Source: a virus (Duplodnaviria > Heunggongvirae > Uroviricota > Caudoviricetes). From it: 64,000 nt of DNA. Numbering within the stretch: the first letter of the stretch is position 1; each line of letters starts with the position of its first letter. This document shows positions 1 through 64,000 of the stretch, in pieces. The notes beneath the pieces are model-generated. The model did not search any database. It worked only from the letters and a program-made list of their open reading frames with translations, and was not told the DNA's origin. Position numbers and translations under genes: made by a program. The stretch is from IMG/VR virus record IMGVR_UViG_3300020576_001727, positions 103,062 through 167,061 of that record; one strand, written 5' to 3'.

Positions 1-50
1 TGAAAAATCCGGATATCAGCACTTATCGCGCCTTCAAGGACGAATCGCGA

Positions 51-959
51 ATGTTCATCAACGCAATGGTTTCCGAATTCGAAATGAAGAAGAACGCCAA
101 TGCATTTGCTCGAATGACTGAAAGCAAGACCGGCATTCTGAATATGAATAAGATTTATGCTTATCGTATTTCGGAAGACGTGTTCAAGCGGTCAAGTCAG
201 GTTCCGGATGGAAAGAGTCATGGTTTCGTTTTCCTTCTGGATACTTCTTCTTCCATGTCGGAAGTTATGCGCGATACTCAAAAGCAGCTTGTGATTTTCG
301 CTCTTTTCGCACGGCGAATTGCAGTTCCTTTCGAAATTTACTCTTTCGGGGGTTGGAGTGGAACGACCATCTATCGCCTCTTGTCAAGCGACATGAACGT
401 TGTCGAATTTGATCAGCGTTGCGCTACGATGCTGGACGCTACTGCATCGGGTGTCTGTGCCAGCGGCGGAACTCCATTGAATGGTGCTTTGGTCAATATG
501 GTTAGCATTTGTGAAAAGTTCCTTGCCCAAAAAAAGGTTGATATTTTCAACATGGTAACTCTGACAGATGGAGGCGCAGGAGACACTACTATTGGTCGTA
601 ATGGATTTTTCGATAACAAGACCGGAAAGACCATTATTCATGGTAAGAATGGAATAGTGAATTCAACAGACTCTTGTTTGCACTTGATCAAGAATCGTCT
701 TGAATGTTTCTATCCAGAAACTTCGATTTCAATTCTGAATTTCAATATTCAACCGCAAACCGAAATTTTGAGTTATAATCGACTTTCTGGTTATGATGAA
801 AAGTTCTTCATCAATCCGCAAGATATGAAGAAAAATGATCTGGACATTTCCAAGTCGAAAAAATCGGCGGTTGATGCATATAAAACGTCTGTGTCAAACA
901 CTGCGAAATATATGAAGTTCCTGAAAAATTTTGCAAGTCGGGTGGCACAAACCGCTTGA
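51..959 (+). CDS. von Willebrand factor A (vWA) domain protein, CobT-like partner of downstream AAA ATPase; may be 5'-truncated by window edge
   Basis: MIDAS-like motif DTSSSM...T...D (LLDTSSSMSE, GGTPLNGAL, LTDGGAG); immediately upstream of AAA ATPase. Confidence 0.55.
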   Translation: MFINAMVSEFEMKKNANAFARMTESKTGILNMNKIYAYRISEDVFKRSSQVPDGKSHGFVFLLDTSSSMSEVMRDTQKQLVIFALFARRIAVPFEIYSFGGWSGTTIYRLLSSDMNVVEFDQRCATMLDATASGVCASGGTPLNGALVNMVSICEKFLAQKKVDIFNMVTLTDGGAGDTTIGRNGFFDNKTGKTIIHGKNGIVNSTDSCLHLIKNRLECFYPETSISILNFNIQPQTEILSYNRLSGYDEKFFINPQDMKKNDLDISKSKKSAVDAYKTSVSNTAKYMKFLKNFASRVAQTA

Positions 960-2317
960 CTTGCAACTCCAAAAGTTGTAAATTTCCAATATCAGAAACA
1001 GGGAAAATTTTCGTAATGGCTAACACTAAGCGAAGTGATGTTATTCGCGCGTTCAAAGCGGCTGGTCTTTCTGGACTGGTAAACCGCAAACGTATCAATG
1101 AAGTTTGTGAGGAATATTCAATCAAGTTTCCTCATTGGATTAAGGATTATAACGCCGGTTGGGGCGTCTTTAATATCGACTCTCTTTATGAGAAAGAGCC
1201 GATTGAAGATGCTGGCGCGGAAAAAGAAGAAGCTTCGGAAGAAGCTTCTTCGGTCGCCACCGAAACCGTCTTTACCAATCCAGTTTCCGAAAGTCTCATT
1301 CGAGACGCTTCGGTTGCGAATTCGTTCGTTCCTAAGCGATTTGATGGTTATGTTCCGTTCGGACATTATGATGATGTCAAGAGCATTATCAGTTCCAAGC
1401 GGTTCTATACCACGTTCGTTACCGGACTTTCCGGCAACGGCAAAACTCTTATGATCGAGGAAGTTTGTGGAGAACTCAATCGAGAATGTATCCGCGCCAA
1501 CATCACCATTGAAACCGATGAAGACGATCTTATCGGCGGTTTCCGCCTTATTCAGGGCGAAACCGTATGGCAGGACGGTCCTGTCATTACCGCAATGAAG
1601 CGAGGCGCAATTCTCTTGCTGGACGAAGTTGACTTGGGTTCTCACAAGATGATGTGCCTTCAGCCGGTTCTTGAAGGCAAGCCGATTTACATCAAGAAAA
1701 TCAATCAGGTCGTCTATCCAGCGCCCGGGTTCAATATCTTGGCGACTGCCAATACGAAGGGACGTGGTAACGATAACGGCAAGTTTGTCGGAACGATGAT
1801 CCTGAACGAAGCTTTTCTTGAACGTTTCTCTGTGACTTTTGAACAGGACTATCCTTCGGCGGAAACCGAAAAGAAAATTCTGAATTCGATTTTGAAGCGA
1901 AACGGCAAGCCGGATGAAGACTTCACGAATTGTTTGACTCGTTGGTCTAAGCAAATTCGAATGATGTATGAAAAGGGTGAAGAGGAAGAAATGATTTCGA
2001 CTCGTCGCCTCACTCATATCTGTGAAGCGTATTCGATCTTCGGTAAGCGCGAAAAGGCTTTGGACCTTTGCCTAAGCCGGTTCGATACAAGCACGAAGAA
2101 AAAGTTCATCGATTTTTATTCCAAGATCGATGTCGAAATCCGAAACGAGCGTGAAGCAGAACAGCGCCGGAAAGAGCGGGAAGCACAGGAAGCTAAGCGC
2201 CTAGAGGAACTGAAGAAGAATCCTCCAAAGACTTCGCCACAGACTGCGAATCCGATGTCACCGCCGCCAAAGTCTTCCAAGGCGGCTCTGGACCTTGAAA
2301 AGGATTTCCCGTTCTAA
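956..2317 (+). CDS. AAA+ ATPase, MoxR/CobS-like
   Basis: Walker A GLSGNGKT, Walker B ILLLDEVD, arginine-finger region; typical vWA+AAA pairing. Confidence 0.6.
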   Translation: MTCNSKSCKFPISETGKIFVMANTKRSDVIRAFKAAGLSGLVNRKRINEVCEEYSIKFPHWIKDYNAGWGVFNIDSLYEKEPIEDAGAEKEEASEEASSVATETVFTNPVSESLIRDASVANSFVPKRFDGYVPFGHYDDVKSIISSKRFYTTFVTGLSGNGKTLMIEEVCGELNRECIRANITIETDEDDLIGGFRLIQGETVWQDGPVITAMKRGAILLLDEVDLGSHKMMCLQPVLEGKPIYIKKINQVVYPAPGFNILATANTKGRGNDNGKFVGTMILNEAFLERFSVTFEQDYPSAETEKKILNSILKRNGKPDEDFTNCLTRWSKQIRMMYEKGEEEEMISTRRLTHICEAYSIFGKREKALDLCLSRFDTSTKKKFIDFYSKIDVEIRNEREAEQRRKEREAQEAKRLEELKKNPPKTSPQTANPMSPPPKSSKAALDLEKDFPF

Positions 2318-2342
2318 GTCGGGAAGACAATTAGAGCATACC

Positions 2343-2379
2343 AAAACGGCGGTCTTTCGATTGCCGTTTTGTTTATTTT
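2343..2379 (+). terminator. rho-independent terminator after AAA ATPase gene
   Basis: aaaacggc...gccgtttt stem followed by gtttatttt T-run. Confidence 0.55.
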
Positions 2380-2381
2380 GG

Positions 2382-2409
2382 TTGACTCTCTAATTTCGTT
2401 TGGTATATA
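2382..2409 (+). promoter_or_regulatory. sigma70-like promoter TTGACT-N16-TATATA
   Basis: read directly; upstream of ORF 2439. Confidence 0.45.
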
Positions 2410-2438
2410 CTTAGAGAAATAACCAAAATGGGGAAAAT

Positions 2439-3245
2439 ATGGAACTTAAATTTGATTGGAATGAACTAAGAAAAAACAAAATATTCATTGCAACCCCGAT
2501 GTATGGGGGACAGTGCTTAGGGACTTACACAACAGCCGCTCTTGAATTGCAGGGATTGCTAATTTCGCATGGCGTCGAATGTCGATTTTCGTTCCTGTTT
2601 AATGAAAGCCTGATTCCTAGAGCAAGAAATTATCTGGTTGATGAATTCCTTCGATCTGGATATACTCATTTGCTTTTTATTGACGCCGATATTCGTTTCA
2701 ATCCAATTGATATCGTCGCCATGCTCCATATGGACAAGGATATTATCGGCGGTCCTTATCCCAAGAAAGCCTTGAAGTGGAGCAATGTCATCAAGGCTTT
2801 TGAAGTCGCCCAACAAAGAGGCGTTCAGCTTAAGCCGGAACAACTTGAATTGCTGGTTGGTGATTATGTGTTCAACCCGGTTCCGGGCACTACGCAATTC
2901 AATTCGTCCGAACTCCTAGAAGTTATGGAAATTGGAACCGGCTTCATGCTGGTTAAGAGGGAAGTGTTTGAGAAATTCAAGCAAGAATATCCTCACCTTT
3001 CCTATAAGCCCGATCATGCGGGACAGGCAAATTTCGATGGAAGCCGCTATATTCATGCATATTTCCATTGCGATATCGATCCTGTTTCGCATCGATATTT
3101 GAGTGAAGACTATTTCTTCTGTCAGGCTTGCCGTGAAATCGGAATTCAGATTTGGTATTGTCCTTGGATGAAGACAGGACATACAGGAACCTATGAATTC
3201 AAGGGGGATATTCAGGCTGTTGCCGCCTTGATAGGACAACTTTAA
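2439..3245 (+). CDS. putative GT-A fold glycosyltransferase (DxD = DAD)
   Basis: LFIDADIRFNP motif, size 268 aa; sits where T4 has a DNA glucosyltransferase locus near gene 45. Confidence 0.35.
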   Translation: MELKFDWNELRKNKIFIATPMYGGQCLGTYTTAALELQGLLISHGVECRFSFLFNESLIPRARNYLVDEFLRSGYTHLLFIDADIRFNPIDIVAMLHMDKDIIGGPYPKKALKWSNVIKAFEVAQQRGVQLKPEQLELLVGDYVFNPVPGTTQFNSSELLEVMEIGTGFMLVKREVFEKFKQEYPHLSYKPDHAGQANFDGSRYIHAYFHCDIDPVSHRYLSEDYFFCQACREIGIQIWYCPWMKTGHTGTYEFKGDIQAVAALIGQL

Positions 3246-3254
3246 GGATAATTT

Positions 3255-3911
3255 ATGCAAGTGATTGGTATTTGTGGTTTTATTGGAAGTGGAAAGAACA
3301 CAGTCGGAAAAATCCTGAAAGAGGCTGGTTATAAACCAGTCTCGTTTGCAGAGACGTTGAAAGACGCGACTTCTGTAATATTTGGTTGGGAAAGAGCCTT
3401 GTTGGAAGGCGATACCGACGAAAGCAGAAAATTCAGAGAGCAACCCGACGAATTCTGGTCGGGTGTTTTCGGATATGAATTCACGCCGCGATTTGCATTG
3501 CAAAAAATGGGAACCGAAGCCGGAAGAAACGTCTTTGGTGAACAGATTTGGGTTGAATCTGTTGTGAAAAAGATGTATGATATCATTAACTCGGAAGGCG
3601 AAACCAAATTTGTCATTACCGATGTTCGATTCGAAAATGAAATCAAGACGATAGAACGTCTTGGCGGAAAGATTTTCGAAGTTGCCCGGGGTGAATCTCC
3701 CGAATGGTATGATTGTGCATTACGGACCAAATCCGGCGCTGCACCAAAATACGAAAGAATGGAAGTTCTCTATCCGAAAATTCATATTTCGGAATGGGAC
3801 TGGATTACTGTCAAGAAATCCGGAATCATTTGGAATAACAAGGATTTGGAACATCTTCATAATGAAGTGAACAGATTAATATTAAATGAGGAAAATAATG
3901 CAACTATCTGA
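3255..3911 (+). CDS. deoxynucleoside monophosphate kinase (T4 gene 1-like)
   Basis: P-loop GFIGSGKNT; recalled similarity to T4 gp1 blocks (ALQKMGTEAG, ITDVRFENE). Confidence 0.5.
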   Translation: MQVIGICGFIGSGKNTVGKILKEAGYKPVSFAETLKDATSVIFGWERALLEGDTDESRKFREQPDEFWSGVFGYEFTPRFALQKMGTEAGRNVFGEQIWVESVVKKMYDIINSEGETKFVITDVRFENEIKTIERLGGKIFEVARGESPEWYDCALRTKSGAAPKYERMEVLYPKIHISEWDWITVKKSGIIWNNKDLEHLHNEVNRLILNEENNATI

Positions 3912-4551
3912 TAATACTATTGAAGTGCTGAAAAATTTTGCCAAGATCGAAAATTCTCTCCTGATACAACCGGGCAAAATCCAGAAAACCCTAAGTGCTG
4001 ACCGTTCGGTAATGGCTAGTGTCGAGTTGGATGAAGAATTTCCAATCGAATTTGGCGTTTACGATCTATCCTCGTTTTTGGCAAACATTGGCTATGTCAA
4101 GAATGCAGAAGTCGAATTCAATGACGCCTTTGCCGAAATCAAGGGTGAAGGAACTACAATCAAGTTCTATGGCGCGGACAAGCGCATCCTGAAATATCCA
4201 AAGAAGCCCGATCCCATTGTGGAGTATGCGGCGACCTTTGAAATTACCCATGAAATTATGAAAAAAGCCGTTGGGCTTGCTTCCTTGAATGGATTGGAAC
4301 ACCTTTCCATCATTGGCAAGGCTGGCAAGGTCATGATCAAGGCGCACAATAGAGAAACCAAGGATTCCAATTTCGGCTCTATCCAAGTCGGGGAATATCA
4401 GGGACAGGACTTCTCTGTTGACTTGAAGGGTTCGAACCTGAACATGCTTCCGATGAATTACGAAGTAGGAGTATGTCTTGACGAATTTGTTCGATTTGTC
4501 GGACAAAACGGCAGAGTCAAATATTTTGTTGGAATTCTAGCAGACGAATAG
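3886..4551 (+). CDS. gp45: sliding clamp (T4 gp45 homolog)
   Basis: N-terminal LKNFAKIENSLLIQPG vs T4 LKNFATINSGIMLKSG; 221 aa; upstream of gp44/62. Confidence 0.75.
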   Translation: MRKIMQLSDNTIEVLKNFAKIENSLLIQPGKIQKTLSADRSVMASVELDEEFPIEFGVYDLSSFLANIGYVKNAEVEFNDAFAEIKGEGTTIKFYGADKRILKYPKKPDPIVEYAATFEITHEIMKKAVGLASLNGLEHLSIIGKAGKVMIKAHNRETKDSNFGSIQVGEYQGQDFSVDLKGSNLNMLPMNYEVGVCLDEFVRFVGQNGRVKYFVGILADE

Positions 4552-4553
4552 GA

Positions 4554-4850
4554 GTGATTATAATGGCAGAGATTGGACACAATAAAATCAGCTTGCAAAA
4601 CCTGAACGATGATGCTCGCAAGCGCGTCAAGAAAGCTATTTTGGAAATCGATGAATCATTGACTCGAATTGCATCCGAACGCGATTTACAGAAAGAAATC
4701 CTGAACAAGCTAGAGGAAGAGCTAGGAGTCGAAAAGAAGATGGTTCGCAAGCTGGCGAGAACCTATTTCAAACAGGATTTCAAGATGCAACTTGCCGACC
4801 AAGACGAATTTGAAACGGCGTATCAGGAAATTGTGGAGAAAACATCATGA
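4554..4850 (+). CDS. small acidic/basic protein at T4 rpbA position
   Basis: synteny only (between 45 and 44). Confidence 0.3.
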   Translation: MIIMAEIGHNKISLQNLNDDARKRVKKAILEIDESLTRIASERDLQKEILNKLEEELGVEKKMVRKLARTYFKQDFKMQLADQDEFETAYQEIVEKTS

Positions 4851-5438
4851 TTACCGATTTGTTTTAGGCTTTAACCTAAACCAATTAGGATGATGCGGAC
4901 TATCCAAACGTTTTCTAACAGAAACTTGAATGTTATTTTTTCGAAAATATTCTTCTGCTTCTCCAATGCTGGAAAAATGAATATTATCACATACACATGG
5001 ATTTTTTAGTGCTTTTGATATTTTTGGATTTGGTCCGTATATTTTGCCGTAATTTGGATTTAGTTTCCCTGTTTTGCCAAACATAGGGTTTCCAGAACCA
5101 GAGTATTTTTCGGATACTTTTTTTCTATATTCTTCGGTAATAGAAAATGTTAATCCACCGTCGCCACCGTCTGTCATATTGTATGATGGTTTTAGTTCGG
5201 ATATCCAATATCTTTCTTTTTCGTTTAGGATATCCGAACTAATGTTTTCCTCTAATGGAGAAACGCTAAAATTATGATCGCCATATTTTCTGATTGCTCT
5301 ATATAAATGTGTCTGTATTTCTGTGTATTTTTTGGCGTTGTATAGATGTTGATTAAACCGTTCTTTGATGGTTTTTGTTGTTTTTCCAATATAGATATCG
5401 TTGTTGGTATCGTTTCTAATTAAATATATGTTACCCAT
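4851..5438 (-). CDS. GIY-YIG homing endonuclease
   Basis: N-terminal IYLIRN..NDIYIGKT...R..H motif. Confidence 0.7.
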   Translation of the reverse strand: MGNIYLIRNDTNNDIYIGKTTKTIKERFNQHLYNAKKYTEIQTHLYRAIRKYGDHNFSVSPLEENISSDILNEKERYWISELKPSYNMTDGGDGGLTFSITEEYRKKVSEKYSGSGNPMFGKTGKLNPNYGKIYGPNPKISKALKNPCVCDNIHFSSIGEAEEYFRKNNIQVSVRKRLDSPHHPNWFRLKPKTNR

Positions 5439-5474
5439 GTTATTCCTTTACTTGAACTATATAGACCCTATTTA

Positions 5475-6428
5475 TTGATTTGGAGTTTTATGATGCAGGA
5501 ATTTTTGTTTGTAGAAAAATATCGCCCCAAGACCATTGATGAATGTATTTTGCCGGATCGAATCAAATCGATCCTGTCAGAATATATCAAGGCTGGACGT
5601 ATTCCCAATCTTCTTTTCGAAGGAACTCCCGGAACCGGTAAGACAACAGCGGCTAAGGCTCTTTGCGAAAGCACTGGCACCGATTACCTTTTCATCAACT
5701 CTTCAAACGAAAGAGGCGTTGATGTTTTTCGTAATAAAATCAGTAACTTTGCCGCAACAAAATCATTGACTGGCAAGCCAAAATGCGTCATACTTGACGA
5801 AGCTGATAACTTGACGCCAGATGCGCAAGCCGCGTTTCGTGGAATTGTCGAAACCTATTCCAGCAATTGCACGTTCATCATGACGTGCAATTTTGCTGCG
5901 AAATTGATGGAAGCCATCGACTCTCGAATGGCTTCTGTCTCGTTTCGTTTCAAGGAAAACGAGAAGGGCAAGCTTCAAGCCGCGATGTTTGTCCGCTTGA
6001 AACAGATACTTGATACCGAAAAAATCCCATATGAAGACAAGGTGATAGCCAAGCTGGTTGACAGATACTATCCAGACTTCCGCAAAACTCTTGGAGAACT
6101 CCAAAAGATTTCGAAGTTGGGAAAGATCGATATCGACTCCTTGTCTCAAATCGGATTTACCAAGAATATTCAGGAACTTGTCAAATTCCTTAAGAACAAG
6201 GAATTCGGGGAAATGAGAAAGTGGGTCGAATCCAATTCTGATCAGGATATCGCCTCTCTCTATCGCAAGATTTATGACGGACTTTACGAACATTGTCAAA
6301 AGTCAAGTATCGGTCAAGCTGTTATAATCATTGCTAAATATCAGTATCAGCACGCTTTTGTGGCAGACCCAAGCATCAACTTGGTTGCATGTTTGACCGA
6401 ATTAATGGTCGATTGTCAGTGGAATTGA
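5475..6428 (+). CDS. gp44: clamp loader large subunit (T4 gp44 homolog, RFC-like AAA+)
   Basis: KYRPKTIDE, GTPGTGKTT Walker A, VILDEAD Walker B, SRC-like motif. Confidence 0.8.
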   Translation: MIWSFMMQEFLFVEKYRPKTIDECILPDRIKSILSEYIKAGRIPNLLFEGTPGTGKTTAAKALCESTGTDYLFINSSNERGVDVFRNKISNFAATKSLTGKPKCVILDEADNLTPDAQAAFRGIVETYSSNCTFIMTCNFAAKLMEAIDSRMASVSFRFKENEKGKLQAAMFVRLKQILDTEKIPYEDKVIAKLVDRYYPDFRKTLGELQKISKLGKIDIDSLSQIGFTKNIQELVKFLKNKEFGEMRKWVESNSDQDIASLYRKIYDGLYEHCQKSSIGQAVIIIAKYQYQHAFVADPSINLVACLTELMVDCQWN

Positions 6429-6429
6429 A

Positions 6430-6828
6430 ATGCCAGACTTATTCAAAGAAGTGATCCCGGCTATCATGAATACCAAGAAACAGGTATTCCAGAGTGATGA
6501 AGAAGCCGACGAATATTACATTAAAAATGGCTATATGGTGAACAAGACGCTTTCGATGTATCTCGATTGCATTTTCCCTGCCAACATGATCAATTATTTT
6601 TGGAGCCTTGACGGCAAGATGAAGCATGACTTTTTCATGTCTGTTATTCGAGGATATAGACGATCCTTCAATTACGCCAAGGCGAAGAAGACAGAAGCCG
6701 ATTTGAAATCGGTTTCTGAATATTATGATTGCAGTTTTGCAAAGGCGAAGGAATATCTGTCAATCCTAGACGATGAACAGATTGCTATTATAAGAAAAAA
6801 ACTAGAAAAGGGTGGTAATTTGAAATGA
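6430..6828 (+). CDS. gp62: clamp loader small subunit (gp62-like)
   Basis: synteny immediately after gp44 with 1-nt gap. Confidence 0.4.
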   Translation: MPDLFKEVIPAIMNTKKQVFQSDEEADEYYIKNGYMVNKTLSMYLDCIFPANMINYFWSLDGKMKHDFFMSVIRGYRRSFNYAKAKKTEADLKSVSEYYDCSFAKAKEYLSILDDEQIAIIRKKLEKGGNLK

Positions 6829-7262
6829 CTTATGCACATGATTATCTGAATGAATTGATTTGGGTGAAGCTGAAGAAGCCGGATGATTTCTTGATTATTA
6901 AGGAAACTCTGACTCGAATTGGAATACCTTCGAAAATGGAGAAGAAATTGACCCAAACTTGTCATATTCTCCACAAGAAAGGAAGATATGCGATTGTTCA
7001 CTTCAAGGAATTGTTCATATTAGATGGAAAACCAACTGATTTTTCCGAAGAAGACAAGGAAAGACGTAATGCTATTGTTGCGTTATTGGAAATGTGGGGA
7101 TTGATCGAAAGAGAAAAGCCTTCGACTGGAAATGGTCCGGAATGGGCAAACAATCCGACGATCAAAATCATTTCGTCCAAGGAAAAATCCGAATGGCAAT
7201 TGATCAGCAAATATACAGTGGGCAACAAAGGAAGATATAATGCCGGTTCCTCCAATTCTTAG
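6825..7262 (+). CDS. regA: RegA translational repressor
   Basis: LKKPDDFLIIKETLTRIGI...CHILHKKGRYAIVHFKE matches T4 RegA; T4 synteny 45-44-62-regA. Confidence 0.8.
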   Translation: MTYAHDYLNELIWVKLKKPDDFLIIKETLTRIGIPSKMEKKLTQTCHILHKKGRYAIVHFKELFILDGKPTDFSEEDKERRNAIVALLEMWGLIEREKPSTGNGPEWANNPTIKIISSKEKSEWQLISKYTVGNKGRYNAGSSNS

Positions 7263-7752
7263 ATTTTTCAAACTGCATCCGAACGTGCAAATTCCAACGC
7301 TGGCAACGGCAGGAAGTGCATGTTTCGACTTGTCCTATTTTCCCCATGTTTCAAAGGTGAAGGGATTCAGCGCGACGAATGCGCCATTCGAGAGAGATAT
7401 CAACGCGGATGGCGGGATTGGTATCATGCAGGGGGAAAGATTGCTTCTGCCAACTGGACTGATCGCGGATATCCCATTGGGTTACTCAATGCGGGTTCAT
7501 CCGCGTTCGGGAACTTCCGTTAAATTGGGATTGACTTTGGCGAATGCGGAAGGTATCATTGACTCAGATTACGTCGAAGAAATTTTCTTGACGGCTCATA
7601 ACACTTCACAAAATCGAATTCTGATCAATCGGGGCGATCGTATTGCCCAAGGAGAATTGTATCAGGATTTGAAAAACATAATTCAGGAAACCTTGACTCG
7701 TCCTGTCCAGAAGACGACCCGCCAAGGTGGTTTTGGTTCTACTGGCGTATGA
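7240..7752 (+). CDS. dut: dUTPase
   Basis: conserved dUTPase motifs (RSG in HPRSGTSV, GIIDSDY, C-terminal GGFGSTG). Confidence 0.7.
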   Translation: MPVPPILRFFKLHPNVQIPTLATAGSACFDLSYFPHVSKVKGFSATNAPFERDINADGGIGIMQGERLLLPTGLIADIPLGYSMRVHPRSGTSVKLGLTLANAEGIIDSDYVEEIFLTAHNTSQNRILINRGDRIAQGELYQDLKNIIQETLTRPVQKTTRQGGFGSTGV

Positions 7753-8474
7753 TATATTCAACAGAAAGAGATAACCTAACGGTGTTCGCTCCCAAGCCAA
7801 AAGTCTTGGTAGTGACACCGACTGTTGATTCCGCCTATATCGTTTCGGATTCCGCCAAAAGTGTTCGTGAACAGAAGTCTGATTATGAATTCGAACACTT
7901 GATAGTTTATGATGGAATCAAGCCTAATGCGTATCGAGGATTGTTTCCTAATACCAAGACAATCGAGCTACCTTGGAACATTGGTGCCAATGGATTTTAT
8001 GGGCATAGAGTGTATGCCGCTATCGGTCATTTGGTCAATCATGATATTGTCTTTTTCCTAGACCAAGACAATTGGTATCAACCGGATCATGTCCAGACTT
8101 TGACCGATCTTTTGGTAAACAAGCCATATGCTCAATTCGGCTTCTCTTATCGGCAGATTTGGGATGGTTACGATTTTGTTTGTATCGATCAATTTGAGTC
8201 AATCGGTCAAGCGCCTCATTGGTTGGTCGATACGTCCAGTTTTGCTTTTCGCAGGACAACTCTTCTGCAATACGGTCATATCTGGCATAGCAAATGGGGT
8301 GCCGACAGACGATTTTTTCAGATAATGAGACAGAATAACATCGCCTATGCGACAACCGGGCTTCCGACTTTGAACTATCGTTTGAATGGAAATCCCAATT
8401 CCCCAACTAGAGAATTTTTCGAGCTAGGCAATCAACAGAATGGATGGAACAAAGATGGAAAACAACGGACTTAA
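7749..8474 (+). CDS. putative glycosyltransferase (GT-A like, DQD)
   Basis: FLDQDNWYQPDH motif; first gene of glycan island. Confidence 0.3.
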   Translation: MIYSTERDNLTVFAPKPKVLVVTPTVDSAYIVSDSAKSVREQKSDYEFEHLIVYDGIKPNAYRGLFPNTKTIELPWNIGANGFYGHRVYAAIGHLVNHDIVFFLDQDNWYQPDHVQTLTDLLVNKPYAQFGFSYRQIWDGYDFVCIDQFESIGQAPHWLVDTSSFAFRRTTLLQYGHIWHSKWGADRRFFQIMRQNNIAYATTGLPTLNYRLNGNPNSPTREFFELGNQQNGWNKDGKQRT

Positions 8475-9498
8475 TCTGGATAAACTTTTTGCCGAAGCCG
8501 GAAATTTATTACAACCATCGCGCGGACTTTTGGTCCCAAGAGAAATACCTAACAAAAATGTGCGTCTGTCTCACCAAGATATGATTATTGGTGCCATCAC
8601 CAATTATGAGCCGGAACATATTGAACAATGGATCGTCTCGATTGAGAAATCCAACTTTCCCGGCAAGCGCATTGCTTTGGTCTATAATGCAAAAAAGCCT
8701 GTCTTGGACAAGCTTCAGGAATATGGTTTCACCATTTGGGCATTGGCTAGAGCTACACCGGAAAAACAGGCGGAAGGTTGGGTTTATTATTACAAAGATT
8801 TGGACAAATTCAATGTCTGTCTTGAACGTTTCTGGCACACATGGATTTTCCTGAAAAAATTGAATCTGACTTCTGACAATGACGTTCGCGTCTATTTGAC
8901 AGACACAAAGGACGTTGTTTTCCAGCGTGATCCTTCCAATTATACCATGCCCGAAAATGTCAGTGTCATGCTGACTTCGGAAGGATTGACTTATGAGAAT
9001 GAGCCTTGGGGATGGAACAACATCACAGAGGCGTTTGGTAAGAACGTGGCAGAAACCATGCGCAATGTTGAAATCTCGAATGCGGGAGTCATTGTTGCTC
9101 GCCTGAACGATACGTTTCTCGATTTCCTTCAATCAGTCTATTTCTTTGGACGTTCAGCCAAGACAATCAACGGACATGTCCCGGGCGGGGGTGGTCCTGA
9201 TCAAGCGTCGGTAAATATCATCGCCAACATGAAAGTTTGGAAGCCTCATATTGCCTTTATCCAGACAACGGATGATTGGTGCTTGAATGCTGGCACAACA
9301 AACGACCCAAACAAGAATTTTGGTGACAAGTTTATTGGAACTCCCGGTATTCTGATTACTCCTAATGAAACGGATGATTTGTTTGTCTTCATTACAGGAG
9401 TCAAGAACATAGCTGGACAATTGTATCATGTTGTTCATCAATATGATAGAAATCCAGAGTGGAATGAGTATTTCAAAAAGGAATATAGATACAAATGA
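8440..9498 (+). CDS. putative nucleotide-diphospho-sugar transferase
   Basis: YLTDTKDVVFQRDP DxD-like segment; context. Confidence 0.3.
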   Translation: MDGTKMENNGLNLDKLFAEAGNLLQPSRGLLVPREIPNKNVRLSHQDMIIGAITNYEPEHIEQWIVSIEKSNFPGKRIALVYNAKKPVLDKLQEYGFTIWALARATPEKQAEGWVYYYKDLDKFNVCLERFWHTWIFLKKLNLTSDNDVRVYLTDTKDVVFQRDPSNYTMPENVSVMLTSEGLTYENEPWGWNNITEAFGKNVAETMRNVEISNAGVIVARLNDTFLDFLQSVYFFGRSAKTINGHVPGGGGPDQASVNIIANMKVWKPHIAFIQTTDDWCLNAGTTNDPNKNFGDKFIGTPGILITPNETDDLFVFITGVKNIAGQLYHVVHQYDRNPEWNEYFKKEYRYK

Positions 9499-10577
9499 AC
9501 ATTGATTTGATTTTGCCGTATGTGAAGCGTTATGCGAAAAAGAATGAAGAAAATTTGATTGCTTATGTAATGGAACATAAGGGTTCTATTCTGAAAAAAT
9601 TGGGAGAAACAGAACTCTTTTTGCTGGTTACAGGTCATGCCTTTCATGAAAACGAAGCCGATTTTGTGTTTGTTGATTATAACAGACTTCAAGATGTTGA
9701 AAAGCCTTGGTCTTTTGTTAAGTTAGGCGGCTGGATTGTCTTTGTCATGAACGAACATAATTGGTCTTTGATCAAGAAATTCCGTCAAGCCAATCGTATC
9801 AGTTCTTTTCCGAGAATCGCCGGGGAATTGGTGTTCTTTCAAAAGGAAGATTATGCAAATCGAAAGCCGGTTCCTCCTGCCAATGATAATTCTTTGTTAA
9901 GAATAGCCGATTTCTATGACGAGCCGGGAAGTATTCCGGTTCCGGACCCTGCCGGTTCTCATTTGAAGATCGATTATATTCAGAAATATGGTCAATTCGA
10001 TGCGTTTATCGAAACAGGAACATATCTTGGACAAACTGTTGAACTTATTCGTAATTCTGGACTTCCATTTGAGGAAATTTATTCGATTGAATTGGAACCA
10101 ACTCTTGCCAAGAATGCTCGCAAATATTTCGCGGGCGATACAAGAGTGTTTATTGTTGAAGGCGATTCGGTCGATATAGTGTCCAAAATTTGTAGTCAAA
10201 AATTGGACAACAAGAATGCCACGTTTTGGTTGGATGCACATGCTTCCGGTCCTTTGAAAGGTGGAAGAACCGGTCCAAATCCTCTTGTCGAGGAACTAGA
10301 AGCCATTCGACAAACTGGAAACCCAAATCATACAATCTTGATCGATGATCGCCGCTTGTTTGGTTCTGGCGAATGGGGATTTTTGAAAGAAGAGAAGGTA
10401 ATGGAAATGCTCAATAAAATCAACCCGAATTATACAATTTTGTATCTGGACGGGGAAGTGCCCGAAGATATTATCTGTGCAACAGTTGTCGAGAGAGAAA
10501 TTTCAGTCATTGAGCCTGTTTCAATTGTTGAAAATGCCCAAAATACTGAAATGATGGTCCTAGAGGATTTTGAATGA
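9495..10577 (+). CDS. SAM-dependent methyltransferase (FkbM/class I-like)
   Basis: FIETGTYLGQTVE...IELEP...IVEGDS motifs. Confidence 0.5.
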   Translation: MNIDLILPYVKRYAKKNEENLIAYVMEHKGSILKKLGETELFLLVTGHAFHENEADFVFVDYNRLQDVEKPWSFVKLGGWIVFVMNEHNWSLIKKFRQANRISSFPRIAGELVFFQKEDYANRKPVPPANDNSLLRIADFYDEPGSIPVPDPAGSHLKIDYIQKYGQFDAFIETGTYLGQTVELIRNSGLPFEEIYSIELEPTLAKNARKYFAGDTRVFIVEGDSVDIVSKICSQKLDNKNATFWLDAHASGPLKGGRTGPNPLVEELEAIRQTGNPNHTILIDDRRLFGSGEWGFLKEEKVMEMLNKINPNYTILYLDGEVPEDIICATVVEREISVIEPVSIVENAQNTEMMVLEDFE

Positions 10578-11500
10578 AAATAATCAAGCTTGGGTTTGTC
10601 GATACGTTTGATGGAACGGCTGAATTCTTTCTTGATACCTTGAAGGAATTATTCACTCTCGATATCAAGGATGAATTTTCTGGTGATATCTATGAGTTTG
10701 AACGCAATGATACAGACCCAAATATTCTCTTTTTTGGGGATGAAAACTTTGGCACTCGTAACTTGTCTTACGATCCGTCCAAAGTTCTGAAAATCTTCTA
10801 TACAGGAGAGAATCGACGTTTCTATAACTATCAGTGTCATTACGGAATCACTTTCGACCATATCGATGATGACCGGCATTTCCGTTTGCCTCTATATCTC
10901 CTGAATATGCATTACTTGAAAGAAAGACATAAAATCAGTTGGATGCCTGAATGGAAGCGCCGGGCTGATACTATGTCAACCAACAAGGATTATGATCGCG
11001 CATTCTGTGGTTATGTTCAAGCCAATCCCAACTGTGAAAAGCGTAATGATTTTTTCCAGAAATTGAATGCATACAAAAAGATCGACTCGGCTGGACCGCA
11101 TTTCAATAATACGGGCTTCATCCTTCCTAGAGGCGAAGATGGAATTCTGAAAAAAATGGATTTCCTTCGTGAAAAGAAATTCACTCTTGCATTCGAGAAT
11201 GGTTCATATCCCGGTTATGCAACAGAGAAGCTTTTGGAAGCGTGGTTGGCGGGAACGGTCCCGATCTATTGGGGTTCACCAACGGTCGCACTCGATTTCA
11301 ATCCGAAGGCTTTCATCAACTGGCATGATTTCTCGGATGATGGCAAGTTTATTGAATACATCAAGTTGGTCGATAGCGACAAATATATCTATAACGCAAT
11401 TCGCAATCAGCCTTTGTTTGTTGATTATGGTTATTATGATGGTTGGGAAAGTAGATTCTATAACTGGTTTAATAGAATAATCGAAAGACACATTCAATGA
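10574..11500 (+). CDS. GT10-family alpha-1,3/4-fucosyltransferase-like glycosyltransferase
   Basis: LAFENGSYPGYATEKLLEAWLAGTVPIYWG matches FucT FxFENSxxxxYVTEK...VPIYxG signature. Confidence 0.6.
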   Translation: MKIIKLGFVDTFDGTAEFFLDTLKELFTLDIKDEFSGDIYEFERNDTDPNILFFGDENFGTRNLSYDPSKVLKIFYTGENRRFYNYQCHYGITFDHIDDDRHFRLPLYLLNMHYLKERHKISWMPEWKRRADTMSTNKDYDRAFCGYVQANPNCEKRNDFFQKLNAYKKIDSAGPHFNNTGFILPRGEDGILKKMDFLREKKFTLAFENGSYPGYATEKLLEAWLAGTVPIYWGSPTVALDFNPKAFINWHDFSDDGKFIEYIKLVDSDKYIYNAIRNQPLFVDYGYYDGWESRFYNWFNRIIERHIQ

Positions 11501-12210
11501 GCTTCAAAGTAGCACTCTGCTTATCAGGACAACCAAGATCATACAAGAAAGGTTACGAGTATCACAAGCGTAACCTTTTAGATCATTTTGACGTTGATGT
11601 TTTCATGCATTCTTGGAATGACATTGGAGAAGAAACCAAAGCTGATCTAGTTAATCTTTATGGTTCGGATAATCGTAAAGTGGAGTCGTCTTTCGGACTT
11701 TTGGGGGAACATCTGCTTTCGGCAATAGATGAATTTTATTCCAGAATTCCAAATCCTCAATTCCCGGCACGTAACACATATCGTATGTTCTATTCCATTC
11801 GAGAATCCAAGCCCGATAGAATGGATAATTATGATGTAATCATTCGCTCCCGTTATGATTATGCCTTGAATGTCAAGCTTCCTTTGCAGGAAACGAAGGT
11901 TGGAAAGATTTATGTTCCTTCCGACAGAATGACTCCTGCCCATGATTTTTGTGCGGACATGTTTGCTTTCGGCACTCCCAAAGTAATGCGCTCGTATATG
12001 GATACGTTTTATAATCTCAAAAAACATTATGAAAACGGCGTGACCATGATCGGGGAAGACATGCTTGCCGCACAATTGAAACATCATGGTTTGATTGGTG
12101 AGAACATGGTTTACGTGAACATGGCCAATCCTTTTCCGCCCGGTAAATACAATGGAAATTGGCATTCTCTCATTCGAGAAGACTTTACAGATTGGAACAA
12201 ACTACGATGA
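11497..12210 (+). CDS. uncharacterized paralog family member 1 (VALxLxGQxR..DVDxxxHxW)
   Basis: paralogous to 14759..15472 and 15450..16229. Confidence 0.5.
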   Translation: MSFKVALCLSGQPRSYKKGYEYHKRNLLDHFDVDVFMHSWNDIGEETKADLVNLYGSDNRKVESSFGLLGEHLLSAIDEFYSRIPNPQFPARNTYRMFYSIRESKPDRMDNYDVIIRSRYDYALNVKLPLQETKVGKIYVPSDRMTPAHDFCADMFAFGTPKVMRSYMDTFYNLKKHYENGVTMIGEDMLAAQLKHHGLIGENMVYVNMANPFPPGKYNGNWHSLIREDFTDWNKLR

Positions 12211-12632
12211 TTTTCAAGGAATTGTCGGATTATCCGGGTTATTTTGCATGTTCTGATGGGTGGGTATATTCATCATGGAGGCAAACCAAAGATTCTTCCT
12301 ACATTGACTATTCCGTCAAACATAAACTTAAGCCGGGTTTAAGAGGAAAAAAGAAATATTATTTAATTTGCCCCAAAAATATAGATGGCAAACCGACAAC
12401 TAAGGATATTCATAGCTTAATTGCATCCGCATTCCTTGGTCCGAAACCAGAAGGCATGACCGTTTCACATAAGGACGGCAATTCTAAAAATAATAAACCT
12501 GAGAATTTGGTATATGAAACATATTCGGATAATCATAAGAGAAAAATAGAACATGGCACTTATGATGGTGGGACAAAAAATTCAAGGGCTATATTTTCTC
12601 TAGAAGATTTGCAAACAATGCTATCCTTGTGA
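12207..12632 (+). CDS. HNH homing endonuclease (NUMOD4-like N-term)
   Basis: HKDGNSKNNKPENL...SDNHKRK; DYPGYFACSDGWVYSS. Confidence 0.6.
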   Translation: MIFKELSDYPGYFACSDGWVYSSWRQTKDSSYIDYSVKHKLKPGLRGKKKYYLICPKNIDGKPTTKDIHSLIASAFLGPKPEGMTVSHKDGNSKNNKPENLVYETYSDNHKRKIEHGTYDGGTKNSRAIFSLEDLQTMLSL

Positions 12633-12717
12633 AACCAAAACTGGACACATAAGCAAATAGCAGACCATTTGAATACAGATTCACGAAACATTCAACGAAT
12701 TTTAGCAGGACAAAGAT

Positions 12718-14097
12718 ATGCAAGAGAAATACAATCGCTTAATAGTGTTTGATTTGGATGGTGTTTTGGTCGATACAAAAGACATTCATTATCATGCCTT
12801 GAATTATGCTCTTAATAAAGCTGGTGTAAAGACAATCGCTTATTCGGAACATGTTTCAACTTATGACGGACTTCCTACCAAGACCAAACTAGATATGCTA
12901 TCAGCAAAAGGTCTTGACCGTTCTTTGATTCCTCAAATTATCAAAGATAAAAATGAAATGACCAATCACAAACTCTATAATCTTCAAAAAGATGAAAAGC
13001 TTGTTGATTTGTTTGCTGCTTTGAAAATTCATGGCTATAAGATAGCGGTCGCCTCCAATGCGGTAAGAGATACTGTCAAGATTTGTATTGATCGCCTTGG
13101 TTTGAATCTCTTGGTTGATTTGTTTTTGTCCAATGAAGACGTTACCAACCAAAAGCCGCACCCCGAAATCTATTGGAAAGCCATGTCCAAGCTTAAGGCA
13201 TTGCCTGAAAATACAATCATTGTCGAGGATTCAGCCGTTGGTCGTGAAGGCGCGAACAAGACAGGAGCCTTGGTTTGGGGACTCGATCATCTTTACGAAT
13301 TGACTTTGGATAACATGCTGAATTATATAGACAAATTGGAAAAGACTCCAAACAAGACGGTTTGGAAAGACGAAAAGATGACCGTTCTCATTCCAATGGC
13401 TGGATTGGGGTCGCGCTTCGCCCAAGCCGGTTACACGTTCCCCAAGCCTTTGATCGAAGTCCGAAACAAGCCGATGATTCAGATTGTTGCCGAAAATCTA
13501 GGGATCGATGCCAAGTTCGTCTACATCGTTCAAAAGGAACATTACGAGAAATATAATCTGAAAAATGTCTTGAACCTGATCACTCCTAATTGTGAAATAG
13601 TTCAGACAGAAGGCTTGACAGAAGGCGCCGCTTGCACTACATTACTCGCTAAACATCTGATTGATAATGATCGTCGGTTGGTAATTGCCAACAGTGATCA
13701 GTTTGTCGAGTGGGATTCAGCCAAGACGCTTTATTCCTTGATTGAGTCTAAAGTGGACGGTGGAATTTTGACGTTCAAGTCAACGCATCCGAAATGGTCA
13801 TTTGCCAAGGTCGATGAATCTGGTTTTGTTACCGAAGTTGCTGAAAAGCAGCCAATCTCGGATAATGCAACCGTTGGTATCTATTATTGGAAGCATGGTT
13901 CGGATTACGTCAAGTATGCAGAACGAATGATCACAAAGAATATTCGCACCAATAATGAGTTCTATGTGTGTCCGGTCTTCAATCAGGCTATCGAGGATGG
14001 GAAGAAGATCGTTACCAGACAGATTGAAGCTATGTGGGGAATTGGCACTCCCGAAGATTTGAATTATTTCTTGAACAATTACAAAGGTGTAGTATGA
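12718..14097 (+). CDS. bifunctional HAD-family phosphatase / sugar-phosphate nucleotidyltransferase
   Basis: N-term LIVFDLDGVLVDT (HAD motif I); C-term LIPMAGLGSRF nucleotidyltransferase signature. Confidence 0.55.
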   Translation: MQEKYNRLIVFDLDGVLVDTKDIHYHALNYALNKAGVKTIAYSEHVSTYDGLPTKTKLDMLSAKGLDRSLIPQIIKDKNEMTNHKLYNLQKDEKLVDLFAALKIHGYKIAVASNAVRDTVKICIDRLGLNLLVDLFLSNEDVTNQKPHPEIYWKAMSKLKALPENTIIVEDSAVGREGANKTGALVWGLDHLYELTLDNMLNYIDKLEKTPNKTVWKDEKMTVLIPMAGLGSRFAQAGYTFPKPLIEVRNKPMIQIVAENLGIDAKFVYIVQKEHYEKYNLKNVLNLITPNCEIVQTEGLTEGAACTTLLAKHLIDNDRRLVIANSDQFVEWDSAKTLYSLIESKVDGGILTFKSTHPKWSFAKVDESGFVTEVAEKQPISDNATVGIYYWKHGSDYVKYAERMITKNIRTNNEFYVCPVFNQAIEDGKKIVTRQIEAMWGIGTPEDLNYFLNNYKGVV

Positions 14098-14762
14098 AAT
14101 TAGGTATTGTCAGTGACTTGCATCTTGAATTTCGAGATGCAAACTTTTTCTATGATATTTCCGACAAGCTTCATGAGAGTGAAGCCGATGTAATCATTTT
14201 GGCTGGTGATATTCATAGACAGAAGATAATGAGAGATTTGTTTCTGGAGTCAATTCAGAAGCCTTATTTCTTCGTGCATGGAAATCATGATTATTACAAC
14301 AAATTCGCCTTTGTGGAAGACGATTTCCATGAAGAAATCTTCGACGGCGTGAAGATAGCGGGAGCTTGTCTTTGGACTCATTTTGGGGATGATCCGATTG
14401 TGGAGATACATGCTCGCGAAGAAATCAACGATTTTCGAGTTATTCCGAACTTCACCACGTTCAAATGTAAGGAAATTTTCTCACAACAGTTTAAGAAGTT
14501 GATGCAGTCGGATGCTGATATCATTGTCACACATTTTCCACCGACTTATGCGACTGAAAATCCTTTATACAAGAACAGTCCTTTGAATCCATATTTCATG
14601 AACAATCTTGACGATCATGTTTATGATAAGAAGCTTTGGATTCATGGTCATACGCATACCAGACGCGAAGCTATGGTCGGGAATTGTCGAGTGATAACTA
14701 ATCAGTTGGGTTATCCCGGTGAAATCAAAGAACCATACGAAATCAAGATAGTGGAAGTGTGA
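14094..14762 (+). CDS. calcineurin-like metallophosphoesterase
   Basis: GIVSDLH, LAGDIH, GNHD motifs. Confidence 0.55.
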   Translation: MKLGIVSDLHLEFRDANFFYDISDKLHESEADVIILAGDIHRQKIMRDLFLESIQKPYFFVHGNHDYYNKFAFVEDDFHEEIFDGVKIAGACLWTHFGDDPIVEIHAREEINDFRVIPNFTTFKCKEIFSQQFKKLMQSDADIIVTHFPPTYATENPLYKNSPLNPYFMNNLDDHVYDKKLWIHGHTHTRREAMVGNCRVITNQLGYPGEIKEPYEIKIVEV

Positions 14763-15472
14763 TGAAAGTAGCTCTAATCCTTTATGGTCAGCCTCGTTTT
14801 ATTCAGAGGGATGATGTCTATAAATCCCATATCGATAATATCGTTTATAAGTATGATGATGTAGACATTTACGCGCATATGTGGTGGCATCCTTTTGATC
14901 ATTTTGGAACAACTTCAAGTTGGGCAAAGGATCATGGAACACAAGATTTTATGAGTTGCCCAATTGATGCACCAGCACTTATAGCGACAAAATATCATCC
15001 AAAACGTATGTTGATAATGCCTCCACAACGGTTTGAACCGGAACCTCAAACTAAACAGATTCTCGAATCTCGTTTTACCGGAAACAAGTATTTTTCATGG
15101 GAAAATTGGAGCAACATCGCCTCCCAACTAACCGCATTACAAGAAGCCTCACTTTTGGTTGAACAAGCGAACCAATACGATTGGTTGGTGATGGCTAGAT
15201 ATGATGCTCTCCTAGAGAATTTTCCTGACTTAACCACGTTGGAACCGGGCTTCTATTGTCCCCAAGGCGGTCATTTTAATGACTTGATTCACGTCTATAA
15301 ACCAGTCTATAATGAGTTTTTCAACTATCTGGCATCTGCTGCGAACGATCCTTGGATTCTTAACAAGATCGATTTGCCGATTCCCGAATTGTTCAAATAC
15401 TGGCACTACCAATCCTGTTTCATGCAGGAACCAAAGAAGATAGGAATGTATGCACATGTCATCCGAAACTAA
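14759..15472 (+). CDS. uncharacterized paralog family member 2
   Basis: MKVALILYGQPRF...DVDIYAHMWW. Confidence 0.5.
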   Translation: MMKVALILYGQPRFIQRDDVYKSHIDNIVYKYDDVDIYAHMWWHPFDHFGTTSSWAKDHGTQDFMSCPIDAPALIATKYHPKRMLIMPPQRFEPEPQTKQILESRFTGNKYFSWENWSNIASQLTALQEASLLVEQANQYDWLVMARYDALLENFPDLTTLEPGFYCPQGGHFNDLIHVYKPVYNEFFNYLASAANDPWILNKIDLPIPELFKYWHYQSCFMQEPKKIGMYAHVIRN

Positions 15473-16229
15473 GAAGGCTAAAGTTGCGCTCGTTCTGACA
15501 GGTCATATGCGTTGTTGGGAACAAGTCTATCCGAATATCAAGAAAAATTTCATTGATCCGTATGATACGGACGTTTTCATTTCGACTTGGGATGACGAAG
15601 GCTATTGGACTTCCCCGGAAAATGATCCGAAGGGAGTAGGCGTCAATACGGCTTCTCCCAAGCTGAATATCGAAAGAGTCAAGGAAATCTATAATCCGAT
15701 AAAATTTTATATTGACTCGAATGAAGAATATCGAGAAACTTATGATCATCAAGCCAAAATATTAGAACCATATTGTAAGCAAATTCGACCGCTGAATATT
15801 CTTTGTCAGTTTGACCGTATCTATAATGGATATGCCGACATGCTATCGACGGGAATACAATATGATTGGGTTGTTCGAATTCGCCCGGATTTGATAATTA
15901 ATTCTGGACTACCCAATCTGAATACAACGCCTAAAGATTTTGTTTTCACATTACATCATCCTAACCACGAAGGTCTTGGAACGGGTGATATGATGCTGAT
16001 TTCTTCCCTTAATTTTGCTTATTATTTTGGAATTGGTCATATATCAGTTCCGAGTGATGCAAACACAAAGAATCTTCTTGTTAATGGTCGTTTCTGCCCA
16101 CATGTCTATACCAAGCATGTAATCAAGAAATTGTGTGAAGAATTGCAACACAAGCACGTTGAATTGAGAGTGGATAAGTATCTTATGCATACCCCGCGCG
16201 GACAATATCAGGATGTTCCCAATGGCTAA
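15450..16229 (+). CDS. uncharacterized paralog family member 3
   Basis: KVALVLTGHMRCW...DTDVFISTWDDEG. Confidence 0.5.
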   Translation: MHMSSETKKAKVALVLTGHMRCWEQVYPNIKKNFIDPYDTDVFISTWDDEGYWTSPENDPKGVGVNTASPKLNIERVKEIYNPIKFYIDSNEEYRETYDHQAKILEPYCKQIRPLNILCQFDRIYNGYADMLSTGIQYDWVVRIRPDLIINSGLPNLNTTPKDFVFTLHHPNHEGLGTGDMMLISSLNFAYYFGIGHISVPSDANTKNLLVNGRFCPHVYTKHVIKKLCEELQHKHVELRVDKYLMHTPRGQYQDVPNG

Positions 16230-16740
16230 AATCATTTCACATAGAGGCAATCTATCCGGACCTAAAACCGCTCCAAGTGGAGAGAATAGCGGTCACGCCA
16301 TCAAACATGCGATAGCTGAAGGATTTGATGTCGAAGTCGATATTCAGGATTTTGACGGATATAATTTCATTACCGGACATGACGAAGCCGATCATGTTGT
16401 CGATTCGCAAAAACTTGATATAAATCGGGTTTGGTTTCATGCTAAAAGCATATACATCTTTGAAAAAATGTTGAACCATACCACCAAATTCAATGTCTTT
16501 TATCATACCAATGAAGACGTTGTTCTAACTTCCAAGGGAAATCTTTGGTTTTTCCCCAAGGCTATTATTCCATTCCATTCGAATAATGTCATGGTATTGC
16601 CCGAAGCCTTTTGGTTCAGGAAAAGGGAAAGTGGTTCTTACTGGAATATGTCATCTGACTTGAAATTGATGATGCAACAGCTTCATGGGGTTTGCACAGA
16701 TTATCCCTATGATTTTTATGAATTTTTTGGAGGAAAATAA
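16213..16740 (+). CDS. glycerophosphodiester phosphodiesterase (GDPD)-like
   Basis: ISHRGNLSGP...ENSGHAIKHAIAEGFDVEVDI matches GP-PDE N-terminal motifs. Confidence 0.45.
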   Translation: MFPMAKIISHRGNLSGPKTAPSGENSGHAIKHAIAEGFDVEVDIQDFDGYNFITGHDEADHVVDSQKLDINRVWFHAKSIYIFEKMLNHTTKFNVFYHTNEDVVLTSKGNLWFFPKAIIPFHSNNVMVLPEAFWFRKRESGSYWNMSSDLKLMMQQLHGVCTDYPYDFYEFFGGK

Positions 16741-17940
16741 GTGAAAACCGTATCTATCATTGGTGCTTGTGGGCATGTTGGTCTTCCTCTAACAGTGCTT
16801 GTCGCGGAAGCCGATTATAATACCATCGGCATTGATATAAACCGGGAAGCCGTTGATTTGGCAAACAATGGAATGGCTACGTTCAAGGAAAAGAATTTAA
16901 ACGAGCGCCTTGCCAACATCAAACAAAATGGCAACCTGCATTTTGTCATTGCAGACACCATTCAAGCCGATGCAGCCTTGATCGAATCGGACGTGATTGT
17001 CATCATTATCGGAACTCCAATCGATCACGAAAACAATCCGAGAATGGAGCCTCTTTTCGATCTTGCCGAAATGCTCAATCGAGTCGATCTTTCCAACAAG
17101 GTCATCATTTTACGTTCAACAGTATCGCCGGGAACAACTGCCGTCTTTGCCGAAAAGCTGAATCAGACTCCCAAGGCAATCGCTTTCTGTCCGGAACGTG
17201 TCCAGCAAGGCAATTCGTTAGTCGAACTCGAAAAATTTCCTCAAATCGTCGGAATGCATTCGGGCAATCGAGAAGCCGTCCATAATTTTTTCTGGAAAGT
17301 TCTTCCCGATATAGAACTTATCGAAGCTACCGATTTGGAAGCCGAAATTGGCAAGCTGTTTACCAACATGGCGCGTTATATCGAATTTGCCGTGGCGAAT
17401 GAATTTCAGATGATTGCCGCCTCGTTTGGTGTTGATGGAACCGACATTCTTGAAAAATTCAAGAAATCCTATCCTCGCATGAATCTCGCCAAACCCGGTC
17501 CAAATGTTGGCGGTCCTTGCCTGTTCAAGGATGGCAAGTTCTTGTTGAAAAACGTGAGTGGAATGACCATGACCGAAATGGCATTTCGAGTGAATGAGGG
17601 AATGCCAGCCTATATCGTCCAGCAAATGCAGCCGTTGCCGGGTGACAGAGTTTTGATCCTCGGAGCCGCTTTCAAGGCGGAAAGTGATGATATCCGCAAT
17701 TCCTTGTCATTCAAGCTGAAAAAACTCTTGATTAATGAAGGGGTTGACGTTACAATTTACGATCCTCATGTGAAGGGGTATGAAAAACTTCCTAGTTTGG
17801 ATGGTTTTGAATATTTCGTGGTAATGACGCCTCATTCACAGTTCGCGGAATTGCTATATCAAATCGATGATGAACGGAACGCCAATTCCACAATCGTTGA
17901 TTTCTGGAAAATAAATCCAGATAAAGGAATAATGTATTAA
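16741..17940 (+). CDS. NDP-sugar (UDP-glucose/GDP-mannose) 6-dehydrogenase, GTG start
   Basis: Rossmann VSIIGACGHVGLPL; central and C-terminal dehydrogenase domains (GGPCL catalytic Cys region). Confidence 0.6.
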   Translation: MKTVSIIGACGHVGLPLTVLVAEADYNTIGIDINREAVDLANNGMATFKEKNLNERLANIKQNGNLHFVIADTIQADAALIESDVIVIIIGTPIDHENNPRMEPLFDLAEMLNRVDLSNKVIILRSTVSPGTTAVFAEKLNQTPKAIAFCPERVQQGNSLVELEKFPQIVGMHSGNREAVHNFFWKVLPDIELIEATDLEAEIGKLFTNMARYIEFAVANEFQMIAASFGVDGTDILEKFKKSYPRMNLAKPGPNVGGPCLFKDGKFLLKNVSGMTMTEMAFRVNEGMPAYIVQQMQPLPGDRVLILGAAFKAESDDIRNSLSFKLKKLLINEGVDVTIYDPHVKGYEKLPSLDGFEYFVVMTPHSQFAELLYQIDDERNANSTIVDFWKINPDKGIMY

Positions 17941-17951
17941 AGGAAAACAAT

Positions 17952-18932
17952 ATGACAATTTTAGTAACTGGTTCAGCCGGATCATTGGGTTCGGAAATCG
18001 TCAAGCAACTGAAAGACAATCAAACAGATTTCAATTCTGTCTATGGAATAGATATTAATGAAGGCGAACATGTTGATTTCAAAATTGATTTGGTTGATAA
18101 TGTTTCTGAATTAGAACGGGTTTTTGGTGATATACAACCCGATATCATAGTGCATTGCGCAGCGAATATCTATGGAATCGGTGGTTTTAATGCCTTGCCA
18201 GCAACCATCCTTGGCAAAGACGTTGCCATGCTCTATAACACTTTGAATTTGTTCAAGAATTTACCGAAAAAAACCAAGTTTGTTTATATTTCTTCTTCAA
18301 TGGTGTATGAGCAAGTTCGGGGTGATCCTGAACTTTCCGAACATCTGGTTGACGATTCGATTGCTCCTAAGACAGAATATGGAATGTCCAAGTTTGTTGG
18401 GGAGAGATTGGTTAAAGCCTTTGGCAAGGAATATGGCATCGAATATACAATCTGGCGTCCTTTCAATATCATTACTCCATATGAGAAGCCCAAGGAAGGA
18501 AGAAACAGACAGGGATACTCCCATGTCTTTGCGGATTTCTTTGAAAATATTCTAATCAACAAACTGAATCCATTGCCTATCATTGGTTCTGGTAGTCAAG
18601 TTCGATGCTTTACGTGGTATGAGGAAGTCGCTGATTGTATCGTCTCAAATCTGTGGAACAAGAAGACCGTCAATGAAGTTTACAACATTGGCAACAATGA
18701 ACCTGTCAACATGATGCAGTTGGCGCATATGATCGTGGACGAATCCAAGGAAAGAGGATATTTGTCCAAGGATTTCCGATTGGAATTCAAATCGGTCAAG
18801 GACTATCCCAATGATGTCATGGTAAGAGTTCCTAACGTGTTCAAGGCTCTTGGTGATCTTGGTTTCTCTGCTTCGATCAAGACCAAGGAATCGATCAAGC
18901 GTTGTATGAATGAATGGGAAAAACTCCTATGA
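17952..18932 (+). CDS. NAD-dependent epimerase/dehydratase (SDR)
   Basis: ILVTGSAGSLGS, YGMSK (YxxxK). Confidence 0.6.
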   Translation: MTILVTGSAGSLGSEIVKQLKDNQTDFNSVYGIDINEGEHVDFKIDLVDNVSELERVFGDIQPDIIVHCAANIYGIGGFNALPATILGKDVAMLYNTLNLFKNLPKKTKFVYISSSMVYEQVRGDPELSEHLVDDSIAPKTEYGMSKFVGERLVKAFGKEYGIEYTIWRPFNIITPYEKPKEGRNRQGYSHVFADFFENILINKLNPLPIIGSGSQVRCFTWYEEVADCIVSNLWNKKTVNEVYNIGNNEPVNMMQLAHMIVDESKERGYLSKDFRLEFKSVKDYPNDVMVRVPNVFKALGDLGFSASIKTKESIKRCMNEWEKLL

Positions 18933-19888
18933 CCAAGAAAAACTTCCTGATTATTGGCGGCTATGGTTATGTCGGCACTCATTTGCGAAAGTATCTGACT
19001 CAAAAATATGATTTGAGTGAAGAATTTGGTTCGGCTCGAAAAAACAACGGCAAAATCTATGATATAGATATTTTGTCGAGTGATTATCAGTCTCAATTGA
19101 AAGAATCTCTTTTGCATGAATATGATGCGGTGTTCTATCTTGCTGCAAATTCTATGGTTTCGGACGGCATTCTTTCTCCATTTTCAACACTTGAAAACAA
19201 TGTCGGTCAATTGATGTATTATCTCAAAATGTTGAAAGGCAAAGCCAAGACTTGGGTTTTTGCTTCATCTTCTTCGGTTTATGCATCCGACTCAAAGCTT
19301 GTCAAGGATGGTGATGGATATTCTGAAAATAGTCCAACCAAAATCTATGCAATGTCAGCCGCCGCCAATGCCAATGACAGCATTTATGCGGTTTCAAAGA
19401 TTTTGGGAGAGAGAATTTTACAAGCCGCGAATCATGAATATGGTTTGAAGTCGATTTCTCTTCGATTTGGTAATATCGCCGGTAATGAAATTCAATCATA
19501 TGTCTGGAAAAATCATCTAATTCCCAAGCTTCTTTTATCAGAAGATCGAAAGATTACTTTTTATGGCAATCCTAATTCCTTTTCAAGGGATTATGTTCAT
19601 ATCAATGATGTTTGTATTGCCTTGGATTTGGCTTGGCAATATTCTTTGACGACTGGATTGGGTTATGAAGTGTTCAACATTGCTTCTGGACAAGACACAA
19701 CTAACGCGGCAATTCTGAAAAAAGTCGAAACCTATTTGGATAAAAAATTTGATACCGTCATAGGAGACGAACGAATTGGGGAAGAATACAACATCAAGCT
19801 TGACATTACCAAGGCAAAACAGTATCTTGGTTGGGAGCCTAAGAAAAATTTGAATGATATAATTCAGTCATATGTAGGAGTGGTTTGA
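18914..19888 (+). CDS. NAD-dependent epimerase/dehydratase (SDR)
   Basis: LIIGGYGYVGTH, YAVSK. Confidence 0.6.
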   Translation: MGKTPMTKKNFLIIGGYGYVGTHLRKYLTQKYDLSEEFGSARKNNGKIYDIDILSSDYQSQLKESLLHEYDAVFYLAANSMVSDGILSPFSTLENNVGQLMYYLKMLKGKAKTWVFASSSSVYASDSKLVKDGDGYSENSPTKIYAMSAAANANDSIYAVSKILGERILQAANHEYGLKSISLRFGNIAGNEIQSYVWKNHLIPKLLLSEDRKITFYGNPNSFSRDYVHINDVCIALDLAWQYSLTTGLGYEVFNIASGQDTTNAAILKKVETYLDKKFDTVIGDERIGEEYNIKLDITKAKQYLGWEPKKNLNDIIQSYVGVV

Positions 19889-20331
19889 TGTTTGATTCTG
19901 ATTATGTGAAGAAGTGGGGCAAAGGTCCGTTTGTCACTGTTGACGTGGTTCTCTATGACACTCTCAATCGATTTTTGTTGATTCAGAGACAGGATGGCCA
20001 ATGGGCAAATCCCGGTGGGTTTGTCGAAGCCGAAGAAGAGTTGATCGACGCGGCGAAGCGCGAAATGCTTGAAGAAACAGGCGTTGATTTGGACGCGATT
20101 CATGCACGAATGCCTTATGCAGTTCATCCGTTTTCGTCTGTCAATCGTGATCCTCGCGCCAGAATCATAACGTTTGCTCATTATTTCATCGTCTTGGATT
20201 TGAATAAGATAGATTTCAAGGCGGGCGACGATGCAAAAGATGCGCGAATTTTCCGATTGGATGAAATCAAGGAAATGGATTTGTATGGCGATCATAAAAA
20301 AATTATCGCAATGGTCGATTATCTGGATTGA
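19885..20331 (+). CDS. Nudix hydrolase
   Basis: Nudix box GGFVEAEEELIDAAKREMLEETG. Confidence 0.65.
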   Translation: MMFDSDYVKKWGKGPFVTVDVVLYDTLNRFLLIQRQDGQWANPGGFVEAEEELIDAAKREMLEETGVDLDAIHARMPYAVHPFSSVNRDPRARIITFAHYFIVLDLNKIDFKAGDDAKDARIFRLDEIKEMDLYGDHKKIIAMVDYLD

Positions 20332-20393
20332 CAAACGACTCGAAATCTCCTAGATTGTTTTCGTAAAAAGAAACGACGAACTAGGAGATTTCG
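20328..20393 (+). promoter_or_regulatory. promoter TTGACA-N17-TAGATT overlapping 13-bp perfect inverted repeat (operator-like)
   Basis: cgaaatctcctag ... ctaggagatttcg read directly. Confidence 0.5.
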
Positions 20394-20396
20394 TCA

Positions 20397-20780
20397 ATGA
20401 CTGCTCTTTTCCAGACCATCTATGATGAAGCCCACAAGGCGGGCATGGACGCACTTGACGCCATGAAGCCGGTTCCCATGATCGTCGGTGATGCCGTTGG
20501 TCTTTTCGGCAACCAGATCGATCCTTCCAAGCCGACCTACTATGTCGCAGATGGCGTCTGTGGGTTCGCATGGGTGAACGTTCGGGACGGACGCAAGCCG
20601 TTTACCAAGTGGCTTGTGAAGAAGGGTTATGGTCGGAAGGACGACTATTACAAGGGCGTTACCGTTTGGGTTCGGGCTGGCAACCAGTCGATGCAGAAGA
20701 AGGAAGCCTATGCCCGGGCAATGGCTGGTGTCTTTTCCAAGTATGGAATCGATTGCTACGCTGATAGCCGGATGGATTAA
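20397..20780 (+). CDS. hypothetical protein
   Basis: ORF with RBS, follows promoter. Confidence 0.45.
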   Translation: MTALFQTIYDEAHKAGMDALDAMKPVPMIVGDAVGLFGNQIDPSKPTYYVADGVCGFAWVNVRDGRKPFTKWLVKKGYGRKDDYYKGVTVWVRAGNQSMQKKEAYARAMAGVFSKYGIDCYADSRMD

Positions 20781-20791
20781 CAAAAATCGAT

Positions 20792-20836
20792 AATGGGGAT
20801 TGACATTTGTTTTAATCCCCATTATTTTATTTTTGA
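20792..20836 (+). terminator. rho-independent terminator (10-bp stem aatggggatt/aatccccatt + T-run) with TTGACA in loop
   Basis: read directly. Confidence 0.55.
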
Positions 20837-20845
20837 AAATAAACG

Positions 20846-21304
20846 TTGCGGGACGTTATCATGTTTGGAGATAATCTGAAATGGGCTGGAAATGTCCCAT
20901 TTCGTAATGTCGAAGAAATCACGCTTTACAAGAGAGTCCTTCTCGAATATCACCATGTTTGTCAGAACGGACTTTGTTTCTATTGCGAAGAAACTTCGCC
21001 TCTGAAACCGGCTGGTTGTCCGACTCAGCCAAAGCCTTATCACGCCACTATCGAGCATCTAGAACCGGCTTCTGTCACCAAGAAAAGGTGGATTGTTGAA
21101 TCGCCTGACTTGGTTCGTAAGTGGGGAGACATTTCAATCGACAATACTGTGATGGCGTGCAAGCGTTGCAACAACAGCCGTCCGAATGAAATGAATCCTT
21201 GGGAATATAAGGCTTATGTCTTGCGCAACAAGAAGAAACAGAAAAAGCGTGAAGCCGGAAAAATTTGGTTGACAAATAATCGGATCGATGCTAGTGTTGC
21301 ATAA
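20846..21304 (+). CDS. HNH endonuclease
   Basis: CFYCEE...HATIEHLEP...CKRCNNSRPN. Confidence 0.55.
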   Translation: MRDVIMFGDNLKWAGNVPFRNVEEITLYKRVLLEYHHVCQNGLCFYCEETSPLKPAGCPTQPKPYHATIEHLEPASVTKKRWIVESPDLVRKWGDISIDNTVMACKRCNNSRPNEMNPWEYKAYVLRNKKKQKKREAGKIWLTNNRIDASVA

Positions 21305-21316
21305 ATAAACAACTAT

Positions 21317-21395
21317 GGGGGATTAGGCTAATTGGTATCGCCGGTAGTTTCAAAAACTACGCCGTTTGAGGGTTCGACTCCCTTGTTCCCTACCA
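21317..21395 (+). tRNA. tRNA, anticodon CAA (Leu-like but short variable arm)
   Basis: hand fold: acceptor gggggat/gttccct with G-U pairs, AC stem gtagt/actac loop ttcaaaa, T-loop ttcgact, CCA encoded. Confidence 0.45.
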
Positions 21396-21426
21396 ATTTT
21401 TTTTTTTGTTATGGAAAGGTCATTGT

Positions 21427-21727
21427 GATGACTTATAGACTTTTCGTTTCGCCATCCAATAGTGCTTTTGAGGAAGATTTTATCACGGTAAAGTCTTTGG
21501 AACAGGCAAAGCAGACAGTCGAGACTCTTGGATTTCCGTCTTATGTCAGTTTCGATGAAGACGCGGACTTCGGAGAAGAATTCGCGTATTGGCTTCTTGA
21601 TCTTGATATGATTTCTGATTATTGGTCATATCCGTCTCGATTTGAATGGTATGTTCATCCAAAAATGCCCATTCGAAATATGATCAATATGCAATTTGAA
21701 GGTTATAAGAAACATAAATTCAGATAA
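21427..21727 (+). CDS. hypothetical protein (internal ATG of ORF 21332..21727)
   Basis: ORF track; upstream part overlaps tRNA. Confidence 0.4.
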
Positions 21728-21730
21728 TTT

Positions 21731-21809
21731 GGGGTATTAGGCTAATTGGCATCGCCGGAACGCTTAAAACGTTCGTCGTCTGTGGGTTCGACTCCCTCAT
21801 GCCCTACCA
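21731..21809 (+). tRNA. tRNA, anticodon UAA (Leu-like, paralog of 21317)
   Basis: shares D-arm/T-arm sequence with 21317 tRNA; AC stem gaacg/cgttc loop cttaaaa. Confidence 0.45.
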
Positions 21810-21903
21810 ATATTTCTTCCTCTGTATGTGTCGGTTTGCGCAAAGCACCATTGACATTCGGTAATTTCTTTGTTATGTTGATTCCGTAATAACGGAGATA
21901 AAC

Positions 21904-22173
21904 ATGTCTGGTTATGTGAAGATTACCGAAGAGAACGTTGCCGACTATCCAGTTGGCACAATTGTCGAATTCTTTTGGGGTGCTATGTATCCCAAGGAAG
22001 AGGGAATTATCACCGGATTTGAAATTACCAAGTGGGGTGCCCATTTGGTCGCCAAGACCAATTCAGGAGATATCCATACGATCTCGGGATTTTCGTCGGT
22101 TGGTATTGGAACCTATCTGGTTAAGGTTCCGGAAACGAAGGTTAACAAGGCTTCGCCTTGGTATCGAGAATAA
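21904..22173 (+). CDS. hypothetical protein
   Basis: ORF track. Confidence 0.4.
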   Translation: MSGYVKITEENVADYPVGTIVEFFWGAMYPKEEGIITGFEITKWGAHLVAKTNSGDIHTISGFSSVGIGTYLVKVPETKVNKASPWYRE

Positions 22174-22261
22174 GGAAGGTAAAGCGAACGGGGTTCGTCC
22201 TCGCTTGGAAAGCGAGTGGTGCTGCAATACGCATGTGAGTCGGGATCACTGCCTTCCGCCA
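22174..22261 (+). tRNA. type II tRNA-Ser (anticodon GGA)
   Basis: 88 nt, acceptor ggaaggt/gccttcc, AC stem ctcgc/gcgag loop ttggaaa, long variable arm, CCA; paralog of Ser tRNAs at 30344-30622. Confidence 0.5.
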
Positions 22262-22266
22262 GAATT

Positions 22267-22362
22267 ATGAAACATAAACATCATATCATTCCTAAACATA
22301 TGGGCGGGAATGATAAAACAGAAACAAAATTTGGATTAATAATTCTCAAAAATCGAAAATGA
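22267..22362 (+). pseudogene. 31-codon remnant of HNH endonuclease N-terminus
   Basis: MKHKHHIIPKHMGGNDK resembles NHHIIPKCMGGSNDD of 28857..29498 HNH. Confidence 0.35.
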
Positions 22363-22422
22363 TTCTTAGAGAAGATTTGAACAAATATCAGGTTGATGGT
22401 TGGGCTGTTGGTAGATTAAAAC

Positions 22423-22818
22423 ATGTTGTATGTAATTCGAAAAAATGATATTAATTTAGATTGGTTCTCGGGAACTGGTCCCGGCGGACAAAACAGAAAT
22501 AAAGTAAAAAATTGTTTGCGCTTGACTCACAAGCCTTCGGGCATTAAAGTTATAGCTCAAACCAATCGAGATAGAATTTCAAATCTGAAAGAAGCTTATA
22601 TCAAGTTACAGCCTTTAGTGGCGCAATGGCTTCTAAAAGATCGGATTCAGCCGGAACGAATTGATACTGTCATACGTTCTTACAAGTTAGAAGATAATTT
22701 GGTTATTGATCATGTCTTGGGAAGACAGGAAGTCATGTTAAATCTCGATTCTATTGATCTTGATAGCTTTTTGGAAGAGAAATTGAGTCGTAATGAGCGA
22801 ACTGAAGTATTTCGATGA
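22423..22818 (+). CDS. hypothetical protein
   Basis: ORF track. Confidence 0.4.
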   Translation: MLYVIRKNDINLDWFSGTGPGGQNRNKVKNCLRLTHKPSGIKVIAQTNRDRISNLKEAYIKLQPLVAQWLLKDRIQPERIDTVIRSYKLEDNLVIDHVLGRQEVMLNLDSIDLDSFLEEKLSRNERTEVFR

Positions 22819-23230
22819 TCAGACATTCTTTCTAGATGCTGTTGATTTTGAAGAGGATGATATAAGCGACAAGGATGCAAGATGCATCCGTTTTCGTTTG
22901 GATGGTGTTGTCTATATCGCAGTTGAAGACCCTGAAGATGGATATCTTTCTTGTTTGAACGAAATTTTGATTGGTGACAAAATTACCAATCAGTTCAAAA
23001 AATGTCCGGTTCGCGGGAAATGGATTGACAAAAACGAATATGGTAGTGACTGTGACATAATTCAATTTATTGATGACTTGACAAACAAGGTTGTTTTGGA
23101 AATTGGGACGGATCATGCATACAATTACTATCCATCTTTCGTTGCCAATTTCAATCCAGAGAACATGTCGATAAATAAGAAAGCCGATGAATTGATAGAT
23201 AATGTGGTTATGAAAAACTGCTTGACATGA
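22793..23230 (+). CDS. hypothetical protein
   Basis: ORF track. Confidence 0.4.
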   Translation: MSELKYFDDQTFFLDAVDFEEDDISDKDARCIRFRLDGVVYIAVEDPEDGYLSCLNEILIGDKITNQFKKCPVRGKWIDKNEYGSDCDIIQFIDDLTNKVVLEIGTDHAYNYYPSFVANFNPENMSINKKADELIDNVVMKNCLT

Positions 23231-23266
23231 AATCGTGAGTGAGATAATATCTAGATAACAGTTAAT

Positions 23267-23350
23267 GAACCGATGACCCAAGAGGCGAAGGGCGCTGGCT
23301 TTTAACCAGTTAAACAAACACCGTGGGTTCGAGTCCCACTCGGTTCACCA
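23267..23350 (+). tRNA. tRNA-like, 84 nt, anticodon candidate UUU; irregular D-arm/long variable region
   Basis: acceptor gaaccga/tcggttc, T-arm gtgggttcgagtcccac, CCA. Confidence 0.4.
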
Positions 23351-23399
23351 ATATTAAAAGTCTCGGATCAATACGCCAATCCAAATAGAGACTTTTAAT

Positions 23400-23481
23400 G
23401 GACATGAAGTGTAAACGTCTTCGGAAGCGAAGTTGCCTCTTAAGCAACGCACAAATGGTTCGACTCCATTCATGTCCTCCA
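23400..23481 (+). tRNA. tRNA-like, anticodon candidate CUU; enlarged D region
   Basis: acceptor ggacatg/catgtcc, AC stem gttgc/gcaac loop ctcttaa, T-loop ttcgact, CCA. Confidence 0.4.
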
Positions 23482-23961
23482 ATTTTTTATATATTCTAGA
23501 ACTTTATCTTCAACAAGATATTTATATCTAGAATGCCAATATTGATGATGTGTTGGACACATTGGAATGAGATTTTCGGGAGAATTATTCGTTTTATCTT
23601 CATCAAGATGATGAACCGCTACGATATTTTCTTCCGAACAAATGACACATTTTTTGTCGTGATATTGAAAGCATGTTGAACGATAACTACTCTCTTTCCA
23701 AGCACCATTGCTGGAACCGGTTCTGAAATGTTTGTTAGAACAAGAATATCCGCATGTTGTGGATGTTTTGAAATTTTTAATTGGCTGTTCACATACAACA
23801 CAGAGCTTGATGTTAATGGGATTTAAATAACAATTGTTGTTGTGTCTCTTATAGTTTAATTTAGAAAAGAGTTTATTACAATGGTTGCATTGTATTTTTT
23901 CTTTTCCTGCGAGTCTTGCGTTTTCTAATAAAATTTTGTGAGATTCGTAATCATATGACAT
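23470..23961 (-). CDS. HNH homing endonuclease
   Basis: C-terminal VAVHHLDEDKTNNSPENLIPMCPTHH; multiple CxxC. Confidence 0.6.
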   Translation of the reverse strand: MSYDYESHKILLENARLAGKEKIQCNHCNKLFSKLNYKRHNNNCYLNPINIKLCVVCEQPIKNFKTSTTCGYSCSNKHFRTGSSNGAWKESSYRSTCFQYHDKKCVICSEENIVAVHHLDEDKTNNSPENLIPMCPTHHQYWHSRYKYLVEDKVLEYIKNWRT

Positions 23962-24003
23962 TTGATTTTCTAGCGTTGGTTGTTTGGAACGCTATTATTT
24001 AGT

Positions 24004-24074
24004 TTACGGAGCGTGGGAAAGTCTGGTAATCCGCCTGATTTGGGATCAGGAGTATCGTCGGGTTCAAGTCCCAC
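24004..24074 (+). tRNA. irregular tRNA-like element (anticodon-like hairpin UGG, GGTTCAAGTCC T-motif, acceptor does not pair canonically)
   Basis: cctga-tttggga-tcagg hairpin; gtcggg...cccgac helix; ends cca. Confidence 0.3.
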
Positions 24075-24105
24075 AGTCCCGACCAAAAATTTTTCATTTT
24101 GTCTA

Positions 24106-24134
24106 TTGACAAAGATTGAAACATGCACTATATT
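24106..24134 (+). promoter_or_regulatory. promoter TTGACA-N17-TATATT
   Basis: read directly. Confidence 0.5.
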
Positions 24135-24158
24135 CCAAATTGAGGAATGATCCTCTAG

Positions 24159-24398
24159 TTGAAACGAAAGGAAATGATCATGAAGAAGGTTTTTCTCGCA
24201 TTTGTAATGTCTCTCGCAGTCGCAAGTTCTGCATTCGCTGCTGGATTTGTCGATGGTAACGATGGTTCCAAGTATGGTGGTCCACAGCCTTGTGGTTGCA
24301 GTGGTCCTCCGTCCGGTGGTGGTGTTTCGACCGGTCCCGAAGGTGACGGTTCGGGTGCTACCGGTGGTGGTTCCGGCGAAGGCGGCAACGGTCGATAA
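24159..24398 (+). CDS. small secreted Gly-rich protein with signal peptide
   Basis: MKRKEMIMKKVFLAFVMSLAVASSAFA then G/S/P-rich. Confidence 0.45.
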   Translation: MKRKEMIMKKVFLAFVMSLAVASSAFAAGFVDGNDGSKYGGPQPCGCSGPPSGGGVSTGPEGDGSGATGGGSGEGGNGR

Positions 24399-24475
24399 TC
24401 AGAATTTTCAAACTAAGTTCCTACCGGGACGCCAAGCGCCTCGGTAGGATTTTTTTATCTAATTATGGAGATATT

Positions 24476-25456
24476 ATGTCATACGATTTTGTTTTGCCTG
24501 AAAAATTTTATGTGGCGGTTCAAGAAAGAACCGGGTTCAGCACCGATACCTTTCCTCTTGGTTTTGCTACTCATTTTGGCACAGACAAGGCTTTTGCGAA
24601 GCGAAAGGAAACTGTCGATAATTGGGCTGGAATTAACAACACTACGGAAAGCTATGTTGAAAAGGACGCCGATGGTAAAAATGTCTGGAAAAACAGACCC
24701 GCGCCAGAACACAAGGGTTTTATGACGTTTGATAACGTGCCAATTGAAGGCTTCTCGTTTGATCGAGTCGTCGCTCGATACAGAACAGACAACAAGCTTT
24801 TTCGAATTCAAGACCCGCGCGGCTTCACTCTCGAAATTTCATCGGAAAATCTTGGTGATGTTCTCCTGAATTCCTCTATTTCCAAGGGTTATTTCGTTGG
24901 TGAATATGTGTGGGCAAGAACAGCCGGAAAGAACTACCTGCTTCGAACCGATCATCCGGTTTATCTGGAATTGACCAAGACAAAAAATAAGGATGATTTG
25001 ACCATCCAAGTCGGTGATGTAATCAAATGCAAGACTGGCACTTTGAAATATTTTGGCAAATTCTATTTTGCACAAAAGAAAGAACAAACTGAATATGATT
25101 ATGGAAATGGATGGCAGAATAAGCCAGAATATTCATTTTCCTATTATAATGTAAACAGACTCAAAAGAAAAAGAAACGCGACAATCTATTCGAAGATCGA
25201 AAAGCCTCACCACGTTTTTATGCAAGTTGATGAAAATCATTATTATAAGGATCGTCTGTATCTTATGACTTCATTGCCGAAGAAATTCGACAAGACAACC
25301 ATTCCGGATGAACAATACATCAAAACGATTCTTCCAACGGATGAATGGGTTAAAACCGATAGTTGGTCAAGGGGTGATGTCAAGATTTTTGTCGATAGAA
25401 AGTCTTTGAACGAATATCCTTTGCCAGATACCGAATATCGTGATGAAAGTTCATAA
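24476..25456 (+). CDS. hypothetical protein
   Basis: ORF track, 326 aa. Confidence 0.45.
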   Translation: MSYDFVLPEKFYVAVQERTGFSTDTFPLGFATHFGTDKAFAKRKETVDNWAGINNTTESYVEKDADGKNVWKNRPAPEHKGFMTFDNVPIEGFSFDRVVARYRTDNKLFRIQDPRGFTLEISSENLGDVLLNSSISKGYFVGEYVWARTAGKNYLLRTDHPVYLELTKTKNKDDLTIQVGDVIKCKTGTLKYFGKFYFAQKKEQTEYDYGNGWQNKPEYSFSYYNVNRLKRKRNATIYSKIEKPHHVFMQVDENHYYKDRLYLMTSLPKKFDKTTIPDEQYIKTILPTDEWVKTDSWSRGDVKIFVDRKSLNEYPLPDTEYRDESS

Positions 25457-25463
25457 ATAGGGG

Positions 25464-25492
25464 TTGACATTGGTTGGCGAATCCATTATCCT
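25464..25492 (+). promoter_or_regulatory. promoter TTGACA-N17-TATCCT
   Basis: read directly. Confidence 0.4.
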
Positions 25493-25521
25493 ATTTTGGT
25501 AATAATGATTGAGGCTAACCA

Positions 25522-25911
25522 ATGCCAACAGTTCGTGAAATGGCTGCATATCTTTTCGTCACAGAATTCAAGGAAGACGAGAATGCAGAAATCGACAATA
25601 CCGAAGCGGCTCTAGCAAGAGCGAACAGTTTTTGCCTTGCTATCGAGAAGCTGGTTGGATGGCTTCCGACCTTGCCTGAAACGGCAACTGAAGAAGAAAT
25701 CCAATATGTCTACTATGAAGTAGGCAAGGAATTTTATGGAGTCGAAGGACCGGTCTTACGCCAGTTTTTCAAGGACTTCTATTTGTTGATGTTTGGAAGC
25801 GCGAATGGTCCCCGTCTTGGGATTTTCACCAAGCTTCTAGGTATTGACAAGACTGTTGAAAGAGTGCAGTATCGTATGAACGATCTGTTTTCAGTTCGCG
25901 GTATTTTTTGA
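25522..25911 (+). CDS. hypothetical protein
   Basis: ORF track. Confidence 0.4.
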   Translation: MPTVREMAAYLFVTEFKEDENAEIDNTEAALARANSFCLAIEKLVGWLPTLPETATEEEIQYVYYEVGKEFYGVEGPVLRQFFKDFYLLMFGSANGPRLGIFTKLLGIDKTVERVQYRMNDLFSVRGIF

Positions 25912-25918
25912 GTTTAAT

Positions 25919-25994
25919 GTCTGATAAGCTAACTTAGTAGAAGCGCCTGCCTGAAGAGCAGGAGGATACGGGGCGGAACCGTGATCAGACACCA
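25919..25994 (+). tRNA. tRNA-Phe (GAA), noncanonical T-loop
   Basis: acceptor gtctgat/atcagac, AC stem cctgc/gcagg loop ctgaaga, CCA. Confidence 0.5.
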
Positions 25995-25999
25995 TTTTT

Positions 26000-26073
26000 G
26001 GGTCATTAATTCAATGGGAGAATGTCTGTTTTACACACAGAATACGGCGGATCGTAACCGTCATGACCTACCA
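26000..26073 (+). tRNA. tRNA-Val (UAC)
   Basis: acceptor gggtcat/atgacct, D-stem attc/gaat, AC stem tctgt/acaga loop tttacac, CCA. Confidence 0.55.
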
Positions 26074-26077
26074 TTTT

Positions 26078-26151
26078 GCGGGCTTCGTATAATGAAAGTA
26101 TAATTGATTTCCACTCAATGGGTTAGGGTTTGATTCCCTAAGTCCGCGCCA
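26078..26151 (+). tRNA. tRNA-Gly (UCC)
   Basis: acceptor gcgggct/agtccgc, AC stem attga/tcaat loop tttccac, T-arm tagggtttgattcccta, CCA. Confidence 0.55.
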
Positions 26152-26159
26152 TTATATAA

Positions 26160-26234
26160 TCTCCCAAAGCATTGCTGGCGATGCGAGACTCTTGTAAGGT
26201 CGGGAATTCGGTTCGATTCCGGATGGGAGAACCA
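26160..26234 (+). tRNA. tRNA-Thr (UGU)
   Basis: perfect acceptor tctccca/tgggaga, D-stem gcat/atgc, loop cttgtaa, T-loop ttcgatt, CCA. Confidence 0.55.
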
Positions 26235-26235
26235 T

Positions 26236-26874
26236 TCAATAACTCTTATTTTCTGCATATCGCTGTCTTCTATATGCTCTACCATTACCTTTGTTTTTAG
26301 CTTTGTATGTATCGGTTTGGGCATCACAATTACAGCAAATATAGCGTAAATTATCAATTCGCCAATCATCCGAGTTGCCGTTGATATGATCTAAAACCAA
26401 CGGAATTGGTTTGTCATTCCAAGTTTCTCGGTTACATATTTTGCAATTATGCCCTTGTTGATTTTTAATGTAATATCTCGCTTTGACCAAACTGGGTAAA
26501 ATACCTGTTTTTTCGCTTTCTTCTATCCAAATATTTCTTTTATGTTCAATTGTGCATTTTTTAGAACAAAATTTGCCTTTGCTATATCTCAATTTATCTC
26601 CACAATTCATACAATGTGATTTTGTTTTTGGCGATAGTTGATATTTTGTATTATTTGACGATTTATTTCCTCTGTTTAAATTATTATATGTGGCTGAACA
26701 ACTTTGATTGCAAAATTTCTTATTTCTTTCCGCATATGAAAAAGAAACAAAACAGTGTTGACATTTAGTTGGATTTTGGTTATAATTCAAAATACGTAAT
26801 TTTTTCTGTTCTTGTTTGGTTTGGTTAGATGCCGCTGCTCCTAGTCTACCTCTTTCAGAATGTGATAACATCAT
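26236..26874 (-). CDS. HNH homing endonuclease with Zn-ribbon repeats
   Basis: HNCKICN...LVLDHINGNSDDWRIDNLRYICCNCDAQTD. Confidence 0.65.
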   Translation of the reverse strand: MMLSHSERGRLGAAASNQTKQEQKKLRILNYNQNPTKCQHCFVSFSYAERNKKFCNQSCSATYNNLNRGNKSSNNTKYQLSPKTKSHCMNCGDKLRYSKGKFCSKKCTIEHKRNIWIEESEKTGILPSLVKARYYIKNQQGHNCKICNRETWNDKPIPLVLDHINGNSDDWRIDNLRYICCNCDAQTDTYKAKNKGNGRAYRRQRYAENKSY

Positions 26875-26950
26875 TAGCCTTTCATTAGTTTCGAATATGT
26901 GTTAATGATATTTAGTGAATATAGAATTTTCGAATCGGAGAAATAGCTAA

Positions 26951-27586
26951 ATGACTTGTGCTTGTGAAACCTGCCCATTCGAAAATCCTCCTACAGACAA
27001 GATTTTTTACGAAATTCATGTGACAGTCGAAATGTCAGATGTCGAGAAGTTCAAATCTCTTTGTGCAGAAATCGATTCCAAGGCAATCATCATCGCTTTC
27101 GACAAAGACACGATTCCAAGTCAGTTCATGACTTCGGACAATATTCCAGACGATCTGCTTAAGACGTATGCTCGTATGTCAGAAGTCGTCAATTTCTTCA
27201 AATCCAAGGGTATCAACGTTCTTCGCAAAAAGATCGAAACCGTCCCTTGGCATCCGGACGCCAAGAAAAAGAAACTCTCCAAGAAACAATATTTCGAAAC
27301 CCATTTTGGTATCGAGTTGGCTTCCCAAGCCGAAAAGGAATTGCTGAAAAAGGAAATTCCCATTCACTGGTCGCGCAATGCGTTCAAGAAATTGGAAGAT
27401 GGCAAATTCATCCAAATGGGCACTCTTCGATTGGCAGAGTGTGGCGCAACGTATTTTCCTTTGAAAGCGCATTACAAGCGATTGATCACAGAACTTGGCT
27501 TTTGTATCAAAAAAGAAATTACCGAATTTTGTCTCTATGATTCGAATTTGGACCTTGACAAAGAATGGATGAAGAGATATGATTGA
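26951..27586 (+). CDS. hypothetical protein
   Basis: ORF track. Confidence 0.4.
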   Translation: MTCACETCPFENPPTDKIFYEIHVTVEMSDVEKFKSLCAEIDSKAIIIAFDKDTIPSQFMTSDNIPDDLLKTYARMSEVVNFFKSKGINVLRKKIETVPWHPDAKKKKLSKKQYFETHFGIELASQAEKELLKKEIPIHWSRNAFKKLEDGKFIQMGTLRLAECGATYFPLKAHYKRLITELGFCIKKEITEFCLYDSNLDLDKEWMKRYD

Positions 27587-27932
27587 CAAAATTATATTAC
27601 CCAATCTCACAGACCGAAATGGCAGAAAATATAGCCAAGAAGAGTTGGAAAAACAGCCAAAATCTGTCTATGGTTCATTGGATGCACGCGATCCTAGAGA
27701 TTTGGATACGATTAGTCATAGAATTGACAATTTAAGAGTCGAGAATGGTAATTATGTTGGAACCTTCCATTTTCTGGAAACTCCATTGGGTAAAATCGCG
27801 AAATCTTTGGTTGATTCCAAGGTGGAATTACAGACAAATATAATCGGTCTTGGAAAATTGACCAAAACAGAAGATGGATATTTGGTCGAAGATTTCACAC
27901 TTATAGGGATTAATTTGACTTATGACAATTGA
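27579..27932 (+). CDS. hypothetical protein
   Basis: ORF track. Confidence 0.4.
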   Translation: MIDKIILPNLTDRNGRKYSQEELEKQPKSVYGSLDARDPRDLDTISHRIDNLRVENGNYVGTFHFLETPLGKIAKSLVDSKVELQTNIIGLGKLTKTEDGYLVEDFTLIGINLTYDN

Positions 27933-28182
27933 TATCAAGAATGCCGTCAAAGACGGAAAGAGAGTTCGATTCGCCTATTATTTCGACGGTGATCTTTGGT
28001 ATCAGACAGAAGATAAGGAACTTTTTCCGGTTCCAATCGCTGATATCGGAAACGCAACTTTCCTGAATGAAGACAAGGCAATTCTGTTCATGCGATATAT
28101 GCGCAAGTGGAACAAATCCTTGGCTGACTTGAACCGGAAGAGACGGGCTTTGAACGAGTATGGCCAAAATTCTATCGTATGA
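27922..28182 (+). CDS. hypothetical protein
   Basis: ORF track. Confidence 0.35.
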   Translation: MTIDIKNAVKDGKRVRFAYYFDGDLWYQTEDKELFPVPIADIGNATFLNEDKAILFMRYMRKWNKSLADLNRKRRALNEYGQNSIV

Positions 28183-28193
28183 GGAAGTGAAAG

Positions 28194-28448
28194 ATGGCAA
28201 GATTTAACAGTGAAGATTATTCGACTCATGCCTTGATGGCAGAATTGAATCAGTATCTTGATATTATTGACGAAAAACCCGTTTCCTTTAGTAAAGATGA
28301 TATTGCTTTGGCTAAAAAGGTGAGAATGCAAATTCAAACCATGTCTTTCGCCAAGCTTTGCGGTATGTTGGGATTCTTTCAATCACTTTTCCATTACCAT
28401 AAGGATTTTAAGGGAAAGCAGATTTTTCATCACGATTGGGATAACTAG
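28194..28448 (+). CDS. hypothetical protein
   Basis: ORF track. Confidence 0.35.
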   Translation: MARFNSEDYSTHALMAELNQYLDIIDEKPVSFSKDDIALAKKVRMQIQTMSFAKLCGMLGFFQSLFHYHKDFKGKQIFHHDWDN

Positions 28449-28505
28449 TTGACAATCCCTAGAATCATGCTATGTTAAGGCAAGATCGAAACAGGAGATT
28501 TTGTC

Positions 28506-28883
28506 ATGGCTTATGTGTCGAAGGAAACCAAGGCGGCTGTTATGGTTGCTCTTGCTGCAACCGGCGCTAAGAAGGAAGGTTTTTCTTGGACGGTCGGCGT
28601 TCGCGACCACATGACCTTGCAAGTCAAGATTTGGAAGTATCCGACTTGGTTCAAGCTGAATCAGAAGTGGAGCGAATACGACTCCGAATATGGAATTGAT
28701 CTGAACACGTATCATCCTCATATGTATTTCGATGATACGCCGGAAGGGCAGAAGTCGCTTGAATGGATTAAGAAGTTCATCGCGGCAATGAACACTGGCA
28801 ATTGGGACAAGTCGGACGTGATGACTGATTATTTCAATGTTGGGTTTTTCGTGTCATTAAGGTTGTTTCCTAATAAGAAATGA
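28506..28883 (+). CDS. hypothetical protein
   Basis: ORF track; promoter TTGACA at 28449. Confidence 0.4.
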   Translation: MAYVSKETKAAVMVALAATGAKKEGFSWTVGVRDHMTLQVKIWKYPTWFKLNQKWSEYDSEYGIDLNTYHPHMYFDDTPEGQKSLEWIKKFIAAMNTGNWDKSDVMTDYFNVGFFVSLRLFPNKK

Positions 28884-29498
28884 TTTACAATTTTCGTTAT
28901 GAAAACGAGATAATATGTTTGCGGCGACCGATTTATCACAATATTTACATTTAATTTTGGGTTTCGGTCTCCCTTTTTGTTTTGTGCTAGAAGCAATTTT
29001 GATTTTTTCGATAGTTTCTGGCGAATGTGTCTTTCCATAAAATGGATTTTTTTCACCTATACATTTACCTTTTCTGTTTTGTGATATTAGTAATTTAGAT
29101 TCTTCTGTGTGGGGCTTTCTTTTTATGCCTAATTTGGAGAGACTCATATTTCTTCTGGTTTTTTCTGAAAAAGGTTTTCTCTTTCTGCCGATATATGAAA
29201 TGGATAATTCTTTTTTTAATTGTTCGTATTGACGTGCCGTAATTTTAATTTTATTTTTACGCATAGTAAATTGCCAAGCCGCATATGCAAGTTTTTCTTT
29301 ATATGGAGCATCGACCATTCTTATCAGAAGCAGATGGCATAAAAAGTGTTGACGGGCAGATAAACGTATGATATTATTGTCATCGTTAGAACCTCCCATG
29401 CATTTTGGAATAATATGATGATTTTCAACATATATGTCATTTTGGGGTTTTGAAATTATATCAAAATACCATTTGGTATATTTGTTATCTTTAAACAT
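28857..29498 (-). CDS. HNH homing endonuclease with NUMOD3 repeats
   Basis: NHHIIPKCMGGSNDDNNIIRL; repeated GRKRKPFSEKT/GIKRKPHTEES. Confidence 0.65.
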   Translation of the reverse strand: MFKDNKYTKWYFDIISKPQNDIYVENHHIIPKCMGGSNDDNNIIRLSARQHFLCHLLLIRMVDAPYKEKLAYAAWQFTMRKNKIKITARQYEQLKKELSISYIGRKRKPFSEKTRRNMSLSKLGIKRKPHTEESKLLISQNRKGKCIGEKNPFYGKTHSPETIEKIKIASSTKQKGRPKPKIKCKYCDKSVAANILSRFHNENCKSFLIRKQP

Positions 29499-29554
29499 TA
29501 GGGAATCCTCCTAATGAGTATATATGAAATTTTAATGTTGGAAGGTATGTGAAA

Positions 29555-29650
29555 ATGGCACATGAACGAAAAAATCGCCCGCGAAAGGGAAGACGTAAGG
29601 TCGGCTCTGCCAAGCGTCTTGCTCGACGCAAGCGCAAACAGAGAAAGTGA
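29555..29650 (+). CDS. 31-aa highly basic peptide (MAHERKNRPRKGRRKVGSAKRLARRKRKQRK)
   Basis: RBS ggaagg 6 nt upstream; 17 of 31 residues R/K. Confidence 0.35.
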   Translation: MAHERKNRPRKGRRKVGSAKRLARRKRKQRK

Positions 29651-29694
29651 CGAATCGATTCATATCGTTACATATTTCGACTAAATAAGAAACA

Positions 29695-29775
29695 TGCCTC
29701 TGTATCAGTCCCGGCTTCGAACCGGTCGTTAAAGCTGTAATGGAGTATGGGGGTTCGAATCCCTTCAGGGGCACC
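29695..29775 (+). tRNA. noncanonical tRNA-like, anticodon-like loop UCG (Arg), canonical acceptor/T-arm, apparent D-arm missing/rearranged
   Basis: acceptor gcctctg/caggggc, hairpin ccgg-cttcgaa-ccgg, T-arm gggggttcgaatccctt, CCA; paralog at 29995. Confidence 0.4.
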
Positions 29776-29780
29776 AATTT

Positions 29781-29855
29781 TGCTTTGTAAGCATTGACGG
29801 TGATGCAGGAGTTTCGTAAACTTCAGAGGATGGTTCGATCCCGTCACAAAGCACC
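29781..29855 (+). tRNA. tRNA-Thr (CGU)
   Basis: acceptor gctttgt/acaaagc, D-stem gcat/atgc, AC stem ggagt/acttc loop ttcgtaa, CCA. Confidence 0.5.
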
Positions 29856-29912
29856 AAATTTTTCTTGACAACGTTCAAAAACACATATATACTAAACCAG
29901 AATTAGAAATTT

Positions 29913-29987
29913 GCGGGTATAACTCAAAGGTAGAGTGTCAGCCTTCCAAGCTGTATGTTGTCGGTTCGAGTCCGATTGCCCGCTCCA
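29913..29987 (+). tRNA. tRNA-Gly (UCC), second copy
   Basis: acceptor gcgggta/tgcccgc, D-stem actc/gagt, loop cttccaa, T-loop ttcgagt, CCA. Confidence 0.5.
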
Positions 29988-29994
29988 GTTTAAT

Positions 29995-30075
29995 GCTTCC
30001 GTATCGCCACCGGCTTCTACCCGGTCGTTAACAGCGTAATGGAGTATGGGGGTTCGAGTCCCTCCGGGAGCACCA
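29995..30075 (+). tRNA. noncanonical tRNA-like, anticodon-like loop UCU (Arg), paralog of 29695
   Basis: acceptor gcttccg/cgggagc covaries with paralog; hairpin accgg-cttctac-ccggt. Confidence 0.4.
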
Positions 30076-30084
30076 GAATTTATA

Positions 30085-30159
30085 GGAATAGTGCCGGAAC
30101 GGTAACGGGACGATCTGCAAAATCGTTTTTAACGGGTTCGACTCCCGTCTATTCCTCCA
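30085..30159 (+). tRNA. tRNA-Cys (GCA)
   Basis: perfect acceptor ggaatag/ctattcc, AC stem acgat/atcgt loop ctgcaaa, T-loop ttcgact, CCA. Confidence 0.55.
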
Positions 30160-30171
30160 AAATTAGAAATT

Positions 30172-30244
30172 GGCTTTGTGGCGGAATTGGCAACGCGGGC
30201 ACCTGCAAAGTGACCAGATTCAGGTTCAAGTCCTGACAAAGCCT
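30172..30244 (+). tRNA. tRNA-like, loop ctgcaaa (GCA) with weak AC stem; no encoded CCA
   Basis: acceptor ggctttg/caaagcc, T-arm tcaggttcaagtcctga. Confidence 0.4.
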
Positions 30245-30263
30245 CAAATTATTTAAGTTTAAT

Positions 30264-30337
30264 ACCCGTATGGTGTAATGGTAGCACAAGAGCCTCCAAA
30301 ACTTTTAGTCTCGATTCGATTTCGGGTGCGGGTGCCA
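30264..30337 (+). tRNA. tRNA-Trp (CCA)
   Basis: acceptor acccgta/tgcgggt, D-arm gtgtaatggtagcac, loop ctccaaa, CCA. Confidence 0.5.
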
Positions 30338-30343
30338 ATAAAT

Positions 30344-30432
30344 GGAAAGTAAAGCAGCCGGGGTGCTGCCGGGGCTTGCTAAGCCTTGGGTGCTGAAATA
30401 TGCATGGGAGTCGGAATCTCTGCTTTCCGCCA
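30344..30432 (+). tRNA. type II tRNA-Ser (GCU)
   Basis: 89 nt; acceptor ggaaagt/gctttcc; AC loop ttgctaa; variable arm hairpin; CCA; T-loop tcggaat noncanonical. Confidence 0.5.
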
Positions 30433-30440
30433 GATTTAAT

Positions 30441-30529
30441 GGAAAATGAACCGGACAGGCGAGCCGGAACCGCCTTGAAAGCGGATTGTCCCGAAAGGGA
30501 TGGATTTCGAGTATGCCCGTCTTCCGCCA
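30441..30529 (+). tRNA. type II tRNA-Ser (UGA)
   Basis: 89 nt; acceptor ggaaaat/gtcttcc (A6-U67 covaries with G6-C67 of paralogs); AC ccgc-cttgaaa-gcgg; variable arm tccc-gaaa-ggga. Confidence 0.45.
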
Positions 30530-30534
30530 TTCAT

Positions 30535-30622
30535 GGAAAGTAAACCGGTTGGGAACCGGACACGTTTCGAAAACGTTGTGACCCGGTAACGGGTTATGGA
30601 TCGATACCATTGCTTTCCTCCA
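30535..30622 (+). tRNA. type II tRNA-Ser (CGA)
   Basis: 88 nt; acceptor ggaaagt/gctttcc; AC loop ttcgaaa; variable arm acccg-gtaa-cgggt; CCA. Confidence 0.5.
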
Positions 30623-30627
30623 TTCAT

Positions 30628-30698
30628 GCCCATGTAGTATAAAGGTATTACGGCGCTTTGGTAAAGCGTAAAATCAGGATCGTTCCCTGACTTGGGCT
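30628..30698 (+). tRNA. tRNA-Thr (GGU), no encoded CCA, one acceptor mismatch
   Basis: D-stem gta/tac, AC stem gcgct/agcgt loop ttggtaa, T-arm tcagg-atcgttc-cctga. Confidence 0.4.
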
Positions 30699-30702
30699 CA
30701 TT

Positions 30703-30749
30703 GAAATCCTAGAATCCATAAATAATAGTAAACTGGATTCTAGGATTTC
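30703..30749 (+). promoter_or_regulatory. 16-bp perfect stem hairpin (gaaatcctagaatcca / tggattctaggatttc, 15-nt loop) immediately upstream of GIY-YIG gene
   Basis: read directly. Confidence 0.55.
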
Positions 30750-30754
30750 CTTAT

Positions 30755-31357
30755 TTGCTATACACGATCTATAAAATTACGAATAATATTAACGGTAAAA
30801 TTTATATTGGTAAACATCAAACTAAAAATTTAGATGATGGGTATTTTGGTTCTGGTAAAAATCTAAAACGTGCGATATCGAAATACGGTATAGAGAACTT
30901 TAACAAAGAAATTCTTTATGTATTCGACAACGAGTCGGATATGAATGTTAAGGAACGTGAATTAGTAACCGAAGAATTTTGTAAACGTCTAGATACCTAC
31001 AATATTTGTGAAGGTGGTAAAGGCGGATTTGGTTATATAAATTCGATTGTATCAAATGAAGATAAATCTAGGTTTGGAAAATTTGGCGCGCAAAAATATG
31101 TCGAACGTTTAAAATCAGACAAAAATTTTGCAGATTTGAGAATTTCTTCTTTCAAAGAAAGTATTCAAAAGTTAAGAGACTCTGGTTGGAAATCGTCCGA
31201 ATCTCATATGAAGTTGATGACTGAAAAAGCAGCCGAAAAAACACGTAACATGATATGGATTACAGACGGTGTTGCTAATAAAAAAATACTAAAAACTAAT
31301 AAAATTCCTCCAAATTTTTATAGAGGAAGAATTGTAAATAAACGTCAATCGTCATGA
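30755..31357 (+). CDS. GIY-YIG homing endonuclease (TTG start)
   Basis: [22 protein letters not shown]...YFGSG...NxE. Confidence 0.65.
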
Positions 31358-31361
31358 AAGG

Positions 31362-31577
31362 ATGACTATGCGTAACGATTTGATTATAATTGGACTTGCA
31401 TTCTTTGCGGTGTTTGTATTTCCAGTTCCCGCTATGATTTCGGCGGCAAGCACTGTAATGGTTTTGCTAGGAATTGGTATCGTCCTTCTAGGAGGATATG
31501 CGGCTTGGACTTCTGGAATGAAGATTTTCAAGAAGTTTCTGAACAATGATGTTGATAACAATGGAGAAAATGGATGA
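31362..31577 (+). CDS. small two-TM membrane protein
   Basis: two hydrophobic helices; overlaps start of SPFH gene. Confidence 0.45.
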   Translation: MTMRNDLIIIGLAFFAVFVFPVPAMISAASTVMVLLGIGIVLLGGYAAWTSGMKIFKKFLNNDVDNNGENG

Positions 31578-32446
31578 TTCGTAAGATTATGATTGCTGGA
31601 ATGCTCGGAATTTCCTTGCTTTCCTTGGCTGGTTGCGGAAAAGTTCCGGCTGGTAACGTGGGTGTCAAGGTCTATCTGCTAGGTGGCAGCAAGGGTGTTG
31701 ACAGTGAAGTTCTAACTCCCGGGCGCTATTTCATCGGCTGGAATGAAGACCTTTATTTGTTCCCTACGTTCACTCAAAACTATGTTTGGACCAAGGATTC
31801 AAGACCCGGTTCCGAGACAGACGAATCATTTACTTTCCAAACAAAGGAAGGCATGGCGGTAACAGCCGATATCGGTATCAGCTATGCAATTCGTCCAGAA
31901 AGTGTCAGCACGATCTTTCAGAAGTATCGTCGCGGGGTGGATGAAATCACAGATACTTTCTTGCGCAACATGGTAAGAGACGCCTTGGTTGTCGAAGCCT
32001 CGAAACTTCCAATCGAGTCGGTTTATGGTGCTGGTAAGGAAGATTTGATCAAGTCGGTTGAAAATCGCGTCAAATCGCAAGTCAATGAACTTGGTATCAA
32101 CATTGAGCGCATTTATTGGATTAATAGTCTTGAACTTCCTCCGGAAGTCGTCGGATTGATCAATGCTAAGATTGGTGCAACTCAAAAGACTCAACAGCGC
32201 CAGAATGAAATCGAGCAAGTCAAGGCTGAAGCTCAAAAGGCAATTGAAGAAGCGCGCGGTCTTGCTGAATCGGTCAAGCTAAGAGCGCAAGCCGAAGCAG
32301 AAGCCAACCGGATCATTAATCAGTCTTTGACCGATGACTTGGTTCGTTATAAGGCTTTGGAAAAATGGGATGGCGTATTGCCTCGTATGACGGGCGGCGG
32401 TGCAGTTCCTTTCATTGATGTAGAAAAAACCATTTCCAATCAATGA
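31574..32446 (+). CDS. SPFH/band-7 (prohibitin-like) domain lipoprotein
   Basis: lipobox LLSLAGCG; band-7 like core; C-terminal coiled-coil AQAEAEANRI. Confidence 0.55.
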   Translation: MIRKIMIAGMLGISLLSLAGCGKVPAGNVGVKVYLLGGSKGVDSEVLTPGRYFIGWNEDLYLFPTFTQNYVWTKDSRPGSETDESFTFQTKEGMAVTADIGISYAIRPESVSTIFQKYRRGVDEITDTFLRNMVRDALVVEASKLPIESVYGAGKEDLIKSVENRVKSQVNELGINIERIYWINSLELPPEVVGLINAKIGATQKTQQRQNEIEQVKAEAQKAIEEARGLAESVKLRAQAEAEANRIINQSLTDDLVRYKALEKWDGVLPRMTGGGAVPFIDVEKTISNQ

Positions 32447-32481
32447 ATTAAGAAAAAAATTAGTCGAATCGAAAAAAGTGG

Positions 32482-32510
32482 TTGACATTCGTTTCCGGTT
32501 CGACTAAATT
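32482..32510 (+). promoter_or_regulatory. promoter TTGACA-N17-TAAATT
   Basis: read directly. Confidence 0.5.
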
Positions 32511-32641
32511 AAGAGCATAGAGATTGAAGGGAAGCCGGTGGGTTTCCAGTTCTTTGAAAATTGAAGCGAAAGAAAAGAGGCGTGTCCCGCGCGTGAGTCC
32601 GGTTTACCGGACAGGGAATGAGTTAATCATCCAAAGATTTT

Positions 32642-33196
32642 TTGTTGACAACATCAAATGTCACATATATAGTAACACAGAATATGAAACTCTGCGAAAC
32701 TTGTCATAATCAACATGATGGTAATTTTGGTTCCGGAAGATTTTGTTGCAAAAAATGCGCTTGTTCATATAGCACCAAAAATTCTAGACATGAGATTAAT
32801 CAGAAGGTCAAAAATGCTTTAATTGGTCGAAAAGCTTCGATTGAAACGATAGACAAGATGAAAGAATCTTGGAAATCGAGAAAATCAAGCAATTCCTATT
32901 ATAGGCGTTCGCAAACGAATATTGAAGATATTTGTGTAGTCGATTCTATCTATACTACTAAATATGTTAAAGAAAGATTATTTCGCGACAATCTAAAAAA
33001 ATATGAATGTGAAGAATGTGGATTATATGAGTGGCGAAATAAGCCAATAACATTACAACTTCATCACAGAAATGGTAAAAATAAAGATCATAGATTAGAA
33101 AATCTGCAAATCTTATGTCCAATGTGTCATTCTCAAACGGACAATTATGCAGGAAGAAATAGAAGGCTTCGTATTTTAACTGGAAAGATGCATTGA
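32642..33196 (+). CDS. HNH homing endonuclease
   Basis: LQLHHRNGKNKDHRLENLQILCPMCH; N-terminal Zn ribbons; own promoter TTGACA-N17-TATAGT upstream. Confidence 0.65.
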   Translation: MLTTSNVTYIVTQNMKLCETCHNQHDGNFGSGRFCCKKCACSYSTKNSRHEINQKVKNALIGRKASIETIDKMKESWKSRKSSNSYYRRSQTNIEDICVVDSIYTTKYVKERLFRDNLKKYECEECGLYEWRNKPITLQLHHRNGKNKDHRLENLQILCPMCHSQTDNYAGRNRRLRILTGKMH

Positions 33197-33241
33197 CTAC
33201 GAATCAATGAGGTAAAGGTTCGAATCCTTTCGAAGTCGCCA
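33195..33241 (+). pseudogene. tRNA 3' fragment / minihelix (acceptor + T-arm + CCA, no D or anticodon arm) abutting HNH stop codon
   Basis: gactacg..aaaggttcgaatccttt cgaagtc g cca. Confidence 0.4.
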
Positions 33242-33244
33242 ATA

Positions 33245-33319
33245 CAGGGTGTAAGAGATAAGATCATCGGTCGGTTTTGGAAACCGGCTAAGCTGGAGCG
33301 TTACCAGCCATCCTGACCA
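33245..33319 (+). tRNA. tRNA-Pro (UGG), weak D-stem, noncanonical T-loop
   Basis: acceptor cagggtg/catcctg, AC stem gtcggt/accggc loop tttggaa, CCA. Confidence 0.45.
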
Positions 33320-33401
33320 ATTCTCTCTTAAGTGTTGGCGCACGAAAGAGAGATAAGCAAAGCCCGAAAAAGCAAATCACGCCAATGATTTGTGAGTAAC
33401 G

Positions 33402-33470
33402 AGTCATATCGTCTAGGGCGGAAGGACGCCCCTGTTGAAGGGGGAAACGTGGGTTCGAATCCCATTATGT
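33402..33470 (+). tRNA. tRNA-like (D-arm cgtc/gacg, T-arm gtgggttcgaatcccat) whose acceptor halves do not pair; possible pseudo-tRNA
   Basis: hand fold. Confidence 0.3.
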
Positions 33471-33862
33471 TTAGCTTTGCTTTAAAATTTCGGATTAAGT
33501 TCCCGTCAACGCACACTAGCGACGTTAACTTTGGGTGCCGTGTTTTGTTGCTTCCTCCCGTTAAGAAAGCAATCCTTTTGATTATTTTCGGCGAAAAATA
33601 ATCGGTCATGCGTGAGTGTCTACAATTCTTACGCCGTATGGTAGCACGGATGCACCATGTCAATGCCAGTCAGACATACCCAAAAATGTGATATAATTGG
33701 AAAAAAATATCAATCTGGCAACCTATTAAATGCTTGATTTGACTATAAAATCAGGTATAATACAGTAAACAGGAACGATGAATCAGATAGTTTTCGTCCT
33801 ATCGTTCAAAGCGTCGTAAAGTCCGCCCGGTCTGTTCAAAACGGTGGCGGGTTAGAATTTAT

Positions 33863-33940
33863 TCCTCAGAGGCGAGCAAGGTGCACGCGGCGGTCTGTTA
33901 AACCGAGTTAAGGCAGGTTCGATTCCTGCTTGGGGAGCCA
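33863..33940 (+). tRNA. tRNA-Asn (GUU), U1-A72
   Basis: acceptor tcctcag/ttgggga with wobbles, AC loop ctgttaa, T-arm gcaggttcgattcctgc, CCA. Confidence 0.45.
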
Positions 33941-34138
33941 AAATAAGTTATTGACAAGCTTGAAGAAATTCGCTAGGATATGTCAATAATAGGAACCGGA
34001 AGTGGGGTATCAAATCCTCGATCCCGCCCAACAAATTCAAGCATGGCCAACGCTATGTGATGATCGGATCGCTACCGACGAATTTGTATTATCGGGATTT
34101 GGTGTAAGAAAGCACGCCGGACGAATTTTTTGAATAAT

Positions 34139-34212
34139 GCGGGTATCGTATAACGGAATTATGCGACGTTGCCAACGTTGAGAAGTCGGATCGTCCCCGA
34201 CTACCCGCACCA
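34139..34212 (+). tRNA. tRNA-Gly (GCC)
   Basis: perfect acceptor gcgggta/tacccgc, AC stem cgacg/cgttg loop ttgccaa, CCA. Confidence 0.55.
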
Positions 34213-34275
34213 AGAATGAGCCTTTGGAAACGATCACTGTGCTTTGACACAAATCCCCAAGGGACGTGAATAAAT

Positions 34276-34350
34276 GGCGCATTAGTTTAGTGGCTAGAAT
34301 CCTCGGCTTTCAACCGGGAGGAAGGGGATCGAAACCCCTATGCGCTACCA
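34276..34350 (+). tRNA. tRNA-Glu (UUC)
   Basis: acceptor ggcgcat/atgcgct, loop ctttcaa, T-arm aggggatcgaaacccct, CCA. Confidence 0.55.
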
Positions 34351-34377
34351 AATTGGAATAGAAATATTCCTACGTTT

Positions 34378-34452
34378 TGCGGGGTAGAGAAGCAGCATCT
34401 CGCCACTCTCATAAAGTGGAAATCATCGGTGCGAGTCCGGTCCCCGCAACCA
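34378..34452 (+). tRNA. tRNA with CAU anticodon (Met/fMet/Ile2)
   Basis: D-stem gaga/tctc, AC stem ccact/agtgg loop ctcataa, CCA. Confidence 0.55.
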
Positions 34453-34504
34453 ATAATACGTTATAAGGTAAAGTTCGGATGGCTGACTTAAGCAGCGTAA
34501 AACC

Positions 34505-34918
34505 TTAAGAATTTCGTAAATTATAATGTAGTTTACGATGACAGTTTGAACAAAGAATATCACATTTTTCGATTTCTTTCTTGATACGATCAAGCGATAT
34601 TCCGTTTCTAGATAATCTGGCAATTGACTGTTCTTTTTGATTAGGATCACGATGATGAAAATCAAGTGCTGCAATGTGATTTTCTGGACATTGACTGCAT
34701 GATTTATCAGAAAGATATTGCAATACATATTCTCTGTTACGATTGTATATGTTTTTGACGTTTTTGCGAACACGTTTGCGTTCATCAGAATTATTTTTAT
34801 ATTTTTCTCTATTATGAGTTCGAATACATTCTTTACACCAAGAATTAAGTTTTCCGTTTGTCTTGGGTGAAAATTGATTTTCCTCTTTTAGAGATTGACA
34901 TTTAGAACAAATTTTCAT
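34505..34918 (-). CDS. HNH homing endonuclease
   Basis: CSQCPENHIAALDFHHRDPNQKE...CSNCHRKLH. Confidence 0.65.
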   Translation of the reverse strand: MKICSKCQSLKEENQFSPKTNGKLNSWCKECIRTHNREKYKNNSDERKRVRKNVKNIYNRNREYVLQYLSDKSCSQCPENHIAALDFHHRDPNQKEQSIARLSRNGISLDRIKKEIEKCDILCSNCHRKLHYNLRNS

Positions 34919-34962
34919 AGATTTAGATATCCTTTTAATTTCTAAATCTATTTATGATTATT

Positions 34963-35040
34963 GCCCGACTGACGAAAATGGAAGCCGTGTCAGACTTAGA
35001 ATCTGAATTTTTGGGGGTTCGACTCCCCCGTTGGGCACCA
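34963..35040 (+). tRNA. tRNA, anticodon UAG (Leu-like, short variable arm)
   Basis: acceptor gcccgac/gttgggc, AC stem tcaga/tctga loop cttagaa, T-arm gggggttcgactccccc, CCA. Confidence 0.5.
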
Positions 35041-35047
35041 AATTAAT

Positions 35048-35122
35048 GCCGGTATAGTGCTAATGGTAACACGCCTGTTTGTGGAGCAGGAATCAAAGGA
35101 TCGATACCTTTTGCCGGTGCCA
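35048..35122 (+). tRNA. tRNA-His (GUG)
   Basis: acceptor gccggta/tgccggt, AC stem cctgt/gcagg loop ttgtgga, CCA. Confidence 0.5.
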
Positions 35123-35343
35123 TTTAGACTTTAGGGCGCGCGGAATGCCGTTGCTTCCCTAATGTCTAGACCCAAAGATTATGGGCGATTGGGTCTATAA
35201 ATATAAGGCTTGTTGAAAGACAAGAATTCGTCGCGGTCATGCTCTTTGAGTTCATTCCGTAAAGGTTGGACACTCCTTTCAAAAGTGCTATCGAGGGTTT
35301 AGGTGATTTTCCCGCGTAAGCAAAAAATCATACCAGTTTTAAT

Positions 35344-35417
35344 GGTCCCTTGATGTAATGGTAGCATACCACTCTGTCTAAGTGAGAGCAGCGGATCGTA
35401 ACCGCTAGGGATCGCCA
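35344..35417 (+). tRNA. tRNA-Asp (GUC)
   Basis: acceptor ggtccct/agggatc, D-stem atgt/gcat, loop ctgtcta, CCA. Confidence 0.45.
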
Positions 35418-35560
35418 ATGAGAACGCACAGCCCGAATGCCTAATTATGGTCAAGACTGTGGTTCAATAGTCCGGTGGCTACCTTTGCCCGTAAGGGTGT
35501 GGAACCAACCACTTAATAGTTAGACGACTGAACGGTGTCGGCAAACCCGGAAGTTGGGTG

Positions 35561-35585
35561 GAAATCCCAACAACTTTTTAAAAAG
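35561..35585 (+). terminator. rho-independent terminator gttggg-tggaaat-cccaac + T-run
   Basis: read directly. Confidence 0.5.
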
Positions 35586-35649
35586 TCTCTTGACAATCTT
35601 TCGGTCAAGAGATAATATATACATAACATGAACGAAAGGAATTAATCAG

Positions 35650-35745
35650 ATGGCGTGGGTAAAAGAAACGGTTCCTTATACTCCCGAATCTTTTGGAATG
35701 GCAATAGCTATTGCCATTTTGATGATCGAATATCTGATTTTCTAG
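35650..35745 (+). CDS. 31-aa hydrophobic peptide (MAWVKETVPYTPESFGMAIAIAILMIEYLIF)
   Basis: TTGACA-N17-TAATAT promoter within 9-bp inverted repeat upstream; RBS aagga. Confidence 0.35.
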   Translation: MAWVKETVPYTPESFGMAIAIAILMIEYLIF

Positions 35746-35748
35746 TGT

Positions 35749-35824
35749 CAGAAACAAGCCTTGGTAGGCTAACTTGTCTCATAAGCAAGCCAAATTGTGA
35801 GTTCGATTCTCACTTCCGCAACCA
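35749..35824 (+). tRNA. tRNA-like with CAU anticodon arm and canonical T-arm, acceptor not pairing as drawn
   Basis: D-arm agcc-ttggta-ggct, AC cttgt-ctcataa-gcaag, T gtgagttcgattctcac, ...cca. Confidence 0.35.
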
Positions 35825-35973
35825 AAGTGGGTGACGCTGCGAAATTGCGAAAGTAACAGCGAAAATTCCCGAATAGGCAAAAACCGAAATCCTAAGCGCG
35901 CTCAAGATGGTCGGTTTGGTTGACAAGCGGGGTTAAGTTTCTTAGCGGGGGCTATGTCAACATTTGAATTCAT

Positions 35974-36049
35974 GGCAGTATGGGGTAGCTGGTGCGCCCG
36001 TCCGTCTCATAAGCGGAAAGAACCTGATCGTAACAGGTTACTGCTACCA
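35974..36049 (+). tRNA. tRNA with CAU anticodon (third copy)
   Basis: acceptor ggcagta/tactgct, D-stem gggt/gccc, AC tccgt-ctcataa-gcgga, CCA. Confidence 0.55.
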
Positions 36050-36058
36050 ATTAATTTA

Positions 36059-36105
36059 GTGCCAAACGGACACGTTGAAAGAACTCTGTTTGGTTTATTT
36101 TATGG
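36059..36105 (+). terminator. hairpin ccaaac...gtttgg followed by tttatttt
   Basis: read directly. Confidence 0.4.
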
Positions 36106-36194
36106 GGAGTGCAAATAAGGGTTGCTGGTGCAGCCGCCGAGTTGTAGCCTCGGTCCTTAATGGCAGGAGATTCGATTTCGTCCATTCCCCACCA
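36104..36194 (+). tRNA. type II tRNA-Tyr (GUA)
   Basis: 88 nt, acceptor ggggagt/attcccc, AC ccgag-ttgtagc-ctcgg, variable arm, CCA. Confidence 0.45.
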
Positions 36195-36202
36195 ATAAAT
36201 AT

Positions 36203-36276
36203 GTCCTCATAGCTTAGTGGCAAAGCGGGCGCTTGATAGGCGTTTGACCTTAGTTCGATTCTAGGTGGGGACACCA
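36203..36276 (+). tRNA. tRNA-Ile (GAU)
   Basis: acceptor gtcctca/tggggac, D-stem gctt/aagc, loop ttgatag, CCA. Confidence 0.5.
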
Positions 36277-36291
36277 ATTCAAGATTGCTGA

Positions 36292-36981
36292 TTGATGTAT
36301 TTTACCATCTATAAAATAACGAATAAAATCAATGGTAAAACTTATATCGGAAAGCATCAAACCGAAAATTTAAACGATGGTTACTTCGGTTCCGGTAATG
36401 GAATAAAATACGCCATTGCTAAATATGGCAAGGATAACTTTGTCAAAGAAATTCTTCATGTTTTTGACAATGAATCCGATATGAACGCTAAAGAAGCTGA
36501 ATTAGTTACCGAAGAATTTTGTAAACGTTTGGATACTTATAACATCATGACCGGTGGTTATGGAGATTTTAATTTCATAACTCCTGAAGAAAGAACAAAA
36601 AATGCTAAAAAGGGTATATCTTGTTTGAATAAAAAATTGGATTCGGACCCAATGTTCCGACAACAATTTTATAAAAAACGAACTGAAGCAATCAGAAATG
36701 TCGATTGGTCATCAATCAATTTGATTGGAAGAACTCATACAAAAATATCCAAAGATAAAATGAGGGAAAAGGCTCTTGGTAGAAAACGTTCCGAATTGTC
36801 TATAAAATTTCAGAAAATAAATTCATTAGGTGAAAAAAATTCTCAATATGGGACTCGTTGGTCTTGGATTACAGATGGCCAAACGAACAAAAAAGTGCCA
36901 TATTTAGAGGATAAGGATATTCCAGAAGGCTGGAAAAGAGGAAGAAGTCGGACAGGACAACTAGTGGAGTCGTTCGCTTGA
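36292..36981 (+). CDS. GIY-YIG homing endonuclease
   Basis: YFTIYKITNKINGKTYIGKHQT; paralog of 30755 gene. Confidence 0.65.
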   Translation: MMYFTIYKITNKINGKTYIGKHQTENLNDGYFGSGNGIKYAIAKYGKDNFVKEILHVFDNESDMNAKEAELVTEEFCKRLDTYNIMTGGYGDFNFITPEERTKNAKKGISCLNKKLDSDPMFRQQFYKKRTEAIRNVDWSSINLIGRTHTKISKDKMREKALGRKRSELSIKFQKINSLGEKNSQYGTRWSWITDGQTNKKVPYLEDKDIPEGWKRGRSRTGQLVESFA

Positions 36982-37023
36982 CATGCGAAAGATGGTAGGC
37001 GCGAAACCTACGTTCGACACCAT
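36969..37023 (+). pseudogene. tRNA 3'-fragment-like element (T-arm-like hairpin + acceptor-like + ACCA) overlapping GIY-YIG stop
   Basis: gtagg-cgcgaaa-cctac gttcgac a cca. Confidence 0.3.
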
Positions 37024-37030
37024 TTAGAAG

Positions 37031-37059
37031 TTGACATGGAGAGTAAAATTAGGTATATT
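37031..37059 (+). promoter_or_regulatory. promoter TTGACA-N17-TATATT
   Basis: read directly. Confidence 0.5.
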
Positions 37060-37169
37060 GAATCATCGAAATCTATGAAGGTTGGTGATATGATTTGCCA
37101 GATTGGTTTTTATGTATCTGTCGCTTTTATTATATGTATCATTTTGGGAATTATGTGAAAGGATTTGAA

Positions 37170-37310
37170 ATGGCTTGGTATTTGTATGGTATTGGCGCTG
37201 CTTTGATATCAATTTCGATTGGTTTGGCGGCTGGTTTCGTTCCTTTTCTTGCTGCATTAGGATTTTCGGCACTTGTCGCCGGTTTTCTTCATGCGATTAT
37301 AAATAGTTAA
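37170..37310 (+). CDS. 46-aa small membrane protein
   Basis: RBS aaagga; single long hydrophobic stretch. Confidence 0.4.
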   Translation: MAWYLYGIGAALISISIGLAAGFVPFLAALGFSALVAGFLHAIINS

Positions 37311-37313
37311 TTT

Positions 37314-37388
37314 GGGCTGTTGGTGATAATGGGAGCATCCCGCACTTGCAATGCGGGGGAGACGGATCGTAACCGTCACAGTCCACCA
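37314..37388 (+). tRNA. tRNA-Ala (UGC)
   Basis: acceptor gggctgt/acagtcc (G3-U70), AC ccgca-cttgcaa-tgcgg, CCA. Confidence 0.55.
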
Positions 37389-37395
37389 AGTTTAA

Positions 37396-37468
37396 TGCGG
37401 GGTAGTAGAAGTTAGAACGCCGGTCTTTGAAACCGGAGATACTGGTTCAAGTCCAGTCCGCGCAGCCA
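37396..37468 (+). tRNA. tRNA-Gln (UUG), U1-A72
   Basis: AC ccggt-ctttgaa-accgg, T-arm actggttcaagtccagt, CCA. Confidence 0.5.
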
Positions 37469-37479
37469 ATTTTAACAAT

Positions 37480-37570
37480 GGTTCCATAGCATAAAGGTAA
37501 TGCGCCGAGCTTATACCTCGTTACTCCTGATTAGAGGGTGATACAGGTTCGAATCCTGTTGGAACTACCA
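37480..37570 (+). tRNA. type II-length tRNA (88 nt), anticodon candidate UAU; identity uncertain
   Basis: acceptor ggttcca/tggaact, D-stem gcat/atgc, 21-nt variable arm, T-arm acaggttcgaatcctgt, CCA then T9 run. Confidence 0.45.
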
Positions 37571-37585
37571 ATTTTTTTTTATTTT

Positions 37586-37978
37586 ATGTTGTTGATAGAA
37601 GAATATATTAAAAAATCAATAGAAGATCGCCAAAAACATCTAGATTTACAATCTGAATGTGATGAAAGGGGCGGATTTTCTTCTTATTATAAAGGATTAA
37701 TGGCATATTATCTTGACACAACAATTCCTTCCGGAAATCGTATTTTAGTTTGTCATGCTTGCCATAATTCAAAATGTAGTAATCCAAAACATTTATATTT
37801 TGGAACACCAAAAGAAAATGTAGCAGATATGAAATCTGTAGGTAATTTTAAAAATGCGTGGCAAGCTAAAGTTGATAAATATGGTCATGATGAAGCACTT
37901 AAAATGGTCCGAGAACATTTGAATAAAGTAAGATATCTAGGAACCATAGCTTCGCCAGTAACTAAAAAAAGAAAATAA
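37586..37978 (+). CDS. HNH (His-Me finger) endonuclease
   Basis: ILVCHACHNSKCSNPKHLYFGTPKEN. Confidence 0.55.
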   Translation: MLLIEEYIKKSIEDRQKHLDLQSECDERGGFSSYYKGLMAYYLDTTIPSGNRILVCHACHNSKCSNPKHLYFGTPKENVADMKSVGNFKNAWQAKVDKYGHDEALKMVREHLNKVRYLGTIASPVTKKRK

Positions 37979-37985
37979 ATTTTAT

Positions 37986-38060
37986 TCCCCGTTCGTCTAA
38001 CGGTAGGACCACACGCTTTGAACGTGTCCAATGGAGGTTCGAATCCTTCGCGGGGAGCCA
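37986..38060 (+). tRNA. tRNA-Gln (UUG) second copy
   Basis: D-arm gtctaacggtaggac, AC acacg-ctttgaa-cgtgt, CCA. Confidence 0.5.
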
Positions 38061-38068
38061 AATCATGT

Positions 38069-38142
38069 TTCCGAGTCGTCTAGTGGTAGGACGTTTCTCT
38101 CTGAAAGAAAAGACGGTTGTTCGAATCAACCCTTGGAAGCCA
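38069..38142 (+). tRNA. tRNA-Gln (CUG)
   Basis: acceptor ttccgag/cttggaa, AC tttct-ctctgaa-agaaa, T-arm ggttgttcgaatcaacc, CCA. Confidence 0.5.
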
Positions 38143-38292
38143 AATTTAGAAAGAATTTGTAATGAACGAAATCAATTTGACAGGTAATTGGCAAAAAACC
38201 CCTTGGTATTTCACTCTGTTTGGCTTTTCTGCCAAACGTCGCAAAATTCATCACTCCAAAAATCCAGAACTTTATGTATGGGAATATCAGTA

Positions 38293-38700
38293 ATGGCATA
38301 TAGACTTTACATCATCATGCGAACTGATATGGCTTCAATGAACGCTGGTAAGGCGATGGCACATGCTGCACATGCCGCCAATGATTTCGAAGACAGAATT
38401 CAAAAATACATCAAGAAACATGATGAAGATGAATGGCTTGTCAATCGTTATCTAGACTGGAAAGAAGATCGTTCGTTTGGAACGACTCTTGTTTTTGGCG
38501 GAAAAGAAAATGATATCATGACCGTAACAGGATCACATTTCGAAGATGGTATGTCCGGTCTTGTGATCGATCCTACTTATCCAATTCGTGATGGTGAAAT
38601 CGTTCATCATATCAGTATCATGACTTGTGGTTGGGTCTTCTGTGATGAAGACGAGTGGAAATCCAATCCAAACGCGGCTTCTCTGTCGCTTCATCCTTAG
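38293..38700 (+). CDS. peptidyl-tRNA hydrolase, Pth2 family-like
   Basis: IIMRTDMASMNAGKAMAHAAHAAND resembles Pth2 motif (RTDL.MGKGK.AAQ..HA). Confidence 0.45.
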   Translation: MAYRLYIIMRTDMASMNAGKAMAHAAHAANDFEDRIQKYIKKHDEDEWLVNRYLDWKEDRSFGTTLVFGGKENDIMTVTGSHFEDGMSGLVIDPTYPIRDGEIVHHISIMTCGWVFCDEDEWKSNPNAASLSLHP

Positions 38701-38711
38701 TTCAAAAAATC

Positions 38712-38785
38712 GCCCCTATCGTCTAGTGGTAGGACATTAGATTCTCAATCTAAAGGTGTCGGATCGTAACCGACTAGGGGAACCA
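38712..38785 (+). tRNA. tRNA-Glu (CUC), G1-A72 mismatch
   Basis: D-arm gtctagtggtaggac, AC ttaga-ttctcaa-tctaa, CCA. Confidence 0.45.
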
Positions 38786-38828
38786 TTTCTCTCTTGACAT
38801 TTCCTTTCGCTTCCATTAAGTTATTAGT

Positions 38829-39278
38829 ATGACAAAGATTGAAGATCATATTCGAACCGAAATCGAAATGTGGGCAAAGGTCGGGCATCCTGCATTGATG
38901 CAGAAGTTCATTCTTAACGAAGGTCGCCTTTTCGAAAATCCGGTTGCCGCCAAGAAGTTTGGCAAGCAGAAGGAATGCTTCAAGAATGCATTCCATTATG
39001 CGCAAGATGAAGAAGTTGAATATGTAGAAGGTTATATTCTTTTGCCAAACATTCCAATTCTCATTCATCATGCTTGGTGCTGCGAATTTGGCGATACCGT
39101 TCCGATTGAAACCACGATCAAGGATTTCGAGGGAATTCAGTATTTTGGTTTTGAATTCGATTATGAAACCGTCGTCGCCTATTTGATCAAGCATGGTGTT
39201 TATGGCATCATTGATCCGGGTTTTGGTCTGAACATCGATTTGTTCAAGAGATATGGAATGGAGATATCGGATGGCTAA
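38829..39278 (+). CDS. hypothetical protein
   Basis: ORF track; TTGACA promoter at 38785. Confidence 0.4.
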   Translation: MTKIEDHIRTEIEMWAKVGHPALMQKFILNEGRLFENPVAAKKFGKQKECFKNAFHYAQDEEVEYVEGYILLPNIPILIHHAWCCEFGDTVPIETTIKDFEGIQYFGFEFDYETVVAYLIKHGVYGIIDPGFGLNIDLFKRYGMEISDG

Positions 39279-39495
39279 GTTTCGAGTTCTTTATCGTGAA
39301 TCTGAACGTGGGTGGGGAACCAAGCTTTTCTCTGGCGTTGAACGCGATTATTTGGCAGAAGCACAAGCAGAATTTTCCAAGTGTAATGCTGAAAATTTTG
39401 CCGATTATGCCAAGACCGCACAAGTTCCCGATTACTATATTCAGCCGGAAGGCATTGAAACCCTTGTCGAAGGTAAATGGATAAGGTATTCGTGA
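39253..39495 (+). CDS. hypothetical protein
   Basis: ORF track. Confidence 0.35.
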   Translation: MEWRYRMAKFRVLYRESERGWGTKLFSGVERDYLAEAQAEFSKCNAENFADYAKTAQVPDYYIQPEGIETLVEGKWIRYS

Positions 39496-39671
39496 TGTTA
39501 CATAAATTGAAAGAATATGCGGTTGATAGAGAATTGATCGCAAAAGCCGCTTTAGATAAAAATCTAAGTGAACAGTCTTTTCGACTCCTTTGCACCTTAC
39601 AAAAAGGTGAAATAACAAAAGAAGTTCAAGATTGGGTGGATTTCGTCATTTTGTCAATTACCAAAGGATGA
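39477..39671 (+). CDS. hypothetical protein
   Basis: ORF track. Confidence 0.3.
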   Translation: MDKVFVMLHKLKEYAVDRELIAKAALDKNLSEQSFRLLCTLQKGEITKEVQDWVDFVILSITKG

Positions 39672-39675
39672 TAAT

Positions 39676-39864
39676 ATGCATCTGATCATTGGAGCATATC
39701 TATTCCTTGGCGGAATCTATTCGGCTTGGTCGCTCAAATGGACCAAAAAGAATTTTGAACAGTTCAAGGATTATTTCTGGCATGTGGTTCTCACAACCTT
39801 CCTTTGGCCATTGTTTGCCTTCAAGGATGGTATCTTGAAACTCTATGACATGGTGTTTGGATAA
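39676..39864 (+). CDS. small membrane protein
   Basis: hydrophobic, W-rich. Confidence 0.35.
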   Translation: MHLIIGAYLFLGGIYSAWSLKWTKKNFEQFKDYFWHVVLTTFLWPLFAFKDGILKLYDMVFG

Positions 39865-40256
39865 TGGCATATTGGATTCCGAAAAAAGATTGGGCTGAAT
39901 GGATAGAAACCCACCAAAAAATGTCTGATTTTTTTGGTATTAAAAAACCATTTCGAGAAGCATCGAAAAGCTTAAAAGATATTGTCCTGTTTTTTGAAGA
40001 GAATTCTTTTCAAGATAATAAATTTACAAAACAGACGATTGGTTACAATTGGTTGTATTGGGCGATAGAATCAATTTATGAAATGCTTTCTAAAGAGAAA
40101 GAATCATATGATAAGCTGGTTGATCGACTCGATTCGATGTCTGGATGGCTGAATTCCAAGGAAAATCAACAGGTTTTGGAAGCCAAGGTAAAGAGTCTGG
40201 AATCCACGGTCGAACGTCTCGAAAAAAAGTTGGCACAATTCGAAAAAAGCGATTGA
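39864..40256 (+). CDS. hypothetical protein with C-terminal coiled coil
   Basis: ORF track. Confidence 0.4.
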   Translation: MAYWIPKKDWAEWIETHQKMSDFFGIKKPFREASKSLKDIVLFFEENSFQDNKFTKQTIGYNWLYWAIESIYEMLSKEKESYDKLVDRLDSMSGWLNSKENQQVLEAKVKSLESTVERLEKKLAQFEKSD

Positions 40257-40348
40257 CTTGGGAACCGAAACGTCCTATATTAAGTTTGTAAGCAGGAAAG
40301 AGAAAACAGCGGAGACAAAAAAAATGTAACCGAACCTCAAAAAAACTC

Positions 40349-40377
40349 TTGACAAAGAGAGATAGATAGAGTAGAAT
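40349..40377 (+). promoter_or_regulatory. promoter TTGACA-N17-TAGAAT facing ORF-free region
   Basis: read directly. Confidence 0.5.
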
Positions 40378-41167
40378 TTAAAAATAGAAACGATCTAGAC
40401 AAGAGAGTAAAGCAATGGCTAGAGACTCGCCCTAGAAAGTAACTTAAAGCCTCAAAGAGGCAACTTAGATAGAGATATTAGATATAGTATGTTAAAATGA
40501 AACTTGGTTTACCGATGGAGCGAAGTTGGGCAATGTCAATAAGTCCCGCCAGCATAGAAGTCGGACCAACGAGAGAAGAACGTTAACTCGCTAAATCAAC
40601 GTGACAGTCCGGAGAGACGGACACTTTAATTCAATGAAAACAAGAACAGTCCTGTCCTGAAAATAGCTCTAAGACATGATAATATTGGATATCTGCTTGT
40701 TTTCATTTAATTAAAGATTGGCGTGTATGGCGTCGTCAGAATAAGGTTGGCAACAACCCCAACGGGAAAAATCTCACGATATCCCACCTAGCAATAGGGT
40801 CAACCATGCAAGCCTCCCCGGTCTGGTAACAGATGTTTCGCTGATAAGAGCGGCGGAACGAACGAGGAAGCCGATGTAGTGGAAAGAACCTTCGTTTAAG
40901 CGCCCGCAAGGGAAACGCAAGCGAAGGGAAAGTAACGGGTGGTGCCGACTTCACTACAAAACCAATCGGTCATTCGGGACGGGAAAGGGTAGGGTATTTG
41001 TCCGAGTCTTACAAACAAGGGCTTATATCCAGTCTGATAGGTCGGTGGTAACGAAACGCTGGTCTTGAAAGACCGCTAAGTAGTCGGTAGACAAAAGGCA
41101 TGAAGGCGTGTTGTATTTTGGTTCCCAAAAGGAATTGAAGCAACAGGGGCAGCACGTCTCGGTGAGT

Positions 41168-41237
41168 TAGCAAGTAGCTCAATGGTAGGGCAATCGCATT
41201 TGAAGCGATGACTGTTGGTTCAATTCCAACCTTCATA
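41168..41237 (+). tRNA. tRNA-like element (UUG anticodon arm atcgc-atttgaa-gcgat, T-arm gttggttcaattccaac) without pairing acceptor
   Basis: hand fold. Confidence 0.3.
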
Positions 41238-41572
41238 TAAAAAAGCAAAGACTGTCCCAGTTGATGGTGAAAATGGTTTAATACTACACTCGAAAGAGAA
41301 TGTAGTTACAAAAAGTCCGCAAGACAATTTGTATTTGTTTTAGAAATTTCGTAACAACTTAGCGGTTGTGAATGGTTCGCAAGATCAGCGGGAAAGAAGA
41401 AACAGAGTAGCTATCAGCGATACGAGAAACGCGACTCGTCAAACGCAACCATGATGTTGTAGAAAGATACCGAAAGGATTTTTCTGGATATGGAAGGAAA
41501 GCAGTCCGCAAAACTGCCATAATCTTCTTAAAGCAGCATTGGTAAACGTGTAATCTCAACGTTTTACAATAG

Positions 41573-41590
41573 CCCTTCGGGGCTATTTTC
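41573..41590 (+). promoter_or_regulatory. UUCG-tetraloop hairpin atagccc-ttcg-gggctat just upstream of HNH-like ORF start
   Basis: read directly. Confidence 0.4.
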
Positions 41591-41605
41591 ATTTATGGGC
41601 TAGTT

Positions 41606-42211
41606 ATGACAAGAACACAAACAGAACGCAAAATTTCGTCTCTACTTAAAAACGTTAATACATTACAAGGACTCAAAGTTTGTCTTAGTAAATGTGATCA
41701 GCAGATACATAATCTCTCCATAATGAGAAAAAATTTAACTAAAAAACACGCTAAAGAAAAGAATTCTATTAGACGTGAAATGAAATTCTGGTATCTGTTT
41801 AGAAACAGAATTTATCTAACATCTGAAATGTGGGTTAATGATGCTCTAGACGAGCAGTTATATCAGATAATTCCAGAGCATGAACGAACGTCTATAACAA
41901 AATACAGATATCTCGCGCGCTTTCGGCTAAATGCTGTTGAGTTGAATCGTGTCATTGGTTATGATAAACTAGTAAAATATGGATGGTATTCCTCCACAAA
42001 CCCAACGGGTGTAGTTAAAGATCATCGTCTTTCAATAAAATTTGGATTTGAAAATAAAATTGATCCAAAGATATTATCGCATCCTTGTAATTGTGAATTT
42101 TTGACGTTCAAAGAAAATGGATTGAAAAGTGATAATTGTTCAATAGGACTAATTTTACTTCAAGAATCTATAGAAAATTGGAAAATCGATGCATCTACCA
42201 AAAGAAGCTAG
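41606..42211 (+). CDS. putative HNH-like endonuclease
   Basis: VVKDHRLSIKFGFEN...HPCNCEFL..EN. Confidence 0.35.
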   Translation: MTRTQTERKISSLLKNVNTLQGLKVCLSKCDQQIHNLSIMRKNLTKKHAKEKNSIRREMKFWYLFRNRIYLTSEMWVNDALDEQLYQIIPEHERTSITKYRYLARFRLNAVELNRVIGYDKLVKYGWYSSTNPTGVVKDHRLSIKFGFENKIDPKILSHPCNCEFLTFKENGLKSDNCSIGLILLQESIENWKIDASTKRS

Positions 42212-42515
42212 ACGAATTCTAGACCGTTATAGACGGCGCGAAAGAAAGCATCGAATTGGTTGTCGCGGTAAAGTTCGTAACGGTTCGACTGGTTTGATAG
42301 ATGATCTGTTACTGGAAAATATGATTCGGAATTCGAAGAAAAGATATGCAAGGAAAGGAAAACTTAGTGTTTATCAAAGACTTATATGAAATGTATGATC
42401 GATGGCAGAGAGAACGAAACACGATTAGAGAACTGTCCAGATTGACAGACAGAGAATTGTCGGATTTGGGTATCAATCGAGGAAGCATCCGCCATGTAGC
42501 AAGAAAGGTTTACAA

Positions 42516-43088
42516 ATGATTTTTTCACGTAATGAATTGGTTGAATTGTCCAAGGAAGTTGCAATTGTTAATGAAAAATGGAATATCGATCCCGTCACTG
42601 GACTGAAGAAAGAACCTGTAATGGGTAGATGTCTTATGTTGATTGTTTCCGAACTTTCGGAGGCATTAGAAGGCATTCGAAAAGATTTATGGGATACACA
42701 TTTACCCCATAGAAAAATGGAAGAAGTTGAAATGGCGGATGCATTGATTCGTCTTCTTGATTTTGTAAATCGTTTTGATATCGATATTCTCGCAGACATA
42801 AAAGAAATTCCTTCTGATATATTTGAGAATAATCCATTCTCTAGTAATACTAAAGAAGAAAATTTATTTGAAATTGTTGGTGAATTGAGTAATTTAAATC
42901 CATATCAGATGGATGATGAATGGTGGATGAATACTAATACTATTTACGCGATTACCAGCGTTTTACAATATTGTCGTGATTGGAATCTCGATCTTCGCGG
43001 TGCTGTTCGCGAAAAGATGGAATACAACAAAAATCGCGAAGATCACAAAATCGAATCTCGTTTGGCAGAGAACGGAAAAAAGTGGTGA
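42516..43088 (+). CDS. MazG-like nucleotide pyrophosphohydrolase
   Basis: EExxE-type motifs VSELSEALEGIRK, EMADALIRLLD. Confidence 0.55.
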   Translation: MIFSRNELVELSKEVAIVNEKWNIDPVTGLKKEPVMGRCLMLIVSELSEALEGIRKDLWDTHLPHRKMEEVEMADALIRLLDFVNRFDIDILADIKEIPSDIFENNPFSSNTKEENLFEIVGELSNLNPYQMDDEWWMNTNTIYAITSVLQYCRDWNLDLRGAVREKMEYNKNREDHKIESRLAENGKKW

Positions 43089-43148
43089 TCGTCCTTGACA
43101 AGCGAATCCCCCCTCTGATACATTTATCGACATAAAGGGGGATTCGTC

Positions 43149-43364
43149 ATGTTCATATCACTTTATTTCATTATCGGCGTTTGCTATTACGTCGCTCTTT
43201 TGCAATTCGATTGGGAGTTGTCGAGAGAGATTCGAGAAATCAACAGAAAGTATCCGGTTTGGGGTATCATTCTGTTTTTCTTCATTTCCTTCATTTTCCC
43301 GATATCGTTCGTTTTTCGATATCTTCGCGGTTTAATAAAGACCGACAAGCCCGGTCGCGGTTGA
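43149..43364 (+). CDS. small membrane protein
   Basis: two hydrophobic segments. Confidence 0.35.
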   Translation: MFISLYFIIGVCYYVALLQFDWELSREIREINRKYPVWGIILFFFISFIFPISFVFRYLRGLIKTDKPGRG

Positions 43365-43653
43365 CGTGTTTGAAACATGCACCGCGCGGACTTTCAACAT
43401 GGTTCCGGCTGGCACATTGGCGAATGATCGACTAGCTCCGTCATTCGCCAAAAGAGCAACAACCGAACCGGCACCGCCGACATAGATGGCGCGAGTCACG
43501 TAAGCAAAGGTGTTTGCTACGTTCGCGGTAGGGGTGATATCGAAACTGTTCGAATATGGATCATCCAAAAGAGCGGTGAATTTTGAAAAATTATCAACGG
43601 CAGTCATGTCATTTCCTTCTTTTTTCTAGACTATTTATGATTTTGGAGTTGTA

Positions 43654-44289
43654 ATGATCAATTTCTATTCAGGAGGCGCGGAAGGTGCGGATTGTGTATT
43701 TGGCAATCTGGCATTGTCTCTAGGGCACCACGTCACTCATTTTTCTTTCAAAAATCACAAGGGTTTCATGGCAGATCGAAAGTATGCCTTGGAGTTGACT
43801 CATGATCAGTTGAAAAAAGCAGATTCTTCTCTAATTCGAGCAAATCAAACTCTCGGGAGAAGTTTTCCTAGTCAAAATCATGGGGTTAATTGCCTCCTGC
43901 GAAGAAATTATTATCAGGTTTTGAATACCGATGCTGTTTTTGCGGCTTGCTCATTCGAGAATGTTGATTCTTTGTTCGCGTCCGAACCAAAAGGCGGCAC
44001 CGCATGGGCAATTCAGATGTTCATCGATAGAAATTTCTATGATGCGACTCAAGATGTTGTCGGATTGACCAAACTTCCGTTATTTATTTTGAACACCAAG
44101 ACAAATCAATGGTATGAGCATAATTCGACATATCCTTGCACTTCCAGCAAGGGAAAGTTGATTTCGATCTATGAAAAGATGATCGATCCTCCTAAAATTC
44201 TGAATGAGGATGGAAAAAACTGGACAGGAATCGGCACAAGAGAGTTGACTCATGCCAATGAACAGGCTATCATGTCTCTAAATAGTTGA
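43654..44289 (+). CDS. hypothetical protein, possible SLOG/Rossmann-like nucleotide-binding (GGAEGAD)
   Basis: N-terminal FYSGGAEGAD. Confidence 0.3.
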   Translation: MINFYSGGAEGADCVFGNLALSLGHHVTHFSFKNHKGFMADRKYALELTHDQLKKADSSLIRANQTLGRSFPSQNHGVNCLLRRNYYQVLNTDAVFAACSFENVDSLFASEPKGGTAWAIQMFIDRNFYDATQDVVGLTKLPLFILNTKTNQWYEHNSTYPCTSSKGKLISIYEKMIDPPKILNEDGKNWTGIGTRELTHANEQAIMSLNS

Positions 44290-44301
44290 AAGGATTGAGA
44301 A

Positions 44302-44574
44302 ATGGGAAAGAAACGAACTCGGGCTAAATATACGTCGAAGGGACAAAGAGGATCGATGGATACTCGTCCTTTGAAGCAATTGCATCGGGAACGAAGCGTT
44401 CTGGATATTGCACTTCAAAAGATCGATGCGTTCTTGAACGGCAAAGACGTTTGGATTACCATTGACAATCCAAATCCGAAGGAAACCAACAAGCGAAAGA
44501 TTCGTGTCAAAGCGAAGTCCTTGTATGGAGATTATCGAAAGTTCAAACAGGGAATTGTCATGCGAACTGAATAG
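44302..44574 (+). CDS. hypothetical basic protein
   Basis: ORF track. Confidence 0.35.
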   Translation: MGKKRTRAKYTSKGQRGSMDTRPLKQLHRERSVLDIALQKIDAFLNGKDVWITIDNPNPKETNKRKIRVKAKSLYGDYRKFKQGIVMRTE

Positions 44575-44585
44575 GGAATGGAATA

Positions 44586-45062
44586 ATGCAGAAAATCGAC
44601 ATCGAAAAATTGAAGACTTTCATCAAGAGTCAGTCGCCAGATTCGAGAATTTATATCGGTTGTGACTCCTTCTGTCACAAGAAGGGTGATGGTAAGTGGT
44701 ATGCCTCTTACACAACCGTTGTTGTTGTCCATATGAACGGTCGTAACGGTTGCCGTGTTTTCGGTAACATCGATACCGAACCGGTCTATGACAAGAACAA
44801 GAGTCGTCCAGCCTTGCGTTTGATGAACGAAGTGTATCGCGCCGTTCAGATGATGCAGGAATTGATCGACGCGATTGATGACAGAGAAGTCGAATTGCAC
44901 TTGGACATTAACCCGAACAAGATGCATGGTTCGTCCTGTGTTGTCGATCAGGCTATTGGTTACGTTCGAGGCGTTGCCGGAGTCGATCCGAAAGTCAAGC
45001 CCGATGGTTGGGCTGCTACTCACGCCGCCGACCATTTCCGAACCTATAGGGGACGTGAATGA
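44586..45062 (+). CDS. RNase H-like fold protein
   Basis: RIYIGCDSF...KWYASYTTVVVVH resembles RNase HI N-terminal strand motif. Confidence 0.35.
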   Translation: MQKIDIEKLKTFIKSQSPDSRIYIGCDSFCHKKGDGKWYASYTTVVVVHMNGRNGCRVFGNIDTEPVYDKNKSRPALRLMNEVYRAVQMMQELIDAIDDREVELHLDINPNKMHGSSCVVDQAIGYVRGVAGVDPKVKPDGWAATHAADHFRTYRGRE

Positions 45063-45424
45063 TCGGTGAGCTTGTTAAAAACGCAAAGCCCAATTATGGT
45101 TTTAGTTGGGCTTTGCGAAATAAGGGCAAGGTTTTTCGTTATCAGAAATCAAACGAATCGTTTCATATCCGTATTCTAGGTTTCGCGGAAGATGCCATGC
45201 AGGGTTTTTTCATCGTGACGAGCGATGAAGAACCAGAAGGCAAGCAATTCATGATTTCGACTAGTAACATCATTCCTTTGGAAATCGTTGATGAAACCAT
45301 CTTGAAACGTGTTCCTCTGCCGAAGAAAGATCAGTTTCAATTCTTCTTTGCTGGACCGGAACACAACATACACTTTTACGGGAAGATGGTCATGACTCCC
45401 GAAGGAAGGAAGGAAATGCGATGA
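45059..45424 (+). CDS. hypothetical protein
   Basis: ORF track. Confidence 0.4.
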   Translation: MIGELVKNAKPNYGFSWALRNKGKVFRYQKSNESFHIRILGFAEDAMQGFFIVTSDEEPEGKQFMISTSNIIPLEIVDETILKRVPLPKKDQFQFFFAGPEHNIHFYGKMVMTPEGRKEMR

Positions 45425-45556
45425 AGACAGTGAGAATCTATCGAGCTAGAACAGAAGGCGAATTCAAAGTCAATACCTATTTTCAATATTTTGACTCAAT
45501 GAAGGAAGCCAAGAAATCTCCCTCCCGCGACCGTTGGCACTGCACTAAAGTTCGGT

Positions 45557-46201
45557 ATGAAAAGTTCGATGCCGAAAAAAATAAATGGATTCCCGCTTGA
45601 CTCTCTCTTAGACGCATGTTATTATTTTAATATAATGATTCGGGTGAGGGATGAAATGATTTATAACATAAATCTAGAACATTTCATTGCTACCAACGGA
45701 AAGTTGGGCTGGCGCGTTCTTGTTATTCTGGACGAGATTGTCCAGAAGTTTCCAAGCATTCCTTGGGATAAGTTGAAGATCACTTCATACAAGAGCAACG
45801 GCTATGGTGGGTATTTTACCCACAAGCCTTTTTCCTTGAACTTTTTTGTCAGTCCTTGGACGAGCAACAAGGATTTGCGCTTTCTTGTTTATCACGAAGT
45901 CGGTCATTTGCTGGACTATGTTCATGGTGACATGATGGTTGACGATCAGAACAAGGTTTATTTCAAGGGCAAGCTGCTGAATACCGAATTTGCCAATGAT
46001 GTTCTAGCCGAAGCGCAGATGCACGAATTGAATTGCAATGACGAAGATGCAAAGTTCATGATTCGGGTTTATGCCTCACTTCCTCTTGAATATTCAGCCA
46101 ACTGTTTCGCGGTTGCTCATTGTCCCTATGTTCCGGATGATGGTAATTTCGAAATTATGTATAAGGTCGCTAATGGAGAAATTCCGTTGTATCGGTTCTG
46201 A
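45557..46201 (+). CDS. putative zinc metallopeptidase (HExxH)
   Basis: LVYHEVGHLLDYVHGD. Confidence 0.4.
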   Translation: MKSSMPKKINGFPLDSLLDACYYFNIMIRVRDEMIYNINLEHFIATNGKLGWRVLVILDEIVQKFPSIPWDKLKITSYKSNGYGGYFTHKPFSLNFFVSPWTSNKDLRFLVYHEVGHLLDYVHGDMMVDDQNKVYFKGKLLNTEFANDVLAEAQMHELNCNDEDAKFMIRVYASLPLEYSANCFAVAHCPYVPDDGNFEIMYKVANGEIPLYRF

Positions 46202-46210
46202 TATATAATT

Positions 46211-46696
46211 GTGACGAAAGGTTTCTTTATGCGTCCAAACAACTATCTCATTCCTTGGGCTTTCGTCTGCTTTGATGTTTTCTTGGCAGTCGTCGCCTCC
46301 CAAATCGGTCTTTTCCAAATGATCATGTTGGATACCAGTTTCATTTCTCTTGGCATCTTCATCGTCTATCTTCTAGCCAATATACTGCCGTTCGCCTTGG
46401 TCTATTTCGACCGACACAATTCCAAGATTCGAGAATATATCGCCCGCGTGTCATGGTGGATTGTCAGTGCTTTCCCAATGTTTGGTATGTTAGGAACTGT
46501 GTTGGGTTTCTCTTGGCTTTTTTTGGACTTTTTTCAGGGAGATTTTTCCAACGTCGCTGGCGAAGAACTATTTCGTGAAAAAATTGGTCCGATGGGTTCG
46601 AACATTTTCATCGCGCTAATTTCTACGGCTTCCGGCATCGTCGCCACTGTTGCTCTTTCTCTAAAATTGGTGATCATGAACAATGCGGAAGAATAA
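46211..46696 (+). CDS. integral membrane protein (4 TM)
   Basis: hydrophobicity. Confidence 0.4.
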   Translation: MTKGFFMRPNNYLIPWAFVCFDVFLAVVASQIGLFQMIMLDTSFISLGIFIVYLLANILPFALVYFDRHNSKIREYIARVSWWIVSAFPMFGMLGTVLGFSWLFLDFFQGDFSNVAGEELFREKIGPMGSNIFIALISTASGIVATVALSLKLVIMNNAEE

Positions 46697-47258
46697 TCTC
46701 GCCATCGCTGTTTATATCGATCTGGTTTTCAATCTGGCGACGGCATTTATCGTTTTGTTCATGCTGGTAATCATGCTGATCAATCCGATTGCGAAACAAA
46801 ATGATATCGATACGGTTGACAATTTGATGATTACGCTTGACTGGAATAACGATTCCGGTTATGATATGGACTTACATTTCAAACAACCAGACGGCAGAGT
46901 CATTTTTTTCAATGATCGCGAATCGTTGCTGGCGTCTCTCGAAAGAGACGATCTAGGAAAGACGAACGATGTTGACGGCTTTGTGGTGAACCGGGAAGTT
47001 CTCCATATTCGCCATTTGGTTGACGGCAACTATGTGGTAAACGTTCATTTCTATTCAACCCCCGCTGGCGAAGCTTTGCCACAAAATATCGAAATCGAGT
47101 TTGTCAAAATCCAGCCTGACTATCGGATTTACGTCAAGAAGAAATTGACGATCCCATTGGTTGTAAAAGAAGAAGTAACGATGTTCTCGTTTTCGGTTGT
47201 GAATGGTGAAGTTGTGGTTCCGATTGATACGTCAACTCAATACAAAGTGGTGCGATGA
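46683..47258 (+). CDS. hypothetical protein with N-terminal TM
   Basis: ORF track. Confidence 0.4.
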   Translation: MRKNNLAIAVYIDLVFNLATAFIVLFMLVIMLINPIAKQNDIDTVDNLMITLDWNNDSGYDMDLHFKQPDGRVIFFNDRESLLASLERDDLGKTNDVDGFVVNREVLHIRHLVDGNYVVNVHFYSTPAGEALPQNIEIEFVKIQPDYRIYVKKKLTIPLVVKEEVTMFSFSVVNGEVVVPIDTSTQYKVVR

Positions 47259-47704
47259 TGGATTTTTTCTGGATTTTTGTCCTGTTTTTGTTGTTGGTTG
47301 CGGTTATTCCTCACTACGGAACCATTCTCAAATACTTCATTGTGGCGTCGGTTTGTCTCACTGTTTTGGTAGCATATAATCACGAAGCATCCTTGTATTT
47401 TAAGCCAATCGAAGGATATCCCAAGAGTGATATCGATTATACGTTCAATCATTACAAGTTCGTCGCCAACCCGGAAAGCACTGTTCCTGATATCATCGTA
47501 TGGCTTTCGGATGATGGTGAGAAGCAATATCTCTTCAAGTTTCCTTATGACGAAAAGTCAAAGGAATTGAAAAAGAAATATGATGAACTAAAAGCGAAAA
47601 ACGAAAGAGGGGAACCAACCCGTCACAGAATGCAGAATTATCAAAATCAGATTTATGATTTGATATTATCTCCAAATTTGATTGAAGGACAGACTAAGGA
47701 TTAA
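47255..47704 (+). CDS. hypothetical membrane-anchored protein
   Basis: ORF track. Confidence 0.4.
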   Translation: MMDFFWIFVLFLLLVAVIPHYGTILKYFIVASVCLTVLVAYNHEASLYFKPIEGYPKSDIDYTFNHYKFVANPESTVPDIIVWLSDDGEKQYLFKFPYDEKSKELKKKYDELKAKNERGEPTRHRMQNYQNQIYDLILSPNLIEGQTKD

Positions 47705-47916
47705 CATGAAGAATTTTCAAACACAGATTCTTGAAATCTTTTTTCACTATCGCCGTTTCGATTCGAAATGGGAAGTTCTAGGTAAGATTTTCGACACCGA
47801 AAATGTCTATTCTTATAAGAACGAACATGGAAAGACCGTCACTACTTCGCCCACAAAATGGGTTTGTATTGACGTTCTGGACAATCAAGATCAACTAGCT
47901 CAATATAAGGTATAAC

Positions 47917-48354
47917 ATGACTGAAAAGAATGATAAAATCAAATTGGTTGTCAATAATGACAATCCCGATTTCAAGAAAGACTTGAAGAATTCAACGGCT
48001 GACAAGCCAATCCTGAACGTTATCGAGAATGATAACAATCGCTATGCTGGCAAGGGAATGGTGAAGCTAGTTCGCTTGATCACTGGCGAAGTCATCATGG
48101 GCTTTTATAAGCCAAATGGAGACTACTCTGTCAGAATTTCCGATCCTGTCTTGGTTCATGCAATGGCTGATCAGAGTGGACAGATGCGCTTGGGAATGAT
48201 GCCTTATATGGCATACTCCAAGGATGAAAGCTTCGAATTCAGCTTGGTGAACATCTTGAATGTTGCCAATCCAGCCGATGGCTTGAAGCAACAGTATATC
48301 CAGTCAATGACTGGTTTGATCCTTCCGGAACAAGGAAGCGGTTTGGTTCTATAA
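47917..48354 (+). CDS. hypothetical protein
   Basis: ORF track. Confidence 0.4.
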   Translation: MTEKNDKIKLVVNNDNPDFKKDLKNSTADKPILNVIENDNNRYAGKGMVKLVRLITGEVIMGFYKPNGDYSVRISDPVLVHAMADQSGQMRLGMMPYMAYSKDESFEFSLVNILNVANPADGLKQQYIQSMTGLILPEQGSGLVL

Positions 48355-48842
48355 TGTGTGAGTTAACTCACAAAAGATTATGTTCTATATTGAATTATGA
48401 TCCGTTAACAGGACATTTTTCTAGAAAAACAAAGAGAAGAACGAATGCTTTCGGGACGATAGGAAACTATCGTCCCGATGGCTATCTTGTTATATCTATA
48501 GACAAAAAACTATACCTTGCTCATAGATTGGCTTGGTTCTTTGTAACCGGCAAATGGCCAAAAGAAACAATCGACCATATAAATTGCGATAAATCAGATA
48601 ATCGATGGTGCAACTTGCGAGAGGCGTCATTGACTCAAAACAATTTCAATGTTGGAATATTCAAAACCAATACGACTGGCTATAAGGGTGTCTCAAAAGC
48701 CAAATTTGGAAAATATAGAGCGGTCATTAGTTTAAATAATAAACAACTTCATTTAGGAACATTTGATACGCCAGAAGAAGCATATCAAGTTTATTGTCAA
48801 AAAGCATTTGAATTAAGAGAAGAGTTTACTAACGTTGGGTAA
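48354..48842 (+). CDS. HNH endonuclease with AP2-like DNA-binding domain
   Basis: LAHRLAWFFVTGKWPKETIDHINCDKSDNRWCNL; YKGVSKAKFGKYRAVI. Confidence 0.6.
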   Translation: MCELTHKRLCSILNYDPLTGHFSRKTKRRTNAFGTIGNYRPDGYLVISIDKKLYLAHRLAWFFVTGKWPKETIDHINCDKSDNRWCNLREASLTQNNFNVGIFKTNTTGYKGVSKAKFGKYRAVISLNNKQLHLGTFDTPEEAYQVYCQKAFELREEFTNVG

Positions 48843-49368
48843 AAGATCAAATTTTGAAAAAATTACTAAAGATCAATATTATACAATCGATATTAGGGCA
48901 GTAAATACACTGCTTCCATATCTGAAAGAAAAAACAAAATTCATAGAACCATGTGCCGGGTCTGGAATGTTGATAGATCAATTAGGAAAAAATGGCCATA
49001 CATGCGTCTATGCTTGTGATATTGATCCAAAACGAGAAGATATATTTCAAAAAGATGTTTTTGAAATCGAAAGTTTTGATGTCGATTTTGATTGTATAAT
49101 TACTAATCCATGTTGGACTAGAAAAATCCTGCATCCGATGATTGAGAAGTTCTTGTCTCTGACTGACAAGCCTGTTTGGCTGCTTTTCGATGCTGATTGG
49201 ATGCATACTAAACAGTCCGCCGCCTTGATGCAGCATTGCCTAAGCGTTGTCTCTATCGGTCGCCTGATATGGATTCCCGATACCACAATGTCTGGAAAGG
49301 ACAATTGTTGCTGGTATCAATTTTCGCGAGAAAAGGTGCGAACGTCTTTTTATGGGAGAAAATCATGA
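48835..49368 (+). CDS. putative DNA methyltransferase (amino-MTase-like)
   Basis: motif I EPCAGSG, motif IV-like ITNPCW. Confidence 0.4.
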   Translation: MGKRSNFEKITKDQYYTIDIRAVNTLLPYLKEKTKFIEPCAGSGMLIDQLGKNGHTCVYACDIDPKREDIFQKDVFEIESFDVDFDCIITNPCWTRKILHPMIEKFLSLTDKPVWLLFDADWMHTKQSAALMQHCLSVVSIGRLIWIPDTTMSGKDNCCWYQFSREKVRTSFYGRKS

Positions 49369-49628
49369 AAGTGGAATTCAAAGTGACGTATGACACAGAG
49401 ACAGAAAAAATTGGAATTGATCCTCTTAGTGATAATGTCGATCTTCGCCATTCGGGTTCTAGTTATTTGAGAATTAGAGATTTGACCAAAAAAGTTTCTG
49501 ATTTAAATGAATATGGAGTGAACGATCCTGTATATACATCAATTGGCACTGTGGGTCATGCAGTCCATTCGGGAAACGCCAGCCATAGAACTTTGACTAT
49601 ATGGTTTTATGGAAATGACGGTCGATAA
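49365..49628 (+). CDS. hypothetical protein
   Basis: ORF track (internal ATG with spacing). Confidence 0.35.
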   Translation: MKVEFKVTYDTETEKIGIDPLSDNVDLRHSGSSYLRIRDLTKKVSDLNEYGVNDPVYTSIGTVGHAVHSGNASHRTLTIWFYGNDGR

Positions 49629-49674
49629 AAAATTTTTCTTGCAATCCGATAACCGATTGGTCTATAATCCATAA

Positions 49675-52209
49675 ATGCATAATTTTTACACCAACGTTCA
49701 AACCCATTTCGGGAAAATCCTCTTTCGCGGCGTCATGAACGGTAATCGAGTTTCCAAGAGATTCGATTACCGTCCTTGTTTGTTTGTTCCCGACGAAGCA
49801 GGAGAGTATCAGACGATCAAGGGAAAGTTCTGTGCCAAGCGCGAATTCTCTCGAATTTCGGAGGCACGGAAATTCATTCGAGAAATGGGAGAAATTCCCA
49901 ACTTTCCAGTCTATGGAATGCGTCGTTTCGAATATCCGTTCATCAATGAACATTTCTCGGAAGATATCAATTTCGATATCAACAAAATTCTCGTCGCTCG
50001 AATCGATATCGAAGTCATGTCCGACAACGGCTTTCCAGAACCGGAACGCGCCGATGATGAAATTACCGCCATCACAATCAAGCTGAACAATCACATTCAT
50101 GTTTTCGGAATTAAGCCGTTCATCCATGAACGGAAGGATTTGACGTATTATAGATGCGCTGATGAAATCGAATTGATTGAAAAATTCATGTCTCTCTGGA
50201 CTTCGGACCATCCCGATATCGTGACAGGATGGTTTATCGAAGGATTCGACATTCCTTACCTGATCAATCGTATCGGCAAGGTAATGGGCGAAGATGTAAT
50301 GAAGAAGCTGTCGCCGTGGGGAGAGATTTCGGAAAAAACCAATTTCTTCAAGGGGCGTGAACAGAAGACATACAACATTCTTGGAGTCGCCATCCTCGAT
50401 TCTATCGAACTCTATAAGAGATACAGTCCCAAGGGAATGAGTCAAGATAGTTATGCCTTGGATAATATCGGCTTGGTTGAATTGAAAGAAAGAAAGACCG
50501 ACTATTCGGCATATGGCAATCTGAACGATCTTTATAAGAAAAATCCACAACTCTATTATGAATACAACATTCAAGACGTTGAATTGGATGAAAAAATTGC
50601 CAAGAAATATGACGTGATCCGTCTCGCCTTGACCATCGCTTACATGAACAAGGTTAATTACGAGGATATTTTCAAACAGGTTCGTATGTGGGCTGCAATT
50701 GTCGATAGAACTTTGTTGGAAAAAAAGATTGTTCTTGATCATAACCTTGATACCAGTCGCGGTCAATATTCGGGCGGGTTCGTCAAGGAACCGGTTCCGG
50801 GAATGTATGACTGGATTGTCTCATTCGACTTGAACTCTCTTTACCCTCACTTGATTATGCAATATAACATTTCCCCGGAAACGCTGGTTGAACCAAGCGA
50901 ATATACGCCGGGAATGCGTTCCATCCTGAACCAATCCATTAGCGTTGAACGGCTTTTGGAAAAAGGCGTCGATACGTCCAAGTTGAAAGACGAAGGCGTG
51001 ACACTCACTCCAAACAAGCAACTGTTTCGAACGGACAAGCGCGGGTTTTTGCCGGAAATCATGCAGAAAATGTATGATGACCGTAAAAAATACAAGAAAA
51101 TGCAGATCGAATTTTCCAAACAAGCGCAAGTTGCCAAGACCGAAACGGAAAAGGAACGTCTTAAGGACGAATCAGCCAAATATAAGTCGATTCAGGAAGC
51201 TTTGAAGGTATGTCTCAATTCGGCTTACGGTGCTTTGGGTTCGGAATATTTTGTCATTTATGATACTCGGATGGCGGAAGCTATTACGTCTGGCGGTCGC
51301 CTGTCAATCCAATGGGTGGGCAATGATATCAACCAAAATCTGCAAAAACTGACAAAGACAACCGACGATTTTGTTCTTGCCCAAGACACAGATTCTATGT
51401 ATCTCGTTTTGGAGAAAATCGTCAACGTCGCATTTGAAGGAAAAAATCCAAGCAAGGAAAAAGTTGTTGATTTTCTAGATAAAATCTGCGAAGATACTAT
51501 TCAGAAGATGATTGATAAATCCTTCATCGAATTGAAGGATTATCTAAACGCATATGAACAAAAAATGTTCATGAAGCGGGAAAATATCGCTTCGATGGGT
51601 GTCTGGACAGGAAAGAAACGCTATTTCCTGAATGTCTATGATTCCGAAGGTGTTCGCTATAAAAAGCCGGAAATCAAGATCACTGGACTAGAGCCGGTTC
51701 GATCTTCGGTTCCTATCACCGCTCGAAATGCGATGAAAAAGTGCTATAAAATCATCGCAGAGAAGAACCAAATCAAGCTGCACAAGTTCATCGCTCGAAT
51801 CAAGCGAAACTGGCACAAAGCCGATTTGAATCGAATTTCGTTCCCTGTCGGTGTCAATGGGTTGGATAAGTATTCCGATCACAAAACAATTTGGTCGAAA
51901 GGAACTCCTGAACACGTTCGCGCCTGTCTGATCTATAATCATCTGATCAAAGAGAACGGCTTGGACAAGAAATACGAAACCATCAAAAACGGCAATAAAA
52001 TCAGATATGTCTATATGAAAGAACCAAATCCTTTGAGAACAGACGTGATTGCCTATGAAAAGACACTCCCAACCGAACTGGAAATAAGACAACATATTGA
52101 TTATCGAGCGTGTTACGAAAAGGCGTTTGGTAAGCCAATGGACGATCTTCTCTCCAAATTCGGCTGGACTTCCAAGAAAACCAACTCACTCGATAAATTT
52201 TTCATGTAA
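49675..52209 (+). CDS. gp43: DNA polymerase, family B (T4 gp43-like)
   Basis: exo motif DIEV, DLNSLYPH, KxxxNSxYG, YGDTDS-type LAQDTDSMY, KKRY. Confidence 0.85.
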   Translation: MHNFYTNVQTHFGKILFRGVMNGNRVSKRFDYRPCLFVPDEAGEYQTIKGKFCAKREFSRISEARKFIREMGEIPNFPVYGMRRFEYPFINEHFSEDINFDINKILVARIDIEVMSDNGFPEPERADDEITAITIKLNNHIHVFGIKPFIHERKDLTYYRCADEIELIEKFMSLWTSDHPDIVTGWFIEGFDIPYLINRIGKVMGEDVMKKLSPWGEISEKTNFFKGREQKTYNILGVAILDSIELYKRYSPKGMSQDSYALDNIGLVELKERKTDYSAYGNLNDLYKKNPQLYYEYNIQDVELDEKIAKKYDVIRLALTIAYMNKVNYEDIFKQVRMWAAIVDRTLLEKKIVLDHNLDTSRGQYSGGFVKEPVPGMYDWIVSFDLNSLYPHLIMQYNISPETLVEPSEYTPGMRSILNQSISVERLLEKGVDTSKLKDEGVTLTPNKQLFRTDKRGFLPEIMQKMYDDRKKYKKMQIEFSKQAQVAKTETEKERLKDESAKYKSIQEALKVCLNSAYGALGSEYFVIYDTRMAEAITSGGRLSIQWVGNDINQNLQKLTKTTDDFVLAQDTDSMYLVLEKIVNVAFEGKNPSKEKVVDFLDKICEDTIQKMIDKSFIELKDYLNAYEQKMFMKRENIASMGVWTGKKRYFLNVYDSEGVRYKKPEIKITGLEPVRSSVPITARNAMKKCYKIIAEKNQIKLHKFIARIKRNWHKADLNRISFPVGVNGLDKYSDHKTIWSKGTPEHVRACLIYNHLIKENGLDKKYETIKNGNKIRYVYMKEPNPLRTDVIAYEKTLPTELEIRQHIDYRACYEKAFGKPMDDLLSKFGWTSKKTNSLDKFFM

Positions 52210-52219
52210 AGGAATATAA

Positions 52220-53287
52220 ATGGCAAAAAAAGAAGTCAAGGTAACAGGTTCTCTAAAAGAACGTATTCTAAAAAATTCCACTAGCAAATATGCTGCAATG
52301 ATTGGGGAATCGGAAATTTATGACAAGCGTTGGACGGCTTCGACCAATATTCCTCTAATGGACGTAGCTGTTTCTGGAAAAATGAATGGTGGTTTCCAGC
52401 CGGGATTTACTGTTATTGCGGGTCCGTCCAAGCATTTCAAGACTGGTTTTTGTCTCGAATTCGCGGCTGCTTTCCAACGCAAGTTTCCAGAAGGTATTGT
52501 CATTTTCTATGATTCGGAATTTGGGTCGCCTCCTGCATACTTCGCTTCACGCGGAGTCGATATGGATAGAGTGATTCATATTCCAATCACGAATATTGAG
52601 GATTTGCAATTCGATATTGCTTCGCAACTGGATAATATTGAAAGAAACGAGCCTGTTTTCATCATGGTTGACTCGTTGGGCAATCTTCCTTCCAAGAAAG
52701 AAAAGGAAGACATGTTGAAACAGGATATCAAGGCTGACATGGGCGTTCGCTCCAAAGCCTTCAAATCTCTTTTCCGCGTCATTACTCCAATGTTGAATTT
52801 GAAAAATATTCCGATGTTCGGTATTGCCCATGTTTACGATACGATGGAAATGTTTTCGAAAAAGGTCGTATCGGGTGGAACTGGCATCATGCTTTCTGCT
52901 GATAACGTCTGGATTGTCGGTCGCGAACAATACAAGGAAGGAACCGAAATCAAGGGTTATAATTTCAACATCAATATCGAAAAGTCTCGATTTGTCAAGG
53001 AAAAATCCAAGTTTCAAATCGAAGTTCGTTGGGATGGTGGTATCAACAAGTATTCAGGCATTATCGATCTAGCTATTGAAGCTGGAATTGTTGTTCGACC
53101 AACTCTTCAGACATATCAATTGTTTGGTGTTGACTATAAGAAGAGAGAACTTCTGGACGCGGATACTAATGCACTTGAAAAATTGCTTCATGATCCATCT
53201 TTCATAGCCTTTGTGGAAGACAAATACCGCATTCCGGACGGACAACATTTCAAGGAAGTGGAGATTCCAGATGACGATATTGAGTGA
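52220..53287 (+). CDS. uvsX: UvsX recombinase (RecA-like)
   Basis: LKNSTSKYAA, AGPSKHFKT, IFYDSEFG match T4 UvsX. Confidence 0.8.
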   Translation: MAKKEVKVTGSLKERILKNSTSKYAAMIGESEIYDKRWTASTNIPLMDVAVSGKMNGGFQPGFTVIAGPSKHFKTGFCLEFAAAFQRKFPEGIVIFYDSEFGSPPAYFASRGVDMDRVIHIPITNIEDLQFDIASQLDNIERNEPVFIMVDSLGNLPSKKEKEDMLKQDIKADMGVRSKAFKSLFRVITPMLNLKNIPMFGIAHVYDTMEMFSKKVVSGGTGIMLSADNVWIVGREQYKEGTEIKGYNFNINIEKSRFVKEKSKFQIEVRWDGGINKYSGIIDLAIEAGIVVRPTLQTYQLFGVDYKKRELLDADTNALEKLLHDPSFIAFVEDKYRIPDGQHFKEVEIPDDDIE

Positions 53288-53636
53288 CAAACGCCGATTT
53301 GAGAATGTCGATTACAAATTTCGAGACGATTTAATCAAAAATATCAACGATTTCACTCCGATTGAAATTTTGGTTGAACCATACAAAGGAATTGTTTATC
53401 ATTATGAGAATGTAATTTTGAGGGGCGAAGAACACAACCAATTAGGGTTTACTGTGATTTTTGTTCAAGGTGAAGCTGATCTAAAAGACCCCGCTTTCGT
53501 CCAGTTGGCGGGGGATATCCTACTCTCAATCTTCATCGAAGGCAAAGGCTATAATGAATCTAGAAAAGACAATCTTAAAAAATCTCGTTCAAAACGACAA
53601 ATTCGCGCAAAAAGTCCTGCCGTATCTAAAGGTTAA
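53271..53636 (+). CDS. hypothetical protein at T4 gene 40 position
   Basis: synteny uvsX-40-41 only. Confidence 0.3.
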   Translation: MTILSDKRRFENVDYKFRDDLIKNINDFTPIEILVEPYKGIVYHYENVILRGEEHNQLGFTVIFVQGEADLKDPAFVQLAGDILLSIFIEGKGYNESRKDNLKKSRSKRQIRAKSPAVSKG

Positions 53637-54918
53637 GTATTTTCATGATGCAGTCGAAAAGCGGCTGTTCATGGAAATCAAGGATTTCATTCTTCAATAC
53701 AACAAAAGCCCGGAATATGACATTCTCGATTTGGAGTTGCAACAGTCTAAGGGAATGACTGAAGAGTCGTTGAAAGAATGTCAGAAAGTCATTGCCGATA
53801 TCAAGGCGGATAACTCTCCAATCAATTTGGATTGGCTTGTGGATAGCACCGAAAAGTTCTGTAAGAACAAGGCTATCTATAACGCCATGCTGGAATCTAT
53901 GGAAATTATCGAGGGAAAGAACAAGCAAAAGCAGGAAGGCGAAATCCCTGTCTTGCTTCAAGAGGCATTGTCTATTTCGTTCGATCCGAATGTTGGACAT
54001 GACTATTTTGGCGACATTACCAAACAGTATGAATTCTATCATAAGATTGAAAACATTATCAAATTCAACATGAATTCATTCAACAAGATGACAAATGGCG
54101 GTCTTCCGGAAAAGACGTTTACATGTATTCTTGGAGGAATTCACGTAGGTAAGACTCTCGCCATGTGTTCAATCGCTGCGGACTATCTTACCCAAGGCTA
54201 TGACGTTCTCTATATTTCCTTGGAAATGGCGGAAGAACAAATAGTTCATCGTATTGACGCCAACTTGATGAACATGAATTTGAAAGATATCAAGGCTCTT
54301 CCAAAAGACGAGTATATTCGTAAAGCTAGTGTTCTGAAATCCAAGACAAACGGTCAATTGATCGTCAAGGAATTTCCTACAGGTGGAGCGGGTGCTTTGC
54401 ACTTCAAGGCTCTTCTGGACGAATTGCGCTTGAAGAAGAATTTCAAGCCTCATATCATTTTCATCGATTATATCAATCTGTGCATGTCCAGCCGGTTGAA
54501 GCCGGGAACGACTAATTCGTATGGATATATCAAGGCGATTGCAGAAGAGTTGCGCGGTTTGGCGGTTTCCTTCAACACTCGTATCTTTACCGCAACCCAA
54601 GTCAATCGAGACGGCTTCAAGTCGTCGGATATCGACTTGACCAATACGGCTGAATCCTTTGGATTGCCCGCAACGGCTGACTTGATGTTTGGTATCATCC
54701 GAACCGAAGATTTGGACAAGCTTGGACAAGTTCTGATTATTCAGATGAAAAACCGCTTCGAGTCAATGGGCATCATGCCTCGTTTCGTCATAGGAGTGGA
54801 TTTGCTGCGAATGAAGCTGTTTGATGTGGAATCGTCTGCCCAAAAGGATTTGATTGATCCTGATATTGGCAGAGTGGTGAAGGAAAACAAGAAAGAATTT
54901 GGAGATTTCAAATGGTGA
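53554..54918 (+). CDS. gp41: replicative DNA helicase (T4 gp41 / DnaB-like)
   Basis: N-term matches gp41; Walker A GGIHVGKT, RecA-like core. Confidence 0.75.
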   Translation: MNLEKTILKNLVQNDKFAQKVLPYLKVKYFHDAVEKRLFMEIKDFILQYNKSPEYDILDLELQQSKGMTEESLKECQKVIADIKADNSPINLDWLVDSTEKFCKNKAIYNAMLESMEIIEGKNKQKQEGEIPVLLQEALSISFDPNVGHDYFGDITKQYEFYHKIENIIKFNMNSFNKMTNGGLPEKTFTCILGGIHVGKTLAMCSIAADYLTQGYDVLYISLEMAEEQIVHRIDANLMNMNLKDIKALPKDEYIRKASVLKSKTNGQLIVKEFPTGGAGALHFKALLDELRLKKNFKPHIIFIDYINLCMSSRLKPGTTNSYGYIKAIAEELRGLAVSFNTRIFTATQVNRDGFKSSDIDLTNTAESFGLPATADLMFGIIRTEDLDKLGQVLIIQMKNRFESMGIMPRFVIGVDLLRMKLFDVESSAQKDLIDPDIGRVVKENKKEFGDFKW

Positions 54919-55208
54919 TCGATGAAGCAACCGATAAGGCGTTTGATCGTTACAGAGACATGTTGACAAACAGGGGTGTTCATCCTTATAATCATGCTGA
55001 TAAGGATTTTTCCAAGCTGACTCGAAAAGAGCAATTGGAACACGCATATTGGATGTGTGATGAAGTTTTGAAGTTGGAAAATCGTCATTGGTCTGTGGAT
55101 AAGCGCCATAGATGGCTAGGATTCTGTCAAGCTGTTTTAATTATAAATGGACTCACGACAATCGAAAAAGAGCGCAATATAACAAGACCTTGGTTTAATC
55201 CTCAATAA
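54912..55208 (+). CDS. hypothetical protein
   Basis: ORF track. Confidence 0.35.
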   Translation: MVIDEATDKAFDRYRDMLTNRGVHPYNHADKDFSKLTRKEQLEHAYWMCDEVLKLENRHWSVDKRHRWLGFCQAVLIINGLTTIEKERNITRPWFNPQ

Positions 55209-55870
55209 TTTCCCTTGCCATATAATCTCGCTTTGCGTAAATTTTCTTTGTGTTCTTCTGAAAATTTCATGCCTTTTCTGCTTTTTGATATTTTGTCTTT
55301 GTGTTCTTGGGAATATTTTTTGTTTTTATGAGTCAATGAAATTTTCATTCGTCCTTCTAATGTAAAAATCCTTTTGACCGTTCTTGCATTTTCTGTGAGT
55401 TTTGAAATAGTTTCTTCCGAATGTTTTTTACCAGTTAGAGATTTTCGAATTTTTTCTTTGGTTTCTGTCGAATGGTTAATTTTTTGTTTGGCTCTGGCTT
55501 CTCTAATTTTTTGTTTGGTTTCTTCCGAATGTTTCTTACCTAACATATTTTTGTTTCCGTAAGGAATTGAATAGAAATTTGTTTGTGTGATGCATTGATT
55601 AATATACATAGAATTTTTATGCACTTGAAATGCCAACTGAAATTTCTTTTCTTTGTTATTAGCTTCTTCTTTGCTGTTATGATAACTTAGAATGGTTGTT
55701 TTAAATAAATGTGGGTTTTCTTTTAATTCGGCTTTCCATATCGATTGATATAATTTAGATTGGACCGAACCATGATAACCCTTTTGGATTCGTTTAATGT
55801 AGGTGTGGCCAATATAGAATGGCGGCATTTTGTTTCCTGTATATACAGTAAGATATGTGCAGTATGTCAT
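55202..55870 (-). CDS. GIY-YIG homing endonuclease with NUMOD3 repeats
   Basis: PPFYIGHTYIKRIQKGYHGS; repeats GKKHSEETKQKI. Confidence 0.6.
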   Translation of the reverse strand: MTYCTYLTVYTGNKMPPFYIGHTYIKRIQKGYHGSVQSKLYQSIWKAELKENPHLFKTTILSYHNSKEEANNKEKKFQLAFQVHKNSMYINQCITQTNFYSIPYGNKNMLGKKHSEETKQKIREARAKQKINHSTETKEKIRKSLTGKKHSEETISKLTENARTVKRIFTLEGRMKISLTHKNKKYSQEHKDKISKSRKGMKFSEEHKENLRKARLYGKGNY

Positions 55871-55903
55871 TTCTAATCCTAACTAACTAGTCTATTTATT
55901 GAT

Positions 55904-56371
55904 TTGGATATTTATATGAAGGTTTTGTTTTTGGATTGTGACGGCGTTCTTAACTCGAATCGATCCGGCTCTTTCCTTGCCTTGTCGAAACCCGCTTTGC
56001 GTCGTCTGGAAAGAATCGTCAAGGAAACTGGTTGTAAGATCGTCCTTTCTTCGACTTGGAGAAAAGACGAAAGAGCATTTCGCCGCTTGACTCGCGTATT
56101 GTCTTATCGTGGTTTGTCGATCTTTGATAGAACTCCTGTCATGTGGAAAAATGACCAAACAGGAGACAGATATTTTCGCGGTCATGAAATCCAAACGTGG
56201 TTGGACAATCATCCGGAAGTTACCGAATATTGCATTGTTGATGATGATGGTGACATGCTGGATTCTCAATTGCGAAATTTTATCCAAACCACGATGGAAC
56301 ATGGCTTGACAGATACCCATGCATACCGTATAATTTACATTCTGAATAATGGACCTAGAAATATAACATGA
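55904..56371 (+). CDS. HAD-superfamily phosphatase (polynucleotide 3'-phosphatase-like)
   Basis: motif I FLDCDGVL, motif II SSTW. Confidence 0.45.
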   Translation: MDIYMKVLFLDCDGVLNSNRSGSFLALSKPALRRLERIVKETGCKIVLSSTWRKDERAFRRLTRVLSYRGLSIFDRTPVMWKNDQTGDRYFRGHEIQTWLDNHPEVTEYCIVDDDGDMLDSQLRNFIQTTMEHGLTDTHAYRIIYILNNGPRNIT

Positions 56372-57006
56372 AACTAATAGCAATTGGCGATATTCATGGT
56401 TGTTTGGATGAACTTATCGAACTGTATGACAAGATCATTGGAGAAATTGGCAATGAAGATGCCAAAATCATTTTCCTTGGTGATTATGTTGATCGCGGTC
56501 CTAACGTCAAAGGCGTCTTGGATTTCTGCATGTCTTTGCGGAATACCGACAACATTCAACACGTCTTCCTAATGGGTAATCACGAAGATATCTTGCTGAC
56601 TACGGTTTATGCAGACATTGCAGAGGCAACGTATCGTAGCTTCGGTGTGAACAATGGAGACGGAATTCCTTTTGAGTATCGAGTATGGATGCAGAAGCTT
56701 GGATTGATTCATACTCATGGTCGCTATGTGTTTGTTCACGCCGGGATTGATCCGAGTATTGCCGATATTTATGATCAAAGGGGATTAAATCTGCTTTGGA
56801 CTCGTGATTTTGACGGTTATAAAGGCGATTATGAAGGCGGCTGGTTTGTTGTGCGCGGTCATACTCCCGTATTTGATGGACCGATTGTGACCAAAAACCA
56901 GATCAATCTTGATACCGGTTGCGTTTTTGGTGGAAAATTGTCGGCAGTTATTATTGATGAAAATCAAGGGTTTGTAAAATTTCTGGACGTAAAATCAAAA
57001 AAGTGA
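56368..57006 (+). CDS. PPP-family Ser/Thr phosphatase / ApaH-like metallophosphoesterase
   Basis: GDIHG, GDYVDRG, GNHE motifs. Confidence 0.6.
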   Translation: MKLIAIGDIHGCLDELIELYDKIIGEIGNEDAKIIFLGDYVDRGPNVKGVLDFCMSLRNTDNIQHVFLMGNHEDILLTTVYADIAEATYRSFGVNNGDGIPFEYRVWMQKLGLIHTHGRYVFVHAGIDPSIADIYDQRGLNLLWTRDFDGYKGDYEGGWFVVRGHTPVFDGPIVTKNQINLDTGCVFGGKLSAVIIDENQGFVKFLDVKSKK

Positions 57007-57016
57007 CAAAACCCCA

Positions 57017-57045
57017 TTGACAAAAAGAATGAAATCTCCTAAATT
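57017..57045 (+). promoter_or_regulatory. promoter TTGACA-N17-TAAATT
   Basis: read directly. Confidence 0.5.
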
Positions 57046-57105
57046 GTATTTGTGACGTTGAGGGAAATGGTTCCCCGACAAAAACCTGAAAATGGAGAAG
57101 TGAAA

Positions 57106-57201
57106 ATGGCTAAGGTTCAGAAGCGCGGTCGTCCCGCCTACCAGTATGTTCCGACTGCCAAGGGCAAGGCGCTGGTTACTCTCGCTAAGCAGTGGCAGTA
57201 A
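57106..57201 (+). CDS. 31-aa basic peptide with AT-hook-like KRGRP (MAKVQKRGRPAYQYVPTAKGKALVTLAKQWQ)
   Basis: RBS ggag; promoter upstream; terminator hairpin downstream at 57273. Confidence 0.35.
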   Translation: MAKVQKRGRPAYQYVPTAKGKALVTLAKQWQ

Positions 57202-57272
57202 CAAGAAAGGGTGTGTCTCTGAAGTAAGACACATAAAAACCAAAACGTTTGTATGGCGTGAGTAGTTTTTAG

Positions 57273-57306
57273 ACCGGGAAAGGTTCGTCCTTCCCGGTCT
57301 TTCCCT
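57273..57306 (+). terminator. hairpin agaccgggaaagg...ccttcccggtct followed by T-rich
   Basis: read directly. Confidence 0.45.
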
Positions 57307-57325
57307 ATAAAATGAAAGGAAATCA

Positions 57326-57778
57326 ATGAGATACGTTAAAGGCAATTTGGTTGATGCGAAAGAGCGAATTATTGCGCATGGTTGCAATTCCCAAGGTAAA
57401 ATGGGTAAAGGTGTCGCTCTTGATATCAAGAACAAATGGCCATTAGCTTATCAGCTTTATGTAAACCGACACAAGGTCCGTCCTCTTAAGCTAGGAGAAG
57501 TCGTTTCGGCACCAGTTGATGATAAAATCATTTGTAATCTTATTACACAAGAATTTTATGGATATGGGAGACGGTTTGTGAACTATGCCGCTATCCTTGT
57601 TTGTCTCGATAAAGTCGCTCTTGCTTTCGAAGGTGTTGGTGCGCCTACTGGCGAGATAGCAATTTCCAAAATCGGTGCGAAAAATGGCGGTGGTGACTGG
57701 AAAATCATCGAAACCATGATTCTTGATCTGGAAAGAATGAGAAATGTGGAGTTCGTTATTTACTCTCTTGACAACTGA
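57326..57778 (+). CDS. macro domain protein (ADP-ribose binding / ADP-ribosylhydrolase-like)
   Basis: IAHGCNSQGKMGKGVALDI matches macro N-terminal motif. Confidence 0.5.
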   Translation: MRYVKGNLVDAKERIIAHGCNSQGKMGKGVALDIKNKWPLAYQLYVNRHKVRPLKLGEVVSAPVDDKIICNLITQEFYGYGRRFVNYAAILVCLDKVALAFEGVGAPTGEIAISKIGAKNGGGDWKIIETMILDLERMRNVEFVIYSLDN

Positions 57779-57817
57779 TATTTTCCTGCTTACGATGTGA
57801 AAATCAAAACCCAATGA

Positions 57818-58126
57818 ATGGAATTTGAAATGAAAGATAATATTTTGGAAGTTATGGTTAATGCCATTACCGAAACCAGAGCCGTTTTGACGGAAATGGA
57901 AACAGCCGACGAGCGCGCTGTTGTCGATTCCGACTTTATTATGTGTGCTTATGGCAACGCTGTTTTGGCGCTTCGATTGAGTCTTGTCTATATGGCGGAA
58001 AATCCGGAAGCTCTAGCTGCCTATGCAGCCGATGGCTTCAAATCTTGGACAGATGACATGATCGAGAAATTCGACATTATGGTTGTCGGAACCGAAAAGA
58101 CTGTCCCTAACCCTTTCAAAAAGTGA
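57818..58126 (+). CDS. hypothetical protein
   Basis: ORF track. Confidence 0.4.
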   Translation: MEFEMKDNILEVMVNAITETRAVLTEMETADERAVVDSDFIMCAYGNAVLALRLSLVYMAENPEALAAYAADGFKSWTDDMIEKFDIMVVGTEKTVPNPFKK

Positions 58127-58132
58127 TTTCTC

Positions 58133-58567
58133 ATGAATTTGAAACTGTTTGATCGTCGTCGTTACGTTTTTGATGATGATGATCTTTTCTCCCATTCTCA
58201 CGAACCTGATGAAGAATCCCCAACCTTCCCTTGGTGGAAGCCACGTTGGAATGGTTCTGCATGGGAATTTGTAAATCCCAACGGCAAGGTTCTGGATACG
58301 ACTCGTCTCTATTCGACGCTCTATCCAACCTACTCGAAACTTATGCGGGAAGGCGCGGAATACGAACACTCTCCCAAGTTTTTTGTTGATTGGGCGAAAA
58401 AGATCGTGTATTATATGTCTTGCGTCGTATATACGGAAGCCGAACGAGAGAATCAGGCGGCTATCCCAAAGGGTCTTTCTCCAAAGGAAGCAACTAAAGC
58501 TTCCAAGGAAGCAGATCGAAAGACCGAAGCAACCGTTCAGGAATTTTTCAACTCTTTTAAGGAATAA
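58133..58567 (+). CDS. hypothetical protein
   Basis: ORF track. Confidence 0.4.
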   Translation: MNLKLFDRRRYVFDDDDLFSHSHEPDEESPTFPWWKPRWNGSAWEFVNPNGKVLDTTRLYSTLYPTYSKLMREGAEYEHSPKFFVDWAKKIVYYMSCVVYTEAERENQAAIPKGLSPKEATKASKEADRKTEATVQEFFNSFKE

Positions 58568-58624
58568 TTGCTATGACACCTTATGTTTTGGGATGGATTG
58601 CTAGTGGATTGTTCATAACTCACC

Positions 58625-58822
58625 ATGCACCAAAGGGAAATGATTAAAATGAATATTATCAAGGTTTATGATTTGGCTTATGATCGGTATGTGCAGTATG
58701 CCATTCCGACCAAGAAAGAAGCCATCAAGCATATGGAAAACACTTGGGGAAGCCAATGGGATTCCGTTGAAAAGGAAGTTGTCGAGGGTGGAGTCCCCAC
58801 CCCTTGGAGAAAGGTAATCTGA
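58625..58822 (+). CDS. hypothetical small protein
   Basis: ORF track. Confidence 0.3.
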   Translation: MHQREMIKMNIIKVYDLAYDRYVQYAIPTKKEAIKHMENTWGSQWDSVEKEVVEGGVPTPWRKVI

Positions 58823-58823
58823 A

Positions 58824-59045
58824 ATGAGAGACAAGGCAAAGGAAACGATTGACAAGGCTTTTGATCTTGGTGAAGACGCCAAGGAAAAGGCAAAGGAATT
58901 GGCCAATGAAACGCTTGAAGGGGCAGACGAAATCAAGGACAAGGCAATTGAAGTTGCCTTGGAGTCCGCTGATCAAGCAATTCAAAAAGCGAAAGAAATT
59001 ACTGAAACGGGACAAAAAATCCTTGAAAAGATGAAGTTCTGGTAA
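58824..59045 (+). CDS. K/E-rich coiled-coil small protein
   Basis: ORF track. Confidence 0.35.
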   Translation: MRDKAKETIDKAFDLGEDAKEKAKELANETLEGADEIKDKAIEVALESADQAIQKAKEITETGQKILEKMKFW

Positions 59046-59053
59046 GGGAATTT

Positions 59054-59662
59054 ATGCAAGAAAAATTGATACTTACAGACTGTGACGGGGTTTTGCTTGA
59101 TTGGGAGCGTGGTTTTGAAAATTGGATGGCTGAAAAAGGCTATGTAAAGCTTCCCGATTATGACATGAAAGCCTATTCATTAAGCATTCACTATGGAATT
59201 CCCAAGGAAGAAATTAAGCATCTGATCAAACAATTCAATGAATCGGCTGCAATCGGTTATCTTGAACCATATCACGATGCCCATGAATTCATTCCTAAAT
59301 TTTGGGAATTTGGATATGATTTTCATGTGATTACGTCTTTGTCCCATGACAAACATTCCAAGATGGCGAGGATCGACAATCTCAATCGAGAAATTCCGAG
59401 TTGGGATCATGATGGCTATTTTTGGGAAAAAAATGTAACCTGCCTTGATGTAGGAGCCGATAAGGATTCGGCGTTGTTGCCTTATAAGGACACCGGGCTT
59501 TGGTGGATCGAAGACAAGTATGAAAACGCAATGGCTGGTTTCAAGCTTGGTCTTAAGCCTTTGCTTTTGGTGCATGATCATAATGGCCATATCGAAACGC
59601 CGTTTCCCAAAGTGAAGAACTGGAAAGAGATTTATGAAATCGTTACAGCTTCCGAAAACTAA
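59054..59662 (+). CDS. HAD-family hydrolase, 5'(3')-deoxyribonucleotidase-like
   Basis: LILTDCDGVLLDWE motif I. Confidence 0.45.
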   Translation: MQEKLILTDCDGVLLDWERGFENWMAEKGYVKLPDYDMKAYSLSIHYGIPKEEIKHLIKQFNESAAIGYLEPYHDAHEFIPKFWEFGYDFHVITSLSHDKHSKMARIDNLNREIPSWDHDGYFWEKNVTCLDVGADKDSALLPYKDTGLWWIEDKYENAMAGFKLGLKPLLLVHDHNGHIETPFPKVKNWKEIYEIVTASEN

Positions 59663-59933
59663 TCTTTATGAAACTTGTCCGACTTGTGGCGGAAGTGGTT
59701 TGCAATTGTCAGCCTATGACGGGGAGCCGGATCATTGTCACGAATGCAAAGGGAACACTGTTGTTCCCAAGATCAAAATAAGGAAAAAGTGAGGTTGACA
59801 TTGCCGTTTATGAAGTCGAGACGCTTTTTGCCGGCAACACGCAAGCGGTCTTTCCCAAGGACGCGAAGAAGATTTTGGTTGACAAGATCGAATTTTAGTC
59901 CTATATTCCCTTTGTAACAAAGAGGAAGTTGTC

Positions 59934-60158
59934 ATGGCTTATGTGGTTCAGACTTCTATCGCAAATCCCATTATCGGCATCAAGAACAAGACCCATGCCG
60001 AAGTTGAAACTATCGCGGAAGGTGTTGCCTACGTCCAGAACGAGTTTCCCGGTTGGAATATGTATTGGGAAATGGACGCCGATGGTGCGGATGCCGCTGA
60101 TATCTTCATCTACAAGGGCGCAATGTCCCATGTCTACAGCATCGAAAAGGTGAAGTGA
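59934..60158 (+). CDS. hypothetical small protein
   Basis: ORF track. Confidence 0.35.
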   Translation: MAYVVQTSIANPIIGIKNKTHAEVETIAEGVAYVQNEFPGWNMYWEMDADGADAADIFIYKGAMSHVYSIEKVK

Positions 60159-60159
60159 C

Positions 60160-60572
60160 ATGTTCACGCGAGAAGGACATTTTTGGGTTTATCCAATCAA
60201 TAACAAGGCGAAAGGACGTTGGATTTACGCCTTTAACATGAAAAGTGCCATTACTGCCATATCAAAAAAGCCAAAACATTAGATCATAAAATTCCCGTTT
60301 CCAAAGGTGGTGAAGATACGCCAGAAAATTTAGTTCCTTGTTGTTTTGTCTGTAACCATGAAAGAGGAAGTGAGATATCATACGAATTGTTCGTAAGATT
60401 TACTCGCCGCTTTGGTGGTCCTGATACTGGTTGGTATAAATCGACAATGAAATATAAAATCAATGCATCCAAAATGATTTTGAAAAATCTTGCGCAAAAT
60501 ATTGCTCTTGAAATAATCTCCGAAAAATATCCATATGATTATGAACGAATTGTAAGAAGATTGAAATTGTAA
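60160..60572 (+). pseudogene. HNH endonuclease gene disrupted by frameshift in A6 run (60264-60269)
   Basis: frame 1 stops after AISKKPKH; shifted frame continues LDHKIPVSKGGEDTPENLVPCCFVCNHERG. Confidence 0.5.
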
Positions 60573-60580
60573 TATCCCTC

Positions 60581-60934
60581 TTGACAGGCGAGCCGAAAAC
60601 GACTAGATTACCATCATCAACAGAGGGTAATGACATGACTATGCAGGTAGCACAGACGATCCTTCAGCAGTTGGGCGGAAAGCGTTTCGCCATGATGACC
60701 GGTGCCAAGGATTTCATCGGTGGTGACAACAAGCTGAAGTTCCGCATTCCCATGACGAAGAACATCACTCACGTTGTTGTCGAGTTGACTCCGGCTGATC
60801 TTTACAAGATGACGTTCTATCGCTTCAACAAGGCTAAGCTGGAAATGAAGGTTGTTGCCGAAGAGGATGGCGTTTACTGCGATATGTTGCAGGACGTTTT
60901 CACCGAAAAGACCGGGCTTTACACTCAACTCTAG
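60581..60934 (+). CDS. hypothetical protein
   Basis: ORF track. Confidence 0.4.
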   Translation: MTGEPKTTRLPSSTEGNDMTMQVAQTILQQLGGKRFAMMTGAKDFIGGDNKLKFRIPMTKNITHVVVELTPADLYKMTFYRFNKAKLEMKVVAEEDGVYCDMLQDVFTEKTGLYTQL

Positions 60935-60943
60935 GAGATTTCG

Positions 60944-61102
60944 ATGTTCAAGGTTGTTGTTGATCGACTCGAAGCACGGCACGCTACGCGGATCGAACAC
61001 CTTACCCAAACTTTTGCGACGGAAGCAGAAGCACGCGCAAGACAACGTGAAATCAATGACAAGGCTTTCACGCCGTTCATGGCTTATGTGTTGCCAGCGT
61101 GA
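60944..61102 (+). CDS. 52-aa hypothetical protein
   Basis: RBS aggag upstream; not in ORF track (below length cut). Confidence 0.3.
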   Translation: MFKVVVDRLEARHATRIEHLTQTFATEAEARARQREINDKAFTPFMAYVLPA

Positions 61103-61398
61103 CTGACTTCAGCAATCTTCGACTCAAATATCTGTCCTTGGATGCAGAAGTCCAAGGACACATTCATGCAGGATTGCGTTCCGCTCCTACGTCCAAGGTC
61201 TATAAGCGTTGGTATGAAAAACGCTTGGTCGAACTTCAAGACGCAAGGGACAAGGCAAGGGAAGAATGGCGGAAAGTTGCGCCTCCTGAACCTTCCTATC
61301 GGGACAAGCTGATTATGGCTGCAAATGGCCATGAAGATTTGGAATCGACCAAGGCTGCTAGACGACTTTGTGATAAAAAAGGTTTTAAATATCAATGA
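61099..61398 (+). CDS. hypothetical protein
   Basis: ORF track. Confidence 0.4.
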   Translation: MTDFSNLRLKYLSLDAEVQGHIHAGLRSAPTSKVYKRWYEKRLVELQDARDKAREEWRKVAPPEPSYRDKLIMAANGHEDLESTKAARRLCDKKGFKYQ

Positions 61399-61976
61399 TT
61401 TATGAAGAAGCTTTCAAATATATTTCCAAAAAGTTCAAGACTAATGATTTCTTGATCGCTGGCGGTTCGGTCTATCGAGCATTTCACAGAGAAGATTTTC
61501 ATGCGTCTGGTTCGGACATTGATGTTTTCTTGTCACGTAGCTGTTTCGTGGGTCGCTCCAAATATGATCTAATGACCAAAACAGAAGAATATTTTATCAA
61601 TTCCAGACTAAAGAAATCCAAAGATTACCCCTCCGAATCTTATAAATTTTTCGATTCCCATCTTCGGAAAAATATCGAATATATCGTGATCGATGACAAT
61701 GTTTTTGATAAAGGAAATATCATCAAGCATTTCGACTTGAATTGTTCTCGTTACTATTGGAATTCTGCCAAGGAAGTCATCGAAAACGAAGACCCTTATC
61801 CAAATGAAATCGCAATCATGAAGCTTAAACCCGGATATACCTTTCAGAAGTTGTTCGAAAGAGTTTCAAAATATCGCCAGATCATGCCTAAAGCAGTCGT
61901 TTTCCGAGTTGAACCGGAATTGACTGTTACTATTACTAATGAAAAACCCAAGAAAAACATAATAGATGGTTATTGA
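61395..61976 (+). CDS. hypothetical protein
   Basis: ORF track. Confidence 0.4.
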   Translation: MIYEEAFKYISKKFKTNDFLIAGGSVYRAFHREDFHASGSDIDVFLSRSCFVGRSKYDLMTKTEEYFINSRLKKSKDYPSESYKFFDSHLRKNIEYIVIDDNVFDKGNIIKHFDLNCSRYYWNSAKEVIENEDPYPNEIAIMKLKPGYTFQKLFERVSKYRQIMPKAVVFRVEPELTVTITNEKPKKNIIDGY

Positions 61977-62302
61977 TGGAAACGACGAAGCGTGATGAAC
62001 GATTGAAACATTGTCCGCATTGTGGACCATTTCAAAGCTACTGTGACGTGGTTCAATCCGATATCAATCACAGATGGCAGGTTTTTTGTGGGCGTTGCGG
62101 TTCATCTTCGGGATCGTGCAGGACAGAAGACAAGGCAATTGAATTGTGGAATCAACGTCCTGTCGAGAATTTGGCGATTGCTGAATATGCCAACATGATG
62201 ATTGCTTATGAAAATTGCAATCCGGAAGTCGGTTTTGGACCATCCGATTCATATATTCGAGAAAAATGCGAAAAATACATCTTGACGGATGCGTGGCGAT
62301 AA
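61973..62302 (+). CDS. C4 zinc-ribbon protein
   Basis: CPHC...CGRC. Confidence 0.4.
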   Translation: MMETTKRDERLKHCPHCGPFQSYCDVVQSDINHRWQVFCGRCGSSSGSCRTEDKAIELWNQRPVENLAIAEYANMMIAYENCNPEVGFGPSDSYIREKCEKYILTDAWR

Positions 62303-62340
62303 GCTATATTCATTTCGTAATCAAAGAAAAGGTGATTGAA

Positions 62341-62670
62341 ATGGCGTATAAGCTGACTTTCAAGAAGCAGAAGGCGGCAACCGGTCTTAGAGCAGTTGGA
62401 AACGGAATGCCAAATACCAACATCAAGGCGAATGGAAAGTATGTTGGTGAAATCGTTGCACCAAATTGGATGACAAAGGATCGTCTTTATGGTATTCGTT
62501 TTGCCGTGAAAAAGAATGTTACGGAGGAAGACCCGGCTGCTTTCGGGTGGATAACTCTAAAGGCGCGGGCTGAAATGGAATCTGACGCCCGGGCGTTAAT
62601 AATCCGCAATTGGGAAAAGATTTGTGAAAAGTATGATCTTTACCTTTTTGAAGATTTTATGCCGGAATAA
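62341..62670 (+). CDS. hypothetical protein
   Basis: ORF track internal start MAYKLTF. Confidence 0.35.
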   Translation: MAYKLTFKKQKAATGLRAVGNGMPNTNIKANGKYVGEIVAPNWMTKDRLYGIRFAVKKNVTEEDPAAFGWITLKARAEMESDARALIIRNWEKICEKYDLYLFEDFMPE

Positions 62671-62728
62671 AAAAAAACTTCTTGACATTCGATTTTTTCC
62701 TATTATATTGATGATGTAACAAGGAAAG

Positions 62729-62923
62729 GTGATCGAAATGTTTTACGCCGCTCTTCCGTTCTATGCACTCGCAATTTTCATGTATCTGTGCATTCCGTTC
62801 GGGCGTGTCGAAATTAACGGTGAAGTTCTCCGGGGATTCGTTCCCAACTTGAAAGCAAAGATTGAACTTTTCCTTTTTGCCAATTTTGTTTTTGCGATTG
62901 GTGACTATGTAGGAGCAATGTGA
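62729..62923 (+). CDS. small membrane protein
   Basis: hydrophobic; TTGACA promoter at 62683. Confidence 0.35.
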   Translation: MIEMFYAALPFYALAIFMYLCIPFGRVEINGEVLRGFVPNLKAKIELFLFANFVFAIGDYVGAM

Positions 62924-63150
62924 TGATACCGATTGATATGCTGGATAAAGAAGTCCAAAAAGCTATTAGAAAAGCAGAAAAATCGGATGGATTTAAATAT
63001 GGAGCGCAAGTGCATTCCACTCGCGGCGAATGTTTTGTAAGTGTTCAATTTTATCCAAAAAGACAGTGGTATGTGACATTTAAAGACACAAAAGAAATTA
63101 TAGTATGCACAAAAGAATTAATGTCAAATATCAAACAATTAAAATTATAA
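62920..63150 (+). CDS. hypothetical small protein
   Basis: ORF track. Confidence 0.35.
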   Translation: MMIPIDMLDKEVQKAIRKAEKSDGFKYGAQVHSTRGECFVSVQFYPKRQWYVTFKDTKEIIVCTKELMSNIKQLKL

Positions 63151-64000
63151 ATGGCTAATCTGAAATACGCCGATCTTCTAAAACGGCAGAATCTTCAACT
63201 TTTCCTTGATCGAAGGCAATTTACAGTGGATGGTCAAGAAACGCTCGTAACCGGGCGTTTTTTTGTATCCAACGTCGAAAAAGTCTTTGATTCCAATAGC
63301 TTAAAAACGTGGTTATTGGAGAGAAAGCCGAATGATGTTCTGGAAATCGAAACGGTTTCCGGGGAGCGTTTGAAGTTGTCTCGACTCCTGAAAGATGCTG
63401 AATTTGGAGGCAAGACAGGAGGGAAAAAACATTGGGAGAGACAGGAGATTGGTTTGATTGAGGCTTTGGATAAAGCCATTGAAACCAAGTCATCCGTTCC
63501 CGGCTTAAGCTTTGCCGTTCATCACGTCACAAAGGCTTATGGACTGGCACAGACCGGATGGGAACCCTATGCCGATATCAAGATCAATCATACGCTAGGA
63601 GTGTCCTGTAAAGGCGATCATGCGGCTTCTTTGGCAGGAGGCGGATTGCTTGGATTGAAGGCAACCGTTCCGGATTTGGTCGATCATCTGTATGCAAAGG
63701 TCGAAAATGTCATTTGTGGAGAACTTGGCTATTCGTCGGGTGATATCACACAGAACACCAACGTTCCTGATCTATTTCATGAAATTCCCGAAACCAAGAT
63801 ACGAGAAATCCTGATCGGTAACGAGTATATCGGTGGTCCGGTCGATTACATGTATGTCGGCGGAATGAACGTCACTTACTCGATTGAGAACAAGAAATTG
63901 AAGCTGAATGGAGAGTTCTATTCGATTGACGATTATGTCAAAAAAATCAATAGGTTCTTCTTTCGAGTGAGAAAACGCGACCTTGACAAGTCGGGTGAAA
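63151..64000 (+). CDS. hypothetical protein, 3'-partial (runs off window end)
   Basis: open frame from ATG 63151 to window end (hand translation: MANLKYADLLKRQ...). Confidence 0.4.
   Translation, partial: MANLKYADLLKRQNLQLFLDRRQFTVDGQETLVTGRFFVSNVEKVFDSNSLKTWLLERKPNDVLEIETVSGERLKLSRLLKDAEFGGKTGGKKHWERQEIGLIEALDKAIETKSSVPGLSFAVHHVTKAYGLAQTGWEPYADIKINHTLGVSCKGDHAASLAGGGLLGLKATVPDLVDHLYAKVENVICGELGYSSGDITQNTNVPDLFHEIPETKIREILIGNEYIGGPVDYMYVGGMNVTYSIENKKLKLNGEFYSIDDYVKKINRFFFRVRKRDLDKSGE

Follow-up and report, generated by a model that had tools for sequence, protein, structure and literature searches.

Recent work shows that SPFH proteins (prohibitin, stomatin, flotillin, HflK/C) assemble into closed membrane cages, and the coiled coil forms the cage-wall element in solved SPFH complexes. 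Among phages, a close counterpart of the locus described here is the MbpV-MbpS pair of Kayvirus (Staphylococcus phage K/MSA6; PMC7150955), whose SPFH protein is homologous to ours (24% identity, E=8e-15 by tblastn) and is likewise preceded directly by the gene for a small transmembrane (TM) protein with a basic tail, the two genes overlapping by 1 nt. MbpS is TM-anchored and not a lipoprotein, and MbpV, of 102 aa, has a single TM helix. The Kayvirus pair adjoins lysK, directly downstream of the endolysin gene, and its authors speculate that it may help Sec-dependent export of the Tgl lysin (PMC7150955). Its position beside an endolysin gene sits uneasily with the model proposed below. A 2026 paper still calls the reason for an SPFH gene in phages unclear (PMC13239085), and no functional study of a phage SPFH protein was found in the literature searched, which yielded only genome-annotation remarks and speculation.

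The gene pair under study lies on the plus strand of the window, that is, of the whole stretch of 64,000 nucleotides that was analysed. An ORF of 71 codons (31362..31577) is followed by one of 290 codons (31574..32446), the latter being the SPFH lipoprotein gene. The initial annotation took the first ORF at its full length as the small gene; the ORF exists, but the gene for the small hairpin membrane protein is more likely 31368..31577 (69 aa), because a Shine-Dalgarno-like AGGA (31359..31362, +) stands 5 nt before the ATG at 31368, overlapping the alternative ATG at 31362, and because the public gene call for an identical small protein (P0121, 69 aa) begins at 31368. The four bases that the genes share, ATGA at 31574-31577, hold both the SPFH start codon and the small-gene stop codon, and a GGAG at 31563-31566, within the small gene, precedes the SPFH ATG by 7 nt. 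The sequence of this junction (31563..31577, +) bears out the translational-coupling geometry that had been claimed for the pair, and such overlaps (4, 1, 8, 11 or 14 nt) are repeated across most related loci. Upstream, a GIY-YIG ORF terminates in a stop codon whose last base is 31357. By GC content (0.40 and 0.46) the pair is close to the core genes (0.41-0.42) and is a resident gene pair; the flanking homing-endonuclease ORFs have 0.31.

The SPFH protein opens with MIRKIMIAGMLGISLLSLAGC, comprising a basic n-region, a hydrophobic core and a lipobox, L-A-G-C. The lipoprotein signal peptide (31574..31636, +) reads MIRK-IMIAGMLGISLLS-LAGC and fits the lipobox pattern [LVI][ASTVI][GAS]C; the LAGC lipobox noticed earlier is present as L18-A19-G20-C21. 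Cys21, the putative mature start, with Gly at +2, is at least 90% conserved in 47 homologs and is probably lipidated, and signal peptide and lipobox together predict that the SPFH domain is exported. The protein matches Pfam PF01145 Band_7 over residues 23-218 (E=4.5e-24; 85.9 bits, cut-off 23.6) and PHROG 200 ('lipoprotein', E=1.3e-80), and it has 2980 homologs at E<=1e-10.

The AlphaFold2 model of the SPFH protein has a pLDDT of 82.6 overall and mostly of 85-97 in the SPFH/Band 7 domain (residues 23-187; 31640..32134, +), which begins two residues after Cys21. An Ala/Glu-rich coiled-coil region follows (32141..32365, +), consisting of a 62-residue helix (190-251) and a short helix (254-264), and pLDDT falls below 50 for residues 271-290 of the monomer model. 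The initial annotation had named the lack of an SPFH fold on structure prediction as grounds for withdrawing its assignment; Foldseek places the model closest to human prohibitin (8rrh, E=1.8e-13), followed by HflK/C (7vhq), erlin (9vvg), stomatin (9z7u) and QmcA-YbbJ (8z5g), all full-length protomers of solved cages. The Foldseek probability is 1.00 to prohibitin, HflK/C, erlin, stomatin, QmcA and flotillin, and the target-normalised TM-score to stomatin SPFH domains is 0.75-0.80. The predicted succession of an SPFH alpha/beta fold and a long coiled-coil helix is that of the cage-forming members, and the coiled-coil region aligns to the coiled coil of QmcA, HflC and prohibitin-2 both in Foldseek and in the profile search. 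Against PDB sequences, phmmer with the SPFH protein gave no match, and the profile search gave only matches to QmcA (E=3.8e-7), HflC (E=4e-4) and the prohibitin-2 coiled coil. The conservation alignment also brings out a C-terminal motif, W265-D-G-x-L-P ... P279-F280 (32366..32413, +), in which W265, G267 and P270 are invariant and L269, G274, P279 and F280 are at least 90% conserved. This motif is a candidate for oligomer 'cap' contacts, and together with the modelled coiled coil it is compatible with ring or cage assembly.

The small protein consists of TM1, a turn conserved as P-x-[LM]-[IV]-S-A-x-x, TM2, in which a Gly is conserved, and a basic tail at the C-terminus. Two hydrophobic segments are predicted, and in the AlphaFold2 model a break at the conserved Pro/Ser turn separates a short helical stretch at the N-terminus (2-23) from a long helix (26-65), in keeping with the two-TM protein originally proposed. 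P, S and G are invariant in the family alignment. The charges fit the positive-inside rule and so suggest an N-in/C-in topology, in which the most conserved part of the protein, the turn, would be periplasmic, conservation lying there and not on the TM faces. The protein matches PHROG 1130 ('membrane protein', E=4e-9). Its family is visible only via neighbourhood mining and profiles: a word-indexed homolog search with the small protein alone returned two matches, itself and one relative, and the partner profile reaches 828 representative clusters (E<=1e-3), almost all similarly short (55-118 aa among the 150 matches listed). A Pfam search of the small protein and 45 relatives returned no family, only scattered marginal matches to unrelated TM families, among them two holin families in a few members (E=0.004-0.05); none of these 46 members matches NfeD, and the 69-71-aa partner itself is without any Pfam match.

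These features invite a reading in which the module times lysis, the small protein acting like a holin, pinholin or antiholin while an SPFH cage corrals the hairpin to delay or synchronise permeabilisation. The partner has what characterises class II holins and pinholins, namely about 70 aa, two TM helices, a predicted N-in/C-in topology and a charged (basic) C-terminal tail; the marginal holin matches and the place of MbpV/MbpS directly after the endolysin gene lean the same way, and the Kayvirus authors note that MbpV resembles holins (PMC7150955). Set against this, the partner shows no significant holin family match and does not share a lysis cassette with an endolysin: in the window, the ORF list, Pfam and PHROG revealed no lysis genes adjoining the pair, and of the 18 contexts examined, 17 have replication, nucleotide-metabolism or early genes as neighbours and not endolysin or late genes, Kayvirus being the exception among the relatives. 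In a pore former the TM faces would be expected to be conserved, whereas here it is the periplasmic turn. A lysis-timing device is hence improbable.

The association of the two genes extends well beyond the window. In 61 of 80 related viral loci the ORF directly upstream of the SPFH gene is small and has two or more TM segments, and of the other large ORFs in those loci 4 of 386 are so preceded; the Fisher p of 3e-54 is indicative only, because the 80 loci are related. The loop motif is present in 62 of the 80 IMG/VR loci, a count that is partly circular, as the regular expression was also used to pick sequences; the TM-based control and look-ups that start from the partner are not circular. 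When the partner profile was searched first, three of four proteins proved to be encoded directly upstream of a Band_7 gene. On one contig the two proteins are naturally fused in frame (P0075 / L106), hairpin, signal peptide, lipobox and SPFH domain in succession, an arrangement whose topology makes sense only with a cytoplasmic hairpin C-terminus and an exported SPFH domain. In homologs 61-63% identical to the window protein (P0105, P0074, P0069, P0050, P0037) a plain TM anchor replaces the lipobox, and the partner is still upstream on the two contigs of this kind that were examined (P0105 and P0074). It is also upstream in Ochrobactrum phage ORM_20, Agrobacterium phage OLIVR5, Burkholderia vB_E253, a Klebsiella lambdoid prophage, P1-like and P2-like E. 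coli prophages, N4-like phages and marine prophages. All-against-all BLAST of the flanking ORFs in the 80 loci yielded no third conserved gene (protease, NfeD or lysis gene), and the sole recurrent flanking 'clusters' are antisense shadow ORFs inside the SPFH gene.

It might be objected that the small ORF is spurious or adjacent by chance, with no functional link to the SPFH gene, as it is short and hydrophobic, belongs to no Pfam family and recovers so little in the word-based search. The match to PHROG 1130 and the 828 clusters speak for a genuine protein family, and the upstream enrichment, the partner-first look-ups that arrive at Band_7 genes, the conserved coupling geometry and the fusion speak for a link, so that this objection is effectively refuted; the retention of the partner by TM-anchored homologs likewise shows that the pairing is not due to chance.

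The pairing is not universal, which counts against the model set out below. Kolesnikvirus phages (SE5, Fifi318), whose SPFH proteins have Asn at +2, encode a soluble helical protein upstream instead of the TM partner, in KNP2 a gene intervenes between partner and SPFH gene, and in about 7 of the 80 loci the small TM ORF was not seen; conversely, one short contig (L105) has the partner without an SPFH gene.

The phage setting assumed in the initial annotation is borne out by 31 tRNAs, homing-endonuclease ORFs, PHROG matches to DNA polymerase, UvsX and DnaB, and phage relatives. The cassette sits in the tRNA and replication region of the window, its neighbours being the GIY-YIG ORF, tRNAs and an HNH ORF. 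The best matches of the SPFH protein are in ORM_20 (60%) and OLIVR5 (53%), and the host is likely alphaproteobacterial; megablast of the gene pair against 50,697 phage records gave no match, and the phage is new at the DNA level, with relatives at the protein level only. Homologs of the SPFH protein occur in 731 of those 50,697 records, mostly beside replication and nucleotide-metabolism genes (thymidylate synthase, dCMP hydroxymethylase, DNA polymerase, helicases, RNR, ThyX, exonucleases, the P2 early operon). The carriers, among them phages of Proteobacteria, Firmicutes and Caulobacter, Lak megaphages and haloarchaeal viruses, have the SPFH gene in a compact version, and the family is commonest in strictly virulent phages (Kayvirus, Herelleviridae, phiCbK-like, N4-like). 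Related genes are present in 689 of 5,426 complete E. coli genomes. Classical phage P1 is without the cassette, which P1-like relatives alone carry, at the dmt-tRNA-ban locus. Annotated relatives include those of ORM_20, OLIVR5 ('QmcA'), phiP27/Stx2 phages ('serine protease'), RCS47, P88 and TL. The label 'serine protease', given to the Stx2, phiP27 and Klebsiella prophage homologs, was rejected, a protease domain being absent, and that of 'transposase fusion protein' in some records is unsupported by domain content.

Phages are known to target FtsH, as lambda CIII does, and HflK/C affects lambda lysogeny. The phage cage could accordingly mimic HflK/C, capturing or displacing host FtsH or another inner-membrane quality-control protease and altering the stability of substrates such as CII-like regulators, LpxC and sigma-32. 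The HflK/C-FtsH structures (7vhq, 7wi3, 9cz2) are among the top fold matches and share the extracytoplasmic orientation predicted for the phage domain, HflC is among the few PDB matches found at the sequence level, and an HflK/C-type idea has been raised for Bruynoghevirus (PMC8540360). The phage protein nonetheless falls outside the HflK/HflC family, scoring 20.3 bits on the HflK equivalog NCBIfam TIGR01933 where the cut-off is 159.4, and it is encoded by a single SPFH gene with no K/C heteropair: the window locus has one Band_7 gene, and no second SPFH cluster was found among the neighbours in the 80 loci. In HflK/C, moreover, N-terminal TM helices are part of the complex, the window protein having no anchor other than a putative lipid, and the mimic leaves the conserved, dedicated hairpin partner unexplained. 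Because the family is commonest in strictly virulent phages, a lysis-lysogeny role cannot be general, a point also made in PMC8540360, and an hfl-like control of lysogeny was rejected as the general function, most carriers being virulent. Mimicry of HflK/C is in sum unlikely.

The membrane in which the SPFH protein resides bears on another alternative. In Enterobacteria, Asp at +2 is the classical Lol-avoidance signal, which retains lipoproteins in the inner membrane, and Gly or Ser at +2 usually sends them to the outer membrane in E. coli, a rule that may not be that of this phage's host. With Gly in the window protein and Ser in most relatives, the residue is of the outer-membrane type under the E. 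coli rule and counts against an inner-membrane model, unless the host's rule differs. The protein could then be an outer-membrane lipoprotein that masks or alters receptors at the cell surface, like T5 Llp and Cor, the hairpin being co-transcribed and physically separate. The Kolesnikvirus versions, which lack the TM partner, agree with this, as does the Pasteurella multocida prophage protein PM0222, known here as an SPFH protein only, which is reported in outer-membrane vesicles (PMC9872710). Several observations argue the other way. The close P0105-type homologs are confined to the cytoplasmic membrane by their TM anchor, and both of those examined retain the partner; hairpin and SPFH protein can be fused in frame; the temperate versions of E. 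coli and Klebsiella have Asp at +2; and homologs occur in viruses of Gram-positive and archaeal hosts, which have no outer membrane. Characterised SPFH proteins are membrane-attached scaffolds, and we know of none that acts as a receptor blocker. A receptor-masking role appears quite unlikely.

In light of the pairing, the fold and the anchors, we lean towards the reading that the cassette makes a phage-encoded SPFH scaffold that assembles around the hairpin partner on the periplasmic side of the inner membrane, and consider it moderately probable. The two genes would constitute a self-contained, horizontally mobile phage accessory cassette. The small protein would insert as a helical hairpin with both ends in the cytoplasm and its conserved turn (P-x-L-I/V-S-A) in the periplasm, and translational coupling would supply the SPFH protein in fixed proportion to it. 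After export the SPFH protein would receive a lipid at Cys21 and be held flat against the membrane, since its SPFH domain starts two residues after the anchor. The 62-residue coiled-coil helix and the C-terminal motif may then drive formation of a ring or cage like those of HflK/C, prohibitin, erlin and QmcA, and the cage would enclose a membrane patch containing the hairpin. We infer in this way that the SPFH protein resides in the inner membrane, that it oligomerises and that it touches the hairpin directly. Expression would accompany that of replication and nucleotide-metabolism (early/middle) genes, and the cassette would therefore act during the productive cycle.

As to what such a scaffold does, a tentative suggestion is that the cassette protects the inner membrane of the infected cell, either excluding entry of DNA from a superinfecting phage or resisting premature permeabilisation; a role in lysogeny or lysis is less likely. 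Superinfection exclusion and anti-defence action by way of membrane protease modulation, the candidates of the initial annotation, are reasonable hypotheses. More speculatively, the cassette may be a minimal, self-sufficient viral SPFH nanocage that fences off patches of the host cytoplasmic membrane early in infection, built of one lipid-anchored protomer and one hairpin 'cargo' in viruses of bacteria and archaea alike. Such a nanocage could serve to keep out the DNA of competing phages or to counter abortive-infection effectors that depolarise the membrane. Were the nanocage idea true, it would represent a general, previously unrecognised viral counter-measure or exclusion strategy by membrane compartmentalisation.

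What the present work adds is that the SPFH gene is nearly always accompanied by a hairpin partner of its own, that lipid-anchored and TM-anchored forms are interchangeable and that the pair is occasionally fused. Pairing, anchor swap and fusion lead to a concrete, testable model, an inner-membrane cage plus its cargo, for which tractable carriers exist (P1-like RCS47, P2-like and Stx prophages, Pseudomonas phage TL, Staphylococcus phage K, Agrobacterium phage OLIVR5). Should the module influence superinfection, evasion of defences or the timing of lysis, this would be relevant to those candidates for phage therapy in which it occurs, for instance Kayvirus and the PAK_P-like phages that PMC8540360 names.

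Comparison with known systems places the cassette near, and outside, the described SPFH assemblies. HflK/HflC-FtsH of E. coli resembles the phage protein in its SPFH domain, long coiled-coil helix and C-terminal segment, and in having an N-terminal anchor and an SPFH part that is periplasmic at the inner membrane, as is predicted for the phage protein. The two differ in that HflK/C is a heteropair anchored by a TM helix, whereas the phage has one SPFH gene, a putative lipid anchor and a dedicated 69-aa hairpin partner that HflK/C lacks. The 'HflK/C and YqiK-type module' of the initial annotation holds for the fold and the probable cage architecture and fails as a statement of membership. HflK/C is ruled out by the NCBIfam search, whose only match, to HflK, is sub-threshold, and by the single SPFH gene, and the YqiK type by the lack of NfeD. 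The prohibitin PHB1/PHB2 and erlin1/2 cages (8rrh, 9o9z, 9vvg) head the Foldseek results (E=1.8e-13 to 1e-11) and share an N-terminal anchor and an SPFH domain facing a non-cytosolic compartment, but their sequence identity to the phage protein is only 14-17%, and they are eukaryotic heteromers with no small hairpin partner gene, their cargo being the m-AAA protease and ERAD factors.

The SPFH-NfeD operons (QmcA-YbbJ, 8z5g; YqiK-YqiJ; archaeal stomatin-STOPP) are likewise two-gene units that co-express a small membrane protein, which in their case sits inside the cage, and QmcA is the best sequence-level PDB match to the phage SPFH protein. Their partner has an NfeD/OB-fold, whereas the phage partner has neither this nor a protease domain; QmcA and YqiK face the cytoplasm, whereas the phage SPFH domain is predicted to be exported, which would give it the orientation of HflK/C, prohibitin and erlin and not that of YqiK/QmcA; and gene order and the 4-nt overlap are the phage cassette's own. 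Membership of these operons was ruled out in view of the partner without NfeD and the predicted non-cytoplasmic SPFH domain.

Proteins of the T4 Imm/Sp type and similar ones are small, periplasm-facing inner-membrane proteins made early by virulent phages. With these exclusion proteins the cassette shares a patchy distribution as accessory genes, and the analogy is functional only. Neither protein found a family in PADLOC-DB 2.0 at E<=0.01, so that the cassette is not a known defence component, and the PHROG annotations of the two families carry no superinfection-exclusion label. The adjoining genes of the window do encode direct members of PHROG 200 and PHROG 1130, both bioinformatic clusters. 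Both families are already known, and the window's own SPFH cassette is an ordinary representative of a widespread family.

The cassette consists of two plus-strand open reading frames (ORFs), of 71 aa at 31362..31577 and 290 aa at 31574..32446, with the stop codon of the small gene overlapping the start of the SPFH gene in an ATGA (31574-31577, +). Together with a GGAG 7 nt ahead of the SPFH-gene ATG (31574), this overlap has, on inspection of the sequence, the classical geometry of translational coupling. The overlapping pair described in the initial annotation was thus recovered, but with a 6-nt correction: an AGGA (31359-31362, +) overlaps the first ATG (31362) and lies 5 nt before the second (31368), and the public gene call for an identical small protein (P0121, 69 aa) starts at the second ATG, so that the small gene more likely spans 31368..31577.

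The large protein begins with MIRKIMIAGMLGISLLSLAGC, in which a consensus lipobox, the LAGC noted initially, follows a basic n-region and a hydrophobic core; among 47 aligned homologs, at least 90% keep its presumably lipidated cysteine. The protein matches Pfam Band_7 (85.9 bits vs a threshold of 23.6), and its AlphaFold2 model (mean pLDDT 82.6) consists of an SPFH alpha/beta domain (residues 23-187) that starts two residues past the anchor Cys, a single 62-residue helix (190-251), a short helix (254-264) and a low-confidence tail, whose motif W265-x-G267-x-L-P270 ... P279-F280 is invariant or near-invariant in the 47-homolog alignment. Foldseek aligned the model, with probability 1.00, to full-length protomers of solved SPFH cages in the PDB, in the order human prohibitin (8rrh, E=1.8e-13), HflK/C (7vhq, 7wi3, 9cz2), erlin1/2, stomatin, QmcA-YbbJ (8z5g) and flotillin; structure prediction therefore bears out the proposed prohibitin-like SPFH fold. 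A phmmer search of PDB sequences gave no match, the profile of 47 sequences reached only QmcA (3.8e-7) and HflC (4e-4) in the PDB, in alignments that span the last part of the SPFH domain plus the coiled coil, and the HflK equivalog model scored 20.3 bits vs a cut-off of 159.4. The large protein represents a distinct SPFH subfamily, PHROG 200 (E=1.3e-80), remote in sequence from characterised SPFH proteins.

The small protein matched no Pfam or NCBIfam family but belongs with PHROG 1130 (E=4e-9). It has two hydrophobic segments, in keeping with the two-TM protein first described, and on either side of a break at 24-25 its AlphaFold2 model has a short helical segment at the N-terminus (2-23) and a long helix at 26-65 (pLDDT 72). 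The structural part of the initial annotation is supported. Its aligned relatives share a short basic N-terminus, a TM1 with a terminal Gly, a turn of the pattern P-x-[LFM]-[IVF]-S-A-x-x, a TM2 with a conserved Gly, and a Lys/Arg-rich tail. Mean K+R and D+E counts are 1.17 and 0.11 in the N-terminal tail, 0.43 and 1.11 in the turn, and 3.61 and 1.87 in the C-terminal tail; since these charges fit the positive-inside rule, both ends are predicted to be cytoplasmic and the conserved turn periplasmic. An exhaustive profile search with the small protein retrieved 828 representative clusters at E<=1e-3, and among the 150 matches listed the family ranges from 52 to 118 aa, most members being matched nearly end to end.

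The pairing of hairpin and SPFH genes is real and conserved. A small membrane ORF lies directly 5' of the SPFH gene, usually overlapping it by 1-14 nt, in phages ORM_20, OLIVR5, Burkholderia vB_E253, Pseudomonas TL, Caulobacter CcrSwift and Staphylococcus K, in N4-like phages, in a Klebsiella lambdoid prophage, in two marine alphaproteobacterial prophages, and in P2-like and P1-like E. coli prophages. Of 80 related IMG/VR loci, 62 carry the turn motif in a TM ORF 5' of the SPFH gene, and approximately 73 have some small TM ORF. When the motif is disregarded and only 40-110 aa and at least two TM segments are demanded, a qualifying ORF precedes the SPFH gene in 61/80 cases, vs 4/386 for other large ORFs in the same loci. 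In the reverse direction, four hits of the small-protein profile alone were looked up: three are encoded directly upstream of a Band_7 gene, and the fourth precedes an NMT1-like periplasmic protein. No third gene is conserved beside the cassette in the 80 loci, and the unit comprises these two genes only.

Variant arrangements were also seen. A short contig without an SPFH gene (L105) carries a 72-aa partner gene (452..670) identical to that of the L104 locus (2501..3576) and followed by the same downstream genes; either the cassette has lost a gene here by natural deletion, or the contig may be an artefact of assembly. A roughly 307-aa NMT1-like periplasmic binding-type protein adjoins one cassette gene on two large contigs (L103 2501..3631; L039 2042..2968): in L103 it follows the hairpin gene, with no Band_7 gene called in the 2.5-kb downstream flank, and in L039 a 308-aa ORF with a signal-peptide-like N-terminus, NMT1-like by size and position alone, occupies the hairpin's usual place directly upstream of the SPFH gene. 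Kolesnikvirus SPFH lipoproteins (Salmonella phage SE5, L095 480..1567; Erwinia phage Fifi318, L098 372..1570) have Asn at +2 and, upstream, a soluble helical 69-aa protein, not a TM hairpin; this lineage may have swapped its partner and possibly also its membrane of residence. Classical P1 (OP279344.1) lacks the cassette, its match being limited to the query's initial 155 bases. In P1-like plasmid prophages (RCS47 and others; database matches H53-H77) the cassette occupies the accessory locus between dmt plus tRNAs and ban (dnaB), as at L094 2400..3632 on E. coli plasmid NZ_CP033848.1. A search of 5,426 complete E. coli genomes found related SPFH genes in 689.

Four observations on homologs suggest that the cassette acts on the cytoplasmic membrane, at its outer face, and not at the outer membrane. 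Five proteins 61-63% identical to the window SPFH protein (P0105, P0074, P0069, P0050 and P0037) lack the cysteine and have, in place of the lipobox, a cytoplasmic extension and a plain TM anchor, by its nature confined to the inner membrane; the hairpin partner is still upstream in the two contigs examined (P0105 and P0074). One further homolog (P0075, 348 aa, L106 2501..3547) joins hairpin, signal peptide, lipobox and SPFH domain in frame. This homolog comes from a single contig (Logan contig SRR17161168_9799) and either is a genuine Rosetta-stone fusion or results from a sequencing frameshift; its topology is coherent only in the predicted orientation. In the temperate versions from E. coli and Klebsiella, residue +2 is Asp (C-D-R-V-E-P-G), which classically keeps lipoproteins in the inner membrane of Enterobacteria. 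Homologs from phages that infect Gram-positive bacteria and from haloarchaeal viruses, whose hosts have no outer membrane, are TM-anchored. Against an inner-membrane site stands residue +2 of the window protein, a Gly, and of most relatives, a Ser, although in E. coli model lipoproteins with Gly or Tyr at this position may likewise be retained in the inner membrane. Masking of an outer-membrane receptor ranks fourth among the candidate outputs of the cassette.

In the window, the cassette lies upstream of the replication genes and inside a block of 31 tRNA genes (ARAGORN; all + strand, 21317..41238, 21.3-41.2 kb) with duplicates (3x Gln-ttg, and 2x each Cys, Gly-tcc, Pro and Met). Scattered among these are homing-endonuclease-like ORFs of NUMOD3/HNH (28857..29498, -), GIY-YIG (30755..31357, +), HNH (32642..33196, +) and HNH-like (34505..34918, -) type. 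GC content is 0.40 and 0.46 for the pair, 0.41-0.42 for core replication genes and 0.31 for the flanking endonuclease ORFs; by composition the cassette looks like a resident and the endonucleases like invaders. At the 3' end of the array, a tRNA-Gln(ttg) (41168..41238) is embedded in a full-length GOLLD RNA (41103..41562, +; Rfam RF02032, 214.6 bits vs a gathering score of 150, E=2.6e-59). One ARAGORN tRNA call (33402..33473, +; Rfam tRNA 38 bits) has an abnormal anticodon of two bases, 'tg', and Rfam adds two weak tRNA-like matches without an ARAGORN call (25919..25991 and 29696..29773; 36.9 and 29.3 bits); all three may be degenerate or unusual tRNAs.

By consensus match only, the nearest promoter-like site 5' of the cassette precedes the GIY-YIG ORF (30687-30729), and the region after the SPFH stop codon has promoter-like as well as weak terminator-like sites. 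Just 3' of that stop, an 8-bp inverted repeat, TAGTCGAA ... TTCGACTA (32461-32468 and 32499-32506, +), brackets a promoter-like TTGACA-17-TAAATT (32482-32510); the whole element (32461..32510) could be operator-like or regulatory for the next transcription unit. Among the PHROG matches in the window are a DnaB-like helicase, a UvsX-like recombinase and a DNA polymerase. A 170,409-bp contig on record encodes the identical SPFH protein, and no nucleotide-level relative of the pair was found among 50,697 phage records. The host is probably an alphaproteobacterium, since the nearest protein matches come from ORM_20, an Ochrobactrum phage (60%), and OLIVR5, an Agrobacterium phage (53%).

Nearly all contexts examined place the cassette beside replication, nucleotide-metabolism or early-operon genes: in ORM_20, thymidylate synthase and nucleotide pyrophosphohydrolase; in OLIVR5, dCMP hydroxymethylase; elsewhere DNA polymerase A with ssDNA-binding protein, primase-helicase with polymerase and 5'-3' exonuclease, or SNF2 helicase with ThyX and RNR. 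In the P2 early operon it sits between cox and the replication endonuclease gene; in a lambdoid prophage it falls in the recombination and antirepressor region, and in phage TL in the early region. The exception is the Kayvirus pair, which follows the endolysin gene; lysis timing ranks third as a candidate output.

The best-supported model is that of a phage-made SPFH scaffold. The hairpin would insert into the inner membrane, and the SPFH lipoprotein, made in fixed proportion to it, would be exported and lipid-anchored in the outer leaflet, where the coiled coil and C-terminal motif would drive oligomerisation into a ring or cage enclosing a membrane patch with the hairpin inside. To our knowledge, all structurally characterised SPFH proteins oligomerise in this manner; NfeD sits inside the QmcA cage, and FtsH inside HflK/C. 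Of this picture, the fold, the coupling and conserved pairing of the genes, the fusion, the exchange of anchor types and the genomic context are shown, and lipidation, location, oligomerisation and contact of hairpin with SPFH protein are inferred. Modulation of FtsH or another protease is the second-ranked output. The favoured one is protection of the infected cell's inner membrane by such a scaffold, either excluding DNA entry by superinfecting phages or resisting premature permeabilisation. A general role in lysogeny control is unlikely because most carriers are virulent phages, as noted likewise for Bruynoghevirus, where a possible hfl-like role was proposed (PMC8540360).

The literature search found only speculative discussion of the phage cassette: the Kayvirus proteins MbpV/MbpS possibly aid Sec-dependent export of the Tgl lysin (PMC7150955), and the role of the phage GIB1 SPFH protein 'remains unclear' (PMC13239085). 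A Pasteurella multocida prophage SPFH protein is reported to act as a TLR1/2 agonist in outer-membrane vesicles (PMC9872710). Records label the cassette 'membrane protein + lipoprotein', 'QmcA', 'SPFH domain protein' or 'serine protease', the last of which is wrong. PADLOC defence models did not match it. Its true family is the phage pair PHROG 1130 plus PHROG 200, and the window pair belongs, as a divergent new member, to a phage cassette that is already known, very widespread and functionally uncharacterised. By itself it is unsurprising; its value lies in the conserved partner, the fusion and the anchor swap, which turn a vague annotation into a testable model. Of the HflK/C- and YqiK-type module first suggested, the fold and the likeness stand and the membership does not: the cassette would work like HflK/C, but has a single SPFH gene, a lipid anchor and an equivalog score under the threshold. 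Although its partner has no NfeD domain and its predicted SPFH orientation is opposite, the cassette shares with SPFH-NfeD operons the common logic of a co-expressed small membrane partner.

Follow-up and report, generated by a model that had tools for sequence, protein, structure and literature searches.

Homing endonuclease genes overlapping the 5' parts of complete tRNA genes in a phage tRNA array

Some homing endonuclease genes reside in group I introns that interrupt tRNA genes of bacteria and phages. The tRNA cluster of phage T4 yields two stable non-tRNA transcripts, the species I and II RNAs (rnaC, rnaD), which in the RB55 annotation lie directly 3' of tRNA-Arg. In the same phage the layout is tRNA, 41 nt, segB, 5 nt, tRNA-Arg. 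SegB cleaves DNA at the T-arm motif of tRNA genes, which leads to co-conversion of the tRNA region, and its mRNA has been proposed to be cut as tRNA-Arg matures (PMC2330249). SegB shows a strong association with tRNAs but no preference for any isotype (PMC13096335).

The window, 64,000 nt from the IMG/VR record of a tailed phage (IMGVR_UViG_3300020576_001727), contains an arrangement for which T4 SegB provides a precedent. Very probably, two free-standing homing endonuclease genes occupy spacers of the phage tRNA array, each directly 5' of a tRNA gene. Direct support exists for the completeness of the tRNAs, for their overlap with the ORFs and for the assignment of the endonucleases to families, as well as for the sharply bounded presence or absence of the genes and for the occurrence of the same layout in other phages.

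Endonuclease and tRNA genes at the two sites

The features of the two sites are the following.

32645..32673, plus strand: sigma-70-like promoter (TTGACA, 17 nt, TATAGT; 11/12 consensus match)
32684..33196, plus strand: HNH homing endonuclease gene, 170 aa (PHROG 10822 'HNH endonuclease', E 5.7e-25)
33165..33241, plus strand: complete tRNA-Arg(ACG), encoded CCA (ARAGORN default; Rfam 47.4 bits, full length)
33245..33319, plus strand: tRNA-Pro(TGG), T loop AGCGTTA (ARAGORN); the stretch differing from the relative L219 ends with it on the right
36203..36276, plus strand: tRNA-Ile(GAT) (ARAGORN; Rfam 57.3 bits)
36295..36981, plus strand: SegB-like GIY-YIG homing endonuclease gene, 228 aa (PHROG 314, E 3.2e-43; Pfam)
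36947..37022, plus strand: complete tRNA-Val(GAC), encoded CCA, non-canonical T loop CGCGAAA (ARAGORN -ps90 and cloverleaf)

At both sites the end of the endonuclease ORF overlaps the 5' part of a complete tRNA gene. The HNH protein combines an N-terminal CxxC...GSGRFC...C module with a C-terminal HNH module; its Pfam HNH score, 17.5 bits, is under the Pfam cut-off, and H127, H128, N130, N140, H149 and the Cys pairs are invariant in the alignment of homologues. The gene is also called with the start at 32684 in Logan contigs. Nucleotides 1-32 of tRNA-Arg(ACG) lie inside this ORF, to which the tRNA gene contributes the final 10 codons and the stop; the TGA (33194-33196) falls within the anticodon stem, on its 5' side, so the reading frame takes in the D arm, the 5' strand of the acceptor stem and half of the anticodon stem. 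The tRNA is matched by Rfam RF00005 at 33165-33238 (model positions 1-71, 47.4 bits against a cut-off of 29), and 14 of its 21 pairs show compensatory change among five HNH-linked orthologues.

The GIY-YIG protein exceeds the Pfam cut-offs for both GIY-YIG (24.5 bits) and SegE_GIY-YIG (28.7 bits), and it aligns with segB of RB55 (T4) over 95% of the query (35.9% identity, E 4e-31), which makes it, judged by sequence, homologous to T4 SegB over its full length; the exact gene is present on JGI and Logan contigs. Here nucleotides 1-35 of tRNA-Val(GAC) are inside the ORF and supply its final 11 codons and stop, the TGA (36979-36981) being U33-G34-A35 of the anticodon loop. The tRNA folds into a cloverleaf in which the acceptor stem has 7 bp, the anticodon and T stems have 5 bp each and a D arm is present. 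The preliminary description had placed an acceptor, T-arm and CCA minihelix at the HNH stop and a similar T-arm/acceptor/ACCA element at the GIY-YIG stop: these sequences exist at those places, but they are the portions of complete tRNAs, with D and anticodon arms, that lie past the ORF stop codons.

Alignment of homologues places the conserved end of the HNH domain at ...NYAGKNR and that of the GIY-YIG protein at ...GWKRGR, beyond which the tails vary in both length and sequence. In both endonucleases the conserved protein ends 1 or 2 codons 5' of tRNA position +1 and, as there is no stop codon 5' of the tRNA, the reading frame continues into it as far as the first in-frame stop. The ORF tails inside the tRNAs thus look like by-products.

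Gene turnover in the array and the meaning of the overlaps

L219, a syntenic relative of the window (80-98% nucleotide identity), lacks both the HNH gene and the GIY-YIG gene 36295..36981 at these two sites; the junctions are sharp, and the flanking tRNA alleles are diverged. At the HNH site the window aligns with L219 6894-6941 up to 32684 (93.75% identity, 48 bases), where homology stops, to restart at 33320, directly after the CCA of tRNA-Pro; the intervening segment is 635 nt in the window (HNH, tRNA-Arg, tRNA-Pro) versus 402 nt in L219, consisting of an aberrant tRNA-Arg, a spacer and tRNA-Pro. At the other site, both L219 and a second relative, L216, have the order Ile(GAT), about 100 nt, Val(GAC), with no endonuclease gene in between. 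The window's tRNA-Ile(GAT), 18 nt 5' of the GIY-YIG start, is diverged from the alleles of both relatives, and near-identity with L219 restarts directly after the Val CCA, with one extra T in L219 at the junction. The reverse case is also found: L219 carries a GIY-YIG gene inserted exactly at the start of the window's tRNA-Met at 35974, a site that is empty in the window. The absence of both genes from these sites in L219, with sharp junctions, is the mark of mobile homing endonucleases; thus, of the footprint of endonuclease invasion or rearrangement suggested earlier, the invasion of the tRNA cluster stands, but the tRNAs were not broken into halves.

Three further endonuclease genes are found in the array.

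30755..31357, plus strand: second SegB-like GIY-YIG gene, 55 nt 3' of tRNA-Thr(GGT); not in L219
34505..34918, minus strand: second HNH endonuclease gene (PHROG 2255, E 1.6e-33), between tRNA-Met and tRNA-Leu(TAG)
37586..37978, plus strand: His-Me finger endonuclease gene (Pfam zf-His_Me_endon, E 1.3e-4; PHROG 6254)

A 16-bp hairpin (30703-30749) precedes the first of these, and tRNA-Met and tRNA-Leu(TAG), which flank the second, are adjacent in L219. The third lies between tRNA-Ile(TAT) and tRNA-Gln(TTG), with gaps of 16 nt at its start and 7 nt at its end. ORFs 37095-37310 and 38188-38700 end 3 nt from tRNA-Ala and 11 nt from tRNA-Glu, respectively; as tight packing against tRNAs is not confined to endonuclease genes, the overlaps could be an unselected by-product of a compact array.

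The layout recurs elsewhere. Four other metagenomic contigs have a member of the HNH subfamily directly on tRNA-Arg(ACG), with proteins 50-55% identical in the best local alignment and overlaps of 24 (L044), 51 (L209), 83 (L212) and 32 nt (L214), in differing frames and with differing stops. The tRNA alleles flanking the HNH gene in the window and in L044 are not especially similar, so a recently shared HNH-Arg-Pro cassette is not supported. The closest IMG/VR loci lie among tRNAs in 80 of 80 cases for the GIY-YIG gene and 77 of 80 for the HNH gene and, after removal of duplicates, the ORF overlaps the next tRNA in 13 of 56 and 12 of 73 relatives (25/129 loci together). An overlap of 10 nt is the commonest, accounting for 13 of the 25, and 12 of those 13 ORFs stop at the TAG of tRNA positions 8-10 (U8-A9-G10). 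In many relatives the ORF ends 0-25 nt short of the tRNA, or further.

As experiments have shown for T4 SegB, the endonucleases would cut the tRNA-cluster DNA of phages devoid of these genes, and repair would copy the genes in along with the flanking tRNAs; tight packing against a conserved tRNA would keep the endonuclease gene linked to a homology arm. RNase P, cutting at tRNA +1, may also sever the endonuclease mRNA 5' of its stop codon, which would limit endonuclease expression. A stronger proposal is that the overlap is a selected regulatory device, in which endonuclease mRNA and tRNA precursor are one molecule and synthesis is inverse to tRNA maturation, with RNase P stripping the final 10-11 codons and the stop to leave a non-stop mRNA. 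We consider this possible, if somewhat doubtful. It is favoured by the recurrence of the overlap, which extends to 5/5 tRNA-Arg(ACG)-linked HNH genes, by the hairpins found at GIY-YIG gene starts and by the same proposal for T4 segB and the T5 F-Tfl enzymes (PMC2330249); moreover, the HNH ATG is only 10 nt downstream of the -10 box of the promoter 32645..32673, which is shared with the HNH-less L219 and there is a tRNA promoter. However, overlap length, frame and stop position vary freely, as an accident of tight insertion predicts, and the many relatives whose ORFs stop before the tRNA argue against the device as well.

The spacer upstream of tRNA-Gly(GCC)

33951..33979, plus strand: promoter-like site (TTGACA, 17 nt, TAGGAT; 10/12), upstream of the structured leader and tRNA-Gly(GCC), kept in L219 and L216
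34020..34099, plus strand: structured leader that includes the supposed partial tRNA-Gly copy (fold z = -2.15)
34098..34131, plus strand: terminator-like hairpin and T run (consensus scan), between the supposed copy and tRNA-Gly(GCC); its GACGAATT(T/A)TTT tail is kept in L219 and L216
34139..34212, plus strand: tRNA-Gly(GCC), T loop ATCGTCC (ARAGORN; Rfam 45.9 bits), the supposed parent

The leader contains a Y-shaped core (34031-34087), in which a closing stem of 8 bp carries two hairpins, one of 7 bp capped by a tetraloop, the other T-arm-like (UCGG-AUCGCUA-CCGA). The core is identical in L219, where the 7 differences in the 198-nt spacer are all outside it, the nearest one (34021) being in the outer helix of the leader; in L216 the inner part of the leader is absent or rearranged.

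A degenerate copy of part of tRNA-Gly(GCC) had been described at about 34040-34100. The stretch does exist, and 34046-34079 aligns to tRNA-Gly positions 33-63 with a score of 22, against 12.1 +/- 2.1 for shuffles of the 57-nt core (P=0.0005; the whole spacer, compared with its own tRNA, gives P=0.009). It might therefore be the decayed tandem duplicate of tRNA-Gly(GCC), minus the D arm, left as a scar of recombination or amplification, as the T-arm-like hairpin has the ATCG-type loop typical of the lineage, and a second spacer, upstream of tRNA-Asn, gives a comparable case (33828-33856, P=0.004). Own-tRNA matches are the best in 2 of 23 spacers, versus about 0.5 expected by chance, one spacer that hides a whole tRNA-Ser being set aside, and segmental tRNA amplification driven by SegB is documented (PMC13096335). 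We nevertheless hold such a duplication to be unlikely: when the best of 41 tRNAs is taken P rises to 0.07, other spacers reach higher scores and tRNA-Glu(CTC) scores equal to tRNA-Gly(GCC). A 151-nt Rfam search found no tRNA here, the would-be anticodon arm is a 7-bp stem with a 4-nt loop, and in L216 the T-arm-like part is missing and the spacer has no similarity to its own tRNA. From these comparisons the similarity to tRNA-Gly appears real at a weak level, while homology is not established; the core most likely belongs to a structured leader, or to a small RNA, downstream of the promoter, and is not a demonstrable tRNA copy.

Integrity of the tRNAs and comparison with known systems

It is improbable that the neighbouring insertion has turned tRNA-Val(GAC) into a decaying pseudogene whose overlap would be without effect on translation. 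The tRNA is detected by ARAGORN only at a relaxed threshold and has no Rfam match at E<=10 over 36947-37022, because its T loop, CGCGAAA, is atypical; without U54-U55 and a match to the Rfam tRNA model, normal elongator function is not certain. However, the orthologues in L219 (11027-11102) and L216 (2818-2893), which have no adjacent endonuclease gene, also carry odd T loops (GGCGGAA, ATCGTAA), and such loops occur in 16 of the 41 tRNAs of the window, pointing to a lineage trait rather than decay. Across the three sequences 12 of 21 pairs are compensated and none is broken, so that the four stems are maintained, and the GAC anticodon, U33, A37 and the CCA are kept in all.

The sequence past each stop codon, taken alone, does show an anticodon loop or 3' strand, T arm, acceptor 3' strand and CCA in an array with clear endonuclease gene turnover, but the contiguous cloverleaves rule out split or truncated tRNA genes with 5' halves lost or elsewhere: the D arm and the 5' strands of the acceptor and anticodon stems are found, without a break, inside the ORF ends, tRNA-Arg is called at full length by ARAGORN and Rfam, and the tRNA-Val cloverleaf covaries in orthologues that have no adjacent endonuclease gene. 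No 5' halves upstream of the endonuclease ORFs, as once expected, are needed.

Like T4 rnaC and rnaD, the core upstream of tRNA-Gly(GCC), known from its sequence alone, lies in a phage tRNA cluster and is structured without being a tRNA; it showed no relationship to them in sequence or in Rfam. As with the endonucleases of tRNA group I introns, a mobile endonuclease gene is physically tied to a tRNA gene; however, the window has no intron, and the tRNA is uninterrupted, with the ORF upstream overlapping its 5' half. The T5 enzymes are likewise HNH-type ORFs among phage tRNA genes, for which a limit on expression through tRNA processing was proposed (PMC2330249), and the likeness is one of location and proposed regulation: the window HNH protein carries a Cys-rich module of its own at the N terminus, and the relatives closest to it are linked to a single isoacceptor gene, tRNA-Arg(ACG).

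The GIY-YIG gene differs from T4 segB in that its ORF has no stop of its own and runs 35 nt into the tRNA, in the upstream gap (18 nt versus 41 nt in T4) and in that tRNA-Val lacks the GGTTCRANTCC T-arm motif recognised by SegB. It shares with segB presence or absence among relatives with diverged flanking tRNAs (PMC2330249) and, above all, the layout, being a free-standing ORF that fills an inter-tRNA spacer up to the 5' edge of the next tRNA.

Complete tRNA genes at the ends of two endonuclease ORFs

Between 21 and 41 kb the window contains about 40 tRNA genes (ARAGORN, Rfam), and six endonuclease-type ORFs are found inside 9 kb of this array.

Endonuclease-type ORFs within the tRNA array
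near 28857-29498, minus strand, NUMOD3 protein
30755-31357, plus strand, first GIY-YIG gene
32684-33196, plus strand, HNH gene
34505-34918, minus strand, second HNH gene
36295-36981, plus strand, second, SegB-like GIY-YIG gene
37586-37978, plus strand, His-Me finger protein gene

The HNH ORF starts at the ATG at 32684 (a recorded gene has precisely this product) and its stop codon, TGA at 33194-33196, falls on the 5′ side of the anticodon stem of a tRNA-Arg(ACG) gene (33165-33241, 77 nt). This tRNA is called by ARAGORN at default settings and matches Rfam RF00005 over 33165-33238 (model positions 1-71) with 47.4 bits (cut-off 29); with a T loop TTCGAAT, it has both the RF00005 gathering score and the U54-U55-C56 of canonical elongator tRNAs. 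The D arm is formed by the stem UUUU/AAGA, which is compensated with respect to GCUC/GAGC in the orthologues, and by the loop AACUGGA. RLRILTGKMH, the last ten residues of the HNH protein, is encoded by the 5′ acceptor strand, the D arm and one half of the anticodon stem. Thus, what the preliminary description regarded as a minihelix devoid of D and anticodon arms is a complete tRNA-Arg(ACG), which appeared truncated because only the sequence 3′ of the stop codon had been taken in.

The HNH protein matches PHROG 10822 (E 5.7e-25) and PHROG 14736 (E 1.2e-23), while the Pfam HNH model alone stays under its cut-off (17.5 bits vs. 21.4); residues H127, H128, N130, N140, C145, C148 and H149 are invariant among 16 sequences, with flanking Cys pairs. 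Four metagenomic loci encode proteins that are 50-55% identical to it (best local alignment), and at all four the HNH ORF enters a tRNA-Arg(ACG), by 24 nt in L044, 51 nt in L209, 83 nt in L212, where the whole tRNA is traversed, and 32 nt in L214; frames and stop positions differ among them. The five HNH-linked tRNA-Arg(ACG) genes show covariation in 14 of 21 pairs, and at a sixth HNH locus, L210, the corresponding position is occupied by a degenerate tRNA-like sequence. A recently exchanged HNH-Arg-Pro cassette shared by the window and L044 found no support, the tRNA identities being only 56-68% and not above those of unrelated copies; the homologues in cultured phages (Yersinia fHe-Yen9-04, Streptomyces Cursive) are too distantly related to be of use.

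A similar arrangement is found at the GIY-YIG ORF 36295-36981, which is free-standing between tRNA-Ile(GAT), ending at 36276, and tRNA-Val(GAC), starting at 36947. Its TGA stop (36979-36981) corresponds to U33-G34-A35 of the anticodon loop of the tRNA-Val (36947-37022, 76 nt), a gene with four arms and encoded CCA that ARAGORN detects at a slightly relaxed threshold. Owing to its T loop, CGCGAAA, Rfam RF00005 gives no match at 36947-37022 at E ≤ 10, and by the RF00005 gathering score together with a U54-U55-C56 T loop it falls outside the canonical elongator class. Every stem is kept in the orthologues of two syntenic relatives, L219 (11027-11102) and L216 (2818-2893), and among the three sequences 12 of 21 pairs are changed on both sides and none is broken, with anticodon GAC and CCA invariant. 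This covariation indicates that the tRNA-Val(GAC) gene is real despite the Rfam silence, and the 3′ part of a tRNA formerly proposed at this stop gives way to a complete cloverleaf. The 5′ halves that were to be sought upstream of the ORFs are instead contiguous with the 3′ parts, within the ORF ends (ARAGORN, Rfam), so that neither tRNA lacks a 5′ half directly upstream of its 3′ half, as a split or half gene would; the tempting reading of split or half tRNAs at these two sites is thereby corrected.

The N-terminal catalytic domain of this GIY-YIG protein is recognized by Pfam PF01541 (24.5 bits, cut-off 22.6) and by SegE_GIY-YIG PF19835 (28.7 bits, cut-off 25). In the record of RB55, a T4 strain, its best place is segB (tblastn, 35.9% identity, E 4e-31), in an alignment taking in residues 1-217 of 228, i.e., 95% of the protein. 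In both families the conserved protein stops just before tRNA position +1, with ...NYAGKNR in the HNH family and ...GWKRGR in the GIY-YIG family; the tails beyond these motifs are variable in length and sequence and several of them resemble translated tRNA.

At the first GIY-YIG gene (30755), the 55-nt gap that separates it from tRNA-Thr(GGT) is taken up by a perfect 16-bp hairpin (30703-30749, -23.9 kcal/mol, z = -6.4), which is like the hairpin reported to occlude the segB start in T4. A weaker hairpin covers the ATG of the second GIY-YIG gene (36295).

Filled and empty sites in relatives

The 170-kb contig Ga0364480_10126 of JGI metagenome 3300033119 is identical to the window over at least 12 kb, as are Logan contigs from SRR32380198, and exact-protein look-ups from ATG starts returned only contigs 100% identical to the window. 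At the DNA level, no similarity to cultured phages was found except inside the endonuclease genes; relatives retrieved through the neighbouring Band_7 gene (IMG/VR, JGI metagenomes) have only 33-72% amino-acid identity and non-syntenic tRNA regions, and an IMG/VR search with the downstream 149-aa protein gave no match. Comparison was based on L219 (Logan SRR17591873), which has 80-98% nucleotide identity with the window in most shared segments and 72-75% in the GIY-YIG paralogue matches and the tRNA-Val/Ala stretch, and on L216, which is more distant and has the same tRNA order as the window.

At the HNH site, the window and L219 align through a promoter (TTGACA, 17 nt, TATAGT) up to window position 32684, with 93.75% identity over 48 bases, and homology restarts at 33320, just past the CCA of the window tRNA-Pro. 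Between these points the window has 635 nt with the HNH gene, tRNA-Arg and tRNA-Pro, whereas L219 has 402 nt, comprising a tRNA-Arg(ACG)-like gene without D arm, a 147-nt spacer, tRNA-Pro and about 90 nt more, and no HNH ORF. The tRNA-Arg(ACG)-like gene of this HNH-free site (L219 6945-7023) has 4 nt replacing the D arm and a 20-nt insert with a D-loop-like AACTGGATGGAAGAT in the variable region, while the acceptor stem, the anticodon arm, the T arm and the CCA end are all preserved; its Rfam score of 29.0 bits is exactly the cut-off. It could represent a rearranged or endonuclease-resistant allele.

At the GIY-YIG site, both L219 and L216 have tRNA-Ile(GAT), about 100 nt and tRNA-Val(GAC), with no ORF. 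The window alleles of tRNA-Ile(GAT) and tRNA-Val(GAC) have diverged from those of the two relatives, and immediately past the Val CCA the window and L219 become identical, save for one extra T in L219 at the junction. L219 carries a GIY-YIG gene of its own, inserted exactly at the point where the window tRNA-Met starts (35974), the ORF entering a diverged tRNA-Met by 22 nt; the window GIY-YIG gene at 30755 and the minus-strand HNH gene 34505-34918 are both missing in L219. Presence and absence of the genes together with replaced flanks is the pattern expected, from these alignments, for homing with co-conversion of flanking sequence, a process shown experimentally for SegB (PMC2330249). The array of about 40 tRNA genes, with filled and empty sites in a close relative, offers a clear natural example of homing endonuclease turnover.

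The Asn-Gly spacer and other unusual elements of the array

The spacer between tRNA-Asn and tRNA-Gly(GCC) had been described as holding a degenerate partial copy of the latter. Indeed, 34046-34079 aligns to positions 33-63 of tRNA-Gly(GCC), with GCCAACG, TCGGATCG and CCGAC in common, and the similarity to its own tRNA-Gly has P=0.0005 for the 57-nt core (34031-34087) and P=0.009 for the whole spacer. However, tRNA-Glu(CTC) scores equally, the best-of-41 tRNAs comparison gives P=0.07, other spacers score higher, and RF00005 found no tRNA in a 151-nt search at E ≤ 10. The element folds into a Y shape (z = -2.15) nested within a longer helix, with a promoter-like site (33951-33979) on its 5′ side and a terminator-like hairpin (34098-34131) on its 3′ side. 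Its core is identical in L219, all 7 differences in the 198-nt spacer being outside 34031-34087, one of them (34021) in the outer helix. The L216 spacer is without the T-arm-like hairpin but retains the outer helix, a CCAA-GCUAUGUG motif, the promoter and the U-rich tail. Among the relatives, no spacer resembled its own tRNA, and searching for the promoter pattern conserved in this spacer gave no match. It is concluded that the element is a candidate structured leader or small RNA, for which descent from a tRNA is possible.

A general tendency of spacers to copy their own downstream tRNA was rejected: 3 of 23 rank that tRNA first, one of them being a hidden tRNA-Ser(UGA), and the relatives are without signal. 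Two further tRNA-like stretches occur in the window: 33828-33856, just 5′ of tRNA-Asn, resembles the anticodon-to-T-arm part of that tRNA (P=0.004), and 35259-35283 is similar to the T-arm part of tRNA-Arg(ACG), 21 of its 25 bases being identical; the relatives tested conserve neither of them.

Several tRNAs of the array are unusual. Non-canonical T loops are found in 16 of the 41 window tRNAs (21317-41238), compared with only about 13% of T loops in other endonuclease-bearing phage arrays; eight have A54 and U58, a swapped 54-58 pair (ATCGTAA, ATCGTCC, ATCGTTC, AGCGTTA), and the other odd loops are ATCGATA, ATCGAAA, GGCGGAA and CGCGAAA. Beside endonuclease genes there is no clear excess of them. 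The idea that odd T loops protect tRNAs next to SegB-like genes from T-arm-directed cleavage found no support, as canonical loops amount to 79% downstream, 90% upstream and 87% in other tRNAs at 56 non-redundant loci, with no clear effect of position on T-loop type. The tRNA at 33402-33473 (Rfam 38.1 bits) has a 6-nt anticodon loop, GTTGAA, to which ARAGORN assigns no anticodon, and in L219 the orthologue (7426-7497) has the loop CTTTGAA and is an ordinary tRNA-Gln(TTG). A likely complete tRNA-Ser(UGA) with a CCA end, missed by both ARAGORN and Rfam, lies at about 30441-30531 between tRNA-Ser(GCT) and tRNA-Ser(CGA); 67 of its positions align to tRNA-Ser(CGA), and L219 has a tRNA-Ser(TGA) at the matching place. 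Three sub-threshold tRNAs, all also present in L219, are detected by ARAGORN -ps90 only.

Sub-threshold tRNAs (ARAGORN -ps90)
35344-35417, Asp(GTC)
35748-35820, Met(CAT)
about 36104-36194, Tyr(GTA), whose perfect 7-bp acceptor stem GGGGAGT/ATTCCCC forms only with about 8 extra nucleotides between this stem and the D arm

The array also includes an SPFH/Band 7 family gene (31574-32446, Pfam E 4.5e-24), directly 5′ of the HNH promoter and missing in L219, and ends with a full-length GOLLD RNA (41103-41562, plus strand; Rfam RF02032, 214.6 bits), about 82% identical in L219, in which tRNA-Gln(TTG) 41168-41238 is embedded. Spread through it are six promoter-like sites in which a perfect TTGACA -35 box is combined with 17-nt spacing (32482, 32645, 33951, 34895, 35590 and 37031, all on the plus strand, that of the tRNAs), and their distribution suggests many short transcription units and no single long precursor.

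ORF-tRNA overlap across phages and comparison with known systems

In IMG/VR, tRNAs lie within 3 kb at all of the 80 closest GIY-YIG loci and at 77 of 80 HNH loci. After removal of duplicates (56 GIY-YIG and 73 HNH loci), the ORF overlaps the next same-strand tRNA in 13 GIY-YIG and 12 HNH loci, and ends 0-25 nt before it in 9 and 14 more, respectively. The commonest overlap, seen in 13 of the 25 overlapping ORFs, is 10 nt: twelve of these (8 GIY-YIG, 4 HNH) stop at a TAG formed by tRNA positions 8-10, as in L216, where ...ATG CCT CTG TAG contains the start of tRNA-Leu, GCCTCTGTAG, and one GIY-YIG ORF has TGA at the same positions. Stops in the anticodon loop occur in a few overlapping ORFs, as in the window. 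In most GIY-YIG relatives the upstream tRNA is about 55-66 nt away.

The overlap may be no more than a consequence of compaction; other window ORFs also come close up against tRNAs, leaving 3, 7 and 11 nt. The most likely mechanism is as follows. By analogy with homing endonucleases and SegB, the enzymes would cut the tRNA-cluster DNA of co-infecting phages devoid of the endonuclease gene, and repair would copy this gene together with the neighbouring tRNAs. The tRNA genes would serve as homology arms because they would be the only well-conserved sequence between diverged phages, so that endonuclease genes pressed against a tRNA would be favoured; where no stop codon precedes the tRNA, the ORF ends at the first stop that the tRNA offers. 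The HNH ATG lies 10 nt past the -10 box of a promoter that in L219 is the tRNA-Arg promoter, and thus the HNH message would be the 5′ leader of the tRNA precursor, from which an RNase P cut at tRNA +1 would strip the last codons and the stop.

Whether selection has generalized this layout is doubtful: it seems unlikely that the overlap is a widespread selected design, with a stop borrowed from the tRNA (typically U8-A9-G10 as TAG), a message destroyed by RNase P maturation, and HNH lineages tied to and spreading with one isoacceptor gene, such as the tRNA-Arg(ACG) subfamily. If such a design were real, the elements would act in the transfer and diversification of phage tRNA genes, those with unusual T loops included. 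Across falling bands of protein identity, the fraction of HNH pairs with the same downstream anticodon is 0.23, 0.15, 0.12 and 0.06; for SegB-like pairs it is 0.02, with no rise with protein similarity, in agreement with the published lack of isotype preference of SegB (PMC13096335). These points also matter for annotation, since gene prediction and tRNA detection software tends to drop one feature where two overlap.

Much of this picture has precedents. Published work (PMC2330249; PMC13096335) covers the location of SegB in tRNA clusters, its recognition of the T arm, its co-conversion of tRNA genes and its statistical link to tRNAs; T4 SegB makes site-specific double-strand cuts in tRNA genes at the T-arm motif GGTTCRANTCC, and HNH enzymes in the T5 tRNA cluster were already known (PMC2330249). 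Both RNase P-type control, for T4 segB and the T5 F-Tfl enzymes, and start occlusion by a hairpin have been proposed before (PMC2330249). Unlike the window gene, which enters tRNA-Val, segB of T4/RB55 is separated by 41 nt from the preceding tRNA and by 5 nt from the tRNA-Arg that follows; for a Karamvirus homologue the corresponding gaps are 55 nt (from tRNA-His) and 4 nt (to tRNA-Ser). The window adds new members of both endonuclease kinds from an uncultured freshwater phage lineage, and goes slightly beyond the published work (PMC2330249; PMC13096335) in two modest respects, the recurrent use of tRNA-encoded stop codons by endonuclease ORFs and an HNH subfamily consistently attached to tRNA-Arg(ACG), both of which bear on the shuffling of phage tRNA repertoires.

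Follow-up and report, generated by a model that had tools for sequence, protein, structure and literature searches.

Organization of the locus

The window, by which we mean the whole 64,000-nt stretch of DNA analyzed, is a fragment of a T4-like myovirus genome: its family-B DNA polymerase is 44% identical to gp43 of a cyanomyophage, and the other T4-like replication genes include those for a DnaB-like helicase and a RecA/UvsX-like protein. An island of 30 tRNA genes on the plus strand spans positions 21317–38785. Further downstream, and on the same strand as the tRNA genes, lies the interval considered here (40260–41605), which contains a predicted promoter, a leader, an RNA gene of the GOLLD family with a tRNA-like module embedded in it, and a predicted terminator, and which is flanked by an ORF at 39864–40256 and by a 201-aa ORF at 41606–42211 (ORF201). 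The identical sequence is present in 2 SRA assemblies (SRR32380198 and SRR18715499) and was found neither among the GenBank phages nor among the IMG/VR records searched. An exact-protein look-up of the upstream ORF retrieved only these identical copies of the same phage and thus offered no informative variation, and no IMG/VR relatives of the 2 flanking ORFs (39864–40256 and 41606–42211) were found.

The interval had been singled out in a preliminary description as 1.3 kb of purine-rich sequence lacking any ORF longer than 80 codons, positioned between a consensus promoter and a hairpin, and on all of these counts the description was accurate. The longest ORF within 40260–41605 is 42 aa on the plus strand, the longest on the minus strand are 79, 77, and 72 aa, and none of the ORFs inside the interval matched a PHROG family. 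Purines account for 59.1% of the interval and for 62.8% of its first part (40260–40700), versus 52.6% of the whole window. The predicted promoter (40349–40377, plus strand) is of the sigma70 type and near-consensus, with TTGACA at 40349–40354, a 17-nt spacer, and TAGAAT at 40372–40377 (11 of 12 positions), exactly as described; it is preceded by an A-rich tract, has its predicted start at ~40384, and points into ~1.2 kb without a credible ORF. Across the whole window, 9 sites fit TTGACA-N17-TATAAT with at most 1 mismatch, and all 9 are on the plus strand, against a chance expectation of 0.56, which makes it unlikely that the site at 40349–40377 arose by chance. A weaker sigma70-like promoter, recognized by its consensus match only (TTGACT-N17-TATATT, 10 of 12), can be placed at 40253–40281 on the plus strand, where it overlaps the stop codon of the ORF at 39864–40256. 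At the other end of the interval, a putative intrinsic terminator (41568–41597, plus strand) begins 6 nt past the 3′ end of GOLLD and consists of an 8-bp stem (41568–41587) closed by the UUCG tetraloop noted earlier and followed by a T-rich tail; hairpins of differing sequence occupy the same place, between GOLLD and a homolog of ORF201, in 3 relatives (L344, L348, and L346). The promoter, the terminator, and the transcript ends of this phage are given here as predictions from consensus.

A complete GOLLD RNA gene

Within the interval, the Rfam model of GOLLD (RF02032) matched positions 41103–41562 of the plus strand with a score of 214.6 bits (gathering score, 150; E = 1.6e-60), and the match spans model positions 1–416 of 416 without truncation. 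The only other Rfam match in the interval is to tRNA, at 41168–41238; introns or other Rfam families were not detected in 39000–43000 even at E ≤ 1, and no match to ROOL was found in the window. The suggestion of the preliminary description that a stable non-coding RNA is encoded here was right in kind, and the Rfam scan that it had recommended as a check supplied the family, which it had left unnamed.

The RF02032 model is confined to the conserved 3′ half of GOLLD, and the match delimits the universally conserved 3′ domain. The 5′ domain is placed at 40718–41102 (385 nt, plus strand); it opens with the P1 hairpin (40720–40734) and has 20 helices in the consensus of its subfamily. We set the limits of the full GOLLD at ~40718–41562 because this 5′ domain aligns end to end with relatives, of which all 15 sampled have an Rfam GOLLD match directly after it. 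The complete gene on the plus strand is ~845 nt long and comprises the 5′ domain, the 3′ domain, and a tRNA-like module in the linker. The explanation that best accounts for these observations jointly, to which we assign a probability of about 0.9, is that the interval is a GOLLD gene whose RNA would be transcribed from the promoter at 40349 to the UUCG hairpin and would assemble into a cage. The feature is a typical further member of the known GOLLD family and is found in a textbook setting, the tRNA island of a T4-like phage.

Relatives and covariation of the 5′ domain

A scan with a 3′-domain pattern yielded 120 GOLLD loci, only 2 of which (L213 and L190) show similarity to the window in the sequence preceding the 3′ domain (E ~1e-24). 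A further scan, with a pattern conserved in the window, L213, and L190, retrieved 44 IMG/VR loci (39 nonredundant), every one of which matches positions 40718–41102 end to end (nhmmer, E = 1e-74 to 1e-117). The 39 nonredundant relatives and the window were combined into an alignment of 40 sequences (A1), for which RNAalifold gave 99 pairs in 20 helices, with compensatory changes in 67 of the 99. The proportion of alignment cells that are paired is 98.7%, versus 34% to 41% in slid-partner controls, and none of 500 shuffles reached the observed measures; the window itself retains 91 of the 99 consensus pairs. The predicted fold of the 5′ domain is supported by this covariation in 39 relatives. 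In all 15 subfamily loci sampled, an Rfam GOLLD match of 180–230 bits starts 1–2 nt past the 5′ domain, and the sampled relatives sit in dense tRNA arrays.

Through the 13-mer ACGGGTGGTGCCG, which is common to the window (position 40935) and to env-38, a GOLLD construct studied by cryo-EM, 13 env-38-type loci were identified in IMG/VR. Homology with env-38 over the whole domain is left unproven by the shared 13-mer: the profile HMM of the env-38-type 5′ domain did not match the window significantly (E = 1.5), and the HMM of the window-type 5′ domain had no match in env-38. The window does share with the env-38-type 5′ domain the motif of a hairpin, CGG-GUGGUG-CCG (40936–40947, plus strand), whose 6-nt loop is invariant in A1 and for which we infer a tertiary or kissing contact, but the 2 domains are unalignable at the sequence level. 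Judged by sequence, the 5′ domain of the window is a subtype different from that of the solved env-38 RNA; consequently, neither the oligomer number nor the cap contacts can be transferred from one to the other. The set of 40 members provides a covariation-supported model of this second 5′-domain subtype.

The 2 domains do not always travel together. One locus (L344), which belongs to a relative of Sinorhizobium phage Phosso, carries the 3′ domain most similar to that of the window (nhmmer, E = 5e-62), and its 5′ region has no detectable relation to the window's 5′ domain; another (L346) is devoid of a linker tRNA. Such domain shuffling agrees with published work, in which the 2 domains of GOLLD are seen as folding and evolving independently.

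The leader and the 5′ end of the transcript

Between the predicted promoter and the conserved start of the RNA lies a purine-rich orphan leader of 333 nt (40385–40717, plus strand), in which a small hairpin occupies 40608–40621. Its predicted fold (−77.3 kcal/mol) is more stable than those of shuffled sequences (z = −2.9), mainly because of an AU-rich hairpin of 93 nt and ~34 bp at 40624–40716 (plus strand), which ends 3 nt before P1 of GOLLD. No homolog of the leader was detected with nhmmer in any fetched locus, no Rfam match was obtained in scans that included a focused permissive one, and the leader is not repeated elsewhere in the window. A metagenome scan with the MazG-like neighbor (42516–43088) returned 26 loci, none of them with GOLLD or the leader. 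The 10-mer TTTTCATTTA is shared by the leader hairpin and the tail of the terminator, a coincidence that we judge compatible with chance.

Just 5′ of the first GOLLD hairpin, an A/T box, TTAAAGATT (40711–40719, plus strand), aligns with a TAAGAATTT / TAAAGATTT box present in nearly all members of the subfamily, in a visual alignment anchored on AGAATAA. The box was considered as a T4-type late promoter (TATAAATA-like), which the version in the window does not fit. In at least 11 relatives, the end of a near-consensus sigma70 −10 element falls close to the first hairpin on its upstream side, 49–54 nt ahead of the AGAATAA anchor, and in many others GOLLD follows a tRNA at a distance of 26–120 nt. 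The distance from the promoter to the 3′ domain is 425–493 nt in 2 ORF-linked relatives, compared with 726 nt in the window. The sole strong promoter of the window, by contrast, is set 333 nt upstream of the conserved 5′ end, which makes the leader hard to account for.

Two arrangements could reconcile the distant promoter with the conserved start. A primary transcript of ~1.2 kb would start at the sigma70-type promoter at 40349 and end at the UUCG hairpin, and its leader would be either retained as an appendage or removed, perhaps at the 34-bp AU-rich hairpin abutting P1, which has the look of an RNase III-type substrate and is a plausible site of double-strand-specific cleavage. The other arrangement, which we consider the less probable one and give roughly the weight of a minority opinion, divides the region into 2 units: the promoter at 40349 would serve a small leader RNA (~40385–40620, or through the long hairpin), and GOLLD would be transcribed from an unrecognized weak or phage-specific promoter near 40680–40719, beside the A/T box. 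The −10 elements that abut the first hairpin in at least 11 relatives speak for such a proximal start, as do the retention of the conserved A/T box in the window, the structured nature of the leader (z = −2.9), and a weak CTGAAA-N17-(TG)TAATAT picked out by eye at 40657–40685 (8 of 12, below the scan threshold). However, the only promoter of at least 9 of 12 in 40378–40717 is a poor TAGAGA-N17-TAAAAT at 40470; no T-run terminator separates the promoter at 40349 from GOLLD, the small leader hairpin at ~40607–40622 (plus strand) having a weak tail; and the leader is conserved nowhere among the fetched loci.

A tRNA-like module in the linker

The linker J13/15 of the window's GOLLD is occupied by a tRNA-like module with the anticodon UUG (41168–41238, plus strand), inserted between the first GOLLD stem of the model and a conserved AAAGCAAAG segment. 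The preliminary description had reported a tRNA-like fragment at 41168; the likeness is real (49.2 bits with the Rfam tRNA model; tRNA-Gln UUG according to ARAGORN), but the module is a complete cloverleaf of 71 nt rather than a fragment. It keeps the nucleotides of the tertiary fold, namely U8, G18G19, U33, and GTTC, whereas in its acceptor stem 2 of the 7 pairs are lost to mismatches (G.A and C.C); the module has no encoded CCA and is followed by a run of A.

A cloverleaf of ~72 nt fills the linker in all 40 members of the subfamily, and the modules are homologous to one another; that of the window is 70% to 75% identical to the closest modules of the family, versus 58% to 62% to the window's own tRNA-Gln genes. 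Covariation across 35 distinct orthologs extends over the D, anticodon, and T arms and includes the inner acceptor pairs; 97.1% are paired, compared with 33% to 48% in slid controls, and 16 of 18 pairs show compensatory changes. The anticodon, by contrast, is not conserved: among the 40 modules, GTT is found in 24, TTT in 7, and TCT in 2, and the 7 others comprise one each of TTA, TAT, ATG, and TTG (the last being the window's own) together with irregular 8-nt loops. In many orthologous modules, the acceptor stem is weak or rich in G.U pairs. Of the features that mark a decoding tRNA, the cloverleaf with its conserved nucleotides is present, and an intact 7-bp acceptor stem and a conserved anticodon are absent. 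Given the drifting anticodon and the weak acceptor stem, a structural tRNA-like domain fits the predicted cloverleaf better than a decoding tRNA does, and the lead to be followed is that of a module built into the RNA and constrained in its structure, in which the anticodon can vary freely.

It could be argued instead that GOLLD is a delivery or precursor form, from which RNase P and RNase Z would excise the cloverleaf to yield a working tRNA-Gln(UUG), the large RNA acting as a scaffold or a timed-release store. The presence of all tertiary-fold nucleotides in a cloverleaf scoring 49 bits would suit this role, and "inhibited storage" of embedded tRNAs has been proposed in the literature (PMC12990946). 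We nevertheless hold it to be improbable, in view of the imperfect acceptor stem here (5 of 7) and its weak or G.U-rich counterparts in many orthologs, of the missing CCA and the A-run after the module, and of anticodons that are not conserved among orthologous modules; moreover, the phage already has 2 tRNA-Gln(UUG) genes and 1 tRNA-Gln(CUG) gene, and the embedded "pseudo tRNA" of a Mycobacterium GOLLD was not detected as a separate RNA (PMC6582537).

The downstream ORF

ORF201 (41606–42211, plus strand) encodes a protein of 201 aa with an N-terminal helical hairpin and a C-terminal domain that contains an invariant DH...N...N motif. Searches against Pfam, NCBIfam, and PDB sequences and profile searches revealed no match to an HNH family, and the PHROGs that emerged from the ORF201 searches (23051 and 5104) are families of unknown function. 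The fold search with a model of the whole protein was swamped by helical-hairpin matches, and that with a model of the C-terminal domain was only weakly informative, pointing toward HNH nucleases. An HNH or His-Me nuclease is, on the modeled fold, possible and plausible but unproven; for the "HNH-like" label given to the ORF earlier, the fold offers a weak link, and no sequence match to the family was obtained.

Homologs of ORF201 are 34% to 60% identical to it. In 4 of the 5 lineages for which the genomic context is available (L344, L348, L346, and L349), the homolog starts 24–53 nt after the GOLLD 3′ domain, and in the fifth it comes immediately after a tRNA-Ala gene within a tRNA array. No homologs of the window's other neighbors were found around the GOLLD-ORF loci of the 4 lineages, and GOLLD and ORF201 thus behave as a portable 2-gene unit. 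Among the 39 IMG/VR loci of the subfamily, a relative of ORF201 occurs in 1 only (L299), where it is distant in sequence and located ~450 nt downstream; given this rarity, ORF201 is not an obligatory partner of GOLLD. In the simplest reading, as we infer it, ORF201 is a free-standing homing-type nuclease hitch-hiking with a conserved GOLLD gene, and a protein gene, possibly for a nuclease, that travels with GOLLD is a lead in its own right.

T4-like phages commonly contain group I introns that carry endonuclease ORFs, and an endonuclease-like ORF directly after a highly structured RNA lent some appeal to the other proposal of the preliminary description, a group I intron-like RNA carrying the HNH-like ORF; the region would then be a group I or another self-splicing intron, interrupting a host gene, with the ORF as its homing endonuclease. 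The odds of this are, in our estimate, close to nil. No intron family was detected at E ≤ 1 in 39000–43000 or at the gathering score anywhere in the window, RF00028 (group I intron) being unmatched, although Rfam recognized a group I intron elsewhere, in the unrelated locus L025; the RNA instead matches GOLLD over the full model. As for the split exon halves that had been proposed as a check around 40260 and 42211, the upstream ORF is closed by a stop codon of its own (40254–40256), the downstream ORF lies outside the RNA, after the terminator and with its own start, and the flanking ORFs are unmatched in the 4 lineages. The occurrence of the GOLLD-ORF unit in unrelated neighborhoods of 4 other phage lineages, with flanking genes unrelated to those of the window, argues that no host gene is interrupted. 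The remaining proposal, a degenerate or fast-evolving coding sequence in the form of a pseudogene or of small minus-strand genes, which had been named earlier as the finding that would overturn an RNA gene, can point to 3 minus-strand ORFs of 72–79 aa (40736–40954, 41009–41248, and 41359–41592) and is just as negligible, since these ORFs lack a PHROG match, substitutions among the 40 homologs are compensatory in helices and not codon-like, and the covariance model RF02032 is matched over its full length.

Comparison with known RNAs and proposed role

GOLLD RNAs are among the largest non-coding RNAs of bacteria and phages, and RNA-only nanocages were revealed by cryo-EM in 2025. They exceed 800 nt, combine a variable 5′ domain with a conserved 3′ domain, and occur in phages and prophages near tRNA islands; their linker is disordered and faces inward, holding tRNAs in some members, and their cages are 14-mers and 12-mers (PMC12286853; PMC12990946). 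The solved examples are env-38, a tetradecamer with D7 symmetry (PDB 9MEE), and the Streptococcus agalactiae RNA (S. agalactiae), a dodecamer (PDB 9L0R; codes as given in PMC12990946), and the published inter-subunit bridges are L20-J13/15, L21a, and L21b. The GOLLD of the window resembles the solved RNAs in its full match to the 3′ domain, its length of >800 nt, its 2-domain layout, its variable linker after P13, and its phage and tRNA-island context. It differs from them in the 333-nt leader between promoter and RNA; its linker, moreover, carries the tRNA-like module, whereas that of env-38 is a disordered loop of 42 nt.

A further parallel is the GOLLD of Mycobacterium, which resides in a cluster of ~32 tRNAs, contains an internal "pseudo tRNA" that is not separately expressed, and shares its tRNA cluster with an HNH endonuclease gene (PMC6582537). 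GOLLD genes in such tRNA arrays are described for M. aubagnense, among others (PMC6582537; Morgado 2020 as cited in PMC12990946). The window is alike in its large tRNA cluster, its internal pseudo-tRNA, and the putative HNH gene nearby; the Mycobacterium GOLLD, however, is located on a bacterial chromosome, in a horizontally acquired island, and its embedded module is tRNA-Phe-like, whereas the window belongs to a lytic phage. ROOL is likewise a large ornate phage RNA; it is encoded close to tRNA islands and assembles into RNA-only cages whose disordered linker faces inward (PMC12286853). In sequence and fold, it is unrelated to the GOLLD of the window. The stable RNAs species 1 and 2 of T4, which are ~120–140 nt long, are processed from a tRNA precursor, and adjoin tRNA genes, had served as the analogy in the preliminary description; they are likewise stable non-coding RNAs beside tRNA genes but are small, and homology with GOLLD is not to be expected.

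By homology with env-38 and the S. agalactiae RNA, the mature RNA of the window would most likely self-assemble, free of protein, into a closed dihedral homo-oligomeric nanocage, in which the caps would be made of 5′ domains and the rings of 3′ domains. With the linker directed inward, the cage would hold 12–14 covalently tethered tRNA-like domains; both the formation of the cage and the placement of the module inside it are extrapolated from the solved homologs. Its location beside a tRNA island and the tRNA mimic that it contains suggest that the RNA has a part in translation or tRNA metabolism during lytic growth.

A more specific and highly speculative possibility, in which we place very little confidence, is that the linker cloverleaf is, instead of a decoding tRNA, an obligatory and vertically inherited tRNA mimic that acts as a cage-held decoy or sink, and that GOLLD and the nuclease-like ORF make up a mobile anti-defense cassette. 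The mimic, present in 12–14 copies inside the cage, would be a protected decoy for tRNA-directed factors, such as host anticodon nucleases, and the linked HNH-like ORF would spread GOLLD. The targets of host anticodon nucleases include Asn, Lys, Arg, Gln, and His tRNAs.

The GOLLD of the window brings no novelty of kind and is a clear-cut case from a T4-like phage, with its own predicted promoter and terminator. What goes beyond routine annotation is the leader that lacks homologs, the tRNA mimic, which is obligatory in the subfamily while its anticodon drifts, and the nuclease-like ORF linked to GOLLD.

The closest named phages at the DNA level are Caulobacter phage phiCbK (JX163858), Mesorhizobium phage Cp1R7A-A1 (MT188704), and Sinorhizobium phage Phosso (PV764938), which differ in host and phage type from the T4-like phage of the window. 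A BLAST search of the region against GenBank phages gave only 2 short matches, to the part comprising P13 and the linker, and the matches to GOLLD genes of alphaproteobacterial phages cover positions 41105–41323 of the window. In the GOLLD 5′ regions of these 3 phages, the window-type 5′ domain is partly recognizable: its HMM matches them at E = 3e-7 to 1e-5, with homology over the first ~95 nt and the last ~130 nt of the domain and an unalignable middle. In the GenBank records of the 3 phages, the GOLLD locus is blank or has only the embedded tRNA annotated; as in the window, a tRNA stands at the linker position in phiCbK (annotated as tRNA-Gly) and in Cp1R7A-A1 (annotated as tRNA-Leu).

Variable modules of the GOLLD gene

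The linker (J13/15) of the GOLLD 3' domain harbors a tRNA-like module in all 40 members of the subfamily, namely at 41168-41238 in the window and in the linkers of 39 nonredundant IMG/VR loci sharing the window-type 5' domain (alignment A2), and the same alignment reveals covariation in the arms of the module. The anticodon is variable (GTT, TTT, TCT, TAT, ATG, TTA, or TTG), and some members carry 8-nt loops. In its behavior, the module resembles a structural mimic of tRNA more than a tRNA that decodes. The GOLLD gene of locus L346 (4551-4948), which is linked to the same family of downstream ORFs as its counterpart in the window, has a short linker without the module; the rest of its 3' domain is retained (169 bits), and the tRNA-like module can therefore be lost.

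The GenBank records MT188704 (GOLLD locus/embedded tRNA at 38276-38347), JX163858 (105107-105179), and PV764938 (GOLLD locus at ~33000-34050) either leave the locus as an unannotated gap or annotate the embedded tRNA alone (tRNA-Leu, tRNA-Gly). The annotated "tRNA genes" at the GOLLD loci of these published phages are probably GOLLD linker modules.

The relative with the 3' domain most similar to that of the window is L344 (nhmmer E-value of 5e-62). No similarity is detectable between its 5' region (3445-4488) and the window 5' domain (40718-41102), and around its promoter L344 is similar to Sinorhizobium phage Phosso. Comparison of the two sequences suggests that 5' and 3' halves have been swapped between GOLLD lineages.

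An ORF family linked to GOLLD

Members of the family of ORF201, the 201-aa ORF at 41606-42211 of the window, start 24-53 nt 3' of the GOLLD gene in 5 separate phage lineages, comprising the window and loci L344 (4489-5591), L348 (1156-2261), L346 (4551-5621), and L349 (1778-2790), among which the other flanking genes are unrelated. A DH...N...N motif is invariant in the family, whose structure weakly resembles that of HNH nucleases, and the protein may represent a homing-type nuclease travelling with GOLLD.

Immediately 3' of this locus, the window encodes a 57-aa DUF1127 protein (42346-42519; Pfam E-value of 6.5e-12) and a MazG-like pyrophosphatase (42516-43088; PHROG 5658, E-value of 1.8e-41). 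Relatives of the pyrophosphatase in metagenomes show no linkage to GOLLD.

Transcription signals and the tRNA array

The window contains 9 near-consensus sigma70 promoters (≤1 mismatch, 17-nt spacer; 0.56 expected by chance), all on the + strand, with -35 elements starting at 24106, 26758, 27555, 29865, 32645, 37031, 40349, 56306, and 59879. The tRNA/GOLLD region holds 7 of the 9, so that the tRNA island appears, from these predictions, to be split into several host-polymerase transcription units. Directly 5' of the first GOLLD hairpin, nearly all subfamily members carry a conserved A/T box (TAAGAATTT / TAAAGATTT; 40711-40719 in the window), which is kept behind sigma70 promoters, tRNAs, and long hairpins alike; it may belong to the RNA itself or serve as a promoter element or a processing signal.

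Two Rfam tRNA matches (36.9 and 29.3 bits) without an ARAGORN call and 1 ARAGORN tRNA whose 2-nt "anticodon" is left undetermined (25919-25991, 29696-29773, and 33402-33473) may be degenerate or unusual tRNAs inside the array.

Marine contigs with GOLLD of the env-38 type, the cryo-EM-solved RNA with a different 5' domain, carry a tmRNA gene on the opposite strand, within ~0.3-1.1 kb of GOLLD (IMG/VR loci L108, L106, L092, L052, L057, L078, and L025). At L025, a group I intron match (7035-7258) overlaps the tmRNA match (7231-7637).
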